In this document: positions 1 to 64,000 of the stretch, one piece after another | How the letters are laid out: the number at the start of each line of letters is the position of its first letter | Numbering within the stretch: the stretch's first letter is position 1 | From: Gemmatimonadota bacterium | GTDB taxonomy: Bacteria > Gemmatimonadota > Gemmatimonadetes > Longimicrobiales > Gaopeijiaceae | Assembly: GCA_034521595.1 (NCBI GenBank) | Contig: JAXHMG010000003.1 | Span: 2,592,001-2,656,000 of the forward strand | Direction of reading: 5' to 3' | DNA: 64,000 bases | The notes under the pieces: generated by a model | Databases searched by the model: none | Told to the model about the DNA's origin: nothing | Seen by the model: the letters and a program-made list of their open reading frames with translations, nothing else | Made by a program: the position numbers and the translations under genes

Positions 1-668
1 ATGGCCATCGCGTCCACGTACATGGCATCCCGCTCGATCCCGGTGAACTCTTCGCCGACCTCGTGGAACACCCGGCGCCACAGGCCACCGACGTGTCGCA
101 TGGCATTCGCCTTGTCCACCAGCGTCACGCGCTCCCGCTCCCGGCTCCGGGCATGCTCGAACGCGGCCCGGATCAGCCGCTCGACCCCTTTCCGCGTCGC
201 GAGGTTTTCCTCGATCGCCAGCTCGTCGGGTGTTCCCTTCTTGAAGCTCCCACCGAGTCCGGTGTACTCGCCTTCCGTGTTCTCCCGGAAGATCTCCAGC
301 CGGAGCCCCGGCTCCACGGAACGCAGGGGGCAGTGGTCCCGATCCAACAACACGCACGGCCGGTAGTTCACGTACAGATCGAGCTTGAACCGCATTCCCA
401 GCAGGATGTCCTTCGCGTGCTCGTTCCCGGGCACCCGCGGATCCCCCAGAGCGCCGAGCAGAACCGCGTCGTGCTCGTCCGCGAGCGAGCGGAACTCGTC
501 GTCCGTGATGGTCACTCCTTCCCGGAGATACCGCTCCGCGCCGAGATCCCACTCCACGAGCTCATAGGGCTCAGCGGAAGTTTCGCCGCACGCATCGAGC
601 ACGCGACGGGCTTCCGCCAACACTTCACTTCCGATTCCATCGCCGGGAATGAGGGCGATCCTGGGCAT
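1..668 (-). CDS. Isocitrate/isopropylmalate/tartrate dehydrogenase family protein (3' end runs off the window)
   Basis: Not in the ORF track. Manual minus-strand translation from ATG 668 gives MPRIALIPGDGIGSEV...IFRENTEGEY...VTLVDKANA...MYVDAMA, typical beta-decarboxylating dehydrogenase motifs. Confidence 0.9.
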   Translation of the reverse strand, partial: MPRIALIPGDGIGSEVLAEARRVLDACGETSAEPYELVEWDLGAERYLREGVTITDDEFRSLADEHDAVLLGALGDPRVPGNEHAKDILLGMRFKLDLYVNYRPCVLLDRDHCPLRSVEPGLRLEIFRENTEGEYTGLGGSFKKGTPDELAIEENLATRKGVERLIRAAFEHARSRERERVTLVDKANAMRHVGGLWRRVFHEVGEEFTGIERDAMYVDAMA

Positions 669-758
669 CTCGATCCGTTGATTGCGGGTGCACTCGGCCG
701 ACGAGGCGCCGGACATTAAATGAATGGGACGGGCGGTGCCACCGTCCGTGAACGGCGC

Positions 759-1247
759 TCACCGTCCGTCCGGCACGGCGACGACCACGACTCCGCGACG
801 CGGCGAGAGGTTCCCCTCGACGCGGTAGGGATAGCGCCCCTCCGGCGCCCCTACGAACGAGAGGACGAAGCGGCTCCCGCGGGAGACGAGCGGGGGCGAA
901 TCCATCTGGTCGAGCTCCTCCATGAAGGCGAGCGCGTCGGACGCGAGGCTGTCCCGATCGAACCGGATCTCGTGGACCCACGAGTCCGCGGTGACGAACT
1001 GGAGATAGTCACCGGTGAGCAGCCGGATCTCTGAAGGTTCGACCGCTCCACCTTCTCCCCCGGACAACACGACCTCGTGCACTCGGTCGCCCGGCTCGAG
1101 TCCGAGCCGGCTTTGCAGGCGTTGATCGGGAGGCAGATCGGATTCCTGGTTACCGCACCCGGTGACGAGCACGGTGGCTGCCAGGGCCCGGAGGATCCGA
1201 CGTGTCCACCCGTGTCCAGGCCGCCCCCTCGAAACACGAACCGTCAG
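759..1247 (-). CDS. Putative lipoprotein with cupredoxin-like beta-sandwich; start uncertain
   Basis: Hydrophobic stretch plus lipobox (LAATVLVTG-C). VEPSEIRLLTGDYLQF...HEIRF...PEGRYPYRV...GVVVV resembles the plastocyanin/azurin pattern. No clean in-frame ATG/GTG upstream of the signal peptide. Confidence 0.55.
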   Translation of the reverse strand: MTVRVSRGRPGHGWTRRILRALAATVLVTGCGNQESDLPPDQRLQSRLGLEPGDRVHEVVLSGGEGGAVEPSEIRLLTGDYLQFVTADSWVHEIRFDRDSLASDALAFMEELDQMDSPPLVSRGSRFVLSFVGAPEGRYPYRVEGNLSPRRGVVVVAVPDGR

Positions 1248-1897
1248 GGCGCGCGCTCCGTCCCGCAGGCGATGCAGAAACGCCATTCCGGCTCGAGCTG
1301 CTCGCCACACCCCGCGCAAGGCACGGCGTGCACGTCGATCCCGCAGTAGGGGCAGAAGTTCAGGTTGTCCCTCGCGGGCAAGGGAGCTCGACACCAACGG
1401 CAAGCATCCGCCTGCTGCATATCTTCCTCTCCGGCATCGCCAGCGAATTCCGCAGTGCTCGGGGCGGCCTCCCCATCACTCGTTGCCGCGTCCTGCCTCC
1501 CCACGGCGCCGACCTCGGCTTCCGGCCGTGCGACCTCCGTACCCCCCTCGTCCCCTTCGCGGCGCCCGGGGTTGAGCCGCACGTCCACCGCCGCGTACTC
1601 GCGATACACTCCGGTATTCGGATTGCGGGACTGGAGCTCCGAGCGCAGGTCTTCGAGCGCATGGTCCGACTCGAGGACGAGGTAGCCACCCTCACCGGCC
1701 AACAGGCGGATGAGCGCATCCTCGTAGTCCCCGTTCATCTCCACACCGATGCGATCCCGGTGCGTGGGATAGGGCACGAGATCCTGGTAGATCTCGGCCA
1801 CGGTGAAGGGGCTCGTGAGATACTCCGGTCGCTTGGCACGGATCTCCTCCACGAGGACCTGATAGAACGAGTCCAACACCGTGTCGGCGACCGTCAT
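1244..1897 (-). CDS. Double zinc-ribbon domain protein
   Basis: C-terminal CRWC...CPYC...CAGC...CIAC. Start overlaps the stop of the upstream TPR gene. Confidence 0.8.
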   Translation of the reverse strand: MTVADTVLDSFYQVLVEEIRAKRPEYLTSPFTVAEIYQDLVPYPTHRDRIGVEMNGDYEDALIRLLAGEGGYLVLESDHALEDLRSELQSRNPNTGVYREYAAVDVRLNPGRREGDEGGTEVARPEAEVGAVGRQDAATSDGEAAPSTAEFAGDAGEEDMQQADACRWCRAPLPARDNLNFCPYCGIDVHAVPCAGCGEQLEPEWRFCIACGTERAP

Positions 1898-3000
1898 CCT
1901 CGCTCCGTCTCGAGTCTGATGAGCCCAGCGGAGATCGCCCCGCGCAGGAACACCTCCGGGTCACTCCAGGGGATCTCCAGTCCTCGCTGGTCGTGCCAGC
2001 GCTCCGCGAGCCTACGCATGTACTGTCCCACGGTCTCGTGGGAAAACCCCGAATGGTCCCGCATCTGCGTGACGATCTCGGTCCAGGTTCCCCGGAGCCG
2101 GCGCCCGTCTCCGAGACGGACCACGTGAACCCGCTTCGATTCCGACGACTCGCCGCGCTCGAACAACTCGAGCTGCCCCGGATCGTAGGGGGGCACGGCA
2201 TCCGCCTCCACCTTCGACTCGATCTCGGCGAGGAGCTGATCGACGGGATCTCCCGAGTCCTCGAGATCGCGGAGCCGCTGCTCCCACGGGGCGAGATGGG
2301 GCGCTCCCGCGTCGAGATGCCAGAGGATCCGCTTGAGCTCGATGAGCCTCCAGACCGCCAGGGGGTCCCAGTGCTCCGCCGGGGGGACCCCCTCCAACTC
2401 CCTGAGCGCCGCCTCCCAATCGCCACGGTCGTACAACAAATGGCCGAGGTAGACTCGCGCTTCGTGGAGATCCGGGTCGAGCCTCAGCGCCCGGCGAATC
2501 TGTCGGCCGGCGCCGACGTCGTCACCGAGCCGGTGCAGGGCATACCCGAGCGAGGCCGCGGCTTCGGCGTTGTCGGGCCTGGCGGCGGCGGCCTGAGCGA
2601 ATACGTCCCTACAGTCGGCGTACATCGCCGCCCGGTAGAGCGCACGCCCGATCGTGAGCATCAGCTCGAGATCGTCGTCGTACCCGGCGTCCGCGACCCG
2701 TCGGAAGAGTTCCAGTGCCTGCGCGTGACGCCCGAACCGAAGAAGGACCTCGCCGAGGCCGACGAGCGCATCCTCGTGACCGGAATCGAGCAACACCGCC
2801 CGGTCGAACGCCCGTCGTGCCCACGCGTACTCTTCCCTCGCCAGCCTGGCATATCCGAGGCCCACGTAGAGCTCCACCGCGTTCGGATAGAGCGAGAGTC
2901 CCTCTTTGAGCATCTCGAGGGCTCCGTCGTAGTCCCCGTTGTTGTAGAGCTTGTGCGCCTCTTCGTCGTATTCCTCCGAGCTGAGGAACCGTTCGGGCAT
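1894..3000 (-). CDS. Tetratricopeptide repeat protein
   Basis: Repeated TPR helices (LYVGLGYARL, ALVGLGEVLL, AAASLGYALH, ARVYLGHLLY) plus a small C-terminal domain. Confidence 0.88.
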   Translation of the reverse strand: MPERFLSSEEYDEEAHKLYNNGDYDGALEMLKEGLSLYPNAVELYVGLGYARLAREEYAWARRAFDRAVLLDSGHEDALVGLGEVLLRFGRHAQALELFRRVADAGYDDDLELMLTIGRALYRAAMYADCRDVFAQAAAARPDNAEAAASLGYALHRLGDDVGAGRQIRRALRLDPDLHEARVYLGHLLYDRGDWEAALRELEGVPPAEHWDPLAVWRLIELKRILWHLDAGAPHLAPWEQRLRDLEDSGDPVDQLLAEIESKVEADAVPPYDPGQLELFERGESSESKRVHVVRLGDGRRLRGTWTEIVTQMRDHSGFSHETVGQYMRRLAERWHDQRGLEIPWSDPEVFLRGAISAGLIRLETERG

Positions 3001-3114
3001 ATGGGAACGCTCCTTGTCGGACGGTGCCGCCTGCGACGGGAAGGGGTACGGGTGCTCGAAATTAACGCGCAGGCCCTGGAGGAGCTACCCTCGGCGAGGG
3101 CTCACGGGCGCCGC

Positions 3115-3585
3115 TCACGCCTTACCGTAGGCGACCCCACACGCTTTGCACACGAGATCCTTGCCCGAGCGGACGAGCGCGTGGCCGGAGCCGTGCCGGG
3201 GACAGCTCGGATCCCGGCCCGATTCGAGCGCTTCCTTGACCTTCTGCCGCTCGGTGCGTGTCGCCTTCGGGATCGGAAGCTCGTAGCGGAGGGACGAGAC
3301 GCTGCACTCGAAGATCGCCACCGCGCCGCCGTCCTCGTCCGGAAGCACGCCCAGGCGTATGAGGTGCCCCCCGTTCGGGGACTCCATCTGCCGTCCCTGG
3401 TAGTACCGCTTTAGCAGCTGTTTCTGGTTCTCCAGCTGCAATGCCTGATCCAAAACGCCCCCTTTGTCGACGAAAATCGGCCGGGAGTATATCGGGACCG
3501 TGAGGTCCGCGCCACCCGTCCCCACGGGGCCGTAAAAAAGCGGAGCGGGGAGCCGAAAATTCGGCTCCCCGCTCCGCTCGGACAT
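3115..3585 (-). CDS. Hypothetical protein with C-terminal Zn-finger-like motif
   Basis: Protein-like composition; CPRH...CKAC at the C-terminus. Confidence 0.65.
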   Translation of the reverse strand: MSERSGEPNFRLPAPLFYGPVGTGGADLTVPIYSRPIFVDKGGVLDQALQLENQKQLLKRYYQGRQMESPNGGHLIRLGVLPDEDGGAVAIFECSVSSLRYELPIPKATRTERQKVKEALESGRDPSCPRHGSGHALVRSGKDLVCKACGVAYGKA

Positions 3586-3609
3586 ACGGGAGACCCATGA
3601 CCGTCGAGG

Positions 3610-3882
3610 TCAGGCGACGCCCGCGTCCTCCATGTCCTCGGCGCCGTCCTTGGCCGAGCTTCCCTCACCGTGGGCGATGGCCGGCCGGCAGAACCGCGTC
3701 CCGATCTCGTGGAGGCCTCGGAGATCGCTGTCCGTAAGGTCCGGATACCGCTCTCCCAGGTACTCGATGGTCTCGTCCATCCAGTGACGCTGGTCTTCCT
3801 CGGCCGCCTGTAGAACACCACACCGGTTGATGTGGCTGAAAAGCTCGTCTCTTGCACGATCAAGAAGTTTTTCTTTCGACAA
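3610..3882 (-). CDS. Small helical hypothetical protein
   Basis: TTG start preceded by GGAGGGAG RBS; acidic helical composition. Confidence 0.7.
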   Translation of the reverse strand: MSKEKLLDRARDELFSHINRCGVLQAAEEDQRHWMDETIEYLGERYPDLTDSDLRGLHEIGTRFCRPAIAHGEGSSAKDGAEDMEDAGVA

Positions 3883-4019
3883 AGTCTCCCTCCGTCATAT
3901 TGCTGTCCGCTCGGGCCTGCGCCCGGGTATCGGCTCGGGCCTCAGCCGTGTAACGTAACCGTGATCCGAGCTCCAACCAAACCATTCCGGCGACCACCGT
4001 GCCGCGAAGCGCATTCAGC

Positions 4020-5621
4020 ATGACCGACACCCCCACGATCGATCCCGTGACCCTGGAGGTCTACAGACACCTCTTCACCGCGATCTCGGAAGAGATGGGC
4101 GCCACCCTCCGGCGCGCCTCCTTCTCGCCGAACATCAAGGAGCGCCGGGACTACTCCTGCGCTCTTTTCGATCCCCGGGCACGAGCGGTCGCCCTCGGCG
4201 ACCACATGCCGGTCCACCTGGGCGCCATGCCGATGAGCGTCGCTGCCGCCCTCGAAGCGCTCGGCGATCTCGATCCCGGGGATGTCGCCTGCCTGAACGA
4301 CCCCTTCCGCGGCGGCACGCACCTCCCGGATGTCACGCTCGTCGCGCCCGTGTACGATGACGGCGACGCGCTTCTCGGCTACGTGGCGTCCCGCGCGCAT
4401 CATAGCGACATCGGAGGCTCGACGCCCGGCTCGATGCCGCTCGCCCGGGAGATCTTCGAGGAAGGCCTTCGTATCCCGCCGGTACGGCTTCATCGGGCCG
4501 GTACGCGCAACGAGGCGCTGTGGCGCACGATTCTCGCGAACGTTCGCACCCCGGGGGAGCGGGCGGGCGACCTCGACGCCCAGACGGCGGCCCTGAGAAC
4601 GGGGACCCGCCGGCTCCGAGAGATCGTCGCCCGACGGGGTACTCCGGAGACCCTCCTGGCCATGGACGGCCTCATCGCCTACGCGGACCGGCTGGTCGAG
4701 CGGGGGATCGAACGGATTCCGGACGGAACCTACACCGCCGAAGACTGGCTGGAAGACGACGGCTTCGACTCGGGTCCGGTCCGCATCCGGGCTTCCCTCA
4801 CCGTGGACGGCTCCCGGCTGAAGCTCGATTTCGCGGGCTCCGCGCCCCAGGTTCCGGGCGGCGTCAACGCCGTCGCGGCGATCACGGCGTCCGCCGTCCG
4901 TTACGTGGTACGGTGCGTCGTCGAAGCCCTTCTCGGGGAAACCCTACCCGCCGGAGGGGGATCGATGCGCCCCGTCACACTTCGGGTACCGGAGGCGTCG
5001 GTGGTGAACGCGGAGCCCCCGGCCTCCGTGGCCGCTGGCAACGTGGAGACGAGCCAACGGATCACGGATGTCCTTCTCCTCACCTTCGGCCGCGCCCTAC
5101 CGGATCTCATCCCCGCCCTCTCGCAGGGCACGATGAACAACATGACCGTCGGAGGCACCGATCCACGCTCCGGCACGCGCTTCGCCTACTACGAGACCGT
5201 GGGCGGTGGCATGGGCGCGGGTCCCGGGGGCGATGGTCTGAGTGGAGTGCACACACACATGTCCAACTCGCTCAACACCCCGATCGAGGCGCTCGAGCAC
5301 GCGTACCCGGTCCGGGTGACGCACTACGGCCTGCGGCGCGGCACCGGGGGCGCCGGCGAGCACAGAGGGGGCGACGGCCTCCGACGCGACATTCAGCTCC
5401 TCGCCCCCGCGCGCGTCACGCTCCTTTCCGAGCGCCGTCTCACGGGACCTACGGGAGCCCGAGGCGGGCTGCCCGGGACTCCGGGCGCGAATGTCCTCAT
5501 CCGGTCCGGGGAGGAGATGTCCCTGCCCGGAAAGGCTACATTCTCCGTCGACGCCGGGGACACCGTCAGCGTCCGCTCGCCCGGTGGAGGGGGATGGGGC
5601 CCCCTTCGAACGAGCGGGTGA
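4020..5621 (+). CDS. Hydantoinase B/oxoprolinase family protein
   Basis: SPNIKERRDYSCALFD, HMPVHLG, NDPFRGGTHLPD, HHSDIGG, NTPIEALE, PGGGGWG. Confidence 0.95.
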   Translation: MTDTPTIDPVTLEVYRHLFTAISEEMGATLRRASFSPNIKERRDYSCALFDPRARAVALGDHMPVHLGAMPMSVAAALEALGDLDPGDVACLNDPFRGGTHLPDVTLVAPVYDDGDALLGYVASRAHHSDIGGSTPGSMPLAREIFEEGLRIPPVRLHRAGTRNEALWRTILANVRTPGERAGDLDAQTAALRTGTRRLREIVARRGTPETLLAMDGLIAYADRLVERGIERIPDGTYTAEDWLEDDGFDSGPVRIRASLTVDGSRLKLDFAGSAPQVPGGVNAVAAITASAVRYVVRCVVEALLGETLPAGGGSMRPVTLRVPEASVVNAEPPASVAAGNVETSQRITDVLLLTFGRALPDLIPALSQGTMNNMTVGGTDPRSGTRFAYYETVGGGMGAGPGGDGLSGVHTHMSNSLNTPIEALEHAYPVRVTHYGLRRGTGGAGEHRGGDGLRRDIQLLAPARVTLLSERRLTGPTGARGGLPGTPGANVLIRSGEEMSLPGKATFSVDAGDTVSVRSPGGGGWGPLRTSG

Positions 5622-5658
5622 GCCACTCCACGACCCGTCACCAAGTCGCGCACAGGAC

Positions 5659-6075
5659 ATGCATCTCCGATTTTCCGCCATATGCGACGAAGCACACGCC
5701 ACTCCCGAAGGCAAGCTGGAGCTCCACGGCGTGTACCACGACCTCTCCGCCCCGGGATTCCCGGCGCAACAGGACCGCATGGTCCTCGTGCTGGTGCTCG
5801 AATGGGAGCCAGAAGAGCATGGACGCTACCGCTTTCGTGCCGACCTCGAAGATGAGGAGGGCAACGTCTCGCTCACGGTCGAAGGCGAAACCGAAGTCAA
5901 CGCCCCGACATCCGGGAACCCGCCTTCACGCAGCCAGCTGATCATGCCCATCGAAGGCGTGATCTTCCCGCACCCGGGACAGTACGTGTTCCGCGTCAAG
6001 GTGAAGGGCCGGACCCTCGAAGGCCCGGGCGTGTTTCTCATGGAGGTTCCCGAAGGAGATGCGGCCGGATCGTGA
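5659..6075 (+). CDS. Small beta-rich conserved protein (DUF6941-like)
   Basis: MHLRFSAICDEA...GKL...FPHPGQYVFRV pattern; AGGA RBS upstream. Confidence 0.7.
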   Translation: MHLRFSAICDEAHATPEGKLELHGVYHDLSAPGFPAQQDRMVLVLVLEWEPEEHGRYRFRADLEDEEGNVSLTVEGETEVNAPTSGNPPSRSQLIMPIEGVIFPHPGQYVFRVKVKGRTLEGPGVFLMEVPEGDAAGS

Positions 6076-6896
6076 TGCTCCCCGCGGGCTACGAAGCGAT
6101 CCAGGGGTGCGGCATCAGGGGTTTCGCATGGGGCCCGGCCAGGGACCGGATCGAGCGGGCTCTCCTCGATCACGGGAGCCTCCGCCGCTGGGCTTCCGCC
6201 CTCGGAAGCGGGGAGCCCCTGTCCGGACGGGGAACCGTGATCGCGATCGACGCACCCGCACCGGGTCCCGACGGACACGGCCGGTGGGCCGTGCGGCGAT
6301 ACCTCCGTGGCGGCCAGGTTGCACGGCTCATGGGCGACCGGTACCTGAAAGGCGGGCAGCCCCGCCCGGTACGTGAGCTGCGGGCCTCGTGCACGTGTCG
6401 GGAACGCGGTGTGCCGACCCCGGCCGTGGTCGCGGGCACCGTATACCCGACGGGTCCGCTACACTACCGTGCGGACCTCGTGACCGAGCTCCTGCCCGAC
6501 TCCGCGGATCTGGCGGCCGTGCTGTTCGGGTCGCCCGGAGCCGCTCCACGGCCCGATCCGACCGCCGCGCTCGAGGCGACCGGCTTCCTTCTCGTGCGGG
6601 CGGCCAGCCGCGGCATCAGGCACGTCGATCTGAACGCCAAGAACGTCGTGCTGACGAGCTCGGAAGCGGGTGTGACGGCCCACCTGATCGACCTCGACCG
6701 ATGCCGCGTGCGCGCGCGGCCGCTCGAAGAAGCGGATGCGTCGGCCATGCGCCGGCGGCTGACGCGCTCCCTCCGCAAACATGCGGCACGAACGGGTCGC
6801 GCGCTCGACGACGCGCTCTGGCGCGCGCTCGAGCGGGGCATGGAGCGGGAATCCGCGTCCCTGCCGCCCGAATCGGACCCGGACGACCGCGGATGA
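6072..6896 (+). CDS. kdkA: 3-deoxy-D-manno-octulosonic acid (Kdo) kinase, LPS kinase family
   Basis: VRRYLRGG...DRY...RE...GVPTP...YRADLVTE...HVDLNAKNV...LIDLDR; sits in an LPS cluster. Confidence 0.8.
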   Translation: MMLPAGYEAIQGCGIRGFAWGPARDRIERALLDHGSLRRWASALGSGEPLSGRGTVIAIDAPAPGPDGHGRWAVRRYLRGGQVARLMGDRYLKGGQPRPVRELRASCTCRERGVPTPAVVAGTVYPTGPLHYRADLVTELLPDSADLAAVLFGSPGAAPRPDPTAALEATGFLLVRAASRGIRHVDLNAKNVVLTSSEAGVTAHLIDLDRCRVRARPLEEADASAMRRRLTRSLRKHAARTGRALDDALWRALERGMERESASLPPESDPDDRG

Positions 6897-7987
6897 GGCC
6901 GGGGGAGCGACAGAAGGCTCCGGAATCCGGAGGGGCCGCGATCGCATGGGAGGGGCCTCCCCCCCGTGAAGTTTGCATCGTCATGCTTTCGGCGATCGGC
7001 GATGCCGTGCACGTCCTGCCGGTCGCGAACGCGCTCAAGCGAGCCTGGCCGGAGACCCGAATCACCTGGGTCGTCCAGCCCGTCCCCCACATGCTCGTGG
7101 CCGGGCACCGCGCGATCGACGACTTCGTCGTATTCCGGCGTCGCTCGGGGAGAACGGCCTGGCGGTCCTACCGCGACCTTCGGCGAGCGGTGGCCGGGCG
7201 GTCCTTCGACCTCCTTCTGGGCCTCCAGGTCTACTTCAAGGCGGGCCTCATCACCGCGCTCACACCGGCTCGGGTCAAGCTCGGCTTCGACTTCAAACGG
7301 GCGCGCGATGCCCAGTGGCTCTTCACCAATCGGCGGATCCCGGCGCACCCGCCCCGACACGTTCAGGACCAGTACTTCGAGTTCCTGCACGCCCTCGGCA
7401 TCGACGAGCACCCCCTCCGCTGGGACATCGAGTTCACCCCGGAGGAGCGTTCGGCCCAGCGCGCCTTCCTCGCCGACCTCGACCGACCGGCTTGCGCGGT
7501 CGTCGTGGGCACGAGCAAGCGGGAGAAGAACTGGAGCCCGGACGGGTACGCCCGGGTGTTGGAAGTGGTGGAACGGGAGCACGGGCTACGCCCCGTGCTC
7601 ATCGGCGGCCCGTCCCCGATCGAGCGCGCCATCGCCGACGAGGTCATCGGCAAAACGCAGGCCTCCGTCGTCGATGCGCTCGGAGACGACCTTCGCCGCC
7701 TCACCTGGATTCTCGACGGAAGCCAACTGCTCATCTCGCCGGACACGGGACCACTCCACGTCGCACGCGCGCTCGGCACCCCGGTGGTCGGCCTCTTCGG
7801 ATACACGAACCCCAAGCGCTCCGGGCCATACGGGGCGTTCCAGGATCTCGTCGTCGACGGATATGCGGCGTACCCGGGCGAGGATTACCCCATTACCCCC
7901 CGGTATCGCGACGGCATGGGACGGGTCACCGTGGACGCCGTGCTCGAGAAGGTCGCGCTCGCGATGGACCGGTACGTCAACCCGTGA
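6893..7987 (+). CDS. Glycosyltransferase family 9 (heptosyltransferase-like)
   Basis: LSAIGDAVH, KNWS, SPDTGPLHVARALGTPVVGLFG. ATG 6893 overlaps the kinase stop. Confidence 0.93.
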   Translation: MRPGERQKAPESGGAAIAWEGPPPREVCIVMLSAIGDAVHVLPVANALKRAWPETRITWVVQPVPHMLVAGHRAIDDFVVFRRRSGRTAWRSYRDLRRAVAGRSFDLLLGLQVYFKAGLITALTPARVKLGFDFKRARDAQWLFTNRRIPAHPPRHVQDQYFEFLHALGIDEHPLRWDIEFTPEERSAQRAFLADLDRPACAVVVGTSKREKNWSPDGYARVLEVVEREHGLRPVLIGGPSPIERAIADEVIGKTQASVVDALGDDLRRLTWILDGSQLLISPDTGPLHVARALGTPVVGLFGYTNPKRSGPYGAFQDLVVDGYAAYPGEDYPITPRYRDGMGRVTVDAVLEKVALAMDRYVNP

Positions 7988-8525
7988 TCCACCACGCCTT
8001 GAGCGCGAGGAACGCGAAGGCCGCGAGCCCGCCGGCCAATGCCTCCCATTCCCGGTGGCGGATGTACTGATCCATCCGGAAGCCGGAGCCGCGCCCCCGT
8101 TCGTCCTCCGGCCGGTACGGCGTGATGCGAGGGAGAAAAGCCGGAACCCGCCGCGCGTAGGCCCGATACCGCTCGCCGAAGAGCTCGGTCAGGCGCGCGG
8201 CCTCGACCGCCATCGTCTTGGCATATACGCCGACGTAGAAGACGACGAACAGAGCGGGCCAGATCCAGTGTCCCCCGGCGACGGTCACCCCCAGGCCGAT
8301 GAAGAACGACCCCACGTACAGCGGATTGCGCGTGAACGCGTAGGGTCCGGTGATCGTGAGCTCGCGCTCCTTGTGGATCGTTCCGGCCGCCCACGCCCGG
8401 ATGGCGAGGCCGACCGCCGCTACCGCCGCACCGACGACGAGCAGGCCCGGAGTCGGCCGCGCGAAGACGAGGAACGGTACGACGAGGAGCCAGACGGCCT
8501 TGAGTCGAAGGCGGTTGAGATTCAC
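7977..8525 (-). CDS. ICMT/PEMT-family membrane methyltransferase
   Basis: LTITGPYAFTRNPLYVG...E...L...FGERYRAYARRVPAFLP. Confidence 0.88.
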   Translation of the reverse strand: MNLNRLRLKAVWLLVVPFLVFARPTPGLLVVGAAVAAVGLAIRAWAAGTIHKERELTITGPYAFTRNPLYVGSFFIGLGVTVAGGHWIWPALFVVFYVGVYAKTMAVEAARLTELFGERYRAYARRVPAFLPRITPYRPEDERGRGSGFRMDQYIRHREWEALAGGLAAFAFLALKAWWITG

Positions 8526-8554
8526 GGCTGCGAAGATGGGGGCTCGGCGCGTGG

Positions 8555-9433
8555 TCAGTGCGACCGGCGAGACGTGCCCGCCGCGGCCGCTCGCGCTTCC
8601 ATGACCGCCGCCCTCGACTCCGGATGGAGAGGCACCCCTTCCTGAATGGAGCGGAGGTGGAGCGTGAGCGATCCCGGGAACTTGGGAATGTTCGACTTCA
8701 TGTACACGAGGAGCCTACGATCGTCGTCCGTGAAGTGCAGCTCCGCATCACCGCCCTCGCCGAAGAGCCCGTCGGTCTTGATGACGGGCTTGACGACGAC
8801 CGTCTCGAACGTGCCGGCATCGGTCTCCCGCTCGTCCTTACGGACGACGCGAATGACCACGGGGTTGCCCTCGTCCTTGAAGTACCGGTCCAGCGTGTAG
8901 GTGTCACCCACTTCGAGCGGAAGAGTCCGGATGTAGTAGACGAAGGAGATGTCGTCGAGCGGGATGCTCGAGCCGAGCGGCCCCCATTCGAGATTGTCCT
9001 GGCGCTCCCAGGTCTTCCGCTCCGGAAAGAACTCGAAGTGCCGATAGCTCTCGTAGTTGACCTGATGCACGTCCCGGATATAGCGCCAACTCTGAAGCGT
9101 ATACAGATCGAACCACGTCGTGTACTTGTCCTCGACGCCGAGCCCCATCAGCGAGCCTTCGATGCCCATCGTGGCTCTGTACGTCTCGTTACCCCGCACG
9201 GTCTCGACCTCGTGCACGCTCATGTGGCCCTCGCCCACACCGAAGATCCCCACCTTCACGCCGTACACGAGATGCTCGCCGGGGCCGAAAGGCGCCTCGG
9301 CCACGTACGGATACTCGGGCACCGTATCGGGCTCCGCCGGCGGGGGCGGAGCCTCCGCTCGCTGCGCCCCTACCGGTAGCCCCGCTCCGAGCACGAAGGC
9401 GACCGTCAAGGCGAGCTGCCTTCCGGCCGCCAT
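8555..9433 (-). CDS. DUF3108-like exported protein
   Basis: Signal peptide; PFGPGEHLVY...ETDAGTFET...LHFTDDDRRL pattern. Start overlaps the GT2 stop. Confidence 0.75.
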   Translation of the reverse strand: MAAGRQLALTVAFVLGAGLPVGAQRAEAPPPPAEPDTVPEYPYVAEAPFGPGEHLVYGVKVGIFGVGEGHMSVHEVETVRGNETYRATMGIEGSLMGLGVEDKYTTWFDLYTLQSWRYIRDVHQVNYESYRHFEFFPERKTWERQDNLEWGPLGSSIPLDDISFVYYIRTLPLEVGDTYTLDRYFKDEGNPVVIRVVRKDERETDAGTFETVVVKPVIKTDGLFGEGGDAELHFTDDDRRLLVYMKSNIPKFPGSLTLHLRSIQEGVPLHPESRAAVMEARAAAAGTSRRSH

Positions 9434-10191
9434 CACGCCGCTTCCGCCTTTCGGGGCACATCCGCCCACACGGACCGACCGAGACGCGCAAGGCCCAGGA
9501 ACGTGCGGAACGGATTGAACCGTGAAGGCCGCCGCCTCAGGTCGTAACGGAAGGTGAGCGGCGCTTCGTCCACCCGCCGGGCGTGCGGTGCCAACTGCCC
9601 GAGCAGCTCGACGTTCGCCGCCCAGCCGTCGGAGCGAAGCAGGAACGCGTCGTCCGAGAGATCGCGAAAAGCCTTCTTGAGCACGATGACCCGGTAGGCA
9701 CGCATCCCGGCGAACGGATCGGAGACCGGCGAAGACCGCACGAGGCCACGCAGAAAGAAGCCGGCGAGTCGGCGCGTCCACCGCACGCCGTCCGGAGCGG
9801 ACCGGAGCGACCCGTCCTCACGGCCCGCGACGATATCCGCCCCACCCTCGAATACCTTCACCAGATCCACGACGTCCTCGGGATTCTCCGTGAAGTCGCC
9901 CTGCATCACCACCGCACAATCCCGTTTGGGATAGGGCGCCACGCTCGCGACGTGCCGCAACAGCCGCTCGACGGCGCGCCCGTATCCGAGCCGCTCCTCC
10001 GAGCGAAGCACGGTCAGCGGCACGGCTCGGCGGTATCGCTGAAGCACCTCACCCGTATCGTCCTCCGAAGCGTCGTCATGGACGATGATCTTGTAGTCAC
10101 GACCGAACTCACCCAGGACCCTGCGGATCTTCCAGAGCAGGACGCCGACGGTCGAGGCTTCGTTGTGGACCGGGATACAGACGTAGATCAA
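9433..10191 (-). CDS. Glycosyltransferase family 2
   Basis: IYVCIPVHNE, VHDDASED, GYGRA, MQGDF, DIVAG. Confidence 0.88.
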   Translation of the reverse strand: MIYVCIPVHNEASTVGVLLWKIRRVLGEFGRDYKIIVHDDASEDDTGEVLQRYRRAVPLTVLRSEERLGYGRAVERLLRHVASVAPYPKRDCAVVMQGDFTENPEDVVDLVKVFEGGADIVAGREDGSLRSAPDGVRWTRRLAGFFLRGLVRSSPVSDPFAGMRAYRVIVLKKAFRDLSDDAFLLRSDGWAANVELLGQLAPHARRVDEAPLTFRYDLRRRPSRFNPFRTFLGLARLGRSVWADVPRKAEAA

Positions 10192-10265
10192 GGCTCGTGT
10201 TCCTCACGGGCGAAGTGGGCGGAATCGGGCTGCCGAAGCGTCCGCCGGAGCTGACGGTATTGTAC

Positions 10266-11213
10266 CTACCCTCCTTCCGGCGGTTCCTCGGGCGGACGTG
10301 TCTTCCAGCGCTTGTGCTGCCAGAAGTACTGTTCGGGATGTCGACGCACCGCGTCCTCGACCGCCGAGACGTAGGCGGTCGTGAACGCGGTGACGTCACG
10401 GTCCCGGTCCCCCGTGGGCTCGAAAGGGAGGCGCTCGACGGTGACGCGGTATCGCTGGCCCCAACCGGGCTCCCGGACCGCGAAGCCCAGGAACGCCGGA
10501 ACACCCGTCCGCAAGGCGAAGGTCGCGCTGCCCCGCGCCGTCGCCGCGGCACGTCCGAAAAACGGCACGAAGATGCCGTTGCGGTGCGCGTTCTGGTCGC
10601 CGAGGATCGCCACGACCCGACCCGAGCGTAGCGAGCGGAGCACCTCCCTCGGGGCCTCGGACATCTCCACCACCCGAACGCCCAACCGGGCGCGCGTTGC
10701 GAAGAGCGCACGCTCGAACCGCCGGTTCGCCATCCCCTTCACCACGGCCTCGACCGGAAGCCCACGCGCGGCCAACGCGGCCCCTCCGACCTCCCAGTTC
10801 CCAAGGTGGGCCGTGAGCAAAAGGGCGCCACCGGCTTGCTCCGTCGCCTCTCGCAACTCCTCCAGCCCCGACACCCGCGTGCGCTCGACGAGCTGCTCGC
10901 GCGACCAGGCTCCGTATCGAAACAGCACGACGAATTCCCGGGCGAGGTGGCGGTAGCTCGCCCTCGCGACCCGCGCACGCTCGCTGCGGCTCTTCTCCGG
11001 GAAGGCCCACTCGAGGTGCCGGTCGACGTCCGAGCGGCGGATCCGGAGCACGGAGCCGGCCAGCGTGCCGAGCAAGGCCGCCAACCGTGTGGCCAGGCGC
11101 TCCGGGAGGACGGACACCGCGCCGCGCAGGACCCGGAACAGAGCGAATTCGGCCCGATGCGCGAACCGCTCGCGACCTGCGTCAGGGCCGGCGGGAGCCA
11201 CACGCGCGCTCAT
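10266..11213 (-). CDS. lpxL: Lipid A late acyltransferase (LpxL/HtrB family)
   Basis: AHLGNWE, LGDQ, VPFFG, PEQYFWQHKRWK. Confidence 0.9.
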   Translation of the reverse strand: MSARVAPAGPDAGRERFAHRAEFALFRVLRGAVSVLPERLATRLAALLGTLAGSVLRIRRSDVDRHLEWAFPEKSRSERARVARASYRHLAREFVVLFRYGAWSREQLVERTRVSGLEELREATEQAGGALLLTAHLGNWEVGGAALAARGLPVEAVVKGMANRRFERALFATRARLGVRVVEMSEAPREVLRSLRSGRVVAILGDQNAHRNGIFVPFFGRAAATARGSATFALRTGVPAFLGFAVREPGWGQRYRVTVERLPFEPTGDRDRDVTAFTTAYVSAVEDAVRRHPEQYFWQHKRWKTRPPEEPPEGG

Positions 11214-13036
11214 GCCGCCGGAGGAGCGGGATCACGGAACTGGAGATCGTAGAGGCGCCGGTACGCTCCGCCACGCTCCATGAGCGAAGCGTGCGTGCCG
11301 CGCTCCACGATCCGACCGCGATCCATCACCAGAATCTCGTCCGCCCGCTGCACCGTCGAGAGCCGGTGAGCGATGACGAACACCGTCCGCCCCTCGAGGA
11401 GCCGTTCGATCGCTCCCTGAATGAGCTGCTCGGACTCCGAATCGAGCGCGCTCGTCGCCTCGTCGAAGATCAGGATGGGCGGATCCTTCAGGAGCGCCCG
11501 CGCGATCGCGATACGCTGCCGCTGTCCGCCCGAGAGCTCGACGCCGCGCTCCCCCACGACCGTGTCATAGCCCTCGGGCATCTCCTCGATGAATCCGTGC
11601 GCGTGTGCCGCCCGGACCGCGTCCTCGATCCGTTCGTCGGACGCGTCCGGAGACGCGTAGGCGATGTTCGCTCGCACGGTGTCGTGGAACAGGACCGTCT
11701 CCTGCGAGACGATGCCCATGAGCGCGCGAAGGTCGCGGATGCGCACGTCGCGCACGTCGATGCCGTCGATCGCCACACGTCCGGCATCGACTTCATAGAA
11801 ACGCCCCACCAGGTCCACGACGGTGCTCTTTCCCGCGCCGCTCGGCCCCACGATCGCGACCACGGAGCCCTTCGGAACCCGGAAGCTCACCTTGTCCAGT
11901 ACCGGTTCGTCCGCTCTGTACCCGAATGAAACGTCGTCGAAGGAGATCTCCCGCTCGAATGAGGGGAGGGGCCGCGCGTCGGGTGCGTCGTCGATCTCGA
12001 CCGGGGCGTCCAGGAACTCGAACACCCGCTCGACCGCGACCAGACCCGGCTGCGCCGTGGCCGGGAACTTCGCCACGTTCTTCACCGGCGCGTAGAGCTT
12101 GAGCGAAAGGCCGAGGAAGCCCACGAGCTCGGCCCCCGCCATGTCCCCCCCGACCACCAGGCGCGCCCCGTACCAGAGCAACACGCCCGTGCCCGCCGCC
12201 GCGAGCATTTCGGTCACGGGGGCGGCCGCGGCCCGCGCCAGCTCCGCCCTCAGGAACTGGCGGAAATAGCCTCCGGTCAGCCCACGGAAGCGTTCCCGCT
12301 CACGCTCCTCCGCCGACGAAGACTTGACCAGCCGGATTCCGGCGAGCGTCTCCTGAATGTGCGCGTTGACCTCCCCTCCGAGGTGGAGCACCCGCCGGTC
12401 GCGGCGCCGGAGCACGGAGACCAACGGCCCCCAAATGATCATCGCCCCGGGGATGACCACGAACGCGGCGAGCGTCAGCCTCCACGAGATCAGAAGCATG
12501 GCGGTCACCGCCACGGCGAACTCGAAGAAAGCCGAGACCAAGCGCGAGAACTCCGACGTGACCAGCGTTCGCAGCTGCTCGACCTCGGTCGTGAGACGGC
12601 TCACGATCTGACCCATGCGCATCCGCCCGAAGAAGGCCAGATCCAACTTCACGAGGTGATCGTAGACCGTGTTCCGGAGATCGCGGTTGACGCCCTGCTC
12701 GGCCCGGGCGACGAGGTAGGTGCGCGCGAACAGGACAACGTTCTTGAGGAGAAAAACGGCCAGGATCAAGAGGATGATCCGGTTCACCGCGACGAGCGGA
12801 TCTCCGCTCGGATCGGCCCAGCGGTACACCGTCGCCTCGAGAAGCCGGTCCATGGCGCTCCCGCTCCGGTCCGGCGGGCTCCCGCCCGAGACGAACAGCG
12901 CCTCGACGAACGGGATGAGGAGCACGTACGCCGCGGCGTCGAGGACGGCGAAGGCGGCCGTCGCCACGATCCCGGCCGCGAGAACCGGGGCGTGGGGCTT
13001 CAGGAAGGGGATGAGCCGAGCGGCACCGGACTTCAA
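11210..13036 (-). CDS. msbA: MsbA-like ABC transporter (TMD+NBD)
   Basis: GPSGAGKST, LSGGQRQR, ILIFDEATSALD, IAHRLST; N-terminal TM helices; coupled to lpxL. Confidence 0.85.
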   Translation of the reverse strand: MKSGAARLIPFLKPHAPVLAAGIVATAAFAVLDAAAYVLLIPFVEALFVSGGSPPDRSGSAMDRLLEATVYRWADPSGDPLVAVNRIILLILAVFLLKNVVLFARTYLVARAEQGVNRDLRNTVYDHLVKLDLAFFGRMRMGQIVSRLTTEVEQLRTLVTSEFSRLVSAFFEFAVAVTAMLLISWRLTLAAFVVIPGAMIIWGPLVSVLRRRDRRVLHLGGEVNAHIQETLAGIRLVKSSSAEERERERFRGLTGGYFRQFLRAELARAAAAPVTEMLAAAGTGVLLWYGARLVVGGDMAGAELVGFLGLSLKLYAPVKNVAKFPATAQPGLVAVERVFEFLDAPVEIDDAPDARPLPSFEREISFDDVSFGYRADEPVLDKVSFRVPKGSVVAIVGPSGAGKSTVVDLVGRFYEVDAGRVAIDGIDVRDVRIRDLRALMGIVSQETVLFHDTVRANIAYASPDASDERIEDAVRAAHAHGFIEEMPEGYDTVVGERGVELSGGQRQRIAIARALLKDPPILIFDEATSALDSESEQLIQGAIERLLEGRTVFVIAHRLSTVQRADEILVMDRGRIVERGTHASLMERGGAYRRLYDLQFRDPAPPAA

Positions 13037-13041
13037 CGGGT

Positions 13042-14610
13042 CTACCTGGGTGTGAGGCTCGCGACCGGGACGATCATCTCCTCCGGGCTGATGCCACCGT
13101 GCATGAAGGAGTTCCGGTACCGGGCCTGGTACTCCCGGAGCTTGGTCGGATAGACCAGATAGTAGTCCTCGAGCGTGAGGAGATAGGTCATGCCCAATCC
13201 GCCCGCGGGCAGTCGGAGGTCCCGGGCGTCCGACGTCAAAAACGCGGTGGATCGGTCCTCTACCCGGAGGTCCTGGCCGAACTTATAGCGCAAGTTGCTG
13301 GTCGCGTCCCGCCGTGCGAAGACCGTGGTCGGACGCTGGCAGAGAATCGATCCGTGGTCCGTCGTGAATACGACCCGGTGCCCCGCCGCCGCCACCTCCC
13401 GCAGGACCTGGTAGGCGGTCGACCGCTCGAACCACGAGCGGGTCAGGTCGCGGAGCGCGGTCTCGTCCCGGGCGACCTCCATGAGAATGGGAGACTCCGA
13501 GCGGCCGTGCGTCATGAGGTCGACGAAGTTGAAGACGAGGGCGATCACCGAGCCGGGCTTCTTCGCCGCGGAGTTCACGCGAGCGCGCACCTGATCACCG
13601 TGCTTGTCCGAGAAGATCTTCTCGTAGTGGACCGGGACGGCGCGGCCGGTGAGGCGTTCCAACTGCTCCTCGAGCAGCTCGTCCTCGAACGCGTTGAGGC
13701 TGCCTTCGTCGTCCGAAGCGTCCCACCAACCCGGCCGCTCGCGCGCGATCTCGTCGGGGAAGAGCCCGCTGAAGATCGCGTTCCGGGCGTAGGGGCTGGC
13801 CGTCGGCAGAATCGAGTAGTGGTACGCCTCTTCGATATCGAAATCCTCGGCGAGCAACGGGACGATGGTGCGCCACTGGTCGAGGCGCATGCAGTCGAGC
13901 ACCACGAAGTAGACGGGAGCGTCTCCGAGCTTCGGGACCAGAAAGTCACGCACGAGATCCACCGACAGCGTCGGGCGCTCACCCTGGCCGTGCATCCAAC
14001 GGGGGTACTCCCGCATCGCCCACTCCCCGAAATCCCGCCTCAGATCGACCATCATCGTCCGCAGCGAGTCGAGCAAGCCCGTCTCGCCCGAGTCGGTGAG
14101 GCGGAGGTCCCAATCCACCATCTCCGTATACACGGTAGTGAAGTCGTCGGCCGTGTCCGCGTCCTGCGCGCGGCGCGTCAGCTGCCCGAAGCGAGAGGCG
14201 AAATCCTGCGCCACCCTCTGTTGGCGAATCGAGGATCCCTCGAGGATCCGGGTCACGACCGAGAGCACCTGACGCGGGCTCGTGGGCTTGACGAGATAGT
14301 CGTCCACGCGACGCCCGATCGCCTCGGTCATCGTGTGGTCCTCTTCCGATTTGGTGATCATCACGACGCGCTGGTGCGGATCGTGACGGCGCAGGAGCTC
14401 GAGGACGTCGAGGCCCCGGCGTCCCGGCATCTGCTCGTCGAGAAGGACGAGGTCGTAGGCTTGTTCCCTCAACAGCTCGAGCGCGTCGTCGCCGTTGGTA
14501 GCGGTGTCCACGTGGTAGCCCCGCGCCTGCAGGAAGAGCAGGTGCGGCTTGAGGAGGTCGACTTCGTCGTCGACCCAGAGGATCCGCTTCGCGGGACGTG
14601 TGTTGGGCAT
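13042..14610 (-). CDS. porX: PorX-like response regulator (REC + PglZ/alkaline-phosphatase domain)
   Basis: ILWVDDE, LLDEQMPG, MITKSEE, YLVKP, then VLDCMRLDQW, SILPTASPYARNAIFSG, NFVDLMTH, TTDHG, HGGISPEEM. Confidence 0.88.
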   Translation of the reverse strand: MPNTRPAKRILWVDDEVDLLKPHLLFLQARGYHVDTATNGDDALELLREQAYDLVLLDEQMPGRRGLDVLELLRRHDPHQRVVMITKSEEDHTMTEAIGRRVDDYLVKPTSPRQVLSVVTRILEGSSIRQQRVAQDFASRFGQLTRRAQDADTADDFTTVYTEMVDWDLRLTDSGETGLLDSLRTMMVDLRRDFGEWAMREYPRWMHGQGERPTLSVDLVRDFLVPKLGDAPVYFVVLDCMRLDQWRTIVPLLAEDFDIEEAYHYSILPTASPYARNAIFSGLFPDEIARERPGWWDASDDEGSLNAFEDELLEEQLERLTGRAVPVHYEKIFSDKHGDQVRARVNSAAKKPGSVIALVFNFVDLMTHGRSESPILMEVARDETALRDLTRSWFERSTAYQVLREVAAAGHRVVFTTDHGSILCQRPTTVFARRDATSNLRYKFGQDLRVEDRSTAFLTSDARDLRLPAGGLGMTYLLTLEDYYLVYPTKLREYQARYRNSFMHGGISPEEMIVPVASLTPR

Positions 14611-14863
14611 GGTGCTCGGAAACTAACGACGACACACCGGGCGGACATGACCGGTGCGCGTCGGGCGGCGAGAGCGGGCTCTCGCTCACCGCGAGGAGCA
14701 TGCGCCGTCGAGGCGGCGCCGAGCCTCGACGGTAGCTTTTGCGCACTACCGGCAACGATGTACACGGGCACCCCGAATCTCGGGGGACGTTGCGGCAGGC
14801 CGCGTGTACCTAATCTTTGAGCGTCCCGCGCATTCGCGCGCGTACGAGATCTCGAGGAACGCC

Positions 14864-15181
14864 ATGAAGCTCATCGCGACCCAAAAGCAGGAACAGAACC
14901 ACGCCATGATCGATCCGTGGACCGTGGTGCACTTCAGCACCGGGCTTGCGGCGGGGCTCTTGGGCGTGCCCCGGCGGCTGTCCCATCCGGCAGCCGTCGC
15001 GTACGAGCTCGTGGAGCAGTACATGGAGCGCCAGAAGTGGGGGCGGGAGTTTTTCGAGACCCACCGCCACGAATCCGTGCCGAACGCCGTGGTGGACGTC
15101 GTCGTGTTCGCGGTCGGCCACTACCTCGGCGAAGCGTGGAACGATACCCGCGCCCCCTCGTGGAAAAGCTGGATCAGGTGA
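14864..15181 (+). CDS. Small membrane hypothetical protein
   Basis: GAGGA RBS; DPWTVVHF...YELVE...ESVPNAVVD with hydrophobic helices. Confidence 0.7.
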   Translation: MKLIATQKQEQNHAMIDPWTVVHFSTGLAAGLLGVPRRLSHPAAVAYELVEQYMERQKWGREFFETHRHESVPNAVVDVVVFAVGHYLGEAWNDTRAPSWKSWIR

Positions 15182-15190
15182 GCCGGTCGC

Positions 15191-15859
15191 TCACATGATG
15201 ATCCGGTAGGGGAACCACGCCGCCACCGGTGTTCCTCGGCGGGTCGCCGGCCGGAAGACCCACGCCGACGCTTCCTCGATGAGGCGACGATTGAAGCTCC
15301 GATCCTCCGTGGGTGGCTCCAGGCGCGTGGAATCCGGAACGACCCGCCCGGTGGAGTCGACGAAGACCCACACCTGAACCTCGGTGCCATCTAGGTCGCT
15401 ATTGGTCGGGGGGATGATCATCCCTTTCGGAGACGGGGGCTGCAGCTCGCTGGTGCCGCTCTCGGCCGAGCCCCGGTCTCCGCTGCCGGCCCCGTCCTCG
15501 ACGCCCGGGGCTTCGTCGAGGCCGGGCCGTTCGCCGAGCAGCTCCGCCGGATCCACGTCGGGCGCCTCGTCGAACTCGACCCGCTCCACCGCGACCTCGA
15601 CGGCCACCGGCTCCGGCGGGGGCACCACCGGCGTCCTCGGAGCCGCGCGGATGTTCACCGTCCTCACGGCACCGGCGGCCACCCGCGGATCACCACGGTC
15701 CGGGCCGGCCGCTGCTGAAGAAGCTCCCGGAAGCGCATCGCCCCGCCAAGCGAGAAAGACCAGCACGTGCAGCAGCAACGATACGACCAACCCCGCCCGC
15801 CACACCGCGCGGTCGCGCGCGCGCCGGATGCGAACGGTAGAAAGATGGGTGTCGGCCAT
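15191..15859 (-). CDS. TonB-like energy transducer protein
   Basis: TM helix with SLLLH motif, Pro-rich linker, C-terminal VQVWVFVDSTGRV...WVFRPA...G.PV; divergent from susC. Confidence 0.75.
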   Translation of the reverse strand: MADTHLSTVRIRRARDRAVWRAGLVVSLLLHVLVFLAWRGDALPGASSAAAGPDRGDPRVAAGAVRTVNIRAAPRTPVVPPPEPVAVEVAVERVEFDEAPDVDPAELLGERPGLDEAPGVEDGAGSGDRGSAESGTSELQPPSPKGMIIPPTNSDLDGTEVQVWVFVDSTGRVVPDSTRLEPPTEDRSFNRRLIEEASAWVFRPATRRGTPVAAWFPYRIIM

Positions 15860-16255
15860 GGAGATTCGAAACCGGAACCGGTGATGCGAACGGGGTGATC
15901 CAGTCGGAGCCACACCTATGGTACTGGTTTGCCACCCATGAGTTTCCCGGACCGCTCCAGCGACCATCCCGGGTGAGCGCTCACACCCGAGAGGCACTGC
16001 GCCCTAGCTGCGTCGCACGCCGATGATTATCGCATGCTTGACTTTTCCACCTCCCCCGCCCTACGGTGGCACACGAGTGTGTGCACGAGCGCGCACTCAA
16101 AACCGTAGCGTTCAGCTGGAAACGAGCGGCGTGAAGCGGTCCCCGGAGTTGCGACGGCGTGGTGTCTCCACGTTGGAGCGCCCCGAGGGCGGCGGAGTGT
16201 CCGTCGGTTCTGCTTGCGCTCGAAATTCCCGCAGATCCCACACAGGAGGTTCCTG

Positions 16256-19200
16256 ATGGCGGCTCTCAATGTTCGCAATGAGCCGGACCAACGGTCTTCC
16301 GGCGTGCAACGACGAGGACTGCTCGCGAGCGTGATCACGCTCGCGATGCTGGTCTTACTGACCGTCCCCGTCAAAGCACAAGAGACCGGCCAAATCACCG
16401 GGAGAGTCCTCGACGCGCAGTCGGGCGGCCCGCTCTCCGAAGTCCAGGTCTTCGTCGAAGGCCTACAGCTCGGCTCTCTGTCCCGCGCCGACGGACGCTT
16501 CATCATCCTCAACGTTCCGGCCGGCACCCACACGATCGGCGCCGAACGGATCGGCTACTCGTCCCAGACCCAGACGGTCGACGTGACCGCAGGGGGCACG
16601 ACGACCGTCGATTTCAACCTCGAATCGGAGGCGCTGGGCCTCGACGAGATCGTCGTGACCGGCGCGGCAGGCTCCGCACGGCGGCGCGAAATCGGCAACT
16701 CGATCTCGCAGATCGACGTCGCGGACCGCATGGATCAGCCGACGAGCGTGAACGACCTGCTCCAGAGCTCGGCGCCCGGCATCGAGCTCACCGGAGGTAG
16801 CGGGCAGCTCGGCCAGGGCAAGCAAATCCGGCTGCGCGGCAACTCCAGCGTCTCGATGACGAACCAGCCCATCATCTATGTGGACGGCGTTCGCATGATG
16901 GACGGAGGGTTCCCCCGCGTCGACACGCCCGGAATGACTCAGGGCCGCGGCGCACGGACCACCGCGAGCCCGCTCGACAACATCAACCCCAACGACATCG
17001 ACCGAATCGAGGTCATCAAGGGCTCGGCGGCGACGACGTTGTTCGGGACCGAGGCGTCCGCCGGGGTGATCCAGATCTTCACCAAGCGCGGATCCTCCGG
17101 AGCACCGGTTTGGACCGCCGAGGTCCAGCAGGGGACCGGCTGGGCCAAGAAGTACGGCGTCAACGGCGTCAACTACATGCACATGGAGCATTTCCTCCGT
17201 CCGGCCTGGTGGGGCTCGGGCTACGAGGGGGGCGAGTTCAGCCGTCCGTGCGTCACGCCAGACATGGGCGCGAACCCGGACGACACGCCGTTCGACGAGG
17301 TTGCGCGCACCGAAATGTGGGAGGGCGCCAACTCCGACCCCGACGGGGCCTGCCACTGGCCCGGGGCCCAGTGGTACCAGAACTACAACGTCTCCGTCCG
17401 TGGCGGCGGCCAGGACCTGCAGTACTTCCTCTCGGGAGCCTACCAGGACGACACGGGCATGCTCCCGTTGGACGAGCAGGAGCGGTACAACCTGCAGGCC
17501 AACTTCACGATGACGCCGCTGGACGATCTCCAGATCCAGTGGTCGACCGGCTTCACGCGTTCGTGGATGCAGCTCACCCCTTCGGGCAACAACCTGTCGG
17601 GCATCGAGCTTCAGATGATGCGTCAGGAGCGGAACTACATGGGCAGCGGTGATCCGCGGACCATCGCGGCGGCGCTCGACTACGACTACCAGCAGTGGAT
17701 CGAGCGTGTCACTTCGGGCCTCACGCTCAACTACAGCCCGATCGCGGACCTCACGAACCGGTTCACCGTGGGATACGACTACAGCCAGCAGGAAGGCCGT
17801 AACCTCATGCCCCAGGGCTTCTGGGAGCTGCCGGAAGGCGCGCTCACGAGCGACGTGTTCCAGAACCGAGTGCTGACGTTCGACTATGTCGGCACGTACA
17901 GCTTCCCCATCACCGGCGACGTCCGGTCGAACTTTTCGTGGGGCGGCCAGGCCATCGGTGAGGACCGGCGCCGAGTCATCGCCTTCGGGCGCAACTTCCC
18001 GGGCGCGGCCGAACCCACGGTCAGCTCGGCTTCGGTGCGGCTCGCCGAGGAGGAGCGGGAGAAGGTCTGGAACGCAGGCTTCTTCTTCCAGAACGTGTTC
18101 GACATCTCGGACAAGTACTTCGTCACGCTCGGCCTCCGAGTGGACGGCAACAGCGCTTTCGGTGAAGGCTTCGGGCTCCAGACGTACCCGAAGGTCAGCG
18201 GCGCTTGGGTCGTCAGCGACGAGGCTTTCTGGCCCGAGGATTTCGGGAATCTGCGTCTCCGGACGGCTTACGGTCAGTCCGGACGCGCGCCCGGCACGTT
18301 CGACGCAGTGCGCACCTGGGAGCCGGTCGGCTTCATCGGCGACCCGGCGTTCCAGCCGGAGAACCGGGGCAACCCGAACCTCGGACCCGAAAGTCACGTC
18401 CGAGTTCGAAGCGGGCTTCGAGGGCTCATGGCTCAACGACCGGTTCTCGGCCAACTTCACGTACTTCGCCCAGAAGACGACGGACGCCCTCATGGACGTC
18501 AGCGGGATCCCGTCGCTGGGCTTCAGCAGCAGTCAGCTCGAGAACGTCGGCGAGCTCGAGAACAAGGGCATCGAGCTCCAACTCGACGGTACCGTGATCC
18601 AGGGCGCCGAATGGGGCCTCGATCTGGGTCTCGGCGTCTCCACCGCGCACTCCAAGGTGCTTTCGCTGGGCGACACGGAGCCCTTCAACGCGCTCGACGG
18701 CCGCATCATGGAAGGGCACTCGGTGCCGGTGGCCTGGGGCGAGCGCGTGGCGAACCCCGACGAGATCGCCGACCCGGTCTACGAGGAGAACGGTGAGAAC
18801 GTGGTGATCGGGCCCGAGTTTCCGACGCACTTCGTTCTGCCCAGCATCAACTTGCGCGTTCCGGGCAACATCACGCTGGCGGCACGCGGCGAGTATCGCG
18901 GCGGCAACATGGTAAACGTCAACCCGATCCCGATCGGCCGCTCGGTGCGCTCACCGCTCTGCTTCCCCTACTACGAGGATCCGGCGAACGACATCGAGTT
19001 GCAGGACGACATTCCCGCCATCTGGCGCGAGCGGTGTGATCCGGACATGGCCGAGGACTACTGGTTCGACGGCGACTACTTCAAGCTGCGCTCCGTCAGC
19101 GCGACGCTTCCGGTGGACTTCGCGTTCCCGGACCGCGTCTCCAACGCGGTCATGACCGTGGCACTGACGAACGCGTGGGACTGGTACCGCGAGGTGCCGT

Positions 19201-19316
19201 GGTACGACCTCGAGCTGACACCGGACGGCGGCGTGGAAGACGAAGGCTTCGCCAACGCCTCCGAGCGTACGCCGGCCCCGGCGAACCTCCGTATCTCCCT
19301 CCGCCTGACGTTCTGA
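16256..19316 (+). pseudogene. susC: SusC/RagA-type TonB-dependent receptor, interrupted by a single frameshift at about 18390 (real lesion or sequencing error)
   Basis: AGGAGG RBS, signal peptide, carboxypeptidase-like domain, LDEIVVTG, PIIYVDG, INPNDIDRIEVIKGSAATTLFG. GNPNLGPE continues as VTSEFEAG in the next frame (AAA at 18390-18392). Ends in the barrel signal LRLTF. Confidence 0.88.
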
Positions 19317-19331
19317 GGAGGGCGCAAAACC

Positions 19332-20692
19332 ATGGGAAACAAAATGAAATTCATTAGACGAGGAGGGGGCGCGGCGCCATCGGCGCCGCCGCCCTGCTCG
19401 CCATCACGGTGGCGGGGTGCGACGTGACCAACCCCGGACCCATTCAGGACGCGTTCCTCGCGGAGACGGAGGCGCAACCGGGTCTCATCAACGGCGCGCA
19501 ACGAACGATCACGGAGGAGTACACCGACCGTCTGCTCGATCTGGGCCTCATGGCTCGGGACATCTTCCCGGGCGGCCAGATCGGCGCGTGGGGAACCGGC
19601 GTGCCGATGCACGCGGGACACGTCAATGCGGGCGATGGACCGAGCTTCGACGACTTCCACGAGGCCCGATTCATCACGGAGACGGCGATCGCCCGGTTCA
19701 CCGAAGCCGGCGCGAGCGACAACATCCTGCACCAGGCGTGGCTCTGGAACGGTTACTCCTACCGAATCCTCGGCGAGTGGTGGTGCGACACGGTGCTCCC
19801 GACCCGGGACCCGACCGACACCTCCCCGTCCGAGTACATTCCGGGCACGACCGACCCCTACTTCGAGCGGGCGGTCGAGAGCTTCACGCAGGCGCTGAGC
19901 TACGCGACCAACGCCGACCAGCGTAACGCCGCCCTCGCCGGGCGTGCATCGGCACACCTGTGGCTCGGCAACTGGAGCGAAGCCTACGCCGACGCGGACG
20001 CGGTCGATGACACGGAGTTCACATCCGTGGTCAGGAACGACGACTCGGAGACCGACCTCTACAACTACCTCGCGGAAGCCAACAGCGGCACCTTCCGGTC
20101 CTACACGGTGGATTTCACGTGGTACAAGGACTACTACGAGGACACGGGTGATCCGCGGGTGCCGTCCGAGGACTCCGAGGAGTTTCCATTCGGCGTCGGG
20201 AGTCTGACGGGCTTCGGCCAGGTGCCGTACCGTCCGCAGCTCAAGTACACGTCACGGACGGACCCCATCAATCTCTCCAGCTACTGGGAGATGCAGCTCG
20301 TGAAGGCCGAGGCGATCCTGCAGGGCGCCGATTCCGGCGATCCCGAGGACGCGATGGAGGTGATCAACGACGTCCGCACACGTTCCGGCGTGGAGATGGA
20401 CGCGCTACCCACGAACGTTTCGGACGCCGAGGCCTGGGAGCACCTGAAGCGGGAACGGCGCATCGAGCTCTGGCTCGAGGGCCGCAACGCTCCCGACGAG
20501 CGACGTTGGAACGAGTTCGGGACACCGGGTGAGATCGACATTCCGGAGTGGGAGGATCCCGAGCATCCGGGGTACACCCCCCACTTCGCGAGCAACCCGC
20601 GTGGGCTCGATGGGGGCCCGCTCTGCTGGGACATCCCGACCGGCGAGCGGGACCAGAACCCGAACGTCCCCTCGATCCAGGAGGGTAGCTGA
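19332..20692 (+). CDS. susD: SusD/RagB-like lipoprotein; signal peptide disconnected by an apparent 1-nt deletion in the G run 19365-19369
   Basis: EMQLVKAEA, INDVRTR, ERRIELWLEG, WDIP..E...NPN. Adding one G gives MKFIRRGGGRGAIGAAALLAITVAG-C. Confidence 0.85.
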
Positions 20693-20730
20693 CCGCAACC
20701 GGATCGGTTGAGGATCCAGCACGAAGGAAC

Positions 20731-20766
20731 GGGCGTGGGGCGCAGCGCACCCCACGCCCTATTTTC
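20731..20766. terminator. Intrinsic terminator-like hairpin between convergent genes
   Basis: GGGCGTGGGG...CCCCACGCCC inverted repeat followed by TATTTT on the + strand. Confidence 0.75.
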
Positions 20767-20787
20767 GATTGATCGCGCGGTGTCTGG

Positions 20788-21270
20788 CCTGCAGCCGATC
20801 GGCACGGGGATCCGGATCACATTCTCGTCACCCGGGTCCCGGTCCGTGCCGTCGGAGAACACGTCGAACACCTGAAAGAGCAGGAACGCCGTTCCGGCAG
20901 CGCCGGCCCCGACCAACAGGCCGGTTTTCCCCACGCTGAACTCCCGTCGGTCCACCGTCAGCACTTCCCCTTCGGGTACCCGAATCACTTGATCGATCGG
21001 CGAACGAACCCCGGTCGGGTCGGTCACCACCGGGATCCGCAGCATGAGCGACGGGCCCTCGCGCCCGACGTATCGACCCTGGATGACCGGCCGCAGCTCG
21101 TTGGAATCCATGACCCGCGCGACCTCTTCGGAGCCGGTCCGGGTCACCACGAGCCGCACGTTTTCCCCGGGCGGCACGGCGGCCATCTCCGTGGGGGTGT
21201 AGGAATAACAGCCGGAAGTCAGCACGAGACCGGCCAGAGGTCCCATCCAAAGCCATGATCGTTTCACCAC
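20788..21270 (-). CDS. Hypothetical lipoprotein with C-terminal TM segment; probable stop lost at about 20790
   Basis: GGAGG RBS and lipobox LVLTSG-C. As sequenced, the frame reads on to 20281, through the terminator and susD. Confidence 0.65.
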
Positions 21271-21431
21271 GCCGTCCTCCACGATGTAGGTGGCGGCGGA
21301 ACAGGTCGTTGCCGCCGGAGCCCGGATCCAAGAGAGGCGCCCGGCGCGACTTCCGTCAAGGCTTACGTTCGTCCATGTCGCGCCGTCCGTTGCATCCCCC
21401 ACCCCCCACGGACACCTTTCTGGTCTGATCC

Positions 21432-22385
21432 GTGAGCCTCAGGCCCCTCGACTCGAGAGGCCGTCGCCCGTCCCGAGCGGCGGCCGCCCCCATGCGCGCG
21501 ACCCCACCCCCTCACACGACGGATGCTCGCGTACGCGCGAGAGCGTTCTACGAGCTGACGAAGCCGGGCATCGCCGGCTACGTCATGGTGACCGCCGGTG
21601 CGAGCGCGTACGTGGGGTCCGGGGGCACGCTCGAGTTCGCCACGGCGATCCACACGATGGCAGGGACGGGGCTCGCCACGGCCGGCGCGCTTTCCCTGAA
21701 CCAGTACGTGGAGCGGGACATCGACGCGGTCATGGTCCGCACGCGCGACCGGCCGATTCCCTCGGGACGCCTCACCCCGATGGAAGCCCTCGCGTTCGGC
21801 GCGGTCGTCCTCATGGGTGGCCTGATCTATCTCGCGGGCATGGTGGGGGCTCTTCCGGCGGCCCTGGCGGCCGCGAGCGCGATCGTGTACCACGGCGTCT
21901 ACACCCCTCTCAAGACCCGTTCCTACCTGGCGACGCTCGCCGGCTCCGTACCCGGTGCTCTTCCCATGCTCATCGGCTGGACGGCCGCCACCGACACCAT
22001 CGGCGTGGGCGGACTCGCGCTCTTCGCCATCGGCTACCTCTGGCAGCTTCCCCACGTATTGGGTCTCGCCTGGATGCTCCGTGAGGACTACGCGCGGGTG
22101 GGGTTCAAGCTCATTCCCGAGGGTGGAGCCGACGCGATCGGCCGGCAGATGGTAGTGGCAACCGCGCTCCTGGTACCGGTGAGCTGGCTTCCGACTCTGC
22201 TGGGCCTCACGGGGAGCGTGTATCTGGCGGGGGCTACCTTGCTCGGACTGGCGTTCCTGTGGCGGGCGCGCGCGGCGTCGCGGGAGCTCACGGAGGCGTC
22301 GGCCCGGCACCTGTTCTTCGGTTCGCTGCTCTATCATCCGCTCCTGTTGTGCCTCATGGTGTTCGATACCCTGCGGATCTCCTGA
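21432..22385 (+). CDS. cyoE: Protoheme IX farnesyltransferase (heme o synthase)
   Basis: ELTKPGI, NQYVERDIDAVMVRTRDRPIPSGR, YTPLK, WQLPH, EDYARVG. Alternative start 21492. Confidence 0.95.
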   Translation: MSLRPLDSRGRRPSRAAAAPMRATPPPHTTDARVRARAFYELTKPGIAGYVMVTAGASAYVGSGGTLEFATAIHTMAGTGLATAGALSLNQYVERDIDAVMVRTRDRPIPSGRLTPMEALAFGAVVLMGGLIYLAGMVGALPAALAAASAIVYHGVYTPLKTRSYLATLAGSVPGALPMLIGWTAATDTIGVGGLALFAIGYLWQLPHVLGLAWMLREDYARVGFKLIPEGGADAIGRQMVVATALLVPVSWLPTLLGLTGSVYLAGATLLGLAFLWRARAASRELTEASARHLFFGSLLYHPLLLCLMVFDTLRIS

Positions 22386-22423
22386 GACCCTCGCGTGACA
22401 CCCCGAAGAGGAGGAACGACATC

Positions 22424-23659
22424 GTGAACTCGACGAGCCCTCTGACGACTTCCCGGCACGCCCGGAAATCGCGGCGCCACGTCGCACGGACGGTGCTCCT
22501 GGCGGTCATGTCGGGAGCGTTGGCGGTGCCCTCCCTCGCCTCGGCCCAGGAGGAACGGCCCCGGGCACGCGACCTCGGGATGCGGGTCGGCATCTTCGAG
22601 CCCGGGCCGGACAACGCGATCACCGACGTGGCCGGCGTACGGGTCGGACACAGCACGGTGATCACGCCGCCGAACATCCGGACGGGCGTGACGGCCGTTC
22701 TTCCGCACGGCGGCAACGCGTACCGCTCACGGGTGCCGGCGGCGATCCACGTCGGCAACGGCTTCGGCAAGCTTCTCGGCGTCACTCAGGTTCGCGAGCT
22801 CGGGGAGCTGGAGACGCCGATCCTGCTCACCTGCACGCTCTGCGTCTGGAAAGCGGCCGACGCAATGGTGGAATGGATGCTCGAGCGACCCGACATGGAG
22901 AACGTGCGGTCGCTCAACGCCGTCGTCGGCGAGACGAACGACGGCGGGCTGAGCGACATCCGTGCCCGTCCCATCGAGGCGGAGCACGTGAGGGACGCGC
23001 TCGAGTCGGCGTCGACGGGGCCGGTCGAGGAAGGAGCGGTCGGGGCCGGCGCCGGGACGGCGGCTTTCGGGTGGAAGGGCGGGATCGGCACGAGTAGCCG
23101 GGAGCTCCCGCGCTCGCTGGGTGGCTACACGCTGGGCGTGCTCGTGCAGTCGAACTTCGGTGGGGTGCTGCGGATGAACGGCGCCCCGGTCGGCGTCGAG
23201 CTCGGCCAGTTCTCGTTCTCGAACCAAGTCGACCAACCCGACGGCCCATCACCCGATCCGGACGCCGATCCGCAGGAGTGGGGGTCGATCATGATCGTCG
23301 TCGCGACCGACGCGCCCCTGTCCGACCGCAACCTGGAGCGGCTGGCGAGCCGGGCCATCATGGGCCTCGCGCGCACGGGATCCCACGCGAGCAACGGCTC
23401 GGGCGACTACGTGATCGCGTTCTCGACCGCCAACCGGGTGCGGCGGGGCGGAAGCGCGGATCTCCGCAGTCACGAGGAGCTTCCGAACAACCGGACGAGC
23501 GCGCTCTTCCGGGCCGCGGTCGAGGCGACCGAGGAGGCCATCTACAACTCTCTGCTCCGGGCGGAGACGGTCACGAGCAACGGTCGCACCGTCGAGGCGC
23601 TGCCGCTCGAACCGACGATCGAGATTCTCAGGCGGTACGGAGCGATTCCCCCGGGATAG
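22424..23659 (+). CDS. P1/S58 family aminopeptidase (DmpA-like), exported
   Basis: NAITDVAGVRVGH, EEGAVGAGAG, KGGIGTSS, VQSNFG, autocleavage G|SIMIVVATDAP; signal peptide; GAGGAGG RBS. Confidence 0.92.
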   Translation: MNSTSPLTTSRHARKSRRHVARTVLLAVMSGALAVPSLASAQEERPRARDLGMRVGIFEPGPDNAITDVAGVRVGHSTVITPPNIRTGVTAVLPHGGNAYRSRVPAAIHVGNGFGKLLGVTQVRELGELETPILLTCTLCVWKAADAMVEWMLERPDMENVRSLNAVVGETNDGGLSDIRARPIEAEHVRDALESASTGPVEEGAVGAGAGTAAFGWKGGIGTSSRELPRSLGGYTLGVLVQSNFGGVLRMNGAPVGVELGQFSFSNQVDQPDGPSPDPDADPQEWGSIMIVVATDAPLSDRNLERLASRAIMGLARTGSHASNGSGDYVIAFSTANRVRRGGSADLRSHEELPNNRTSALFRAAVEATEEAIYNSLLRAETVTSNGRTVEALPLEPTIEILRRYGAIPPG

Positions 23660-23741
23660 CGATCCATCCCTCCGAACTACCGGGTCGGATTCCGGAAACG
23701 AGGCTCAGCCGGAGGAATGGCGACGTCTACGCCGGGCGCCG

Positions 23742-25136
23742 CTAAAGCTCGTGGGAGTCTCCCCGCTCTGGGATCGCCACATCATCGTGTCCGGCGTCGG
23801 CGAGCGCCGCGCGGAGCGCGCTCTGCCGCTCCGGCTCTCCGTGCACCAGGAAGATCCGCCGGAGCCGCTGACGGTCGAGTCGCCCGATGAACTCGACGAG
23901 CTCGGGTTCGTCGGCGTGCGCGGAGTAGGAGTTCATCACCTCGACCTCGGCATTGAGATCGTGGGGCTCTCCGAAGATGGGGATCACCGGCTGCCGGTCC
24001 ACGATGCGCCTCGCGAGGGTGTGCTCCGCGCAGTAGCCGACGATCATGACCGTGTTCCTTCGGTCCTCGACGTTGTTCCGAAGGTGGTGCAGAATGCGTC
24101 CGGCCTCCGCCATGCCCGAAGCCGAGATGATGACCATGGGTAGCCGGGAGCCGTTGAGCTTTTTCGACTCTTCGACGTCCCGGATGTAGATGAGCCGGGA
24201 AAATCCGAAGGGCTGTGGGTCGCGCTCCATGTACTCCCGCAGATCCGCGTCGAAGCACTCGGGATGCCGGCGGAAGATGTCGGTGACGTTGACCGCGAGC
24301 GGGCTGTCCACGAACACCGGAATGGTCGGGAGGCGTCCCTCGTTCTCGAGTTGGTCGAGCCGGTGGACGATCTCCTGGGTTCGCCCGACCGCGAAAGCCG
24401 GAATGATGACCTTGCCGCCACGTGCCGCCGTTCGCCCCACGACCTCCGCGAGCCGTTCCTTGGCCCGGTCGGGAGGCTCGTGGGTCTCACCACCGTAGGT
24501 CGATTCGGTGATCAGGTAGTCGCAGTCGGCCATGGTCCGCGGGTCGCGAAGGATGGGGCGTTCGGCACGGCCCACGTCCCCCGTGAATCCGAGCTTCACC
24601 GTGCGCGTGCCTTCGCGCAGAGTGAGCACCATCGTCGCCGATCCCAGAATATGTCCGGCATCGCGGTACTCCACCTCCAACCCGGGCAACGGAGCGAACG
24701 GCGCATCGTAGGAGACGCCCTCGAACTGCTCCATGACCGCCTCCGCGTCCTCCATGCCGTACAGCGCTTCGATACGGTCGGCGCCCCGACGCCGCTCCCG
24801 CCTGTTCACCCACTCCGCGTCCTTCTCCTGGATGAACGCGCTGTCCCGCAGCATCGCGCTGCACAGGTCTTCCGTCGCGTGGGTCGCGTAGATCTTCCCG
24901 CGGAACCCTTCACGATGGAGCAGGGGGAGGAGGCCGGAATGGTCGATGTGCGCGTGCGACAAGAGCACCGCGTCGAGCTCGGCCGGATCGACCGGGAAGG
25001 AGTGGTTGAGGCGGCGTGCTTCGGCTCTCCGCCCCTGAAAGAGCCCACAGTCGAGAAGGACCCGCCCCCCTTCGTACTCGACGAGGTGCGCCGATCCCGT
25101 CACGGTTCGCGCCGCCCCCCAAAAACTGACTCTCAC
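23742..25136 (-). CDS. Beta-CASP metallo-beta-lactamase fold ribonuclease
   Basis: GAARTVTGS, SHAHIDHSG, AGHILGS, ESTYG, FAVGRTQE, SASGM, YSAHAD. Confidence 0.93.
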   Translation of the reverse strand: MRVSFWGAARTVTGSAHLVEYEGGRVLLDCGLFQGRRAEARRLNHSFPVDPAELDAVLLSHAHIDHSGLLPLLHREGFRGKIYATHATEDLCSAMLRDSAFIQEKDAEWVNRRERRRGADRIEALYGMEDAEAVMEQFEGVSYDAPFAPLPGLEVEYRDAGHILGSATMVLTLREGTRTVKLGFTGDVGRAERPILRDPRTMADCDYLITESTYGGETHEPPDRAKERLAEVVGRTAARGGKVIIPAFAVGRTQEIVHRLDQLENEGRLPTIPVFVDSPLAVNVTDIFRRHPECFDADLREYMERDPQPFGFSRLIYIRDVEESKKLNGSRLPMVIISASGMAEAGRILHHLRNNVEDRRNTVMIVGYCAEHTLARRIVDRQPVIPIFGEPHDLNAEVEVMNSYSAHADEPELVEFIGRLDRQRLRRIFLVHGEPERQSALRAALADAGHDDVAIPERGDSHEL

Positions 25137-25179
25137 CGCGAACCGGTCACCTGAGGGGCGCACGCCACGGCACGCCCGC

Positions 25180-25222
25180 CCGGCACCGCCACGCGGAGCC
25201 GGGCTCCACGTGGCGGTGCCGG
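25180..25222. repeat. Long GC-rich inverted repeat (about 20-bp stem) after serA
   Basis: CCGGCACCGCCACGCGGAGCC-G-GGCTCCACGTGGCGGTGCCGG. Confidence 0.7.
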
Positions 25223-25229
25223 AACGACG

Positions 25230-26831
25230 TCATCCAAGCGAGACCACGACCGCCGAGGTGACCTCGTCGAGCTCGAGCAACGCGTCACGGATGTCCGGCG
25301 ACACGTGCCCGTCCACCACCACGGCGGCCAACGCATGACCACCCTTGTCGAGCCGAGCCTGGTGATACCCGGCGATGTTGATGCCGTGGTCTCCCAGTAT
25401 CGAGCCGACGCGACCGATCACGCCGGGCACGTCTTCGTTCTTGAGGACCACGAGGGTGCCTTCGGGCACGACGTCGACATGGTAGTCCGCGATACGGACG
25501 ACCCGGGGGTGGGCGTCCCCGAGGAGCGCGCCGGCGAGCTTGAGATCGCCCCGCTCCGCCTTGATGTCGACCTCCACGTACTCCGTGTAGTCCGCGTGCC
25601 GTGCGAGGGTCGTCCGGGACACGCCGATTTCGCGCTCCTTCGCGAGGTGTCCGGCGCTCACGAAGTTGACCTCGTCACGTCCGAGGATGTTCTCGAGCAA
25701 ACCGACCAACACGTAGCTCGTAAGCGGGCGCAGTGCCTCGTCCGACTCCCCGGCGTACCGGATCTCGACCTCTTCGATACCGCCCGGTGCCAGCGCGCAG
25801 CCCAGGTAGCCCAGCTGGCGTCCCAGATCGAAGAGCGGTCGAAGCGCGCGCAACGTCTCGCTTCCGATGGCCGGAGCGTTCAGCGCTCGCGAAAGATCTC
25901 CGCGCGAGAGCGCGTCCCGCACCGCTTGGGAGATCTCGGTGGCGACCAACTCCTGTGCCTCTTCGGTCGAAGCACCGAGGTGAGGCGTCAGGACCGTGTT
26001 GGGAGCCGACCGCAAAGGCGAATCGTCTTCGAGCGGCTCGTTCGCGTACACGTCGATCGCCGCCCCTGCGATCTCGCCGCTCTCCAGCGCCCGCGCGAGC
26101 GCGGCCTCTTCCACCACGCCGCCCCGGGCCACATTCACCACGAACGCGCCCTTCTTCATGCGCGCCAACGCATCGCCATCAATGAGATTACGAGTCTGCT
26201 CGGTCAGCGGAACGTGGAGCGAAAGCACGTCGGCGGACTCGATCACGGTGTCGAGCTCGGCTCTCTCGAAACCGAGGTCCTCGGCACGCTCGTCGGTGAG
26301 GTAGGGGTCGTATGCGAGCACCCGCATGCCGAAAGCACGGCATCGCCGTCCGACGGTGCCCCCGATGCGGCCGGCCCCGACCAATCCGAGCGTCCGGCCC
26401 CTCAACTCCACACCACGGAACTTCGAGCGGGCCCACTCGCCCCGGCGCACCGAAGCGTCGGCTTCCGGGACGCGGCGAAGCATCGACATCATGATCGCCA
26501 TCGTGAGCTCGGCCGCGGACACCGTGTTGCCGGCCGGAGCGTTGAGCACCGCGATTCCTCGGGCGGTAGCGGCCTCCAGGTCGATGTTGTCCACCCCGAC
26601 TCCGGCCCTTCCGACGACCTGGAGGTTCGGTGCCTTCTTCAACAGGTCCTCGCGAACCTTCGTGGCGCTCCGCACCACGAGGCCATGGGCCCGGGCGAGC
26701 GCCTCGTCGAACTCCTCGGAAGTGGAGTCGTTGATCTGGACGATCTCGAAGCGATCATCGGCCGAGAACGGCTCGAGTCCAGACGCCGACACTTTGTCCG
26801 TCACCAGGACCAGGAAACGTTCACCGCTCAT
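25230..26831 (-). CDS. serA: D-3-phosphoglycerate dehydrogenase (long form, ASB+ACT)
   Basis: GRAGVGVDNID, GAGRIG, NVARGG, TPHLGAST, C-terminal DVPGVIG ACT domain. Confidence 0.96.
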   Translation of the reverse strand: MSGERFLVLVTDKVSASGLEPFSADDRFEIVQINDSTSEEFDEALARAHGLVVRSATKVREDLLKKAPNLQVVGRAGVGVDNIDLEAATARGIAVLNAPAGNTVSAAELTMAIMMSMLRRVPEADASVRRGEWARSKFRGVELRGRTLGLVGAGRIGGTVGRRCRAFGMRVLAYDPYLTDERAEDLGFERAELDTVIESADVLSLHVPLTEQTRNLIDGDALARMKKGAFVVNVARGGVVEEAALARALESGEIAGAAIDVYANEPLEDDSPLRSAPNTVLTPHLGASTEEAQELVATEISQAVRDALSRGDLSRALNAPAIGSETLRALRPLFDLGRQLGYLGCALAPGGIEEVEIRYAGESDEALRPLTSYVLVGLLENILGRDEVNFVSAGHLAKEREIGVSRTTLARHADYTEYVEVDIKAERGDLKLAGALLGDAHPRVVRIADYHVDVVPEGTLVVLKNEDVPGVIGRVGSILGDHGINIAGYHQARLDKGGHALAAVVVDGHVSPDIRDALLELDEVTSAVVVSLG

Positions 26832-27940
26832 CGGACCACCTCCGTCAGCTGCGTGAGGAGCGCCTCGAGCTCATCGAGGGTATGCTCCCCCATGTGACCG
26901 ATGCGGAACGTCGTCGGCTTGAGCTTGCCGTAGCCCCCGCCGATGACCCATCCCCGCTCGGCCATGCCCTTCACGATCTCCGGCGCCTCGACATCCTCGG
27001 GAACCCGAATCGCCGTGACCGCCGGCGAACGGTAGCCCTCGGGAGCCAGGACGGAGAAATCGAGACCGGCCTCCCGCATCTCGTCGACCCAGGCGTACGT
27101 CCGCTCGGCCATCTTCGCATGACGCGCCCAGCGTGCATCGAGTCCCTCCTCGAGAATCCTCCCGAGCTGGACCTGCAGGGCGAACATCACGGACAGGGCG
27201 GGCGTCGACGGAGTCTGGAACTTGTCGGCGTTCTTCTCGAACTGCTCGAAATCGAAGTAAAAGCCCTTGTTCGGCGACTCCTCGGAGCGTGCCAACATCC
27301 GCTCCGAGGCCACGCCGAACGCCAGCCCGGGAGGCAGGGCCAGCGCCTTCTGCGCTCCGGTGAGGAGGAAGTCGATGCCCCATTCGTCCGTCCGCACCTC
27401 CGTGGCGCTGAAGCCCGAGACGGAATCCACCATGATCACCACGTCGTCGAACTCGTGAACGACCTGCGCGAGCGCACGGATATCGTTCAGCACACCCGTG
27501 GAGGTCTCCGAATGGGCCACGGTGACGGTGCCGTACTCCCCCGTGGCGAGCCGCTTCCGGAGCTCCTCCGGGTCGTGCGCCTCCCCCCAGGGGAGCGCGT
27601 ATTCGTCGGCGTCGAGCCCGTTCGTCCGGGCGATCGTCGCGAACCGGTCGCTGAACGCGCCGTTCACCAGCGAGAGGACCTTACGACCGCCCGAGTTGCG
27701 GACGGCGGCCTCCATCAGGCCCGTGGCGGACGACGTCGAGACGTAGACGTGACGCTTCGTGAGAAAGATGGCCTGAAGTCCGTCGTCCAGCTCGCGCATG
27801 AGCGCCTGGATGCCGGCGCCACGATGCGAGATCATGGCGCGCGTTTGGGCCTGAAGGACGTCGGGATGGACTTCGGTGGGACCAGGTAGGAAAAAGCGGC
27901 CGAACGGCGTGTCGGCGCCCTCGGAAGTGGGCTGATTCAA
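26828..27940 (-). CDS. Class V PLP aminotransferase (alanine-glyoxylate/serine type), probably phosphoserine aminotransferase role
   Basis: LPGPTEV, HSETSTGV, VDSVS, GAQKALALPPG, FRIGHMG; coupled to serA. Confidence 0.9.
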   Translation of the reverse strand: MNQPTSEGADTPFGRFFLPGPTEVHPDVLQAQTRAMISHRGAGIQALMRELDDGLQAIFLTKRHVYVSTSSATGLMEAAVRNSGGRKVLSLVNGAFSDRFATIARTNGLDADEYALPWGEAHDPEELRKRLATGEYGTVTVAHSETSTGVLNDIRALAQVVHEFDDVVIMVDSVSGFSATEVRTDEWGIDFLLTGAQKALALPPGLAFGVASERMLARSEESPNKGFYFDFEQFEKNADKFQTPSTPALSVMFALQVQLGRILEEGLDARWARHAKMAERTYAWVDEMREAGLDFSVLAPEGYRSPAVTAIRVPEDVEAPEIVKGMAERGWVIGGGYGKLKPTTFRIGHMGEHTLDELEALLTQLTEVVR

Positions 27941-28029
27941 GGGTCGATCTCCCCGCTTGCTGCGACGTTATTACGTGAATCCGCGCCAGGAGGCGCAGTA
28001 CGGCAAGCTAACGAATCGACGAAGCTTTT

Positions 28030-28584
28030 CTAGGGAGCGGGGGTGGATGCGCCCGAAGCCGGGGCCTCTCTCCAGTGATCTCGCCAGCGGATGTAGTGCA
28101 CCGTCGTCACCCCCGCTCGGTCCAACACCGCGAGCCCCGACGGGTCCCGGTACGCCTCGCGGTAGAACAGGTGCGAGACGTGCGCCTGGATCATGAGCTT
28201 CGCACACATGACACAAGGGCTCGCAGTGACGAACGCCACCTTGTCGCGCATCTCGCCGGGCGCCTTCACCAGCGCGTTCATCTCGGAATGGATGCAGCCG
28301 CAGCGGCCGGCTTCGTCCGAGTCACAACGATTCGGGAAACCGCGCGCGTTGCCGTTGTAGCCGATCGCGACGACGTGCTCGAGGCGTGGATCGGTCAGGA
28401 CCGTGCCCACCCGTAGGCGCGCGCAGGTGGAGCGCTTGGCGAGCTCTTCTGCCATGCGCATGTACACCTCGTAGAGCGGCGGACGGGTGACGGCGTCGAC
28501 CGGGGAGACGAAATCCTCCGGTACCTCCGCCACGTTGAGCGGATGCGTGTTCTCGGCTACGAGGTCCTTGTGGATCAGCGGCAC
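28030..28584 (-). CDS. dCMP deaminase (ComEB-like)
   Basis: RSTC.R..VG, GYNG, HSEMNAL, SPCVMCAK; AGGAG RBS before GTG 28584. Confidence 0.9.
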   Translation of the reverse strand: MPLIHKDLVAENTHPLNVAEVPEDFVSPVDAVTRPPLYEVYMRMAEELAKRSTCARLRVGTVLTDPRLEHVVAIGYNGNARGFPNRCDSDEAGRCGCIHSEMNALVKAPGEMRDKVAFVTASPCVMCAKLMIQAHVSHLFYREAYRDPSGLAVLDRAGVTTVHYIRWRDHWREAPASGASTPAP

Positions 28585-28627
28585 CGCATTGCTCCTGTTG
28601 ACCGTGAGACGCGGCGGACGCGGTGGG

Positions 28628-30193
28628 TCAGTCCCACCCGAGTCCCTGCATGAACACACGCGCCTGCAGGTACTCCACCGGCGCCCACTCGTCGGTGAAC
28701 GCCCGTCCGCGCGCCGGAACCGAAGCCTTCTCGCCCGACCAAGCCGGGAGCGTGGCTTCATCCGCCCCCGCCACGACGATCACGTTTTGCGTCACCCGCC
28801 GGTCCTCCTCGGGCGTCACCAGGAAGAAGCGTGTTTCGCCGAACACGTCCTCCAGCGTCGCTCGCAGGCGGCGCAAAAAGGCCGCGCCCGGCCCGTCGAG
28901 AGGCGAAAGCACGTTCGCGACGAACAACCCTCCGGGTTCCAGCCGCGCGGCCATGCCGGCGAACGCTTCCCGCGTGACCATCGTCCACGGAACTGTGAGG
29001 AGATGGTCGAAGACGTCCATGTACACGACGTCATAACGCCGGTCGGTCGCCCGCAGATACACCCGAGCGTCCTCATGGACCACCCTCATGGCATCCGGTG
29101 GTAGCTTCCCCGCCGCGAAGTGCGTTCGGGCGATCCGCGTCACCGCGGGATCGATCTCGACCACGTCGACCGCCAGGTCGGGGTGTCGCTCGAGGAAGGC
29201 CACGGGCAGGGTGAGCGCCGCCCCGCCGAGCACGAGGACCGATCCCGCACGGGCAAGGACGTCGTCGAGGAGGTCGAGGCTCGCGGTCGCGTACGGGTGG
29301 GCCGGACGCCCGTCGTCGACGTACTCCGCTGACGAAGATCCCCCGTTTTGCCACAGCTCACGAACGCGGCGACCGTCGGCCCAGGGTCGCTCGGTCACCT
29401 GCACCGAAGCGTAGAGGGTCTGCTCGCGATGTACGACGGAGTCGGCAGGGCGGTCCGAGATCCAGGTAACCGCTCCCACGGCGAGCGCTGCCATGACGAG
29501 TGAGCCGTCGGAGACCCGTCCGACGAGGAGACGGCCGGCGAGCGCCGCCATGACGAAGAGCATGACGGCCGTCACGGCCATGAGCGTCGGGAGCGGGACC
29601 AGCGGCAGCAGCACGAAGCCGGTGGCGAACGAGCCCGCGATGGATCCGGCGGTCGCCGCCGCGCTCAGATCTCCGGCACGCCGTCCCACGGTCCCCAAGC
29701 TCTCGGTGTCCGCCTGGACGAGGAAAGGCACGACCGCGCCCAGACACAGCACCGAGGGCGCGAAGAGCAAGACCGCGCTGGCGACGGCTCCCGGTATGAA
29801 GCCGAGCACGTCCCGGGCGACCCACGGAACCTCGCCCCCGAGCACCGGAAGCACCGCGGTCACCCCCGCGAGGGTGAGGATCAGCGCGAGCGGAACGGTG
29901 CCCCGGTCGGCGAGACGCCCTCCGAGATGGCTCCCCACCGCGAGAGCCGCGAGAATCACGCCGATGACCGCTGTCCAGGGCACCGCCGAGAGTCCGAACA
30001 CGGGCGCGATCATCCGCGCGCCTGCGATCTCGATGGTCAGGACCGCGAAGCCCGAAGCGAACGCGAGCACGAAGAGGCCGAGGCGACGAAGCGTGCGCCG
30101 ACCGCCGTCCGACGTCGTCCCCACGGGCGAGCGCCCACCACCGACGGTCTCCCCGTCGGCGCTCCTGACGTGTTCCTGCTCCTGTGCTCGCAA
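28628..30193 (-). CDS. Fused MFS-like membrane domain/spermidine synthase-like methyltransferase
   Basis: FASGFAVLTIEIAGARMIAPVFG TM region; VVEIDPAV, EDARVYL, YDVVYMDVF. Start uncertain. Confidence 0.85.
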   Translation of the reverse strand: MRAQEQEHVRSADGETVGGGRSPVGTTSDGGRRTLRRLGLFVLAFASGFAVLTIEIAGARMIAPVFGLSAVPWTAVIGVILAALAVGSHLGGRLADRGTVPLALILTLAGVTAVLPVLGGEVPWVARDVLGFIPGAVASAVLLFAPSVLCLGAVVPFLVQADTESLGTVGRRAGDLSAAATAGSIAGSFATGFVLLPLVPLPTLMAVTAVMLFVMAALAGRLLVGRVSDGSLVMAALAVGAVTWISDRPADSVVHREQTLYASVQVTERPWADGRRVRELWQNGGSSSAEYVDDGRPAHPYATASLDLLDDVLARAGSVLVLGGAALTLPVAFLERHPDLAVDVVEIDPAVTRIARTHFAAGKLPPDAMRVVHEDARVYLRATDRRYDVVYMDVFDHLLTVPWTMVTREAFAGMAARLEPGGLFVANVLSPLDGPGAAFLRRLRATLEDVFGETRFFLVTPEEDRRVTQNVIVVAGADEATLPAWSGEKASVPARGRAFTDEWAPVEYLQARVFMQGLGWD

Positions 30194-30245
30194 CGCCCGA
30201 CGCCTCCCGAATGAGCGGCTGCTCGACGACGCGGAGCTTCCTCTG

Positions 30246-32093
30246 CTACGCGTGTTGCAGCGCCTTCTTCCCGGCCTTCTTCCTCTGGTTCGTGTCGAGA
30301 ATCCGCTTGCGCAACCGGATCGCGTCCGGAGTTACCTCGATGAGCTCGTCGCCCTCGATGAATTCGAGCGCGAGCTCCAACGTGATCCGGCGCGGGGGCT
30401 CCAGCTTGATGTTCTCGTCCGACGACGTGGTACGCATGTTCGTGAGCTTCTTCTCCTTGCTCACGTTCACCTCCATATCGTCCTGACGCACGTTCTCTCC
30501 GACGATCATTCCGCCGTAGGTGTCCTCGCCCGGCGAGACGAAGAGGGTCGCGCGCTCCTGCAGGTTGAAGAGCGCGAAGCCGACCGCCTTGCCGGCGCGG
30601 TCCGCGACCAGGACGCCACGCCCGCGCCCACGGACGGGACCGGCCCACGGTCCCCACGAGTCGAACTGATGGTGGAGGATGCCCTCCCCTCGGGTATCGG
30701 TCATGAACTCCGAACGGTAGCCGAAGAGGCCGCGAGCAGGGATCTTGAACCGGAGCCGCGTGGTCCCCGAGTCACCCATCGGACGCATGTCGGTCATTTC
30801 ACCCTTCCTGCCACCGAGCTTCTCGATGACCGTCCCCGTAAGATCCTCCGGCACCTCGGCCACGACTTCTTCATAGGGCTCCTGCACGCCGTCGCCTTCC
30901 TTCCTGGTGACCACGCGCGGGCGGGAGACCTGGAACTCGTAGCCTTCGCGCCGCATGGTCTCCATGAGGATGGTGAGGTGCAACTCACCCCGACCGCTCA
31001 CCGTGAATGTATCCGGTTGCTCCGTGTCCTCCACACGCAACGCGACGTTGCGCTCCAACTCCTTGTAGAGGCGGTCACGCACTTGTCGGGTCGTGACGAA
31101 CTTCCCCGCCCGTCCCGCGAACGGAGAGTTGTTGACCGTGAAGTCCACCGACAGCGTCGGCTCTTCGACGGCGATGCCCTTCAGGCGCTCACGCCGTTCC
31201 GGGTGCGTGAGGGTCTTGCCGATCTCGACGCCCTCGATCCCCGCGAGGGCGATGATGTCCCCTGCGCCCACCTCGTCGACTTCGATCTTGTCGAGCCCCG
31301 AGAACGTGTAGAGCTTGGTCACCCGCGCGTCCTCGTACTCCGCATCGTCGCGGACGAGGCCCGGCTCACCGAGATCGAGCAGCGAGATGCGGTCCCCGAC
31401 CCGGACCTTCCCCCTCTCGACCCGTCCGATGGCGATCCGCCCCAGGTACGTGGAGTAGTCGAGCGTGGAGATGAGCATCTGAAAGGGCCCGTCGAAATCC
31501 ACCCTCGGCGCCGACACGTTTTCCACGATCGCGTCGAAGAGCGGTGACAGATCCCCGCCCGACGCCGCCGGGTCCTTCGAAGCCCAACCGTCCCGACCCA
31601 CCGCGTAGAGGAAAGCAGCGTCGAGCTGAGCATCGCTCGCCTCGAGATCCATGAACAGCTCGAGCACCTCGTCGTGCACCTCGTGAGGACGGGCGTCGCC
31701 CCGGTCCACCTTATTGATGACGATGATCGGCTGGAGGCCGAGATCGAGAGCCTTCCGCGTGACGAATCGGGTCTGGGGCATGGGCCCTTCCGCCGCGTCG
31801 ACCAGGAGCACGACCCCGTCGACCATGCTGAGAATCCGCTCGACCTCCCCTCCGAAGTCGGCGTGCCCCGGAGTATCGACGATGTTGATCTTGACCCCGT
31901 TCCACTCCACCGCGGTGTTCTTCGACAGAATGGTGATGCCCCGCTCGCGCTCGAGCGGATTCGAGTCCATGATGCGCTCTTCCACGGCTTGGTTTTCCCG
32001 GAAGATCCCGGAGCGGCGGAACATCTGGTCGACGAGCGTGGTCTTGCCGTGATCGACGTGCGCGATGATCGCGATGTTGCGAATGGAGGCCAT
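30246..32093 (-). CDS. typA: Translational GTPase TypA/BipA
   Basis: [51 protein letters not shown]. Confidence 0.98.
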
Positions 32094-32248
32094 AGAGGAA
32101 AACGCCGTGAAGGCGCGGACAAGGCGAATCGATGATCCTGCGGAGCATTAAAAGTTAATGCATTCGTCCGCGGACGTCGCCTCCGTCCACACCTGAATGC
32201 CCGGCCGGGCGCAGCGGGCCGCCGGAACGGGGACGGCGGCGCCCGACG

Positions 32249-33325
32249 TCATCGCTCCGTGGCGCGTCGCCCCAATCGGAACGAGGAGAGGAATCCGTCG
32301 AGTGTCTCCTGAAAATCCTCGCGGGCGGGATCGTTCGCGCTCGGACGGGCGAACGCCTCCACCACGAAGGCCAAGACCGTACCTCCCATGGCGCCGAGCA
32401 CGAGTCCCAGCGCGAGGAAGAGCTTGAGCCGACGGTCGTCCGGGCCCGGAGGCATGAACGGAGGCTGGAGGACGGTCATCACCGGTGTGTCACGCACTTC
32501 CGATATCCGCGCCTGCTCGAACGACTGAACGAGAGTGGTAAACACCTGTTGCCGTAGAGACACGGTCCGTTGGAGGCGCTCGTACTCGAACTGGAGCTCC
32601 GGAGATGCCTCGAACTGCCGGTTCGACTGGAGGAACCGCTGTAGCTCGTCCTCGGCCTCCTGAAGGTCCTCACGGGCATTCTCGACGCGGGATTCGATGA
32701 AGCTCCGTTCCTCGGCGGCTTGCGACCGACGCGTCTCGAGGTTGAACCGGCTCACCTCGGCCAACAGGCGCTCGGCGATCTGGCGGGACAGCTCCGGCCA
32801 CTCGGTAGTCACCTCGAGCGTGACGATGCCGGTCTCCGTGCCCGTCTGCACCGAAGTCGCCGACTCGCGCAACCATCCGATGACCGCCTTGACCCTGAGG
32901 TCTTCCGTATCCTTCTCGACTTCGAGAAGGTCGGCGAGCGACGTCGGCGCGCCTTCGACCTCGTATTCGCCGGTCGCGACCCGCAACAGGATCTCTCTCG
33001 AGGTCAGCAGCTCCGCGTAGAATGCGGGGCTCAGCTCACCACCCGCCCCGCCGACATTGACTCCGAACTGGTTCGCGAGAGAGGCGAGTTGCGACTGGGT
33101 GGCTTCCGCGCCCTGAGGACGGAAGGACGCCGCGGTCGTGAAGGACGGCGCTCGGAGCAGCGCGAACGCGACGGCCAGCGCACCCAGCACGAGGGTGGTG
33201 AGCACGATGACCCGGCGCCGCCGGAGCAGAACGGCGAGCACTTCCCAGAGCGAGATCTCGTCATCCGGAACGCTCCCTGGCTGCGCGGTCGTGCTCGACG
33301 CCGCCGGTGTCTGATCGCTCGTCAT
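32249..33325 (-). CDS. Wzz/GumC-like polysaccharide chain-length determinant
   Basis: DEISLWE..AVL.RRR, two terminal TM helices, central coiled coil, Pro-rich segment before TM2. Confidence 0.85.
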   Translation of the reverse strand: MTSDQTPAASSTTAQPGSVPDDEISLWEVLAVLLRRRRVIVLTTLVLGALAVAFALLRAPSFTTAASFRPQGAEATQSQLASLANQFGVNVGGAGGELSPAFYAELLTSREILLRVATGEYEVEGAPTSLADLLEVEKDTEDLRVKAVIGWLRESATSVQTGTETGIVTLEVTTEWPELSRQIAERLLAEVSRFNLETRRSQAAEERSFIESRVENAREDLQEAEDELQRFLQSNRQFEASPELQFEYERLQRTVSLRQQVFTTLVQSFEQARISEVRDTPVMTVLQPPFMPPGPDDRRLKLFLALGLVLGAMGGTVLAFVVEAFARPSANDPAREDFQETLDGFLSSFRLGRRATER

Positions 33326-33461
33326 CCTCGCTCCCTCGGAACCGTCTCTCGCGTGGCCCTCCGGCCACCTCGGACTCGCGACGGATTATCGCGCCCGCCG
33401 CTGCGGCCAGCAACCCGCTTCCGGCGTCGCGACGGAGCGTTGGGTGGCGCGCCGGATGCGG

Positions 33462-35831
33462 TCAGAACGGCAGGAAAACCGGGGTGACGAGGATCGTCAG
33501 GACGAGCACCAGCACGGTCATCGGAATGCCGAGGCGAAGGTAGTCTCCCATGCGGTACCCGGCGGGCGTCATGACGAGCGCGTGGGCCGGTTGCGACACG
33601 GGCGAAGCGAGGGAGGTCGCGGCGATCGCCGCCGCCATGACCAGCGGATAGGGAGAGACGTCGAGGTGGGTCGCGGCGTTGATGGCCACGGGCGCCATCA
33701 GCACGATCACCGCGGAGCCGGGCATGATTTGTCCGCCCACGCCCGTCGCCACCACGAGGAAAGCGAGCACGGCGTGAGGGCTCAGCGTCCCGGTGGCTCG
33801 CAGCATCATCTCGCCGAACAGCGCGACCGCACCGGTCTCCTCGAGCGCCGCGCCGAGCGAGAGCATCCCGGCCACGAGCACGAGCGTCGGCCAGTCCACC
33901 GCCCGGTACGCCTGATCCGCGGAGAGGCAACCGCTCAGGATCATCAGCACGGCCCCCGTGATCACCCCCACCGCCACCGGGACCCAACCCAGCATGACGG
34001 GCGCGAGCGCGACGACGGTCACCGCGATGGAGCGAGCGGCCAGGGGAGCCCGAGGAGCGGCCTCTTCGGGCGCTTGCAGGAGGATGAGGTCCGGTTCGTT
34101 CGCGAGCGCCCGCTGACGGCGGTGTGGTCCGTAGAGCAGAAGGGCGTCTCCGAACTGAAGCGCTTCGTCCCTGAGGTTGGTCTCCACCACGCCGCTCTCC
34201 CGGACGATCGCCACCACGTGCATGCCGAAACGTCCCTGGAAGCTCACCTGACGCAACGTCCGGCCGATCAGCTCGCTCCGGGGCGCCAGGACGGCCTCGG
34301 CGAAACCCACGTCGTCCCCCTCCAGCACGCTCGGATCGACCGGGGAGTCCAGATCGATGAGGAGCCGCTGGAGAGCACGCAGCACCACCATGTCACGCAC
34401 GCTGGCCTTGACCAGCAACTCGTCACCCGCACGGAAGACCTCGTCCGGATCGGGGAGCGGTCGAACCCGGGTGTCGCCGTCCTCGCCGTCCCGGCCGACC
34501 GCCACCACCATGAAGCCGACCGCGTCCCCCAGGCGGGAGTCCCGGAGCGTGCGTCCGACCAGCGCAGAGTCCTCCGTCACCCGGAGCGACCAGAGGCGAT
34601 CTTCCAGGTCGAACGCGCGCACCGCCTCCCCCGCCTCCATCGGTTCGACGGCCTCCAGATCGTGGCGCTCCACGAGTCCCTGGGCCGCGTCGCGGGGCGC
34701 CTGGATGAGAAGCTCGTCTCCGGCTCGCATGTCCGCGTCCAGGAACCGCGTCCGACGCTGCAGCCCCGGCGCCCGCCTCAGTGCCAAGATCACGATCCCT
34801 TCCCGGGAGTTGAGATCCAGGTCACTCGCGCTCTTGCCGACGAATCGGGAGCGTTCGGGCACGCGAGCGCGCACTAGCTCGACGGTGTCGGATCGCAACC
34901 ATGCGGCCGGCGCCGCTTCGGAGATCGAAACGAGGTGTCGCCGACCGCGCACCTCCAGCAGATGGTCGGGACTTCCCTGCACCAGAACGCGGTCCCCTCC
35001 CTTCAGCACGGCGTCCGGGCCGGGAGCGCGACGGATGCGATCGCCCCGTTGAATGGCCAGCACGTGCAAGCCCAGAGCCGAATCGATGAGGCTTTCCGCC
35101 AACGTCTTGCCGTCGAGCGCGGACCGGGCCGGCACTTCGATATAGAAGAGGCGGGACCGGAGGTCGACATCCTCCCGGATGCCCGACCGGTCGACCTCCA
35201 CACGTCCCGTGAGGGGCGTGCGGCTCGGGAGGAGACGAGGCCCGGCGACCGCGATGAGCACGGTCCCGGCCACGAGCAGGATCATCCCGATCGGTGTGAA
35301 CGTGAAGAGGCCGAACGGTTCCAGGCCGGCGTCGGCGAGGGACGCCGCGGCGAGGAGGTTCGGCGCGGTCCCGATGAGCGTCGTGAACCCCCCGAGCTGG
35401 GCCCCGAGAGCCATCGGAATGAGGAGCTTCGACGGCGCGATATCGGTGCGCTTCGCGATCCCCAAGGCGACCGGAAGCATCATGGCCGCCACTCCGACGT
35501 TGTTCATCACGCCGGAGACGGCACCCGAGACGAGCGTGACGCCGACGACGATCCGCCCCTCGGCAGCCCCGGCCCATCGAAGCACCAGCCGCCCCACCAG
35601 ACGCGCCACTCCGGTGCGGGACAACCCGGCCGAAACCACGAACATGCCGCCGACGGCGATGACCGCGGGGCTCGCGAACCCCGCGATCGCCCGCTCGGGG
35701 GACACGAGCCCCAGAAGGGACACCGTGACCATCACGATGAGCGCCACGAGGTCCATGCGGACACGACGTGACGCCAGCACCGCGACGGTGCCGGCGAGCA
35801 CGCACAGGACGAGGACGATGTCGGTGGACAT
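33462..35831 (-). CDS. SLC13/CitMHS-type permease with multiple TrkA-C domains
   Basis: SGVMNN, TLIGTAPNL, repeated S.L.GKTL TrkA-C motifs, GYRMGDYLRLG. Confidence 0.9.
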   Translation of the reverse strand: MSTDIVLVLCVLAGTVAVLASRRVRMDLVALIVMVTVSLLGLVSPERAIAGFASPAVIAVGGMFVVSAGLSRTGVARLVGRLVLRWAGAAEGRIVVGVTLVSGAVSGVMNNVGVAAMMLPVALGIAKRTDIAPSKLLIPMALGAQLGGFTTLIGTAPNLLAAASLADAGLEPFGLFTFTPIGMILLVAGTVLIAVAGPRLLPSRTPLTGRVEVDRSGIREDVDLRSRLFYIEVPARSALDGKTLAESLIDSALGLHVLAIQRGDRIRRAPGPDAVLKGGDRVLVQGSPDHLLEVRGRRHLVSISEAAPAAWLRSDTVELVRARVPERSRFVGKSASDLDLNSREGIVILALRRAPGLQRRTRFLDADMRAGDELLIQAPRDAAQGLVERHDLEAVEPMEAGEAVRAFDLEDRLWSLRVTEDSALVGRTLRDSRLGDAVGFMVVAVGRDGEDGDTRVRPLPDPDEVFRAGDELLVKASVRDMVVLRALQRLLIDLDSPVDPSVLEGDDVGFAEAVLAPRSELIGRTLRQVSFQGRFGMHVVAIVRESGVVETNLRDEALQFGDALLLYGPHRRQRALANEPDLILLQAPEEAAPRAPLAARSIAVTVVALAPVMLGWVPVAVGVITGAVLMILSGCLSADQAYRAVDWPTLVLVAGMLSLGAALEETGAVALFGEMMLRATGTLSPHAVLAFLVVATGVGGQIMPGSAVIVLMAPVAINAATHLDVSPYPLVMAAAIAATSLASPVSQPAHALVMTPAGYRMGDYLRLGIPMTVLVLVLTILVTPVFLPF

Positions 35832-36010
35832 GGAACGTTCCGGAGGAGAGTCGGCACAAGTTCGAAGCAAGAGGCGGAGCGCGCCATGTCATCCGTCCAT
35901 GCGGGCGTCCACCGCCGCGCCATGGCGCGGAGGCCCCGTGCTTCATATCGTCAACATGTCGGCATCCCGCACGACCCGTACTCCGGGGAGGTGAGCCGGC
36001 CGGAGGGCGC

Positions 36011-36865
36011 ATGAAGTTCCGCAGCTGTATCTGGATGACATGGTCGCTGGCCCTCCTCGGGTCAGGAGCAGCGGCCGCTCAGAATTCGTCGTCGGACACC
36101 GTTCCGTCCGACGGGGAAGGCGTGCGCGTGATCGGCAGAGTGACCGACCGGAGCACCCAGCGTCCTCTTCCCTCGGCCTCCGTCCGCTTGATCGACGTGG
36201 AAGACGACGAGCGCTTGGCGTGGGAGGGAGCTTCGGATTCCACGGGCACGTTCCGCGGGCCCCGCGTGCGCCCGTCCACGTACCGAGTGCGGGTGGAGGC
36301 ACTGGGCTACGGCGAGCTCGTGCAATCCGTGCCACTCTCGGGTTACGGCACGGTCGAGCTGATGGTCGAGCTCAGCCCGAGCGCGCTCGAGCTCGATCCC
36401 CTCGTGGTCGTTTCCCGGCGCCGCTCACGCCTGGAAAGCGCCGGGTTCTACGACCGCCGGCGACGCGGCTTCGGACACACGCTGAACCGCCGGGAGATCG
36501 AAGACCGCCACCCGTCCACCGTCACCGATCTCGTGCGAGCCATGCCCGGCGTGAGCGTAGCGCCGGGAGGGCTCGGAACCGGAGGGATCATCCGGATGCG
36601 CGGCGGCTGCATTCCCGACGTCATCCTGGACGGCGCGAGGTTGTCCGGGCCGGTCCGCCTGGATAACCTGCTCTCGGTTTCCGACCTGGAAGGCTTGGAG
36701 GTCTACAGCGGCTCCACCACACCGGCCCAGTACTCCACATCCTCCTGCGGCACCGTCCTGGCCTGGACTCGCGATCCGGGCTCCACGGATGGCCGTCCGT
36801 GGAGCTGGAAGAGGGCCGGAGCCGCCGCCGGCTTCATCCTCCTGAGCATCCTGCTCACGAGCTGA
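36011..36865 (+). CDS. Carboxypeptidase-regulatory-like + TonB plug-like domain protein with C-terminal TM
   Basis: Signal peptide; GRVTD...PL..A.V, ALGY, LDPLVV, GFYDRR, GLEVY...CGTVLAWT. Confidence 0.8.
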   Translation: MKFRSCIWMTWSLALLGSGAAAAQNSSSDTVPSDGEGVRVIGRVTDRSTQRPLPSASVRLIDVEDDERLAWEGASDSTGTFRGPRVRPSTYRVRVEALGYGELVQSVPLSGYGTVELMVELSPSALELDPLVVVSRRRSRLESAGFYDRRRRGFGHTLNRREIEDRHPSTVTDLVRAMPGVSVAPGGLGTGGIIRMRGGCIPDVILDGARLSGPVRLDNLLSVSDLEGLEVYSGSTTPAQYSTSSCGTVLAWTRDPGSTDGRPWSWKRAGAAAGFILLSILLTS

Positions 36866-36896
36866 CACCGCTCGACCCTTCTCACCGCCCTATACG

Positions 36897-37199
36897 ATGA
36901 AGCACTACCTACTGTTCTACGAAGTCGTCGAAGATCACGCCGAGCGTCGCAAGCCGCACCGGACTTTGCACCTGCAGCGCGCGTGGGAAGCGCACGAACG
37001 GGGTGAGCTCGTGCTCGGCGGCGCACTCACGGAAGGCGCGGCGGGAGCCGCCTTGCTGTTCCGTGGAGAGTCCCCGCGCGTGGCCGAAGCCTTCGCCGAA
37101 GGGGATCCCTACGTGACCGAAGGGCTCGTCACCCGCTGGTGGGTGACCGAATGGGTGACCGTCGTCGGCGACCAGGCGGCCAACCCCGTCCGTCCCTGA
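36897..37199 (+). CDS. YciI-like protein
   Basis: R.PHR..HL, GELVLGGAL, DPYVTEGLV..W.V.EW. Confidence 0.9.
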   Translation: MKHYLLFYEVVEDHAERRKPHRTLHLQRAWEAHERGELVLGGALTEGAAGAALLFRGESPRVAEAFAEGDPYVTEGLVTRWWVTEWVTVVGDQAANPVRP

Positions 37200-37220
37200 G
37201 CGGAGGGGAAGCCTCTCCGC
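37200..37220. terminator. Hairpin between convergent YciI-like and DHS-like genes
   Basis: GCGGAGGGG-AAG-CCTCTCCGC. Confidence 0.5.
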
Positions 37221-37232
37221 ATCCCGGACGGC

Positions 37233-38207
37233 TCAGTCCCCCAAGACGTACGCACAGACGAGGGGAGCCACGATCGCCGCGTCCGAGTTGATCTCGAAGC
37301 GTGGGGTCTCAACCGCGAGCTTGCCCCACGTGATCTTCTCGTTGGCGGGTGCTCCCGAGTACCCTCCATACGAGGGCTGCGCATCCGTGATCTGGCAGAA
37401 GTAGCCCCAGTAAGGCACCTCTCGCTTCAGATCCTGGATGATGCAGGGCACCGAGCAGATCGCGAAGTCCCCCGCGATGCCTCCACCGAGTTGGAAGAAA
37501 CCGACGGAGGGGTGGGCTCCGGCGCCGTGGTTCTTCTCGTACCACTCGATGAGCATCTGGAACTGCTCGGTCCCGGACTTCACGACCTGGTGGGTGGGGA
37601 TCCTTCCCCGCATGACGTTGGCCGCGAAGATGTTGCCCGTCGTCGAGTCCTCCCACCCGGGTGCGAAGACGGGGATCCCCGCCTCCTTGGCGGCCACGAG
37701 CCACGAGTTCCGAGGATCGATCTGGTAGTGCTCCCACAAGGTCGGATCGTCGAGGAGCTCGAAGAGAAATTCCGCCGGGGTCTTCCGCGCCCCCTCCTCG
37801 GCAGCACGCCGCCAACAGGAGACCAGCCGCTCTTCGATCTGTCGCATCACCGTCTCCGGGATACACGTGTCGGTGACCCGGTTCATGCCGCGTTCGTACA
37901 ACGCCTCCTCGTCCGCCGCCGAAAGCTCACGCCACGAGGGGATGATCTCGTACTCGTCGTGCGCGACCAGGTTGAACAGATCCTCCTCGAGATTCGCGCC
38001 GGTACAGGAGATCGCGTGCACTTTCCCTTCACGGATCATCCGCGCGAGAATGATTCCGAACTCGCCGGTCGACATCGCGCCCGCCATCGTCACGAGCATC
38101 TTGCCGCCGCCGTCGACATGCGCTTCGTACGCCTTTGCGGCGTCCACCACCTCCCTGGCGTTGAAGTGTAGGTAGTGGCGCTCCATGAAGTTCCGAACCT
38201 GACCCAC
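37233..38207 (-). CDS. Deoxyhypusine synthase family protein
   Basis: HFNA, AGAMST, CTGANLEED, GGGIAGDF, SYGGYSGAPANEKITWGKL, SDAAIVAP. Confidence 0.92.
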   Translation of the reverse strand: MGQVRNFMERHYLHFNAREVVDAAKAYEAHVDGGGKMLVTMAGAMSTGEFGIILARMIREGKVHAISCTGANLEEDLFNLVAHDEYEIIPSWRELSAADEEALYERGMNRVTDTCIPETVMRQIEERLVSCWRRAAEEGARKTPAEFLFELLDDPTLWEHYQIDPRNSWLVAAKEAGIPVFAPGWEDSTTGNIFAANVMRGRIPTHQVVKSGTEQFQMLIEWYEKNHGAGAHPSVGFFQLGGGIAGDFAICSVPCIIQDLKREVPYWGYFCQITDAQPSYGGYSGAPANEKITWGKLAVETPRFEINSDAAIVAPLVCAYVLGD

Positions 38208-38336
38208 GCTGATTCCCTCCCGTGTTGACCTGGCAAGACCCGAGAACCCCAATGTTAAGAGATCGCACTCGCGAAGGCGACGCGAGTGCACCGTCCCGCC
38301 CCTGTCGTGACGAGCCACTCGGGTTATCATCCGCTC

Positions 38337-39113
38337 ATGATCTCTCCCACGTCACTGAACCGGTCGATCGTGCTGACCGTGGACGGCCATGTCGCCCGGA
38401 TCACGCTCAATCGGCCCGACCGACACAACGCGCTCGAATCCGAAGACATCCAAGCCTTCCGGTCCGCGTTGGCCACCGTCTCCGACGATGACGGAATCCG
38501 AGCTCTGGTGGTGACCGGAGCGGGATCGAGCACGTTTTGCGCGGGCGCTTCGCTCAAGCAGCTCAACACGGGCGAGATGAGCGGAGCCGTCTTCGACACC
38601 CTGACCGACGACCTCGCCTCCCTGCGCGTGCCGACCGTGTGCGCCGTGAACGGTGGTGCGTACGGAGGAGGTGCGGAAATCGCGCTCTGCTGCGACTTCC
38701 GGATCGGCGTCACGACCGCCCGGCTCTCGGTACCGGCGGCCCGCCTCGGGATCTGTTACCCCATCGGCGGGCTCGAGCGGTACGTGCAGCGCCTCGGGCT
38801 CGACACCGCCCGTCGCCTGCTCGTCGCCAACGAAGAGCTCACCGCGACGGAGATGCTGGAGATCGGCTTCCTGCACCGGGTCGTGGAGCCCGAGGCGCTC
38901 TCGGACGCGACCGACGCGCTGGCGGACCGGCTCGCGAGCTTGGCCCCCCTGGCGGTCCAGGGGATGAAGCGCATCCTCGGAGAGATCGCCTCCGGGACGC
39001 TGGACGAGGAGGGCGCCCGGGAGACCGTGGAGCGCTGCATGGCTTCCCAGGACCTCCAGGAGGGTCTCCGCGCCCAGCGGGCCGGCGAGGACCCGCGCTT
39101 CCAAGGGCGATGA
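38337..39113 (+). CDS. Enoyl-CoA hydratase/isomerase family
   Basis: ITLNRPDRHNAL, FCAGA, AVNGGAYGGGAEIALCCDFRI, PRFQGR. Confidence 0.93.
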   Translation: MISPTSLNRSIVLTVDGHVARITLNRPDRHNALESEDIQAFRSALATVSDDDGIRALVVTGAGSSTFCAGASLKQLNTGEMSGAVFDTLTDDLASLRVPTVCAVNGGAYGGGAEIALCCDFRIGVTTARLSVPAARLGICYPIGGLERYVQRLGLDTARRLLVANEELTATEMLEIGFLHRVVEPEALSDATDALADRLASLAPLAVQGMKRILGEIASGTLDEEGARETVERCMASQDLQEGLRAQRAGEDPRFQGR

Positions 39114-40864
39114 GCGCACGCGATACCGAAGCGCTGCGCCATCGGCTCGCGCAGATCGACGGGGCGGGGTACAAGCGCTACAAAGAGCTTCGCGGCCGTT
39201 GGCGATTCCCGGACTTCACGCTGCACGTGGACCACGTGCAGGGCGACCCTTACGCCGCCCCCAGTCCGGTCCGCGTGGAGCTCCCCGCGGAGACCTCCGA
39301 GCTGCCGGCCGAAGGCTACGGGACCGAGCCCGGACGTCTCGGAGTCGCGGCCTGGCTCGCCCGGCGCTTCTCGGAGGCCGCGCGGACCGTCCCGACCAGA
39401 GGAAGCGGGCGGAGCGGCGAGGTCCGGATGGAGCATCCCGGGCAGAAGGTCGAGCCGCAGACGGCCGCGCTGTGCCGTCCGGACGGATCCGTGGAAGCTC
39501 GCTTCACGGTGGGGTTACCCGGACGGGGTCGCAGGATCGCGGGGGAGCAGGCGGCGACCCTCCTCCTGGACGTGGTTCCCGAGCTGGTCCGCCGGTGGCT
39601 CGTGTGTCACGAAGAGGACGTGCCGGAGCTGCTCGCCGCGGCCCGAACCAACGAAGACGCTCAGGCGTTGCGGAGGTTTCTCCGGGAGGAAGATCTCGTC
39701 GCGTTCCTCGCGGACGGCGCCATGCTCGCGCGTGCCAGCGGGGTGGAGGACACGCCGCTCGACTCCGACACGGCGGTTCCGTTCGAGAGCCCCGAGAGCC
39801 TACGCGCCACCGTGGATCTCCCCCACGCCGGGCGGATCTCGGGAATGCCCGTGCGGCCGGGAGTGACCGTCATCGTCGGGGGCGGCTTCCACGGAAAGAG
39901 CACGCTCTTGCGAGCGCTCGAAGCCGGCGTGTACAACCACATGCCGCAGGACGGGCGGGAGCGGGTCGTGACCCGGCGCGACGCCGTCAAGATTCGCGCC
40001 GAAGACGGACGCTCCGTCACGGGGGTCGACATCTCGAGCTTCATCGACGGACTCCCGCTCGGACGCCCGACCCACGATTTCACGACCCCCAACGCATCCG
40101 GCTCCACCAGCCAGGCGGCGTCGATCGTGGAGGCGATCGAGTCCGAAGCCCACGTCCTGCTCATCGACGAAGACACGTCGGCCACCAACTTCATGACCCG
40201 AGACCGCAGGATGCAGGAGCTGGTGCCGGGTGCGGGCGAGCCCATCACGCCGTTCGTCGACCGGGTTCGCTCGCTCCATGGGCGGGACGACGTGAGCACC
40301 GTCCTGGTGGTGGGAGGGACCGGGGACTACCTGGACACGGCGGACACGGTCGTGCGCATGGACACCTACCGTCCGTACGATGTGAGCGCGCACGCGAGAG
40401 AGACCGCGCGCCAGCACCCCACGGGGCGGGCGACCGAGGGCGTCGACGCCCCCCTCCGTGCACGTCCGCGCCGGATCCGAACAGCCTCGCTCGACCCCTC
40501 CCGGGGACGGCGTGACACGTATGTCCGTGTGCCCGACGCACGAACGCTCCGGTTCGGCACCGACACCCTCGACCTCGGCGCGGTCGAACAGATCACTTCC
40601 CGCGCGCAGGTCCGCTCCATCGGACTCGCGCTTGCGTTCCTGGCCCGTGTCGACGAACAGGTGCTCGACGTCGCCGAGGCACTGGACCGGGTGGAGGCCC
40701 TCCTCGAACGAGAGGGCCTGGACGGCCTCGACCGCCGCCGTCCCGGTGACCTGGCCTGGTTCCGTCGCTTCGAGCTGGCCGCGGCGCTGAACCGACTCCG
40801 CTCGCTCCGCGTGGGGGAGAACGAGGAGGAAGCCGGCAGCTCGGAGGATGGGACAGGACGGTGA
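39110..40864 (+). CDS. ABC-class ATPase domain protein (ABC_ATPase/MRB1590-like, soluble)
   Basis: DHVQGDPYAAPS, GGGFHGKSTLL, KIRAEDGR, ASGSTSQAA, LLIDEDTSATNFM, EPITPF, AAALNRLR. Confidence 0.9.
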   Translation: MSARDTEALRHRLAQIDGAGYKRYKELRGRWRFPDFTLHVDHVQGDPYAAPSPVRVELPAETSELPAEGYGTEPGRLGVAAWLARRFSEAARTVPTRGSGRSGEVRMEHPGQKVEPQTAALCRPDGSVEARFTVGLPGRGRRIAGEQAATLLLDVVPELVRRWLVCHEEDVPELLAAARTNEDAQALRRFLREEDLVAFLADGAMLARASGVEDTPLDSDTAVPFESPESLRATVDLPHAGRISGMPVRPGVTVIVGGGFHGKSTLLRALEAGVYNHMPQDGRERVVTRRDAVKIRAEDGRSVTGVDISSFIDGLPLGRPTHDFTTPNASGSTSQAASIVEAIESEAHVLLIDEDTSATNFMTRDRRMQELVPGAGEPITPFVDRVRSLHGRDDVSTVLVVGGTGDYLDTADTVVRMDTYRPYDVSAHARETARQHPTGRATEGVDAPLRARPRRIRTASLDPSRGRRDTYVRVPDARTLRFGTDTLDLGAVEQITSRAQVRSIGLALAFLARVDEQVLDVAEALDRVEALLEREGLDGLDRRRPGDLAWFRRFELAAALNRLRSLRVGENEEEAGSSEDGTGR

Positions 40865-42621
40865 GCGGAAGCCGCGAAGACCCTTCCTTGCCGAGCTTCA
40901 CCCTACCCGAGTCCATCCCCCCGATCGGACACGAGGAGCCTGACCTGGCCGTCGCGGCGCCCGGCGCGTCCAGTGCCTTCCGACTCGACGGAGCGCGGGT
41001 CTCCGTCCACGGGACCGCCAACGGTCCCGTGACCGACGTCTGGATCGACGGGACCCGGGTCGCGGCCGAGCTCGACGGATGGGAGGGAGCCGTCGCGAAC
41101 ACCGTGACGTCGCCCGGCCGGATGCGCCGGGAGCGCGTCGGCAGGGTAGGCTCCGCGGAAGAGGTGTTCCTGGTCCCGCCGAGCCTACCGTTCGCGGCCT
41201 TCCAGTGGACCGGATCCGGAGCGGCACCACTCCGGCTGCGAGCCTGGCCCGACGCACCCGGGGTTCGCTACCGAATCGAGGACCGCACGCTGACGCTGGC
41301 GGCCGACGACTCCGATCGGCTGCTCGTGGTGGGACTCATGTCCGGGTCCGGGCAGTGGACCGTGCAGGATCATGCGGAAGGGGACGGCGTGCTCCTGGTC
41401 GCGAACGGATCCACCGCGCCTCGTACGCTTCTCCTCGCGCTCGGAACTCCTGATGCGCTCCGGACCGCGATGCGCAGCGCACGGCTCCTTGCGACGCACG
41501 AAGCCCCCGCGACGACCGGACCGGGCGTGGGCACGATGCGACTGCGGACGGGCGTGCGGGAGCTCGACGACGCGGTTGCCTGGATGAGCGGAAGGCTGCG
41601 ACACGGCGTGACAGGCAGCGGAACCCGCGCCACGCCCGCGCCCCTGGATCAGCGGGCCTGGCTTTGGGCCGGCCTGGCGGCAACGGCGACGGGCGACGAA
41701 GAGAGCGCCGAGCGTTGCGCCTCGATCCTCGAGCGACTGGCACCGGACGAAGAAGGCGCTCTGCTCGCGGGATCGATCGGATTGGCCACGGGGAAGAGCG
41801 GCCGAGCCGTCACGTGCGCCGAGCGGTTGCTCGATCCGGAGCTACCGCCTCCGGCCCCCCACGCTCCGGGCGCGGAGATGTTGCGTCGCCTCGCGCGCCA
41901 CAGACTCGCCGACGCACTTCGGTACGCGGCTCCGGAGGAGGTCTTGAGCCGGCTGCGGGAGGAACCCGTAGCCAGGGGCGGCGTCGGCCTGCCCACCGTC
42001 GGAACCCCACCTCCGAACCCGCCGAGCCTCGAGTCCTGGATCCGCTCGCTCGTTCGAGACATGCGCGGTCGAGCCGTTGACCGTGAAGATGTCGGAAGGG
42101 CCCTTCGGGCCTGGGCGGACACCTACACGAACATCGACGCGGGATGGGCTTCCTGGCGGTCACATGTCGGCGAAGGGCTCACGAACGGGCATCACGGCAT
42201 TGCCGCTTGGGACGGGCTCGATCGGGCGGGCCCACCGGCCGTGACCGGGCTGCTCCTGGCCGGTATGGCCTACGGATGGCTGGGGAGCGAACCCGACGCC
42301 CCCGTCGGCAGGCTCCGCTTGGCCCCCCGGATCCCCACACACGTCACGAGGTTCCACGTTTCGGGCATCCCCATCGGTGACGCTCGCGTCGCCCTGGCTT
42401 ATGAGCGGACGAACGGAACCTACCGGTTCGAGCTCGAGGTGGAACGGGGACGGGTGCCTCCCCTGGTCGCATTCGAGCCGACCCTCGGGTGCCGGGTGGA
42501 GCGGGTGCGTGTGGACGAAGCGCCGGCGGACCCCGAGATCACCCTTTCGGGAACGGGCACCACCATCCGGCTCCAGACCCCGCTCGACGCGAAGCGACGG
42601 ATCGAAGTCGACGCACGCTGA
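40861..42621 (+). CDS. Hypothetical protein, possibly degenerate (alpha/alpha)6 glycoside hydrolase-like
   Basis: Long coupled ORF. The C-terminal LG.EPDAP.GRLRLAP..P resembles amylo-alpha-1,6-glucosidase/GH65 tails. Confidence 0.55.
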   Translation: MSGSREDPSLPSFTLPESIPPIGHEEPDLAVAAPGASSAFRLDGARVSVHGTANGPVTDVWIDGTRVAAELDGWEGAVANTVTSPGRMRRERVGRVGSAEEVFLVPPSLPFAAFQWTGSGAAPLRLRAWPDAPGVRYRIEDRTLTLAADDSDRLLVVGLMSGSGQWTVQDHAEGDGVLLVANGSTAPRTLLLALGTPDALRTAMRSARLLATHEAPATTGPGVGTMRLRTGVRELDDAVAWMSGRLRHGVTGSGTRATPAPLDQRAWLWAGLAATATGDEESAERCASILERLAPDEEGALLAGSIGLATGKSGRAVTCAERLLDPELPPPAPHAPGAEMLRRLARHRLADALRYAAPEEVLSRLREEPVARGGVGLPTVGTPPPNPPSLESWIRSLVRDMRGRAVDREDVGRALRAWADTYTNIDAGWASWRSHVGEGLTNGHHGIAAWDGLDRAGPPAVTGLLLAGMAYGWLGSEPDAPVGRLRLAPRIPTHVTRFHVSGIPIGDARVALAYERTNGTYRFELEVERGRVPPLVAFEPTLGCRVERVRVDEAPADPEITLSGTGTTIRLQTPLDAKRRIEVDAR

Positions 42622-42633
42622 GACGGACCCGGC

Positions 42634-42876
42634 TCAGTGCCGCCGCTTTCTACCCTTCACCTTGGGTGGGGCGACGCTCTCGTCGAGGTATCCGTGCTCG
42701 ATGAGCAGCTGATAAAGGCGCGTCTCGCGCTCGGGTAGCTGCGTCTTCGCGACTTCGCGGGCGAACTCCACACGGTGGATTTCCGACATATCGTCGAGGA
42801 TCGCGATCGGAGCGCCGTAACGCAAAAGGATGCGCTTCGCGTCGACGGTTACGGGATCACTCACGATACCCACCAT
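42634..42876 (-). CDS. Small conserved-type hypothetical protein with basic tail
   Basis: AGG RBS; protein-like composition; ends KGRKRRH. Confidence 0.6.
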   Translation of the reverse strand: MVGIVSDPVTVDAKRILLRYGAPIAILDDMSEIHRVEFAREVAKTQLPERETRLYQLLIEHGYLDESVAPPKVKGRKRRH

Positions 42877-42951
42877 CCTGCTTGCGAGGGGGATGTTATA
42901 GCTGAAAAACGAGGAAACATAACATGTTACGTGTCCGGCTCCAACGCGCCC

Positions 42952-43389
42952 TCAGTGCATCGCGGGCTCGTTCTCTCCGTCCTCGTCCGGCTCGACGAGC
43001 CCCGAGGGCACCACCAGTGGTCCGTTCAGGTGGAAGCGGGGAACCTCCACCCGAAACCTTTCTCCCGTGGGCCGCGCGAAAGTGTAATACCCTTCCATGT
43101 AGCCCGCCGGTGAGCGGAGCACGCAATAGCTCCGGTACTCGTGAGCGTCTCCGGGCCGCAGGCAGGGCTGCTCTCCGACCACGCCCTCGCCGTCGACCTC
43201 CGCGTCCTCACCCACGGAGTCGTGGATGAGCCAGTGGCGAAAGAGGAGCGTCGCGGGCGTTTCCCCCTCGTTCTCCATGCTGATGTGGTAGGAGAAAACG
43301 AAAGTCCCGTCGGCCGGATCGGAGTCCGCCAGGGAGAAACGCGGGCTCACCTGTATCTTGATGCCCTGGGTGGCTCTCTCGTATTGCAT
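42952..43389 (-). CDS. apaG: ApaG protein
   Basis: FVFSY.I...N, LLFRHWLI, VDGEGVVGEQP, Y.S.C.L.SP.G.MEG.Y. Confidence 0.95.
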   Translation of the reverse strand: MQYERATQGIKIQVSPRFSLADSDPADGTFVFSYHISMENEGETPATLLFRHWLIHDSVGEDAEVDGEGVVGEQPCLRPGDAHEYRSYCVLRSPAGYMEGYYTFARPTGERFRVEVPRFHLNGPLVVPSGLVEPDEDGENEPAMH

Positions 43390-43414
43390 GAAGATCCCGT
43401 CGGAGTTCGAAAGA

Positions 43415-43915
43415 TCACAGTCGCTCGATGACGACTGTATGCGTATTACCCGACGAGAAGAGAATCGAGCCTCCGAGGAACTGGGAGACCGCGTTGTTGA
43501 GGTCGTCGGCATCGGTCGTCACCGACACCGCGATCAGGGCCTGAGTCGTGGGGTCACCCGGGAGCCCGCTCGGAAAGTCCAACCGCTCGTAATCCAACTC
43601 GTAGCCGTTACCCTGGAAGGTGAAGCCGTCGGGCAGGTATTCCACGAGCCCGGGCGGGACCACACCGGCGTTCGTATCCGCGGGCCAACGAAGGCTGTCC
43701 GCCTGGAACTGCGCGGCGGCGATCCGCACGACATCGACATCCGCCGCGACCTCCGTCGCTCGCGCCCGCATGACGACCGTGCGCATGTTCGGGATCGCGA
43801 GGCCCGCGAGGATCCCGATGATCGATACGACGACCAGCAGCTCGACCAACGTGAAGCCGCCGTCGGCTCGCTTCGAACGCATCCGTCGCACATCGACGCT
43901 TCGCTGCACGCTCAT
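43415..43915 (-). CDS. Type IV pilin/pseudopilin-like protein
   Basis: G|FTLVELLVVVSIIGILAGLAIP class III signal. Start overlaps the upstream stop (alternative 43882). Confidence 0.88.
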   Translation of the reverse strand: MSVQRSVDVRRMRSKRADGGFTLVELLVVVSIIGILAGLAIPNMRTVVMRARATEVAADVDVVRIAAAQFQADSLRWPADTNAGVVPPGLVEYLPDGFTFQGNGYELDYERLDFPSGLPGDPTTQALIAVSVTTDADDLNNAVSQFLGGSILFSSGNTHTVVIERL

Positions 43916-44430
43916 CCCCCTCGGACTCTCGCGCCCAGGTTGAGCTCGGCGGCCCAGTCGGCCAGGGATTCCGTCGAGTCGTACACGACCGTCTCCTCTC
44001 CGACCGAGCCGACCAGCTGATAGTCGCCGCCTCCTCGCACGAAGTACTCGACGCCGTTGCCGGTGTTGACGCCGGTGTCTTCGAGCTGTTCCGGCAAGCT
44101 TCCGTTCTCGGCTCGGTACGCTTCGATCTGGGACGCGGTGACGTACATCGCGGTACGTAGGCCCAGGAGCTGCTCCTCCGGCGGAGGTGGCTCGATCGGG
44201 TTGAGCACGACCCACGCCGGCGGAGCGATCAGGAGGTAGACCGCGAGCACCCCGAGGTTGATGCCCAGGGGCAGCATCCACTTGGATTGCGACCGCCGCT
44301 TCTGCTTCGCGCGAGAGGCTTCGTCCCGCTGCGCCGCATGCTGGAGCACCTCCGCCAGGGTATCGGCCGTCTCCTTGCCGGAGCCGACGTCCTTGGCATG
44401 GTACGGCCGAACCTCGTCCTGATCGCTCAT
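43912..44430 (-). CDS. Membrane-anchored hypothetical protein with pseudopilin-like C-terminal domain
   Basis: One TM helix; IEAYRAENGSLPEQLED resembles the GspG-like helix; no prepilin cleavage motif. Confidence 0.6.
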   Translation of the reverse strand: MSDQDEVRPYHAKDVGSGKETADTLAEVLQHAAQRDEASRAKQKRRSQSKWMLPLGINLGVLAVYLLIAPPAWVVLNPIEPPPPEEQLLGLRTAMYVTASQIEAYRAENGSLPEQLEDTGVNTGNGVEYFVRGGGDYQLVGSVGEETVVYDSTESLADWAAELNLGARVRGG

Positions 44431-44592
44431 CGACGGTGGAATGAATGCTCGGAATGGGAGAGGAGTCCGACAGCCGGCGCACCGACCGACCCCGTGATGA
44501 TATCCGTGATCGCCTCACGGGGACAGATGTTCGAAGGGATCGCCGGAGCCGACGCACTCGACGGTGTTCGCGGCGTGACCTAACTTCGAAGC

Positions 44593-45270
44593 ATGAGCAG
44601 CCGCGCGCTATCCCGGTCGGAAGAGGACTACCTGAAGGCCATATACGGCCTTTCCGAGTCCGGTGACCCCGCCTCCACCACCGCGATCGCAACGGTTCTG
44701 GACATCCAGCCGGCGTCCGTGACGGGAATGATCAAGCGCATGGCGGAAACCGGGCTCCTCGAGCACATCCCCTACCGTGGCGTCCGGCTCACCGGTCGGG
44801 GCACGAAGGAAGCGCTCCGGGTCCTCCGCCGACACCGGATCCTGGAAACCTACCTGTGCGAACGGCTGGGCTTCTCGTGGGACGATGTGCACGCGGAAGC
44901 CGAGCGTCTCGAGCACGCGGCGTCCGACAGGCTAATCGAGCGGATGGCGGCCGCGTTGGAATTTCCCCACTACGATCCCCACGGCGCACCGATTCCCACA
45001 AAGGGCGGAAAGATCGAGCCGGCCGACCCCGCCACACTCGCCGACGCACGCAGGGGTGACCGCGTCAGGGTGCGCGCGGTACGCGACGAGGATGGCGAGA
45101 CGCTTCGCTTGATCGCCGACGAAGGTCTGCTCCCGGGTGTCCGGGTCGAGATCCGGGAGCGGCGTCTGGGAGAGGGCGCGATCGCCGTGAGCCTGGGGGA
45201 AGACACCGCGGTCCGGTCCATCGAGCGCGAGCTCGCCCGCCAGATCTACGTGGTGCCGGACGAAGACTGA
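44593..45270 (+). CDS. DtxR/MntR family metal-dependent regulator with FeoA-like domain
   Basis: SEEDYLKAIY, PASVTGMIKR, RRHRILETYL, VHAEAERLEH, DPHGAPIP. Confidence 0.95.
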   Translation: MSSRALSRSEEDYLKAIYGLSESGDPASTTAIATVLDIQPASVTGMIKRMAETGLLEHIPYRGVRLTGRGTKEALRVLRRHRILETYLCERLGFSWDDVHAEAERLEHAASDRLIERMAAALEFPHYDPHGAPIPTKGGKIEPADPATLADARRGDRVRVRAVRDEDGETLRLIADEGLLPGVRVEIRERRLGEGAIAVSLGEDTAVRSIERELARQIYVVPDED

Positions 45271-45292
45271 GCATCCGCCACGGGCATGGCGC

Positions 45293-46255
45293 TCACGACG
45301 ACCCCCGACACGGTGGGAGCGCGGCGGCCGGACCCGAGGGACCCACGAATACTCCGAAGCGTCGCATGACGACGGACGCGAAGACCCCGGTACCGTCCCC
45401 CCGGACGCTGGGAACGCGGATCTGTCCGGACGGATTGAAGTTTCCACCCCGAGCCCAATCCACGTAGTTCCGGTCCGCCGCGCTGATGCCCACCGTCGCC
45501 TGAGTCCCCTCGGGAAGCCCTTGTTGAAGCCGCACGGTCAGGTCCTGGTCGAGGTCGAAGCGATCGAAGACGCCGAACTCGCCTGGAAAAACGATCGTCG
45601 TGTCCGATGCCGAGAGGGACAGCCCCAGCAAGTAGAGCTCGTCCGGCGCCTCGATTCCCTCGTCGCCGAGCGCCACGTCCAGGCCGTCGATGCGGGTCTC
45701 GTTCACGTACGCACGCGCACCGTCGGATGGCGTCCAACGGACCTCGAACGGAGTGTTCGGCGGAAGGGCACAGTCGGACGCTTCCCCCTCGACCCGGAAC
45801 GTCCCGGGGATGCGGGTGCGACCCTCCAGCGTGCGTCCGTCCGGCAGACGGACATCCAGCTCGAGCTCGTCCCCGCTCCTCAGACCGACCGCCGCGACCC
45901 CGGCGTCGTAACACACGCCCGGACGCTCACGGCGGGGGTCGCTCACGCACTCGTCGAGCTCGGCGCGCTCGAGGCGAAACCGGACGCCGTCCGCGGGTCG
46001 CCTCACGGTCACGCTCGCGCGACGGAGCACGGACGGATCGCCCCCGGCCCCTCGTGTTCGTCCCAGAAAGACCCAGAGCCGGTTCTGTACCCCCGGGTCA
46101 CGGCCCGGCACGCCCACGAGCGCGTACGCCTCGGCGACGATCACGTCCTCCGCTTCGACGACGGTCACCTCCTGAAGCTCGCAGCCCATCAAGAGCAAAG
46201 CGCCTAAGCCTCCGAGGAGCATCCCTCGCCGAGTACACCGCCGGGAATTCGTCAA
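45293..46255 (-). CDS. DUF4249-like lipoprotein partner of a TonB-dependent receptor
   Basis: Lipobox LLLMG-C; C-terminal SVRG...GVFAS; start overlaps the TBDR stop. Confidence 0.7.
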   Translation of the reverse strand: MTNSRRCTRRGMLLGGLGALLLMGCELQEVTVVEAEDVIVAEAYALVGVPGRDPGVQNRLWVFLGRTRGAGGDPSVLRRASVTVRRPADGVRFRLERAELDECVSDPRRERPGVCYDAGVAAVGLRSGDELELDVRLPDGRTLEGRTRIPGTFRVEGEASDCALPPNTPFEVRWTPSDGARAYVNETRIDGLDVALGDEGIEAPDELYLLGLSLSASDTTIVFPGEFGVFDRFDLDQDLTVRLQQGLPEGTQATVGISAADRNYVDWARGGNFNPSGQIRVPSVRGDGTGVFASVVMRRFGVFVGPSGPAAALPPCRGSS

Positions 46256-48633
46256 AACCGGACCTCCAAGCCCACCGTCGGCAGGACGGGGAACATCGAG
46301 ACCCCCGAGCGCACGGGAGGGTCGTCCTCGTAGTCGAAGGAGTAGAAGAGGACGTTCTTCTGGTTGTAGGCATTCACCAGGTTGACATAGGGGACGAGCG
46401 TGCCCCACGACTTCGTCATCGATTTCCTGAAGCTCAGATCGAGACGGTGGTAGGTGGGGTAGCGGGACTGGTTACGATCTCCCAGCTGCACCGCGAACCC
46501 GGGATCGAAGGATCCGTCGTCCCCGTCGGAGCCCGACCAGCGCAAGCGCCCGCCGTCGTCCACGAAGCGGGGCGTGTGGTAGGCGTACGTGCCTACCGGT
46601 CGGGTGAACGGCGTGCCCGTCCCCACGTTGAGGCGCACGCCCCCCTCCCACCCCCAGGGCGCCGGATAGCGGAGGACGAGGTCCATATCAAGGCGGCGAT
46701 CGAAGACCGGCGGGTAGGTGATCTCGGGGCGGGGCTCGACCGCCGAGAACGGGTCGGCGAAGGTGCGGTCGGCCTCGAGAAGGGACACCGCAAGCCACCC
46801 GGTCACGTCTCCGCGCTCACGCCTGAGGAAGAGATCCACGCCCCGAGAGGTTCCACGACCCTCGAGAATATCATCGAGCTCGTCGTTGGGGTCGTCCGCT
46901 GGATTGAACGCCACCACTCCGTCGAAGTCGCGCAGGTAGCCCTCCACCGACCAGAACCAGTTCGATCCGAGGTAACCCTCGACCCCGACCTGGAGCTGAT
47001 CCGAGACGAGGTGTGGAGCCCGGGCCCCCGCCAGGATCCAGATGTCGAGCCCGAGCGGGAGCTCCTCGTCCCGGAGCGAATGCAGGAACTGTGTATACCG
47101 GCCCGCGGCGACTTTCACCGCCGTCTCGCCCCCGCCCATGAAGCGCTTCAATGCCACCCGTGGCGAAACCGCCACGGTCGGGGACCCCGGGTCGGGAATC
47201 CAGGTGTCGGCTCGCACGCCGGACTCCAGCAGCCAGGCGTTCGGACGGCTCCACGTGGCCTTGAGGTACGATCCGACCAACGAACCGGTGCCCTCTCCTC
47301 CCGAGAACCGCGTCCCTCCGCTCACGAAGCGGTTGTCGTAGGCCATCCGCTCGAGGCCGACACCGGCGCCCACGCGCCATCGGGCAGTCGGCCGCGTGTC
47401 GAGATCCGCCCGGAGCTGAGCCTGCCGGATACGGCTCTGGAAATCCGTATCAGCGAAATCCGGGAACTGAAGGCCGGTCGCGAAACGGCTCATGTTGGCA
47501 TGGAGGCTCAGAGAGCCTCCGCCTCGGCGGGGATGGCGCCACCGAAGCCCCACGAGATCGTTGCCCCAGTCCCAATCCACCCGCAGGGGGAAGTCGTCCG
47601 CGTCGAGGCGGGTCAGGTCGAGCACGTCCCTGCCGGAATAGGCCGTCAACGTGAGCTGGTTTCCCGCCTGCGACCACCCCTCCAGAACAGTTTGAAAATC
47701 GGTGAGATGGTAGGGAAACTCGAACAACGGCTTGAGGAGCACGTCGAAGTACGAGCGTCGGGCGGACGCACGATACCGCACGCTCGACTGTCCCAACGCT
47801 TCCGCCGCTCCGGTGGGCAGCCCTCCGCCCACCGCGGCCCTGCTCGCGAGCAGCGAGAGCCCGGCATCCACCGAGGTGGCTCCGTCCCCCACGTCGCTTT
47901 CGATCTCGAGCACCGACGAAACCCGCCCACCATGCTCCGCGCCGAATCCTCCCGATGAAAGCTCGACCCGCTCGATCAGGTCGGCGTTGAAGACCGAGAA
48001 GAGACCGCCCAGGTGAAAGGGGCTGAAGATCGGCGCCCCGTCGAGGAGGATGAGGTTCTGGTCCTGAGAGCCCCCACGCACGTGGAACGAAGCGGAGAAG
48101 TCCGAAGTCGACACCACGCCCGGAAGGACTTCGATCGCGCGAACGGGGTCGGTCTCGGCGACTCCCGGGATGCCGCGCATCTGCGCCAGATCCATTTCAC
48201 GCACGGTCACCCCGGCGACTTCCTCGAACCGCGCGCGCTCGCGGCTCCGCTCCGCCTCCACGGAGAGCCCCTCGAGCTCGATGGCCCGGGCGGAAAGAGC
48301 GATCTCGAGATCCACCGTCTCCCCCGGCTCGACGTCGACGACCGACGTGTGTTCCGCGAACCCCAGCGCGGTCACCTCCAACGCATGAGCGCCCGCCGGG
48401 ACCGTGGGAAAGCGAAACGAGCCGAGCCGTCCGGATACGACGGAACGGGTGGTCCCGTCCGAGGCTTCGAGCCGCACCGCGGCTCCCACCACCGCCACGC
48501 CCTCACCGTCGTGAACCCGCCCCTGCACGATGCCGGCCTGGGCCGAGACGGCACCTCCCGACGGCCACACGCCCACCGCGAGAAGAACCACCACGACAGC
48601 TCCCGGGGTCCGGTATCGGGACCTCACGCACAT
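46252..48633 (-). CDS. TonB-dependent receptor
   Basis: Signal peptide, carboxypeptidase-like domain, LPGV...HVRGG..DQNLILLDG, GGRVSSV, YHRLDL, terminal F. Confidence 0.93.
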   Translation of the reverse strand: MCVRSRYRTPGAVVVVLLAVGVWPSGGAVSAQAGIVQGRVHDGEGVAVVGAAVRLEASDGTTRSVVSGRLGSFRFPTVPAGAHALEVTALGFAEHTSVVDVEPGETVDLEIALSARAIELEGLSVEAERSRERARFEEVAGVTVREMDLAQMRGIPGVAETDPVRAIEVLPGVVSTSDFSASFHVRGGSQDQNLILLDGAPIFSPFHLGGLFSVFNADLIERVELSSGGFGAEHGGRVSSVLEIESDVGDGATSVDAGLSLLASRAAVGGGLPTGAAEALGQSSVRYRASARRSYFDVLLKPLFEFPYHLTDFQTVLEGWSQAGNQLTLTAYSGRDVLDLTRLDADDFPLRVDWDWGNDLVGLRWRHPRRGGGSLSLHANMSRFATGLQFPDFADTDFQSRIRQAQLRADLDTRPTARWRVGAGVGLERMAYDNRFVSGGTRFSGGEGTGSLVGSYLKATWSRPNAWLLESGVRADTWIPDPGSPTVAVSPRVALKRFMGGGETAVKVAAGRYTQFLHSLRDEELPLGLDIWILAGARAPHLVSDQLQVGVEGYLGSNWFWSVEGYLRDFDGVVAFNPADDPNDELDDILEGRGTSRGVDLFLRRERGDVTGWLAVSLLEADRTFADPFSAVEPRPEITYPPVFDRRLDMDLVLRYPAPWGWEGGVRLNVGTGTPFTRPVGTYAYHTPRFVDDGGRLRWSGSDGDDGSFDPGFAVQLGDRNQSRYPTYHRLDLSFRKSMTKSWGTLVPYVNLVNAYNQKNVLFYSFDYEDDPPVRSGVSMFPVLPTVGLEVRF

Positions 48634-48957
48634 CCTCCATACTCAGGCGAGAAGGGGACCCGGCGCGCTCGTCCGCACGCCGGATTCCGCTCGAACAAAA
48701 AGTGGATACACGCGAAGCACGGCCGATGATCATTCGGAGCCGAGCTTCGGGGCCACGGTCCGGAAGAGCCCGAGCGGACCGGCACCGCGCCAACCCGCAC
48801 GCCGAGGACCCGTCCTCCGAGGAAGATCACTCCACACCGACGTCTCGGCGCGCCTCGCCGGCTCACGAGACGCTGGACACACCGCCCCCCCGAGCCATCA
48901 TTAGGGAGGCGGCACGAGGGACACGGCCGGGCGCCGCGGCGAACTTCAGGAGGCCCC

Positions 48958-49134
48958 TTGGATCAGATCATCGACTTCCTGCTCGCGCACCCGATCGTGC
49001 TCTTCCCGATCCTGGTGGTCGTGGCGATGGTCGTCTTCGCGCTTCTCAAGAAGCTGTTGAAGGTGGCCGCGGTGTTGGCGATCGCCGGGGTGCTCTACGT
49101 GTTGTTCTTCGAGTACTTCGGTCCGGGCCTCTGA
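48958..49134 (+). CDS. Small 58-aa two-TM membrane protein (absent from the ORF track)
   Basis: AGGAGG at 48948-48953, TTG start; MDQIIDFLLAHPIVLFPILVVVAMVVFALLKKLLKVAAVLAIAGVLYVLFFEYFGPGL. Confidence 0.8.
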   Translation: MDQIIDFLLAHPIVLFPILVVVAMVVFALLKKLLKVAAVLAIAGVLYVLFFEYFGPGL

Positions 49135-49183
49135 TGCCGGTGGGCGGGCGGGCGGCCGGCTGGTCCCCGACGGACCGCGGCCC

Positions 49184-49999
49184 TCAGAACGCGAGCCTCC
49201 GGGTGATGTTGAAGCCCAGACGCCACTCGTCCGGCGTGAACTCGGCCGCGCTCCCTCCCAGCACCTGACTCTGATTCATCCGGATCTGGTTCGTGAGCAC
49301 GACCTTGAAGAAGTGTCCGCGCGTCCGCAGCTCGACCCCGAACGTGCCGGTATCGAACTGCTGGCCCCGCCGCGCTTCGCTCACGATCCACTCCCCGAGG
49401 ATGTTCACGTTGGCCGTGAGGGCGACGTGCCCGTGGAGGCCGAGCACGAAGGCGTCGTCCGCCTCCACGTCCCGGATGCGGGGGTTGCGTAGATAGGTCG
49501 GCACGAGCCCCACGGCGGCACGCTCTCCGAGTCCCGCATCGAGCACGAGCTGGGCGTAGAGCTGCGCCTCGTTGTCTTCGGCGCCTTGCACGAGCGCCGG
49601 CGACGTATTCCACGCCACGGCCCCCTTTCCACCCAAGGCGAGCGGCAGCTCCTCGGAGCCACCACGCCACAGCCGCCCCTGCACACCCAACTCCAGGTTG
49701 TCCTCGAGATTACTCCGCGTGACGCCGACCATGGCCCGGTCGGAGACGGCGTAGGCGAGCCCGAGTCGATTGATGACCGGACCGTCGAGGCCCCACAGGG
49801 CCCCGGCCCCGTCCGCGACGCGCGGAGTGAAGCGGTGGGAGATCTCGAAAAGGAGATCACCCTGGGGCACGGTCGTGGCGGTGGGAAGGTTGGCGGCGTG
49901 GGAGGACTGGAACACCTGCCCGGCTCCGGAGACGGGGCTCCAGAGCGCGAACAGCAATACAGAAAAGACCGGAAGCCGACGGGTCATGAGCGCCTCCAA
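49184..49999 (-). CDS. DUF5777-like outer-membrane beta-barrel
   Basis: NLPT, FEISHRF, WGLDG, TRGHFFK..LTN, LGFNITR; signal peptide. Confidence 0.8.
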   Translation of the reverse strand: MEALMTRRLPVFSVLLFALWSPVSGAGQVFQSSHAANLPTATTVPQGDLLFEISHRFTPRVADGAGALWGLDGPVINRLGLAYAVSDRAMVGVTRSNLEDNLELGVQGRLWRGGSEELPLALGGKGAVAWNTSPALVQGAEDNEAQLYAQLVLDAGLGERAAVGLVPTYLRNPRIRDVEADDAFVLGLHGHVALTANVNILGEWIVSEARRGQQFDTGTFGVELRTRGHFFKVVLTNQIRMNQSQVLGGSAAEFTPDEWRLGFNITRRLAF

Positions 50000-50067
50000 T
50001 ACGCGGGGTACACGGTTTCGTCACCCCTCAAAGCTCAGTCTTGAAAGCTTGAAGCGCTACCGCGCCG

Positions 50068-50928
50068 TTACCTCCATTCTTCGGCGTGGTCCTGCGCGAA
50101 CGTGCGGAACGAGCGAGCGGGGCGGTGCAGAACCTCCTCGATCTCCTCGCTCACCGAGGCTCGGACACCGGCACGAACCGCTTGGTAGAGCGCGATGACC
50201 ACCCCCGCCACTTCCGGCGACCATCCGGCACCGGTGAGCCACCCGAGCATCTCTTCGTCGGAGCAGCTCTCGAATCGAATCTGCCGACCGGAGACCTCGG
50301 AGAGGACCTCGGCCATCTCATGGTGCGTCAGCGCCTCCGGTCCCGTCAGCGTATAGGCCCGGCCCATGTGCTCGGACCCCGTGAGCGCCACCGCGGCAAC
50401 CGCCGCGACATCCCGCCCGTCGACCATGCTCACCGCGGCGTCTCCGACCGGCATGGCGAACACACCGGTCCCGCGAATGCGCTCGCCGAGAAAATCTCTC
50501 TGGAAGTTCTGCATCAGCAGGTTCGGGCGCAGGAACGTGTAGTCCACACCCAAGGAAGCCACGTGCTTCTCGAGTCGACGGATGGGCAGGTCTCCTCGGA
50601 CCTCCATGCCCATCGCCGAGAGCGCGACGACGTGCTCGGTCCCCGCCTGCACGGCCCAATCCAGAAGCGGTGCGAGCGTGTCGTAGGCGTCCGAAGAGAA
50701 GGGGGGCGGCTGAAGAAATACACGGTCGGCCCACTCCACGGCCGCATCGAACGTGGCGGGCTGACGGTAGTCCAGCTCCACGACTTCGACCTCGGGATCG
50801 AACAGGTCCCGGGCGAGCGCGGGGTTGCGAGTGCCGGCCTTCACCTCGACGCCCTCGTCGACGAGAAGCCCTACGAGTTCCGAACCGACGATGCCGGTGG
50901 CACCGGTGACGAGAATACGATCGCTCAT
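50068..50928 (-). CDS. NmrA-like atypical SDR oxidoreductase
   Basis: ILVTGATGIVG, LRPN..MQN, VDGRDVA, YTLTGPEAL. Confidence 0.92.
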   Translation of the reverse strand: MSDRILVTGATGIVGSELVGLLVDEGVEVKAGTRNPALARDLFDPEVEVVELDYRQPATFDAAVEWADRVFLQPPPFSSDAYDTLAPLLDWAVQAGTEHVVALSAMGMEVRGDLPIRRLEKHVASLGVDYTFLRPNLLMQNFQRDFLGERIRGTGVFAMPVGDAAVSMVDGRDVAAVAAVALTGSEHMGRAYTLTGPEALTHHEMAEVLSEVSGRQIRFESCSDEEMLGWLTGAGWSPEVAGVVIALYQAVRAGVRASVSEEIEEVLHRPARSFRTFAQDHAEEWR

Positions 50929-51052
50929 ACCCCGGACGATAGCGAGAACGGACGCCCGAAGGCAACGCGCAGGGAGCTGACCTGCGCTCCGAGCTCACCG
51001 TCCGAGATCCGGCGGACGGGCCTCCCTCTGGCAAGCGTGACCGGAGACCGAG

Positions 51053-51472
51053 TCAACCCGCGTCGGCGGCGCGGAAGCGGTAGCACCACGCCTCTCCCTC
51101 CAACACCGTCTCGCCCTCCTGCCGCCTTACCTCCACGCGCAGCTGACATACCGGCTTTTCCGGGTGCACGCTCTGAACTTCCGCGAGGCCCGTGATGGTG
51201 TCCCCGATGTAGACGGGCGCCGTGAACTTCCAGTCCTGGCTCAGAAACACGGTCCCGGCTCCGGGCATGTCCTCGGCCACCAACGCGTGTAACACGCCAG
51301 TGGTGATTCCCCCTTGAGCCGTGAGGCGACCGAACGGGGTCCCGGCGGCGAACGCCTCGTCGAAGTGCAACGGGTTGTGGTCACCCGTGATCTCCGCGTA
51401 TCGCCGGACGTGCTCCTCCGTCACGGTCATGGTTCGCGAAGCCGTCTGTCCGGGCACGAGGTCCAGCTTCAT
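51053..51472 (-). CDS. MaoC family dehydratase
   Basis: TGDHNPLHFD, FTAPVYIGDTI. Confidence 0.92.
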   Translation of the reverse strand: MKLDLVPGQTASRTMTVTEEHVRRYAEITGDHNPLHFDEAFAAGTPFGRLTAQGGITTGVLHALVAEDMPGAGTVFLSQDWKFTAPVYIGDTITGLAEVQSVHPEKPVCQLRVEVRRQEGETVLEGEAWCYRFRAADAG

Positions 51473-51535
51473 CTCCGCTCTCCCAGAAGAGTGTTGAAGG
51501 GGTAGGGCAGCCGATCTCAGCTCCCTCACCACCGG

Positions 51536-52540
51536 CTACTTCCCATCTTCACCCTCTCCACCCTCGGCGGAAAGCTCCAGGGAGGCGATGAAGGCCTCGA
51601 TGCGGGTTTGAACGAGGTCTGTGCTTTGGGGTGACAGCGCGGCACCCGCCGGCACGTGTCGGTCCGGATCGCCGGGCTCCTCCACCGGGACAATCTCCTT
51701 TCGGGCCGATCCGAGCCGTCCGAAAGCACGCTGCGTCTCGCGTGCGTCCACGACCCGGTCACCGGGGACGTAGGCGACGAGCGCGGGGGCCGTGACGCGC
51801 TCCAGCTCGGAGGTCCGCACATGCTCGACGAGCGCCATCATGGGAAGGAGTGCTCGTGTAGGGTAGCACGTCGTCCAATAGCGCTCGTGCAGCACGCCGT
51901 GCGTCTCGGAGCAGCGCTCGGGCCCCTCCACGAGCCGGGCGATCCATCCGCCCCACGGCCAGAGGAGCACCCGGGAGGTCGGATCAGCCGGGTGGAAATT
52001 CGGTGAAAGCAGCACGAGCGCCGATACGTGCTCCCTGAGCCGCGGCTCCATCGCCGCCCAGGTCGCCAGAGTTCCTCCGGTCGAGGTCCCGACCAGGATG
52101 ACGTGGGTCCCCAGTCTGCGTCCCACTGCGACGGCCTCGGCTGTGTCCTCGAGCCAGTCGTCGACCGTCACCTCACCCATCGCGGAAGCGCTCCGGCCGT
52201 GACCGGCCAGCCTGGCGAAGTACACGTTCGCCCCGAGCGTGCGCCCGAGGTCGGTCATGAGCGGTTCGACCTCGTGGGGGTCGGCGGAGAACCCATGGAG
52301 ATAGACGAGGGCAAGGCCGGTGCGCCGACGCTCGGTGGAATCCCTCCAGACCACCCGCTTGGCCGCCCCGGGGCGGAGGTCGGGAATCCCGCGCTCCGAG
52401 GCCGCCAGATACGCGTCGACGTCCCTCCCGACGTCGGGCATCCCCTCGAGCGTGCCCATCGAAGCGCGCGGGCCCGACCAGACACCGAACAGGAGGAGCG
52501 ACAGCGCGACCAGGAGCACAGCGAGCTTGCGCGCGCTCAC
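51536..52540 (-). CDS. Alpha/beta hydrolase with N-terminal anchor
   Basis: YLHGFS, LAGHG, GTSTGG nucleophile elbow. Confidence 0.88.
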   Translation of the reverse strand: MSARKLAVLLVALSLLLFGVWSGPRASMGTLEGMPDVGRDVDAYLAASERGIPDLRPGAAKRVVWRDSTERRRTGLALVYLHGFSADPHEVEPLMTDLGRTLGANVYFARLAGHGRSASAMGEVTVDDWLEDTAEAVAVGRRLGTHVILVGTSTGGTLATWAAMEPRLREHVSALVLLSPNFHPADPTSRVLLWPWGGWIARLVEGPERCSETHGVLHERYWTTCYPTRALLPMMALVEHVRTSELERVTAPALVAYVPGDRVVDARETQRAFGRLGSARKEIVPVEEPGDPDRHVPAGAALSPQSTDLVQTRIEAFIASLELSAEGGEGEDGK

Positions 52541-52650
52541 GGCTGCCCCCCCGGGACCATTCGCGTCGCTTCCGTGCCGCAGAGTCGACTGGCAGGAATC
52601 GCCGGGGCATCCGAGATTTCAGCGACCCTCGACTGGAGTGAATCATCAGG

Positions 52651-53142
52651 ATGCCAAGCGACGACGCGCACATGGGCCTCGGACGGGCGAGCGAACACGC
52701 CGACGTAACCGACCCGGAGACGGGCCTCGCGAACAAGCTCCACTTCGACCTGGTCTACCGGTACCTCTTTCTCGCCGGGGACCGCGGGGTCGCGTTCACG
52801 GTCATGCTCATCTCCGTGGACGAGCCGAGCGCCCCGGAGGGCAGGCTCCCGAATCAGGAGGATATCGCGAACACGATCCACCGCACGACGCGAGCCGCGG
52901 ACCTGGTCGCTCATGTCGAGCAGGGGCGGTACGCGGTGCTTCTCCTCGGCACCAACCTCCCGGGCGCCCGGATCGCGGCGGACCGTCTCGAAGCCGCGCT
53001 CCGCGAGCATTCCTTCGGCCCACCCGCCATCGGGCTGGCGACGTTCAACCCGGACATCGCCGACTCCGCGGAGCTTCTCCGAGCGGCCGAGTCCGCGCTG
53101 GACGCGGCCCACGCGGCCGGCGGTGGTGTGGAGATGGCTTGA
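52651..53142 (+). CDS. Stand-alone degenerate GGDEF-domain protein
   Basis: TDPETGLAN, R.ADLVAH, AVLL, IGLA, AELLRAAESAL..A; GGDEF replaced by EQGRY. Confidence 0.75.
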   Translation: MPSDDAHMGLGRASEHADVTDPETGLANKLHFDLVYRYLFLAGDRGVAFTVMLISVDEPSAPEGRLPNQEDIANTIHRTTRAADLVAHVEQGRYAVLLLGTNLPGARIAADRLEAALREHSFGPPAIGLATFNPDIADSAELLRAAESALDAAHAAGGGVEMA

Positions 53143-53155
53143 GCCCATCGATCCA

Positions 53156-53773
53156 TTGCACTCTTCTGATCGGTTCGAGCATCTGGTCGACCAGACGACC
53201 GGCACGCAGCCCTGGCGCCGGATCGTCCATGCCGTGAACGGCATCACGTTCGCGTCCATCCTCACGTTCTGGCCCTACTCGGAAGCAACGGCGATCGTCC
53301 TGCTGACCGGCGCCGTCGCCGCTCTGCTCCTCCTCGACGCGCTCCGCCTCAGGCTCCGCCGACTGAACGCGTGCTTCTTTCGAGTCTTCAACCGGCTCGC
53401 ATCGCCACGCGAAGCCGACCACATCGCCTCCTCGACATGGTACATGCTCGGCATCACGCTGGCCGTCGTTCTATCGCCGACGTGGGCGGCGGTATCCGGT
53501 ATCCTCGTCCTGGCCCTGGCCGACCCCACGGCGAGCTACGTCGGGCGACGATGGGGTCGTCGTCCCTTCCTGGGCGGGTCAATGGAAGGAAGCGCGGTCT
53601 TCTTCCTCGTCACGCTAGCGGTGCTTCTCCCCCGTCATCCCTGGGCGGTCGCCCTCGCTGTGGCGCTACCGATCACGGTGCTCGAGCGCCGAGCGTGGCC
53701 CCTCGACGACAACCTCGCGATCCCCGTCGCGTGCTCGGTCCTGTTGCATTGGTTGGAGGGCCAGCCCTTCTAA
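53156..53773 (+). CDS. Dolichol/diacylglycerol (polyprenol) kinase-like membrane protein
   Basis: RRIVH, LALADPTASYVGRRWG, SMEGS, LDDNLAIP. Start uncertain. Confidence 0.82.
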   Translation: MHSSDRFEHLVDQTTGTQPWRRIVHAVNGITFASILTFWPYSEATAIVLLTGAVAALLLLDALRLRLRRLNACFFRVFNRLASPREADHIASSTWYMLGITLAVVLSPTWAAVSGILVLALADPTASYVGRRWGRRPFLGGSMEGSAVFFLVTLAVLLPRHPWAVALAVALPITVLERRAWPLDDNLAIPVACSVLLHWLEGQPF

Positions 53774-54132
53774 CAATCCACCAACTCGATCGTGTCCGGG
53801 CGGTTCGGCACGACGCAGAGGAACTCGAAGGGCTCCTCGCCCTGGTCGGCTTCGTAGTTGTGAGGCACGCCCTCCGGAATGTATACGACGTCGCCCGCCT
53901 TGACGTGGTGGACCTCGTCTCCGATCTGCACGCGCGCGCTTCCCCGGAGGACGTATTGCTCGTGCTCCACCGTGTTGGTGTGCATCGGCATGCCGCCGCC
54001 CGGCTCCATGATGAACCGCCGCATGGCGAAGTTCGGTCCTTCGTCGGGACCGATCAGCACCTGACGCTTCGTCCCGGTCCCGGCCTGGACCTGTTCGGCG
54101 GGCAACGTATCTGCATGACGTACGGAAGACAT
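53770..54132 (-). CDS. Cupin domain protein
   Basis: FAMRRF.MEPGG..P.H....EHEQYVL.G, GDVVYIP..VPH.Y; AGGAG RBS. Confidence 0.92.
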   Translation of the reverse strand: MSSVRHADTLPAEQVQAGTGTKRQVLIGPDEGPNFAMRRFIMEPGGGMPMHTNTVEHEQYVLRGSARVQIGDEVHHVKAGDVVYIPEGVPHNYEADQGEEPFEFLCVVPNRPDTIELVDC

Positions 54133-54281
54133 TCCGCTCTCCTGTCGTTCGGTGTTGGACAGCGCGTGGCGAACGCCGTACGGCCGGCGTTCCCCGGACC
54201 ACGGACTGCTCCGTGAAGTGGAGCGCAACAGGCGTGACCGCGCAAGGATCGAGACCGGCCACTGCTACACCCATCCACACG

Positions 54282-54317
54282 AAAACGGCCCGGCAGAACC
54301 GAAGCTCCACCGGACCG
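54282..54317 (-). terminator. Intrinsic terminator (minus strand)
   Basis: Minus strand reads CGGTCCGGTGGAGC-TTCG-GTTCTGCCGGGCCG-TTTT: a C(UUCG)G tetraloop, G-U pairs that work on this strand, and a U tail. Confidence 0.8.
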
Positions 54318-54472
54318 GTGCGAGACGCCCGTGACCCTCCCGCCAACGGACGTCCGCATGTTTCGTGGCTCCACCGAAAACCCCTGCCCGAAGCTCCCGG
54401 TGGAGCCCGGGAGGCTTCGACCGACGATCGTCGTGTCGACCGATCGTGTGCTCGGTGCCAGCCCCCGCATGC
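54282..54472 (-). ncRNA. Candidate structured sRNA or cis-regulatory leader (about 190 nt), family not recognised
   Basis: TAGACT -10-like hexamer at 54484-54479, nested long-range stems, two internal hairpins, then the terminator; no credible ORF. Confidence 0.45.
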
Positions 54473-54529
54473 TGATTTAGTCTAACTGCCGCAGTCGCCG
54501 GGATCAGTCGGGAAGGGCCTTAACCGAAT

Positions 54530-54546
54530 GTAGGGGATTCCCCTAC
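54530..54546. promoter_or_regulatory. Perfect 8-1-8 palindrome, candidate transcription-factor site
   Basis: GTAGGGGA-T-TCCCCTAC, about 60-75 nt upstream of the putative ncRNA start. Confidence 0.55.
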
Positions 54547-54650
54547 GGGGACACCCAGTGCCACACTGATCCCACCAAGCCCGCGGCCCGATCGCATACC
54601 GGCGCGGCGGGATCTAGCGGCCCGTGGTAGGCTCGGCCCCGGACGCCGGC

Positions 54651-55061
54651 TCAGGACCGGGGTCGGTAGACGCTCACCCGGAGAGGCGGTGCGATGGAGT
54701 AGCTGAACCGGAGACGGTTCTCCCCTTCCACGATCACGTTGGAGATCTTCTGGCGCGTCTTGGGATAGTCGTGCCCCTGCTCGTTCTCGACGATGAGCAC
54801 CTCGTCCTCGTCGAGATTCTCGACGAGTGTGTCGAGCTGCTGACGCAAGCGGTCCAACAGCACCTGCTCGGTTTCGTCCTGTACGTCCCCTTCGGCTTCG
54901 CTCACGAGCTCGTGGACGTCCCCCCGTTCGTATCGCTCCTCGAGCTCCTCGAGAGATATCGCTCGGGCTCGGTTTCTACGGAACGACACCTCGTTCAGAG
55001 CCTTGGAATCGAAGTTGGGATCGACGCTCTGGTACGTATCGCCGTATTTCTTGAAGATCAT
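54651..55061 (-). CDS. Conserved-type hypothetical protein
   Basis: Protein-like acidic ORF directly downstream of the DEAD-box gene. Confidence 0.75.
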   Translation of the reverse strand: MIFKKYGDTYQSVDPNFDSKALNEVSFRRNRARAISLEELEERYERGDVHELVSEAEGDVQDETEQVLLDRLRQQLDTLVENLDEDEVLIVENEQGHDYPKTRQKISNVIVEGENRLRFSYSIAPPLRVSVYRPRS

Positions 55062-55072
55062 CCCAGAGACGC

Positions 55073-56332
55073 TCAGGAGTCGGGGTTCAGGAGCGCATCG
55101 AGCTCTTCGGGCGTCAACTCGTCGGCGGAACGGGAGCCCATGCCGTGCGGGGAGCGGGACCTGCGTCCGCGCGTGGCCGCCGCGCGCGTCTCGGTCTTGG
55201 GGGCTCCGGAATAGTCGTACTCGGGAAGGTGCTCTCGCTCGATGGGCCGGTCCAACCGATGCTCGATGCTCTTCACGGCGCCCAGATCCCCCGCGGTCAC
55301 GAACGTGACGGCCGTACCCGTCGCGCCGGCCCGGCCTGTGCGGCCGATCCGGTGCACGTAGTCTTCGGGATCCAACGGAACGTCATAGTTGACGACATGG
55401 CTGATGCCCTCCACGTCCAGGCCGCGCTGCGCGACGTCGGTCGCGACGAGAGCCCTGACCTTCCCCGAGGCGAACCGCTCCAGTGCACGAGTGCGGTGTT
55501 TCATCTGCCGATCCGAATGCATGACGTCGACCTCGATCCCCTCACGCTCCAGCCGTCGCTCGAGCACGTCGGCTCCCGCTTTGGTGCGGGTGAAGATCAA
55601 CACCTGACTCCACTCGGGATTGGACATCAACTCGATGAGCAGCTCCGGCTTCTTGTCCGGCTTGACGGAATAGAAGCGTTCCTCGATCCCGACCGCCGTC
55701 GTGCCGGAGGGGGTCGCCTCGATCCACTCCGCATCGCGCGTGAGACGGAGCGCCAGGTCGTGCACGCCGTTCGGCATGGTGGCGCTGAAGAGCATCGTCT
55801 GACGCTTGGACGGCATCGACCGGAACACGTCCTCGATTTGCGGACGGAAGCCCATATCCAGCATGCGGTCGGCCTCGTCGAGAACGAGGTATTGGACGTT
55901 CGACAGGTCGACTCTGCCCGACCCCATGTGATCGATGAAGCGACCCGGTGTCGCGACGATCACCTCGTAGCCCTGATCCAAGGCCGTGATCTGCGGCCCG
56001 TAGCCCACACCACCGAAGATGCTCTCACTTCGGATGCTCGTGCCCTTTGCCAGGGCCTGTGTGTCTTCGTGGACCTGTTGCGCGAGCTCTCGCGTCGGGC
56101 AGAGCACCAAGATCTGCAAGCCCTTTCCCGCCTCGATACGCTCCAGGCCGGGAATCATGAACGCACCGGTCTTACCCGTGCCGGTCTGCGCCACGCCCAC
56201 GATATCGGAACCGGCGAGAGCGGGTGGAATGGCCCGTTCCTGAATGGGCGTGGGGGTCGTCCACCCGAGCGCCTCGACGGCAGCCAGGCGGTCCGAAGAG
56301 AGGCCGAGATCGGCGAAGCTTTTCGTATCCAA
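55073..56332 (-). CDS. DEAD-box RNA helicase (RhlE-like)
   Basis: PTPIQ, AQTGTGKT, PTRELA, TPGR, LDEADRMLDMGF, SAT, QRGLD, HRIGRTGR. Confidence 0.96.
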   Translation of the reverse strand: MDTKSFADLGLSSDRLAAVEALGWTTPTPIQERAIPPALAGSDIVGVAQTGTGKTGAFMIPGLERIEAGKGLQILVLCPTRELAQQVHEDTQALAKGTSIRSESIFGGVGYGPQITALDQGYEVIVATPGRFIDHMGSGRVDLSNVQYLVLDEADRMLDMGFRPQIEDVFRSMPSKRQTMLFSATMPNGVHDLALRLTRDAEWIEATPSGTTAVGIEERFYSVKPDKKPELLIELMSNPEWSQVLIFTRTKAGADVLERRLEREGIEVDVMHSDRQMKHRTRALERFASGKVRALVATDVAQRGLDVEGISHVVNYDVPLDPEDYVHRIGRTGRAGATGTAVTFVTAGDLGAVKSIEHRLDRPIEREHLPEYDYSGAPKTETRAAATRGRRSRSPHGMGSRSADELTPEELDALLNPDS

Positions 56333-56588
56333 AGAAGACTCTTCCTGCTGAGCGCATCACGGGGTAGCGGCCCCCGAAACGTGACACCCGAGGAGCCTGA
56401 AGTTGATGAGGCGCGCTCGATCCGATGGGCCACCGTGCGTGTGACGTAGGCTCGATCGGATGCGCCCCGGCCAAGAAGATAACGAGCTTCCTTGCCAAGG
56501 GTGTAGGAGCTTGGACAACTTGGCCGCATCCCGAACGGGAGTGCTCCGAACTTTTCATCGACCCGACACGAGTGAGCCTGCCACCGCC

Positions 56589-57086
56589 ATGGACGCAGAT
56601 TCCACGAACGAGGATCGCATCTCGGTTCTGTTCGTCTGTCTCGGCAACATCTGCCGCTCTCCGCTCGCCGAAGGCGTCTTCCGAGCCCTCGTCGACGAAC
56701 GCGGCCTGAACGACCAATTCGAGATCGACTCGGCCGGAACCGGAGGTTGGCACGTGGGCGAGCAGGCGGACTCGCGAGCCACCATGGTCGCGAAGCGCTA
56801 CGGCGTGGCGCTCGAAAGCCGTGCCCGGCAGGTCACGGAGGAAGATCTCTCCCGCTTCGACTACGTCATCGCGATGGACCGCGACAACCTCGACGTGCTC
56901 GAGGGTATGTTGGGGTCGTCCGAGGCGGATACCGAGCTGCACCTTCTTCGGGAATTCGACCCTCGAGGAGACGGCGATGAAGTGCCGGACCCGTACTACG
57001 GCGGTGCGAGCGGGTTCGAGAACGTCTACGAGATGATCGAACGCTCCTGCACGGCTCTGCTCGACCACATGCTCGCACAACGGTGA
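56589..57086 (+). CDS. Low-molecular-weight protein-tyrosine phosphatase
   Basis: FVCLGNICRSP, DSAGT, VPDPYYG. Confidence 0.96.
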   Translation: MDADSTNEDRISVLFVCLGNICRSPLAEGVFRALVDERGLNDQFEIDSAGTGGWHVGEQADSRATMVAKRYGVALESRARQVTEEDLSRFDYVIAMDRDNLDVLEGMLGSSEADTELHLLREFDPRGDGDEVPDPYYGGASGFENVYEMIERSCTALLDHMLAQR

Positions 57087-57988
57087 TCGACGCGCTGCCG
57101 GAGGAGTTGCGCCACGGGGTCGAGCAGGCGCTTCGCACACGGGAGCAATCGCCACGGATCGTCCGCGTGGAGCCGGTGGCCGGCGGGTGCATCCACAACG
57201 GCTGCCTGATCGTGACAGACACTGGCTCCGAGTGGTTCCTGAAGTGGAACCGGACGGTCCCACCGGGCATGTTCGAGGCGGAAGCCGAGGGCCTTCGGGC
57301 CCTCCGAGCCACCGGCGCCGTGAGGGTGCCCGAGCCCATGGCCTGCGAGGCCCCCGAGACGGAAGGTCCCGCGTGGCTCCTCATGGAGTACGTGCGTCCT
57401 GGTCCCGTCCGACCGGGATCGGAGCAGGCCCTCGGGGCAGGGCTGGCCCGGCTGCACCGCTCCGCCGTCGACCGCACGTTCGGGTGGAGCGAGGACAACT
57501 GGATCGGCTCCCTCCCCCAAGCCAACCCGCTCATGGAGTCTTGGGGGGAGTTCTGGCGTGATGCGCGAATTCACCCTCAGCTCGAGCGAGCGCGGCGGAG
57601 CGGGAGGCTTCGCGATCCGGTATTCGACCGACTCCTCGAAGCCACGCCGGGTGCGCTCAGCCACGTCGTCCAACCGGAGCTCCTCCACGGCGACCTATGG
57701 CAAGGAAATACCTTGACGGCGGAGGACGGGGAGCCGGTGCTGATCGATCCGGCCGTGTACCGCGGCGACGGAGAAGTCGATCTCGCGATGTCGGAGCTCT
57801 TCGGCGGCTTCGGGTCGGCGTTCTACGAAGCCTACGCCACGGGCCGACCCATCACGTCCGAGTATCGCACATACGGCCGGGACCTCTACCAACTCTACTA
57901 CCTCCTGGTCCACGTGAACCTGTTCGGCGCTTCGTACGAATCCGCCACGCTCGCCGCGGCCAGACGGGTCATGGAGGCGGTCGGTTGA
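57083..57988 (+). CDS. Fructosamine/ketosamine-3-kinase family
   Basis: GGCIH, FEAEAEGL, DNWIG, LLHGDLW.GN, DPAVY.GD.EVDLAM.ELFGGF. Confidence 0.95.
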   Translation: MIDALPEELRHGVEQALRTREQSPRIVRVEPVAGGCIHNGCLIVTDTGSEWFLKWNRTVPPGMFEAEAEGLRALRATGAVRVPEPMACEAPETEGPAWLLMEYVRPGPVRPGSEQALGAGLARLHRSAVDRTFGWSEDNWIGSLPQANPLMESWGEFWRDARIHPQLERARRSGRLRDPVFDRLLEATPGALSHVVQPELLHGDLWQGNTLTAEDGEPVLIDPAVYRGDGEVDLAMSELFGGFGSAFYEAYATGRPITSEYRTYGRDLYQLYYLLVHVNLFGASYESATLAAARRVMEAVG

Positions 57989-58112
57989 AGGGCTTGGATC
58001 GACGCCGCGCTGGTCCTTTTCTTGCAGCCTGAAATCGGCGCACCTACCTTTCGTCGCGGGTCGATGGGGCGCCCCAACCCTTCCCCTTCCCCCATCTTCG
58101 GATGCATTGCAC

Positions 58113-59483
58113 ATGTCGGACAGGCGCGAGGCAGCCGCGCGTTCCGTGGCCGCGGCGAGTGATGTGACGCCCCCGGGTCCGGCGGCCGACCACGAACGAA
58201 TGCTCCTGCTCGAGTGCCGGCTGGAGCAGATGAGGGCGGCGGTCACGGCCGCCCGTGAGGAGGCCGACGACGCCCGGACCAAGCTGGCCGACGCGTGCGC
58301 GCGGGAAGCCACCCACATGCGCCGGTCGAGCGTTCTGCACGAGGAGCTCGCCGACGCGCGCGCCGAGATCGCCTCGCTCCACCGGCAACTGGAACGCTCC
58401 GAAGCCCTCAGGGCCGAAATCGAGGGACATCTTTTCGAAGGGGGAACCCGGGAAGACGCCGAGGAGCTGGTGCGCCTCCGCCAACAGGTCCTCGCCGAGG
58501 ATCAACGCTCCGTCGTGAACCATCGCACCCTGACCCGGCTGCGTGCCCGGATCGAAGAGCTCGTAGCGAGTCGGGAGACGCTGCTCACGCGGATCGCGGA
58601 GTGGCAGAAGCTCATCAGGGAAGATGGGCCGGAGGCCGCCGATCTTTCCGAGTTCCTGGCCGAGCTGCGCCGCGAGATCCTCGACCTCGAGCACCGAGAC
58701 GTCACCAGTGACGCCCGGGAGAAGGCACTGCGGGAGCGCCTGACTCAGGCGGGCATCGACCCGGACGCGGAAGCGACCGCTCTGGAGGCGGACGAGCCCG
58801 AGCCGCGCACCGACGAGGCGGTATCCACCGGAGCCGACCCGAGCGAGGACGCTTCCCCGGCTGCGGACCCGGCTGCGGACATGCCGGGCCGGAACCGCGA
58901 ACTGCCAGCGTCCCGCCGGTCGCCGGCCCCGGCCCGGCCAGGCCCCGCGCGGAGCGATACCGACGCCGCGACGGCCGAGTTGGCGGCGGCGGAGGGCCCC
59001 GCTCGGCGAGCGGACCTCCTGCTCCGTCTGGGCCGGAAGGGAGAAACGGGCATGCTCGACGTGATCCGCCCATGGACGGAAGCTCCGCAAGCCTCGGTGC
59101 GTGCCGCCGCGTACGAAGCTCTCGGCCGGCTTCTCGAACGAGAGCCCGAAACGCTGGAGCCGCACCTGCGCAGGGGGCTCGCCGACACGGACGCGCGCGT
59201 GCGGCGACGCGTGGTTCTGGCCGCGGCCACCGCTCGAGGGCTACCCCCCGAGTCTCTGCTGGAGCCCCTGGAGGAAGACCCCGACGGGCAGGTACGTCGC
59301 GTCGTCCGCGAGGTCCTCCGGCAAGCGCGATCGACCACATCCGACCCCCGGCAGAGCAACGGGCTTGGCCCGGGTGCCCGGGCACCGTCCGCGCCGACGC
59401 TGGAACGCGAGCCCACGCGGGATCCACGTCCCGAAAGCTCGCATGAGCCGGCCCACTCGCACCGTTCCTCGAGGGCTCGTTAG
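58113..59483 (+). CDS. pomY: PomY-like protein: N-terminal coiled coil, disordered linker, HEAT repeats, disordered C-tail
   Basis: E/R/L/A-rich heptads over about aa 25-215; HEAT-like SVRAAAYEALGRL, DARVRRRVVLAA, DPDGQVRRVVREVL; P/S/R-rich tail. Its stop overlaps the ATPase start (TAGTG). Confidence 0.72.
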   Translation: MSDRREAAARSVAAASDVTPPGPAADHERMLLLECRLEQMRAAVTAAREEADDARTKLADACAREATHMRRSSVLHEELADARAEIASLHRQLERSEALRAEIEGHLFEGGTREDAEELVRLRQQVLAEDQRSVVNHRTLTRLRARIEELVASRETLLTRIAEWQKLIREDGPEAADLSEFLAELRREILDLEHRDVTSDAREKALRERLTQAGIDPDAEATALEADEPEPRTDEAVSTGADPSEDASPAADPAADMPGRNRELPASRRSPAPARPGPARSDTDAATAELAAAEGPARRADLLLRLGRKGETGMLDVIRPWTEAPQASVRAAAYEALGRLLEREPETLEPHLRRGLADTDARVRRRVVLAAATARGLPPESLLEPLEEDPDGQVRRVVREVLRQARSTTSDPRQSNGLGPGARAPSAPTLEREPTRDPRPESSHEPAHSHRSSRAR

Positions 59484-60448
59484 TGGAGATCCGATATCGG
59501 AGAAAACACCTCGCAGAGGTGCTCGGCATCCCGGAGCAGCGCCTCGCCGAAGCCGATGACCGGACCGATCCGTCGTCCGTGAACGGCGGACCGGACGACT
59601 ACGGTCCCGAGGATCTCTCCGCGTACCGGGAGGCGCTCGGGCTCCGACCCGGCCGGCGCCCCCTGCGGCGGCAGCTCTTCCTCAACTTCAAGGGCGGCAC
59701 CGGCAAGACCAGCTTGTCCGTCTCGTACGCGTACCGGCTGGCCGAGATGGGGCACCGCGTCCTGCTCGTGGATCTGGATTCGCAGGGGCACGCCACCCAA
59801 CACATGGGCTTCGAGGGAGAACACTGCGCGCATACGCTCCACGACGTGCTGATCGAGCGTCTGCCCGTCCGGGACGCGGTCGTGGACACGCCGTTGGCGG
59901 AGTTCGATCTCTTGCCCGCCAACCTCGGCATGAGCACCATCGAGCTGGCTCTCATGCCCCTGGCCGGGCGTGAGTACCGACTCAAGAAGGCGCTCGACGA
60001 GATCTCCGACAGCTACGAGTTCATCGTCATGGACGCGCCTCCGTCGTTCGGCCTCCTCAATCTGAACGCCCTGATCGCGGCCGACGACCTCTTCGTGCCC
60101 GTGCTTCCCGACTTTCTGTCCTTCCACGGCCTCAAGCTTCTCTTCGAAACGCTCAACGGGCTGGAGGAAGATCTCGACCATGCGCTGGAGCGCATCTTCA
60201 TCGTCATCAATCAGTACAACCCGACGACCCGGATCGCGCGAGAGGCGCGTGAAGCGCTCCAGACCCACTACCCCGAGTTCCTCCTGAAGACGATCGTCCG
60301 CCAGTGCACCCGGTTCGCTCAGGCGTCCAGCGAAGGGTTGCCCATCTGCGCCTTCGACCCGCGAAGCAAGGGAGCGGAGGATACGGATTCACTCATTCAC
60401 GAAGTGATGCCCACCCCGCGGGCGGAGCAGCAGGAGAAGAGCGCATGA
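59483..60448 (+). CDS. pomZ: ParA/MinD-family ATPase, PomZ (AgmE)-like
   Basis: RRQLFLNFKGGTGKTS, DLDSQGHAT, ALMPLAGRE, DAPPSFGLLNLNAL, DFLSFHGLKLLFET, RQCTRFAQASSEG; N-terminal HTH-like extension. Confidence 0.88.
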   Translation: MEIRYRRKHLAEVLGIPEQRLAEADDRTDPSSVNGGPDDYGPEDLSAYREALGLRPGRRPLRRQLFLNFKGGTGKTSLSVSYAYRLAEMGHRVLLVDLDSQGHATQHMGFEGEHCAHTLHDVLIERLPVRDAVVDTPLAEFDLLPANLGMSTIELALMPLAGREYRLKKALDEISDSYEFIVMDAPPSFGLLNLNALIAADDLFVPVLPDFLSFHGLKLLFETLNGLEEDLDHALERIFIVINQYNPTTRIAREAREALQTHYPEFLLKTIVRQCTRFAQASSEGLPICAFDPRSKGAEDTDSLIHEVMPTPRAEQQEKSA

Positions 60449-61356
60449 AAAACGGATTCAACGCGAACGTGCCGGTGCGGAAGCCACGCACGCGGATCGG
60501 CCAGATGCTCACGGAGCTGACCTCCGAAGCGGAGGAGCGAGAGCTCGACGATCTGGTCGAAGCCCAGGAGGAGGCGCCGGCCACCCCCTCGGAAGACCCG
60601 GACGCACCCCGAACCCCGGACGAGCCGGAAGCCCGGGATGATGCGGCCGACCCCGATGTGGAAGCTCCCACCCCACCGACATCGTCCCGGCCTCCGAGCG
60701 ATTCGACCCGCCTCGCGGCCGGCCGCGAACGGGTGGCATCGCTTCGCGACCGGCTCGCCGCGGCGGAGCGGGCTCCCGTCGCGGACAGGCAACCGAAGGA
60801 AACCGCCGCGAGCGTGCTGGAAGTCGTCGAGGACCTGCACGATCGCCTGGAAGCAACGATCCGAGAGCGCGCGGAAATGGCCGAGACGCTCGACGACACC
60901 CGAAGGCAACTCGCCCAGGTCGAGTCGGAGCTCGAAAAGGAACGGAGCGCGCGCGCCGCGATCGAATCGCGCCGGGAGGAACATGTACGCATCGCCGAGG
61001 AAGCGGTCACCGAAGCCGAGGCGCTCGCCGCCGAGCGTGACCAGGTCCTTTCCGAGCTCGCCGAACAACGGCGGCTCGACGACGAACAGGCGGAGCTCCT
61101 GGCCGAAGCGGAAGCGATGCTCGAGCGCCGGGACGCCGAACGGGCAGAGGCTGCCGCGGAGGTGGCGGAACTGCGCGAACAGCTGGAGACCCGCTCGGCG
61201 GAGATCGCGGACCTGAAGAGCCGCCTCCAGGCCCGGTCCTCCGACTACGCTCGCCTGGAGACCCGTTGCCGGGAGCTGGAGGCAGAGGTCGAGAAACTCA
61301 CCGAAGCACGTGAAGCGCTGGAGGCCATCGAAGCCCAGGTCCACCGCCGCACCTGA
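60445..61356 (+). CDS. pomX: PomX-like protein: basic N-terminal peptide, acidic/Pro-rich IDR, long C-terminal coiled coil
   Basis: AGGAG RBS and ATGA overlap with the ATPase; N-terminus MKNGFNANVPVRKPRTRIGQML; coiled coil from about aa 90 to the end. Confidence 0.82.
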   Translation: MKNGFNANVPVRKPRTRIGQMLTELTSEAEERELDDLVEAQEEAPATPSEDPDAPRTPDEPEARDDAADPDVEAPTPPTSSRPPSDSTRLAAGRERVASLRDRLAAAERAPVADRQPKETAASVLEVVEDLHDRLEATIRERAEMAETLDDTRRQLAQVESELEKERSARAAIESRREEHVRIAEEAVTEAEALAAERDQVLSELAEQRRLDDEQAELLAEAEAMLERRDAERAEAAAEVAELREQLETRSAEIADLKSRLQARSSDYARLETRCRELEAEVEKLTEAREALEAIEAQVHRRT

Positions 61357-61445
61357 CCCCGACGATCCGTCGGGAGCGAGCCACCACGAAAAGCCCCGTC
61401 AGGCCCCGGATAGAGGCCCGGCCTGGTGGCGGGTCGCCACCCGCA

Positions 61446-62642
61446 CTACGCCGCCGAGGTATCCACCACCTCCGCGATCCGGTCGAGCGCCTCGAGTAGC
61501 GTCTCGTCCGAAGCCGCGTAGCTCATCCGTACCCACCTGTCGTCTCCGAACGCGGCGCCCGGAACGAGCGCGACCCCCGCCTGCTCGATGATCTCGGAGC
61601 ACCAGGTCGTCGCGTCCGGCACACGGTCGTCGAAGAACCCGTCCACCCGGAAGTACACGTAGAACGCACCGTCGGGCTCGATCAAACGCACGGACGGGAA
61701 CAGCTCGCGCATGCGCGCGACCACGAGGTCCCGGCGACGCCGAAAGGCACGTCCCATCTCGGCCACCGCCTTCTCCGACGCGTCCACGTTCCGATACGCC
61801 TCGAGCGCAGCCATCTGAGTCGGTGTCGAAGGATTCGAGGTGACCTGACTCTGGAGTGCCGTGAGCTTGACCGCCACGTCCTTTTCGGCATAGGCGAAGC
61901 CCAAGCGCCACCCCGTCATCGCGTGGCTCTTGGAAAGCCCGTCGATCAGCACGGTCCGACCGAGGCTCTCGGGATCGAGCTCGAGCAAGCCGGGCGCCGC
62001 CGACCCCTCGCCGTGGTAGATCCTCCGGTAGATCTCGTCGCTGATGAGCCAAACGCCCCGGTCACGCGCCCACTCGGCGACCGCGGTGAGCTCCTGGTGC
62101 GAATAGACGGCACCGGATGGATTGCTCGGAGAGTTGAGAATCAAGCCCCGAGTCTCCTCCGTGACGGCACGGTCGAGATCCGCCGGCGTGACCTTGAAGT
62201 CACGCGACTCGGCGCCCCGAGCCACCACGGGCTCGGCGCGAGCCAACTGCACGAGCGCGGGATACGTAGTCCAGTACGGCGCCAGCATCAGCACGTCGTC
62301 TCCGGGGCCGAACAGGGAGAAGACGGCATTGAACAGCGCCTGCTTCGCACCGGTGCCGACCACCACGCCTTCCCAGGAGATCTCGCGTCCCGCCCGGTCC
62401 GCCAAGCGATCGGCGATCGCCTTCCGCAGCTCGGGCAAGCCGGGCGCCGGCGTATAGCGAGTGATTCCCCCGCGTATGCCCGCGATCGCCGCCTCCGAAA
62501 TGAACTCGGGCGTATCGAAATCCGGCTCACCCGCGCTCAGATTGATGATATCTCGTCCCTCGGCAGCGAGCCGTTTGGCGAGGGCGCTGACCGCCATGGT
62601 GGCCGACGGCTCGAGCTTTCCGATATTTTCGCTGAACGTCAT
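61446..62642 (-). CDS. Class I PLP aminotransferase (aspartate aminotransferase-like)
   Basis: AGEPDFDTP, NSPSNPSG, SDEIY, LSKSHAMTGWRLG, GAFY, RMSYA. Confidence 0.95.
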   Translation of the reverse strand: MTFSENIGKLEPSATMAVSALAKRLAAEGRDIINLSAGEPDFDTPEFISEAAIAGIRGGITRYTPAPGLPELRKAIADRLADRAGREISWEGVVVGTGAKQALFNAVFSLFGPGDDVLMLAPYWTTYPALVQLARAEPVVARGAESRDFKVTPADLDRAVTEETRGLILNSPSNPSGAVYSHQELTAVAEWARDRGVWLISDEIYRRIYHGEGSAAPGLLELDPESLGRTVLIDGLSKSHAMTGWRLGFAYAEKDVAVKLTALQSQVTSNPSTPTQMAALEAYRNVDASEKAVAEMGRAFRRRRDLVVARMRELFPSVRLIEPDGAFYVYFRVDGFFDDRVPDATTWCSEIIEQAGVALVPGAAFGDDRWVRMSYAASDETLLEALDRIAEVVDTSAA

Positions 62643-62750
62643 GCGATCCTCTCTCCGGTGGCAGTGGGGTCGAGAATATGGGCGAGGCCCGGGTCCCGTG
62701 AAAGCGACCACCTGGCCAGAGAGCCGCGGTATGGTGACCTTGTGCGTCTC

Positions 62751-63344
62751 ATGAACGACGCATCCCCCGAGCACCCGCTCACGCTCTACTTCGACCTGGT
62801 GGACCCGCTGTCCTTCCTCCTGGACAGGGAGTTGATGGCCGCCGAACAGGAGCTCGGCGTGCGCGTGCTGCGCCACGGCGTGGAGATCAGCCCACCGCCC
62901 CACCCACTCACCGCGCCTGGAGAGGCTCCGTGGAAGGAGCGGTGGGCACAGGCGGAGGCCGGAGCGGAGGAGCTCGACGTCCAGCTGCGGAAACCGGCCA
63001 TCGTGCCGTGGAGCCGCAAGGCCCACGAGCTGTTGCGCCACGCCGAGCAGGAAGGGAAGGCGGACGACCTCCGGGTCCGAATCTTCCGTGCGTTCTTCGA
63101 AGAGGGCTCGGACATCGGACGCGTGGATGTTCTGGTCGCTCTCGCAGTGGAAGCGGGATTCGACCGATCCGGCACGAAGGCCGTGCTCGATGTGGACCGC
63201 TACGACGAAGAGGTGGCTGGCCGTCGGGAGGCGGCGCTGGATGCCGGGATCCGCGTCATTCCCACGCTCCTCGGGGACGCAGGCCGGCTCGAGGGCTTCC
63301 GCAACCGCGCTTCGCTGAGCACCTTTCTCAGTGGGTCCTCGTGA
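62751..63344 (+). CDS. DsbA/FrnE-like thioredoxin-fold protein lacking CxxC
   Basis: LYFDLVDPLS, SRKAHEL, IFRAFFEEG.DIG..DVL, GIRVIPT. Confidence 0.8.
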   Translation: MNDASPEHPLTLYFDLVDPLSFLLDRELMAAEQELGVRVLRHGVEISPPPHPLTAPGEAPWKERWAQAEAGAEELDVQLRKPAIVPWSRKAHELLRHAEQEGKADDLRVRIFRAFFEEGSDIGRVDVLVALAVEAGFDRSGTKAVLDVDRYDEEVAGRREAALDAGIRVIPTLLGDAGRLEGFRNRASLSTFLSGSS

Positions 63345-63381
63345 CCTTGAGCACGCCTCGAAAACCCCGACCCCGTGGATC

Positions 63382-63687
63382 ATGGCCGGCTACCAGCGCA
63401 AGACCGCATCCTCCCCCTCCGAGATTCTGGAGCACGCCGAATCGGCGCTGCCGGAGATGGTGGGGCTCACGAAGGTCAAAGCCTCGGAGCACGGAGCGAC
63501 CTTCAGCGGTGACGAAGGAACGGTCACCTTCTCGGTGCATCGACACGGTCCGTATACCGATGTCGTCGCGAGCACCGACCGCCTACGGACATCCCGCCTC
63601 GACTACGAAATTCAACGGTTTCTGAACCGACTTCCGTACGAGCCGGGTGATCGCGGCGGGCGAGGGGCGGGAGAGCCGACCGGCTAG
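63382..63687 (+). CDS. Small hypothetical protein
   Basis: Protein-like ORF between the DsbA-like and helicase-like genes. Confidence 0.65.
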   Translation: MAGYQRKTASSPSEILEHAESALPEMVGLTKVKASEHGATFSGDEGTVTFSVHRHGPYTDVVASTDRLRTSRLDYEIQRFLNRLPYEPGDRGGRGAGEPTG

Positions 63688-63759
63688 CCCTCCTTCTTCC
63701 GTCTTCGACGCGAACGACCGCGTCGATGTCTTTCCGTTCGGACCTCAGGATTACATAAA

Positions 63760-64000
63760 GTGGACTCGTTCGAGGACCTCGGGATCCGCCCCGAGCTCGT
63801 GGAAGCGCTCGCCTCGGCGGGTATCGAAAAACCCACGCCCCTCCAGGAGGCGGCGATCCCGCTTCTCCGGAAGGGCAACAACGCGGTGCTCGCCGCCGGC
63901 CCCGGCAGTGGGCTTCTCGCCGGGTGGGCGGTGCCCCTACTGCAGCGTGTCCCGCCCGAGAATGCCGGGGCCCATGTGCTCGTGCTCACGGCGGACCGGG
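63760..64000 (+). CDS. DEAD-box helicase-like protein N-terminus with degenerate Walker A (partial)
   Basis: Manual translation: MDSFEDLGIRPELVEALASAGIEKPTPLQEAAIPLLRKGNNAVLAAGPGSGLLAGWAVPLLQR...VLVLT; Q motif intact. Confidence 0.8.
   Translation, partial: MDSFEDLGIRPELVEALASAGIEKPTPLQEAAIPLLRKGNNAVLAAGPGSGLLAGWAVPLLQRVPPENAGAHVLVLTADR

Follow-up and report, generated by a model that had tools for sequence, protein, structure and literature searches.

The three overlapping genes described here, in a window of 64,000 nucleotides (the whole stretch of DNA analysed), probably encode a chromosomal PomXYZ-type system. This system would be homologous to the division-site positioning machinery of Myxococcus xanthus, and it lies in a Longimicrobiales-like Gemmatimonadota bacterium; we put the probability of this reading at roughly 75%.

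The PomXYZ proteins are stated to 'co-occur in Cystobacterineae' (PMC7993993) and to be 'conserved in Myxobacteria' (bioRxiv 10.1101/2025.12.01.691545). A preliminary description of the window took the system to be described only from myxobacteria, and the portions of PMC7993993 and of the 2025 preprint available to us do limit it to that group. According to the accessible part of a 2024 paper on division in Gemmatimonadota, genomes of the phylum seemingly encode no Min, MipZ, PomZ, MapZ or SsgAB, and orphan ParA-like proteins were proposed as candidates (PMC11271474). Judged by sequence, some members of the phylum encode a genuine PomZ together with partners that resemble PomX and PomY. The suggestion that a Pom-like operon exists outside the myxobacteria is thus borne out by a PomZ orthologue with such partners in a Gemmatimonadota genome.

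Organisation of the operon

The open reading frames and both gene junctions were found as first described, with three overlapping genes on the + strand (Table 1). At the junction of the PomY-like and PomZ genes (CGTTAGTGGAG), one base is common to the TAG stop and the GTG start; the PomZ and PomX-like genes share the 4-base overlap ATGA (GCATGAAA). The locus was compared with that of M. xanthus strain AM003 (pomY 863-3037, pomZ 3078-4037, pomX 4043-5257). The order Y-Z-X is the same in both, as had been claimed, but the AM003 genes are separated by short gaps. The same trio in the same order was present in 6 of 7 loci retrieved from relatives (one of the six from an unpublished genome), and the arrangement is therefore not due to chance.

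The flanks contain housekeeping genes, as expected from the preliminary description. On one side these encode a DEAD-box helicase, an LMW phosphatase and a fructosamine kinase, and on the other they encode an aminotransferase and a DsbA-like protein. Neither parB nor any min or mobile-element gene turned up among the flanking genes inspected. In NCBIfam, no family matched P0001, P0002 or P0003 above its curated cut-off. A consensus scan of positions 57600-61700 returned 0 promoter and 0 terminator sites, a scan made uninformative by the 70% GC content of the genome.

Table 1. Features of the operon, in positions of the window
Feature	Positions	Strand	Basis or description
PomY-like gene, P0001, 456 aa	58113..59483	+	N-terminal coiled coil, acidic disordered linker, four HEAT repeats, short basic tail
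P0001 coiled-coil region, residues 23-212	58179..58748	+	AF2 helices 23-108, 116-171, 178-212
P0001 HEAT block, residues 282-409, eight helices = 4 repeats	58956..59339	+	Pfam HEAT_2 E 1.7e-9; AF2 model
TAGTG stop/start overlap, PomY-like and PomZ genes	59481..59485	+	read from sequence
Gene for P0002 (assigned as PomZ orthologue), 321 aa, GTG start	59483..60448	+	orphan ParA/MinD-type ATPase
P0002 deviant Walker A KGGTGKT, K70-T76	59690..59710	+	translation; columns invariant in alignment
ATGA start/stop overlap, PomZ and PomX-like genes	60445..60448	+	read from sequence
PomX-like gene, P0003, 303 aa	60445..61356	+	N-terminal peptide, disordered linker, C-terminal coiled coil
P0003 N-terminal peptide, residues 1-26, with V9, K13, P14, R15	60445..60522	+	putative counterpart of PomX ATPase-activating peptide
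P0003 C-terminal coiled-coil domain, about residues 91-303	60715..61353	+	hhalign against myxobacterial PomX

The ATPase is assigned to PomZ

P0002 is a ParA/MinD-type ATPase (Pfam AAA_31, E 4e-45, 154 bits). Its Walker A motif and the Walker A' aspartates and Walker B (D97, D99, D184) are intact, and these positions are invariant in the alignment. It aligns collinearly with M. xanthus PomZ, N-terminal extension included, at 57% identity over 306 aa. The superfamily and the deviant Walker A are also common to chromosomal ParA/Soj proteins that work with ParB. The genome encodes such a Soj-type ParA, 31% identical to P0002; it adjoins a ParB at G000:C3:2955382, about 300 kb from the operon, whereas P0002 is an orphan with no parB nearby.

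Residues of PomZ that contact PomX or PomY, and that are conserved in PomZ but not in ParA/MinD, are named from modelling in the part of a preprint available to us (bioRxiv 10.1101/2025.12.01.691545). At a constant offset of +9, 19 of 21 are identical in P0002, the exceptions being V229I and L242I. In the same comparison the Soj-type ParA of this genome kept 5/21, and 150 ParA representatives mostly kept 2-7. The named myxobacterial proteins scored 24/24 at M. xanthus numbering, which validates the test.

In phylogenetic analysis P0002 fell within a PomZ clade (SH-aLRT 98) separate from Soj-type and other orphan ParAs; of its 52 rows, 28 are myxobacterial, 22 come from Gemmatimonadota and 2 are other. 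Tree, residue test and identity to M. xanthus PomZ agree in grouping the ATPase with PomZ, as first proposed, rather than with Soj or other ParAs. By these sequence comparisons P0002 is a PomZ orthologue.

McdA, ParC, MipZ, MinD and Soj were considered as identities for P0002, and were ruled out by the tree and the residue test. MinD/MinCDE and MipZ are likewise division-site regulators of the ParA/MinD family, but act negatively, whereas Pom acts positively. Against the bacterial MinD model P0002 reached 33.5 bits (cut-off 212.9), and its Pfam MipZ match was weak, at 34.7 bits compared with 154 bits for AAA_31.

Searches of solved structures with P0002 returned generic ParA/Soj, MinD and McdA chains, none labelled PomZ, with ParA/Soj the best match. 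The members of ten cluster representatives supplied one name, Candidatus Riflebacteria (47% identity), and no PomZ identification thereby. A complex prediction with a PomZ-like dimer, 2 ATP and residues 1-40 of P0003 scored 0.01 against a mark of 0.32, a result that has no bearing either way.

The downstream protein resembles PomX

The P0003 gene follows pomZ immediately and in the same orientation, as in M. xanthus; among myxobacterial loci, a downstream ORF with the PomX peptide was found in 70 of 80. The protein has the layout of PomX, conserved in its N-terminal peptide and its collinear coiled coil and variable in the linker between them; its pI is acidic, at 4.58 (4.88 for M. xanthus PomX). 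BLASTP aligned the peptide with residues 1-21 of M. xanthus PomX at 10/21 identities. M1, F5, V9, K13, P14, R15 and G19 are kept, and five of them (M1, F5, V9, P14, G19) do not vary in either phylum. In M. xanthus, K13 and R15 are required for activation, according to the part of PMC7993993 available to us. Peptide profiles matched by hhalign at 96.6% (E 5.8e-10, 30 columns), and a six-frame translation of the genome (3.49 Mb) contains the motif a single time.

The coiled coil of P0003 matched that of myxobacterial PomX at 97.7% (hhalign, E 1.5e-12) over 207 collinear columns. Coiled-coil profile matches ranged from 93.5 to 97.7%, and controls from 0.6 to 9.4% (9.4% for a reversed and 0.9% for a swapped coiled coil). 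On this profile and alignment evidence we conclude that the peptide and the coiled coil of P0003 are homologous to PomX. Among related loci, G005 carries a PomX-like coiled-coil fragment of about 80 residues, and the match in G006 ends at the contig end.

A probable, reduced counterpart of PomY

P0001 resembles M. xanthus PomY in having an N-terminal coiled coil and HEAT repeats. Coiled coil, HEAT repeats and disordered regions had all been described correctly, but not their order, which is coiled coil, disordered linker (acidic, residues 227-278), HEAT block and a short basic disordered tail of 47 residues (410-456). The coiled-coil region is conserved in 7/7 aligned Gemmatimonadota sequences, one of them from an unpublished genome. 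Whole profiles of P0001 and myxobacterial PomY matched by hhalign at 98.1%, through the HEAT block. Taken separately, the N-terminal coiled coils matched at 94.2% (E 1.1e-7; reversed control 21%, cross controls <1%) and the HEAT regions at 96.8% (reversed control 0.1%). In these comparisons the similarity of the flanking proteins to PomX and PomY extends to the individual domains, and does not extend to the coiled coil of the opposite partner.

Plain HMM searches gave a different result, and the expected reciprocal pairing of the flanking proteins with those of M. xanthus failed: neither X nor Y was a reciprocal best match. The Gemmatimonadota X profile had no match in the M. xanthus genome, and the myxobacterial PomX profile ranked P0003 first in this genome, but at E 0.57. 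The Gemmatimonadota Y profile preferred another HEAT protein of M. xanthus (E 3.4e-5) to pomY, which came second at E 0.2, and the myxobacterial PomY profile matched other HEAT proteins of this genome, with P0001 absent at E<=1. The likeness of P0001 to PomY appears to be confined to profile comparisons, where it covers the coiled coil and the HEAT block.

In several respects P0001 differs from M. xanthus PomY. It has 456 residues rather than 682, and is acidic with 4 HEAT repeats, whereas M. xanthus PomY is basic with 6-7; the pI is 5.33, compared with 9.7 computed for the M. xanthus protein. In P0001 the coiled coil and the HEAT block are joined by the disordered region, which in M. xanthus PomY comes after the HEAT repeats; P0001 has no long basic C-terminal disordered region. 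A profile of 20 myxobacterial C-termini, representing the globular (winged-helix-like) domain, found no match in this genome at E<=10; the same profile retrieves M. xanthus pomY at E 1.1e-29. Our pattern for the alpha-5 activating helix was found neither in P0001 nor in any of 6 Gemmatimonadota Y sequences, but it was present in only 3 of 20 myxobacterial PomY sequences too. As a counterpart of PomY, P0001 is acidic, reduced in size and devoid of the C-terminal globular domain. As this domain and the long basic tail are missing, PomX may be the only ATPase activator of the system.

Proposed function and alternative readings

By homology, the PomX-like protein would be a scaffold, polymerising through its C-terminal coiled coil. 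The PomY-like protein would bind this scaffold via its coiled coil and HEAT block and concentrate FtsZ, and ATP-bound dimers of the PomZ orthologue would hold the assembly on the nucleoid. The PomX-like peptide, through K13 and R15, would stimulate ATP hydrolysis by PomZ, so that the assembly would drift to mid-nucleoid and mark the division site. We infer every biochemical step from homology, as well as the FtsZ output, Z-ring placement included. Such a system would provide a concrete candidate for division-site placement in the Gemmatimonadota lineages that bear the operon, and would place a condensate-based positive regulator of FtsZ, by homology, in more than one phylum. It would also be a natural 'minimal' Pom system, in which one could ask which parts of PomY matter.

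The features missing from P0001 bear on this proposal. If the basic tail and globular domain disappeared from the PomY counterpart, or were never part of it, the PomZ/PomX pair could position a scaffold-condensate on the nucleoid to serve something other than the FtsZ ring, be it another cargo or another purpose. The acidic character of P0001, without the globular domain, the long basic disordered region or the alpha-5 motif, is consistent with such an output. So is the absence of the operon from most relatives, which are also without MinD above the cut-off and must therefore place their division sites otherwise. However, M. xanthus PomY reduced to coiled coil and HEAT, without the disordered region, suffices for clusters that colocalise with constrictions, according to the part of PMC10307791 available to us. 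Each of the four conserved domains finds its match in the Pom proteins, and no alternative cargo gene was found in the operon or its flanks. We therefore regard a different output as unlikely, and prefer division-site positioning.

Weak pairwise similarity, the failure of HMM genome searches for X and Y, and the generic nature of HEAT repeats and coiled coils would fit a case in which the ATPase alone is related to PomZ, and the two coiled-coil proteins beside it are adaptors of separate origin whose architecture became similar by convergence. Convergence would nevertheless have to account for a peptide that has the same residues at matching positions and occurs nowhere else in the genome, for domains far closer to their own counterparts than to reversed or swapped coiled coils, and for an identical gene order. 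The PomZ residues that touch the PomX peptide, as named in the available part of the preprint, are kept as well. Convergence of this kind is very improbable, and common descent of the whole trio is the reading we retain.

The host genome

The closest named homologues carry the names 'Gemmatimonadota bacterium' and 'Longimicrobiales bacterium', and by these names the genome is a Longimicrobiales-like member of the Gemmatimonadota. The host phylum therefore differs from that of M. xanthus, a myxobacterium. The attribution of the contig to a non-myxobacterial lineage holds, since a same-genus genome encodes an identical protein that bears the name 'Gemmatimonadota bacterium'; nor does the contig look chimeric: it is 3.1 Mb long and carries the whole window, in a genome of 3.49 Mb and 3 contigs whose contamination is 0.3%. 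That a myxobacterial contig was misbinned or joined here, so that the operon never left the Myxococcota, is suggested by P0082, a close homologue with 71% identity whose contig measures 4.6 kb and which is labelled 'Myxococcota bacterium', but is scarcely credible given the assembly, these names, the presence of the operon in same-genus and same-order genomes, and a tree in which the Gemmatimonadota sequences form their own group, set apart from 32 myxobacterial-type rows.

The genome has FtsZ and a separate parAB. A check for minCDE found no MinC, no MinE and no MinD above the cut-off; to our knowledge M. xanthus likewise has no Min system. Besides the Soj-type ParA beside parB, other ORFs of the ParA/MinD superfamily match Mrp/ApbC-like, ArsA and Wzc-like tyrosine-kinase models, ArsA alone exceeding its curated cut-off.

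Distribution and origin

The operon was present in 13 of 401 sampled Gemmatimonadota genomes. It is therefore not a general solution of the phylum, and offers no explanation for septum placement in the remaining roughly 97%.

A recent transfer from the Myxococcaceae/Archangiaceae was considered and rejected, because the Gemmatimonadota sequences never nest within that clade. Tentatively, and at somewhat below even odds, we suggest that Pom is not a myxobacterial invention, but a self-contained three-gene module that Myxococcota and Gemmatimonadota share, or that passed between them in the distant past. The Gemmatimonadota would have a minimal form, with PomX as sole activator and a PomY of coiled coil and four HEAT repeats, to which dual activation and the globular domain would be later myxobacterial additions. 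The phylum, for which no such system is reported, would then have its first identified machinery for marking the division site.

The closest ATPases outside the Gemmatimonadota, 62% identical to P0002, belong to a Vulgatibacter-like or uncultured 'Deltaproteobacteria/Myxococcales' lineage (P0124 and relatives). The members of this lineage are named as myxobacteria and were compared by ATPase alone. In one tree they were sister to the Gemmatimonadota group (SH-aLRT 89); once more members were added, their position became a polytomy.

Organisation of the locus

The three forward-strand genes noticed in the preliminary description were confirmed as ORFs (table below), and the junctions it had reported, a one-base TAG/GTG overlap at 59481-59485 and an ATGA at 60445-60448, are both as read in the sequence. 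Pfam searches gave a HEAT_2 match in P0001 (residues 324-403, E 1.7e-9), AAA_31 (E 4e-45) together with other ParA/MinD models in P0002, and sub-threshold coiled-coil noise only in P0003. No NCBIfam model scored over its cut-off for any of the three proteins. An AlphaFold2 model of P0001 (six-row input alignment, mean pLDDT 72) contained long helices at residues 23-108, 116-171 and 178-212, disorder at 227-278, eight helices within 282-409 and a disordered tail at 410-456. These positions, together with pI values, therefore suggest the order coiled coil, acidic linker, four HEAT repeats and short basic tail. The components listed earlier for this protein (coiled coil, HEAT and disordered region) stand, but their order is slightly different, since the main disorder precedes the HEAT block in the model.

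Features of the Gemmatimonadota locus, of related loci and of the Myxococcus xanthus AM003 pom locus (L071)
Feature	Sequence	Position	Strand	Description
P0001	window	58113-59483	+	ORF, 456 aa
P0002	window	59483-60448	+	ORF, 321 aa, GTG start
P0003	window	60445-61356	+	ORF, 303 aa
Flank ORF	window	54651-55061	-	136 aa, by housekeeping flank; no Pfam match at E<=1e-5
Flank ORF	window	63331-63687	+	118 aa, by housekeeping flank; no Pfam match at E<=1e-5
pomY	L071	863-3037
pomZ	L071	3078-4037		319 aa
pomX	L071	4043-5257		404 aa
PomY-like	L046 (genome G026)	2635-4575		646 aa
Coiled-coil fragment	L052 (G005:C95)	about 41726-41977		~80 residues

The block is preceded by genes for a DEAD-box helicase, a low-molecular-weight phosphotyrosine phosphatase and a fructosamine kinase, and followed by those for an aminotransferase and a DsbA-like protein; no mobile-element genes were seen in its flanks within the window. 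The three-gene order was retained in six of the seven relatives' loci examined, one of the six coming from an unpublished genome, G103. None of the flanking genes (window 55073-57988 and 61446-63344) is shared with these six loci (L046-L051), three of which belong to the same genus, and genomes G002 and G003 are the sole pair among the six with flanks in common. The three genes therefore behave as one self-contained unit whose surroundings differ from genome to genome. At the seventh locus, in G005 (window's genus, 98% complete), just a fragment resembling the PomX-like coiled coil was present, with no PomZ or PomY-like ORF within about 6 kb of it. This fragment may be the remnant of a lost operon.

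Relationship of the ATPase to PomZ

A search of 1.84 billion representatives with P0002 yielded P0125 (59% identity), whose homologues are named Archangium violaceum, Archangium sp., Anaeromyxobacter sp. and Myxococcaceae. When an alignment of these named homologues with P0002 was scanned over one genome per species, a relative was found to be encoded in 479 of 539 stretches. Nearly all of the best 80 of the 479 carry myxobacterial-type titles, and they include M. xanthus AM003, in which the order is pomY-pomZ-pomX and the pomX product has the length reported for PomX in the accessible text of PMC7993993. Among the other titles, L082 (BNCN01000008.1, 'Comamonas sp. KCTC 72670') contains a pomZ that shares 82% identity with the Archangium query and is flanked by ORFs resembling pomY and pomX, and L074, a 'Proteobacteria bacterium' MAG, has the same arrangement; both appear to be myxobacterial genomes under a wrong name.

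P0002 and M. xanthus PomZ share 57% identity over 306 residues, and because the alignment begins at residue 5 in each, the N-terminal extension is common to both. The available part of bioRxiv 10.1101/2025.12.01.691545 describes 21 PomZ residues, modelled as contacts to the PomX peptide or to helix alpha-5 of PomY, that are kept in PomZ and not in ParA/MinD. P0002 has the identical residue at 19 of these positions, with a uniform offset of +9 (exceptions V229I and L242I), compared with five for the Soj-type ParA of the same genome and two to seven for most of 150 ParA representatives. Named myxobacterial proteins score 24/24 when three catalytic positions are counted in, indicating that the residue numbering was read correctly. 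P0002 is, as judged from its sequence, a PomZ orthologue. An orphan AAA/ParA protein of Candidatus Riflebacteria (P0126, MBF0499264.1), 47% identical to P0002 and carrying 10 of the 21 signature residues, may belong to a related but distinct positioning-ATPase clade of another phylum.

Phylogenetic trees were quick IQ-TREE runs with SH-aLRT support only, and the outgroup branch is long. In the first tree, of 69 rows, myxobacterial and Gemmatimonadota PomZ form one clade (SH-aLRT 98) that excludes other orphan ParAs and the Soj-type outgroups, and the 22 Gemmatimonadota rows form one group (SH-aLRT 98). P0124 (62% identity to P0002) is sister to that group (SH-aLRT 89); its own relatives are named Vulgatibacter incomptus, Vulgatibacter sp., and Myxococcales and Deltaproteobacteria MAGs. 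Adding eleven of them collapsed the backbone to a polytomy. Once four long-branched orphan ParAs were removed, a branch (98) separated every one of the 32 myxobacterial-type rows from Gemmatimonadota plus outgroup.

The preliminary description had proposed a wider distribution or inter-phylum transfer. A PomXYZ-type locus outside Myxococcota bears out the former; as to the latter, these trees fail to separate an old transfer, whichever its direction, from old vertical inheritance followed by many losses. A recent capture from Myxococcaceae or Archangiaceae is not supported, since the Gemmatimonadota sequences nest within these families in no tree.

Counterparts of PomX and PomY

Among seven Gemmatimonadota sequences (one from G103), the P0003 family is conserved over its first ~26 and C-terminal ~210 residues and has a variable linker. 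BLASTP aligned residues 1-21 with M. xanthus PomX without gaps (10 identities, E 7e-4), and the coiled coils of the two proteins collinearly (29%, E 0.016). P0003 retains V9, K13 and R15 at the M. xanthus positions; K13 and R15 are required for PomZ activation and midcell positioning, according to the text seen of PMC7993993. Residues M1, F5, V9, P14 and G19 of the peptide are invariant in 21 sequences from both phyla. An ORF starting with the peptide lies downstream in 70 of the 80 myxobacterial loci, and the 3.49-Mb host genome, translated in six frames, contains a single copy of the N-terminal motif.

In profile-profile comparisons the P0003 coiled coil matched that of PomX at 97.7% (E 1.5e-12, 207 collinear columns), and whole profiles of P0001 and PomY matched in the HEAT block alone (98.1%, E 1.2e-13). 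As coiled coils and HEAT repeats are generic, single domains were tested with controls. The X N-terminal peptide matched its counterpart at 96.6% (reversed control 0.9%), the X coiled coil at 93.5% (9.4%), the Y N-terminal coiled coil at 94.2% with E 1.1e-7 (21%) and the Y HEAT block at 96.8% (0.1%). Swapped coiled coils, Y against X in both directions, scored below 1%. Thus each domain specifically resembles its own counterpart.

Reciprocal HMM searches of whole genomes, suggested in the preliminary description, told against these pairings. The myxobacterial PomX profile had the P0003 N-terminus as its top match in the host genome, but at E 0.57, and the Gemmatimonadota X profile had no match in the M. 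xanthus genome. The Y pair was not reciprocal either: the Gemmatimonadota Y profile found another HEAT protein of M. xanthus first (E 3.4e-5) and pomY second (E 0.2), and the myxobacterial PomY profile matched other HEAT proteins of the host genome and not P0001 at E<=1. The nearest protein-atlas look-alikes, taken as leads only, were a 299-aa Myxococcota cluster for P0003 (0.96) and, for P0001, its own Gemmatimonadota cluster and, after that, a 698-aa Myxococcota cluster (0.92). P0003 is a recognisable counterpart of PomX.

P0001 differs from M. xanthus PomY in several respects. Its pI of 5.33 contrasts with a computed value of 9.7 for PomY (9.3 in the portion seen of PMC10307791), it has four HEAT repeats rather than six or seven, and its disordered region lies ahead of the HEAT block rather than behind it. 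It also lacks the C-terminal globular domain of M. xanthus PomY. A profile of 20 myxobacterial PomY C-termini recovered M. xanthus pomY at E 1.1e-29 and did not find this domain in the host genome at E<=10. A pattern of our own for alpha-5, the activating element of PomY in the accessible text of bioRxiv 10.1101/2025.12.01.691545, matched none of six Gemmatimonadota Y sequences; this weighs little, as it matches only three of 20 myxobacterial PomY. Those three are from Myxococcus, Corallococcus and Pyxidicoccus, and the C-terminal globular domain could be aligned in all 20. Those residues of the PomZ pocket that are reported to bind alpha-5 are nonetheless kept in seven of seven further named myxobacterial-type PomZ proteins with M. 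xanthus numbering, a count that leaves out two rows of different offset, and also in the Gemmatimonadota PomZ.

In the sections available of PMC10307791, condensate formation in vitro requires the PomY coiled coil, which is also sufficient for it, and clusters made of the coiled coil and HEAT regions still coincide with constrictions. P0001 keeps both, and thus the retained parts are those tied to this activity. P0001 is predicted to be PomY-like but reduced. The PomY-like protein of G026 is longer because the acidic linker between coiled coil and HEAT block has about 190 more residues, and linker length can vary freely, as a disordered spacer would be expected to.

Division genes and probable function

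The host genome encodes FtsZ (positions 1753370-1754314 of the contig that holds the window), and at a distance of about 300 kb from the operon its ParB gene adjoins that of the Soj-type ParA. MinC and MinE were not found in it and no MinD scored over cut-off, in searches that all detected the named control genomes; MinD over cut-off was likewise absent from the 121 sampled genomes of the order. Its other ParA/MinD-superfamily ORFs matched Mrp/ApbC-like, ArsA and Wzc-type kinase models, with only ArsA over the curated cut-off.

The PomZ clade, the contact residues, the PomX peptide and the PomY-like domain matches agree with the Pom-like interpretation first offered. The locus is best described as a PomXYZ-type system outside Myxococcota; as predicted from sequence, it comprises a true PomZ, a PomX that is recognisable as such and a PomY in reduced form. 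Its most likely function would be Z-ring placement, as judged from homology, the lack of detectable Min genes and the presence of FtsZ; for the whole statement, homologous system and role together, we put the probability at roughly three in four.

No description of Pom proteins outside myxobacteria was found among the titles listed or in the accessible portions of the literature, and bioRxiv 10.1101/2025.12.01.691545, in its available part, calls the system conserved in Myxobacteria. The text seen of PMC11271474 states that no Min, MipZ, PomZ, MapZ or SsgAB seems to be encoded in gemmatimonadotal genomes, and puts forward orphan ParA-like proteins as candidates; the breadth of its 'no PomZ' statement may hang on the genomes or proteins searched (its Tables S5 and S6).

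Distribution

The window lies at positions 2592001-2656000 on a 3.1-Mb contig of a three-contig assembly of 93% completeness and 0.3% contamination. An orthologue of P0002 (64-72% identity) was present in 13 of 401 sampled genomes of the phylum, representing six of 147 genera. Within the order sample it was present in four of the 121 genomes (the host genome, G026, G029 and G103), the other 19 matches at E<=1e-40 being Soj-type with 31-34% identity. Relatives of P0003 occurred in nine of 41 close genomes, including all six others of the genus, two of the matches being partial.

The best 120 of 2425 P0002 homologues (E<=1e-10) span identities of 66-100% and lengths of 307-338 aa. Four of them carry organism names, namely 'Gemmatimonadota bacterium' (P0014), 'Longimicrobiales bacterium' (P0076, P0115) and 'Myxococcota bacterium' (P0082). 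P0014 is identical to a protein of G002, from the window's own genus, and both have zero branch lengths in the tree. P0082 is on a 4.6-kb contig and branches with P0113 at the base of the Gemmatimonadota PomZ group; it represents either a binning error or a lineage bridging both phyla. Sampled words from window 58000-61400 were found at 96% in a public run labelled salt pan metagenome, which may be the source sample, and at about 10% in two sediment metagenome runs.

Follow-up and report, generated by a model that had tools for sequence, protein, structure and literature searches.

The PomXYZ system has been treated in published work (PMC7993993 among it) as myxobacterial, and searches for its orthologues were confined to myxobacterial genomes. 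In Myxococcus xanthus, PomX stimulates the DNA-dependent ATPase of PomZ and is needed to place the Z ring at mid-cell, and its C-terminal domain serves self-assembly and the binding of PomY. For the activation, residues K13 and R15 of PomX are both required (PMC7993993). Short, positively charged N-terminal peptides that stimulate an ATP-bound ATPase dimer are likewise carried by the partner proteins ParB/Spo0J, SopB and MinE (PMC7993993; 2025 preprint, 10.1101/2025.12.01.691545), and models in that preprint place PomX-NPEP at the MinE-like site. Unlike ParB and MinE, the carrier in PomX is a coiled-coil scaffold and not a DNA- or membrane-binding protein, and the likeness is to a general class of activators. 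The same preprint maps the activator function of PomY to a region with an IDR, alpha5 and gD. For the Gemmatimonadota, a 2024 paper on division reports that the genomes seem to be without Min, MipZ, PomZ, MapZ and SsgAB and names orphan ParA-like proteins as candidates; its supplement, on eight genomes, includes no row for PomZ. We found no report of PomXYZ from Gemmatimonadota in the literature.

Here, we analysed a window of 64,000 nt from a Gemmatimonadota genome, a host in a different phylum from Myxococcus. Three genes in the order Y-Z-X occupy 58107-61356, with overlaps of 1 nt and 4 nt. The features discussed below are as follows.

58107..59483, + strand: pomY-like gene, 458 aa from TTG 58107 (with an ATG at 58113)
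59483..60448, + strand: pomZ orthologue, 321 aa, ParA/MinD-type ATPase with an N-terminal extension of about 60 aa
60433..60436, + strand: GGAG, Shine-Dalgarno-like motif read from the sequence, 8 nt 5' of ATG 60445 and within the end of pomZ
60445..61356, + strand: PomX-like gene, ATG 60445-60447, stop 61354-61356, 303 aa
60445..60513, + strand: PomX N-terminal peptide, residues 1-23, predicted to activate the PomZ ATPase, with K13, P14 and R15
60493..60522, + strand: conserved peptide extension, residues 17-26 (R-I-G-Q-M-L-T-E-L-T)
60523..60729, + strand: acidic, Pro/Ala-rich disordered linker, residues 27-95
60730..61356, + strand: C-terminal coiled-coil domain, residues 96-303, and stop; homologous to the PomX C-terminal scaffold domain

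The three proteins and their M. xanthus counterparts

The middle gene encodes an ATPase (Pfam AAA_31, E 4e-45) with 57% identity to M. xanthus PomZ over 306 aa (E 2e-131), the N-terminal extension included. The two proteins are reciprocal best matches, with 375 bits against 140 and 120 for the next ParA, and in the tree the window protein stands among the PomZ rows, apart from both Soj outgroups; the MinD model TIGR01968 gave only 33.7 bits on this gene. Judged by its sequence, the ATPase is a PomZ orthologue rather than Soj/ParA or MinD. As in M. xanthus PomZ, both modelled activator pockets are kept along with the extension. The NPEP pocket, defined as the 13 PomZ residues modelled as peptide contacts in the 2025 preprint, is identical at 11 positions, the other two being V to I and L to I; it is conserved across 54 PomZ rows, with E248 variable in the Gemmatimonadota rows, while the genome's own Soj keeps it at only 3 of 13. 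The residue counterparts are D90 with D99 and K268 with R277.

The frame from ATG 60445 translates as MKNGFNANVPVRKPRTRIGQMLT... (303 aa). The initial annotation had read this protein as PomX, comparing its N-terminus with an M. xanthus PomX peptide. That peptide proved identical in every letter to the synthetic PomX-NPEP given in the methods for the ATPase assay of the eLife 2021 paper (PMC7993993), and translating the pomX ORF of a Myxococcus xanthus record (L009:4043-5254) yields it as well. Alignment to the verified PomX sequence, which had been proposed as a check, agreed with both the peptide given there and the register described for it, the 10 identities over 22 residues being exactly those listed (M1, K2, F5, N8, V9, K13, P14, R15, R17 and G19). 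Pairwise BLAST of the window protein against M. xanthus PomX placed residues 1-21 on 1-21 (E 7e-4), and profiles built on the N-terminal 30 residues (41 window-type proteins in one, 20 myxobacterial proteins in the other) aligned over the same span with a probability of 94% and an E value of 1.5e-7, against 0.24 for the reversed control. The reading of the protein as PomX is likewise borne out.

Within the family, K13 is conserved in 37 of 41 members, P14 in all 41 and R15 in 37. Six of the eight peptide residues that are modelled as facing PomZ in the 2025 preprint (10.1101/2025.12.01.691545) are identical (M1, K2, F5, V9, K13, R15), with A4 replaced by G and L16 by T; K2, although a modelled contact, is K in only 6 of the 41 family members. 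From these sequence features we infer that the ability of the peptide to activate the PomZ ATPase is retained, and support from beyond the peptide comes from the PomZ orthologue immediately upstream, the preserved modelled NPEP pocket and the conservation of K13, P14 and R15. A complex prediction with two copies of PomZ-like residues 55-321, PomX-like residues 1-32 and two ATP, run without controls, returned 'no answer' (score 0.01, mark 0.32) and speaks neither for nor against activation.

Behind the peptide, residues 27-95 consist of 17% E, 17% P, 16% A and 14% D (64% together) with 7% hydrophobic residues, and in alignment A1 (42 sequences) they are unalignable, vary in length and are without conservation; this composition and variable length agree with the low-complexity IDR that had been noticed after the peptide. 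For the C-terminal domain, an hhalign comparison of A1 with A2 paired residues 93-299 of the window protein with 189-398 of M. xanthus PomX over 203 columns (probability 96.6%, E 5e-10) and stayed collinear as far as the C-terminus of each, whereas reversing either profile gave a probability of 1.6% and an E value of 0.03. Scans of the PomX-like protein against NCBIfam and Pfam found no curated PomX model and only sub-threshold coiled-coil families (SMC, Rad50).

Taken as a whole, the window protein resembles M. xanthus PomX in the peptide of about 22 residues at its N-terminus, with F5, N8, V9, K13, P14 and R15 in register, in its variable-length disordered linker followed by a C-terminal coiled coil, and in the position of its gene directly downstream of pomZ, with pomY upstream. 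It differs in length (303 residues against 404 in M. xanthus) and in its linker, which is more acidic than the Ala/Pro-rich one of M. xanthus. The window family also has an invariant R12 where the M. xanthus protein has R11 and A12, the window protein carries a segment 17-26 that M. xanthus PomX lacks, and, the peptide aside, the two whole proteins are only 29% similar in pairwise comparison.

The upstream gene encodes a protein with an N-terminal coiled coil, a variable linker, HEAT repeats (Pfam HEAT_2, 38.2 bits against a cut-off of 27.7, residues 326-405) and a short unconserved tail. Pairwise BLAST with M. xanthus PomY yielded no more than a weak match in the coiled coil (E 5e-4), but comparison by hhalign with 12 myxobacterial PomY proteins gave a probability of 98.8% and an E value of 6e-17 over 309 columns, covering window residues 29-402. 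Coiled coil, 'DLAxFIxxLR' segment and HEAT repeats are shared with M. xanthus PomY. The alignment ends at the HEAT repeats. The PomY-like protein stops about 55 residues past them (about 20 in the sister family) and has nothing that corresponds to the IDR, alpha5 helix and gD domain at the C-terminus of M. xanthus PomY (region 438-682). We therefore file it as a short form. Since it is without the region that carries the activator function in M. xanthus, the way this system works must differ at least in part from that of the M. xanthus system.

Proposed function and distribution

The last base of the pomY-like stop codon, TAG, is also the first base of the pomZ GTG (TAGTG), and the pomZ stop is overlapped by ATG 60445 (ATGA, in the context GCATGA). 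It is probable, on sequence and by analogy, that 58107-61356 is a translationally coupled pomY-pomZ-pomX operon whose last gene encodes a PomX orthologue, with a basic peptide (core F5, N8, V9, R12, K13, P14, R15), a linker and a coiled coil, that acts as in M. xanthus. By analogy with that organism, the PomX coiled coil would form the scaffold onto which PomY, with its HEAT repeats, is recruited, and the peptide would dock in the cleft of a PomZ dimer that has bound ATP and the nucleoid, where K13 and R15 would stimulate ATP hydrolysis; the whole assembly would next be carried across the nucleoid to mid-cell and mark the site of the FtsZ ring. Binding of PomX to PomZ, ATPase activation and a role in placing the division site are thus all inferred from the M. 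xanthus system. A promoter and terminator scan of 57800-61700, a scan that is uninformative for this organism, listed no promoter-like and no terminator-like site.

ParA/MinD ATPases with peptide-bearing partners position many cargos. The trio could accordingly be homologous to PomXYZ, with a peptide that still activates the ATPase, and yet serve another cargo or another nucleoid-associated function in place of FtsZ-ring placement. Such an output would fit the truncation of PomY relative to M. xanthus and the lack of division genes noticed beside the operon when the ORF list was inspected by eye; the M. xanthus pom flanks in L009, however, are likewise without division genes (long ORFs only, by eye). 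It would also fit the distribution of the system. Of 401 Gemmatimonadota genomes sampled, 14 have a PomZ orthologue, so that most relatives divide without PomXYZ, and the 69 other members of the host's own family in that sample are all without PomXYZ. Against a different output stand the homology and collinearity of all three components with the M. xanthus proteins, as well as the Min search of this 93%-complete genome, which returned no match for MinC or MinE and none above the cut-off for MinD. We regard a cargo other than the FtsZ ring as unlikely.

Division-site placement as in M. xanthus thus remains the preferred role, although the rarity of the system (14 of 401 genomes, and none of the 69 in the family) means that this role may be accessory in Gemmatimonadota. 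In 13 of the 14 genomes a PomX-like gene lies beside pomZ, and in the 14th pomZ lies at a contig end. In a Soj-rooted tree the Gemmatimonadota form a clade among the Myxococcota rows, with SH-aLRT values of only 65-72 at the basal nodes. Recent arrival of the locus as an island was considered and rejected: the GC content of the operon is 0.67-0.71 against 0.65-0.71 for its neighbours, and a close relative (88% in PomZ, 88% in the aminotransferase) has both genes, probably on one contig of 4350 nt. A complete, well-conserved PomXYZ operon in some Gemmatimonadota shows the system to extend beyond a single phylum, and for those lineages it is a concrete candidate for placing the division site.

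Short PomY and the extended peptide

Residues 17-26 of the window peptide belong to an extension in which, by column statistics, I18, V/M21, L/I22, E24 and L25 hardly vary within the family. Among the 46 loci examined, 41 have a readable peptide; the extension motif is present in 15 of these and absent from 26. Of 36 Myxococcota loci examined, 27 have a gD-type C-terminus of PomY (RG..[LYF][FVLYI]), which neither the window nor the nine other Gemmatimonadota loci have, and the extension motif is confined to loci without that C-terminus (15 against 0). The combination of extended peptide and short PomY is also found in a Myxococcota subgroup.

Given this pattern, we would tentatively propose, as a possibility that may well not hold, a second, streamlined type of PomXYZ, in which PomY is without alpha5 and gD and PomX would be the sole, two-part activator: residues 17-26 (I-G-x-V/M-L-x-E-L), gained or ancestral, would fill the conserved PomY-alpha5 pocket, the MinE-like site being served by K13 and R15. 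Gemmatimonadota and one Myxococcota subgroup would have this type in common, and it would have crossed between the two phyla once. Such a variant is a natural experiment on the two-activator model, as it asks whether PomX alone is sufficient for PomZ and what occupies the conserved alpha5 pocket where PomY is without alpha5.

The same observations could be taken to mean that the peptide is no more than a tether that docks PomX on PomZ, activation in the short-PomY type coming from other elements such as residues 17-26 or the PomY-like protein. Residues 17-26 are as conserved as the core and, as noted, occur only where the gD-type C-terminus is missing, and the PomY-alpha5 pocket of the window PomZ is identical at 8 of 8 positions despite the missing gD/alpha5 module. 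The two residues needed for activation in M. xanthus are nevertheless each kept in most of the family (37 of 41), and the modelled NPEP pocket is conserved, which makes a purely tethering peptide quite improbable; we continue to favour a peptide that activates PomZ through K13 and R15.

Start of the PomX-like gene

The mechanical ORF list begins the PomX frame at GTG 60304, 141 nt or 47 codons upstream of ATG 60445, and these 47 codons coincide with the conserved C-terminus of PomZ. The initial annotation had placed the start at 60445 and argued that the listed one lay 47 codons too early and hid the peptide, and it was right on both counts. Besides the ATGA overlap and the GGAG 8 nt upstream, 36 of the 41 homologues covering the region start with an M in the column of 60445 or one column on. 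An overlap of 4 nt between pomZ and pomX (distance -4) is also found in 19 of 25 further Myxococcota loci, so that it is conserved in two phyla. On this sequence evidence, 60445 is the correct start of the PomX-like gene.

All candidate starts in the 3.49-Mb genome (ATG, GTG or TTG with at least 100 open codons behind, in six frames) were compared with the M. xanthus peptide. Among 96,762 such starts, the 10 identities were unique to 60445, with 9 reached at four starts and 8 at 27. That the resemblance is due to chance, or that the true start is GTG 60304 with the peptide internal, might be argued from the frame being open from 60304 and from the four in-register matches of 9 in 22 that arise by chance in this GC-rich genome, but it is hardly credible, being contradicted by the profile comparisons with their reversed controls, by homologues that begin at the peptide, by the overlap kept across both phyla and by the gene following directly on a PomZ orthologue. 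Longest-ORF calling at this locus thus adds 47 false codons, behind which the functional peptide is hidden.

Start codon and register of the PomX peptide

The ATG at position 60445 opens a protein of 303 residues, the N-terminus of which reads MKNGFNANVPVRKPRTRIGQMLT in the translation of the window. As described by Schumacher et al. (eLife 2021; PMC7993993), a 22-residue N-terminal peptide of Myxococcus xanthus PomX (PomX-NPEP), the synthetic sequence of which is printed in the ATPase-assay methods, stimulates PomZ by itself when DNA is present, and the K13A/R15A variants lose the ATPase-activating activity. The M. xanthus peptide given in the initial annotation proved to be exactly this PomX-NPEP, and the pomX ORF of the M. 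xanthus record (L009) translates to the same residues. Comparison in register gave identity at 10 of 22 positions (M1, K2, F5, N8, V9, K13, P14, R15, R17, and G19). As a chance control, the M. xanthus peptide was compared in register with all candidate starts of the genome in six-frame translation, a candidate being any ATG, GTG, or TTG that leads a run of 100 or more open codons. The start at 60445 was the single best among 96,762 candidates (10 identities), with four starts giving nine identities and 27 giving eight. Taken alone, this lead is modest, but the gene sits exactly behind a PomZ orthologue, and the match is settled by the profile comparison described below.

The mechanical ORF list begins the PomX-like frame at GTG 60304, which is 47 codons too far upstream, as had been claimed. 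Four lines of evidence put the true start at 60445. First, the ATG shares bases with the TGA stop of pomZ (GCATGA) and is preceded, 8 nt away, by a GGAG. Second, 30 of the 41 homologues covering the region begin with M at the same alignment column, and six do so one column later. Third, the 141 nt upstream of 60445 code, in a different frame, for the conserved C-terminus of the PomZ ATPase (consensus ...QEKSA). Finally, the 4-nt pomZ/pomX overlap recurs in 19 of 25 further Myxococcota loci.

Over the operon, the GC-rich DNA at 58044–61356 contains many long spurious antisense or overlapping ORFs on both strands, for example one of 315 aa (60397–61344, minus strand) antisense to the pomX-like gene and one of 373 aa antisense to the pomY-like gene; none of these gained support from the searches made.

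The pomY-pomZ-pomX operon

Genes of the locus in the window
58107–59483, plus strand: pomY-like, 458 aa; coiled coil and HEAT repeats (HEAT_2, 38.2 bits; cut-off 27.7)
59483–60448, plus strand: pomZ, 321 aa; ParA/MinD ATPase (AAA_31, E 4e-45)
60445–61356, plus strand: pomX-like, 303 aa
61449–62642, minus strand: aminotransferase, a neighbour of the operon and a marker independent of it

Over 306 residues that take in the N-terminal extension, the product of pomZ shares 57% identity with M. xanthus PomZ (E 2e-131), and the two are reciprocal best hits: among M. xanthus proteins, window PomZ matched PomZ at 375 bits and the next ParA at 140 bits, and in the window's genome M. xanthus PomZ matched its orthologue at 375 bits and Soj at 120 bits. 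The pomY-like product gave a weak match to M. xanthus PomY in pairwise BLAST; when a profile built from it and 10 relatives was set against one of 12 myxobacterial PomY proteins, 309 collinear columns matched with a probability of 98.8% (E 6e-17). The genes stand in the order Y-Z-X, as in the M. xanthus record, and those of the trio overlap by 1 and 4 nt. The neighbourhood 58107–61356 is a pomY-pomZ-pomX operon.

Pairwise alignment of the PomX-like protein with M. xanthus PomX was limited to two parts, the peptide (E 7e-4) and a coiled-coil stretch with 29% identity (E 0.016). Profiles of 42 window-type sequences and 20 myxobacterial PomX proteins matched with a probability of 96.6% (E 5e-10) over 203 columns, collinear through both C-termini; reversing either profile, a control for coiled-coil composition, gave 1.6% and E 0.03. 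When profiles of the first 30 residues were used, positions 1–21 aligned to 1–21 (probability 94%, E 1.5e-7; reversed control, E 0.24). Alignment to the verified PomX sequence thus bears out the N-terminal register and, at the profile level, extends homology to the C-terminus. Start, register, and peptide match all stand as first annotated, and the reading of the gene as pomX is supported by the adjoining PomZ orthologue and the profile matches of peptide and C-terminus. The protein is a genuine orthologue of PomX, and the feature is its predicted activator peptide.

Two further arrangements were observed in Gemmatimonadota and in the sister family f4. At L072/L077 (G047:C4, about 686578–689800, Gemmatimonadota), the PomY-like frame runs straight into the PomZ N-terminus, so that one frame stays open over 713 aa; this may be either a naturally occurring fusion of PomY with PomZ or an artefact of the assembly. 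The short PomY-like proteins of f4 (L076, L078–L084) carry a conserved C-terminal R-T-E-A-x-I-V-Q-R-A-S directly before pomZ, which is absent from the PomY-like protein of the window; it is conceivable that this motif is a mini PomZ-binding element.

Modelled activator pocket and the short-PomY, extended-peptide type

A 2025 preprint (10.1101/2025.12.01.691545) models the PomZ dimer together with the peptide in AlphaFold 3. In these models M1, K2, A4, F5, V9, K13, R15, and L16 face PomZ, in a pocket formed by F202, F205, E219, V229, L242, E248, A249, Y254, E256, F257, Q271′, S274′, and E275′. By this list, the window peptide keeps six of the eight residues (A4 is G and L16 is T). In window PomZ, 11 of the 13 pocket positions are unchanged and the other two show V-to-I and L-to-I replacements; Soj of the same genome has three of 13. 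The pocket so modelled is largely conserved across 54 PomZ rows, the exceptions being E248, which varies among Gemmatimonadota, and E219, which is replaced in seven of the eight rows of one Myxococcota subgroup. Among the 41 members of the window PomX family, K13 is found in 37, P14 in 41, R15 in 37, F5 in 40, N8 in 38, V9 in 41, and R12 in 40, and position 2 is K in only six. From these data we infer that PomX would bind PomZ and activate its ATPase in the window system, which would presumably act in division.

In the window and in 10 relatives, the PomY-like protein stops shortly after the HEAT repeats, whereas M. xanthus PomY continues for about 300 further residues (disordered region, alpha5 helix, and gD domain). 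It is to this additional region that the preprint maps the activator function of PomY. We classified 46 loci (10 Gemmatimonadota and 36 Myxococcota) by two motifs, both defined post hoc from the data: a gD-type PomY C-terminus, and an extension [MV][LI]x[ED][LVI] after the K-P-R core of PomX.

PomY C-terminus and PomX extension in the 46 classified loci
gD-type, extension absent: 25 loci
No gD, extension present: 15 loci (nine Gemmatimonadota, six Myxococcota)
No gD, extension absent: one locus (L096, tail ambiguous)
gD-type, extension present: 0 loci
Either C-terminus, PomX peptide not found: five loci

Judged from these motifs, the window operon is a PomXYZ system of the short-PomY, extended-peptide type. 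Because the loci lacking gD and carrying the extension comprise the Gemmatimonadota clade and an eight-row Myxococcota subgroup, the association may go back to one evolutionary event and is without statistical weight. In window PomZ, the pocket modelled for PomY alpha5 is identical at eight of eight positions, and it is conserved in all groups, which makes a speculative case that the extended PomX peptide occupies this pocket.

Host phylum, distribution, and probable transfer

The host of the window PomXYZ system is a member of the Gemmatimonadota, not a myxobacterium. The organism-named proteins among 41 PomX-like matches (three) are all from Gemmatimonas, Gemmatimonadales, or Longimicrobiales MAGs; those among the best 120 PomZ-like matches (four) are three from Gemmatimonadota/Longimicrobiales and one from 'Myxococcota bacterium'; and those among the best 120 aminotransferase matches are Gemmatimonadota-type MAGs in four of four cases. 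The GC content of the operon (0.67–0.71) is like that of its surroundings. The window's genome, which is 93% complete, had no match to MinC or MinE and, for MinD, nothing above the cut-off, the top score (62 bits) being Soj.

At a threshold of E ≤ 1e-70, a PomZ orthologue was found in at least 14 of 401 sampled genomes of the phylum (the window's included), a lower bound because the first look used a stricter criterion. Thirteen of these have a PomX-like gene, always adjacent; the 14th has pomZ at a contig end. Neither gene was found in any of the other 69 genomes sampled from the window's family. The window's genome is the only holder of the pair among the 70, its locus has no compositional anomaly, and a near relative with short contigs probably shares the pomZ-aminotransferase neighbourhood; the lone holding could be explained by losses among its relatives or by an old within-phylum transfer.

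In Myxococcota, 182 of 301 sampled genomes hold a PomZ orthologue; one of the 182 (G597) is unpublished and enters into no result but this tally. The spread looks wider than the 'Cystobacterineae' of the eLife text. The PomX N-peptides of these Myxococcota are diverse (e.g., MRKAFDANVPKLRPRLK..., MKRGFEENVPKVRPRVRLG...), with R replacing K13 in some.

Both Pom papers (PMC7993993; 10.1101/2025.12.01.691545) looked for orthologues in myxobacterial genomes only. According to a 2024 paper on Gemmatimonadota division, genomes of the phylum seemingly lack Min, MipZ, PomZ, MapZ, and SsgAB, with orphan ParA-like proteins put forward as candidates. Its supplement covers eight genomes, with minC/minD absent, two to four parA/soj copies, and no PomZ row. 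Full-text searching for PomZ together with Gemmatimonadota gave a single paper, and among the papers listed by a broader search none paired a Pom term with a Gemmatimonadota term. The window peptide belongs to a PomXYZ operon in a phylum for which the literature searched gave no report of such a system.

The PomZ tree had 56 rows: 10 Gemmatimonadota genomes (window included), eight metagenome proteins, 25 Myxococcota rows, 11 rows from the locus set that includes L009 and L014, and two Soj outgroups. The 25 are the top-scoring matches to window PomZ among sampled Myxococcota and, being picked by that score, are biased to window-like sequences. The tree excluded L030, in which the pattern used did not locate PomZ, the partial genes L066 and L073, and G008, G157, and G175. 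All Gemmatimonadota and metagenome rows form one clade (SH-aLRT 98). On midpoint rooting this clade is sister (87) to the eight-row Myxococcota subgroup, and on Soj rooting it lies among Myxococcota rows, with basal forks at only 65–72. One transfer between the two phyla is the simplest reading, perhaps out of Myxococcota, the origin that the frequencies (182/301 vs. 14/401) favour. The first branch of the clade is P0120 ('MAG: ParA family protein [Myxococcota bacterium]', 4564-nt contig; 71% identity to window PomZ), which represents a lineage near the transfer point or else a contig that was mis-binned. L014 (BNCN01000008.1, titled Comamonas sp. KCTC 72670) has a Myxococcus-type pomX, the first 30 residues of which are identical to those of M. 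xanthus, and is probably a mislabelled record or a contaminated assembly.
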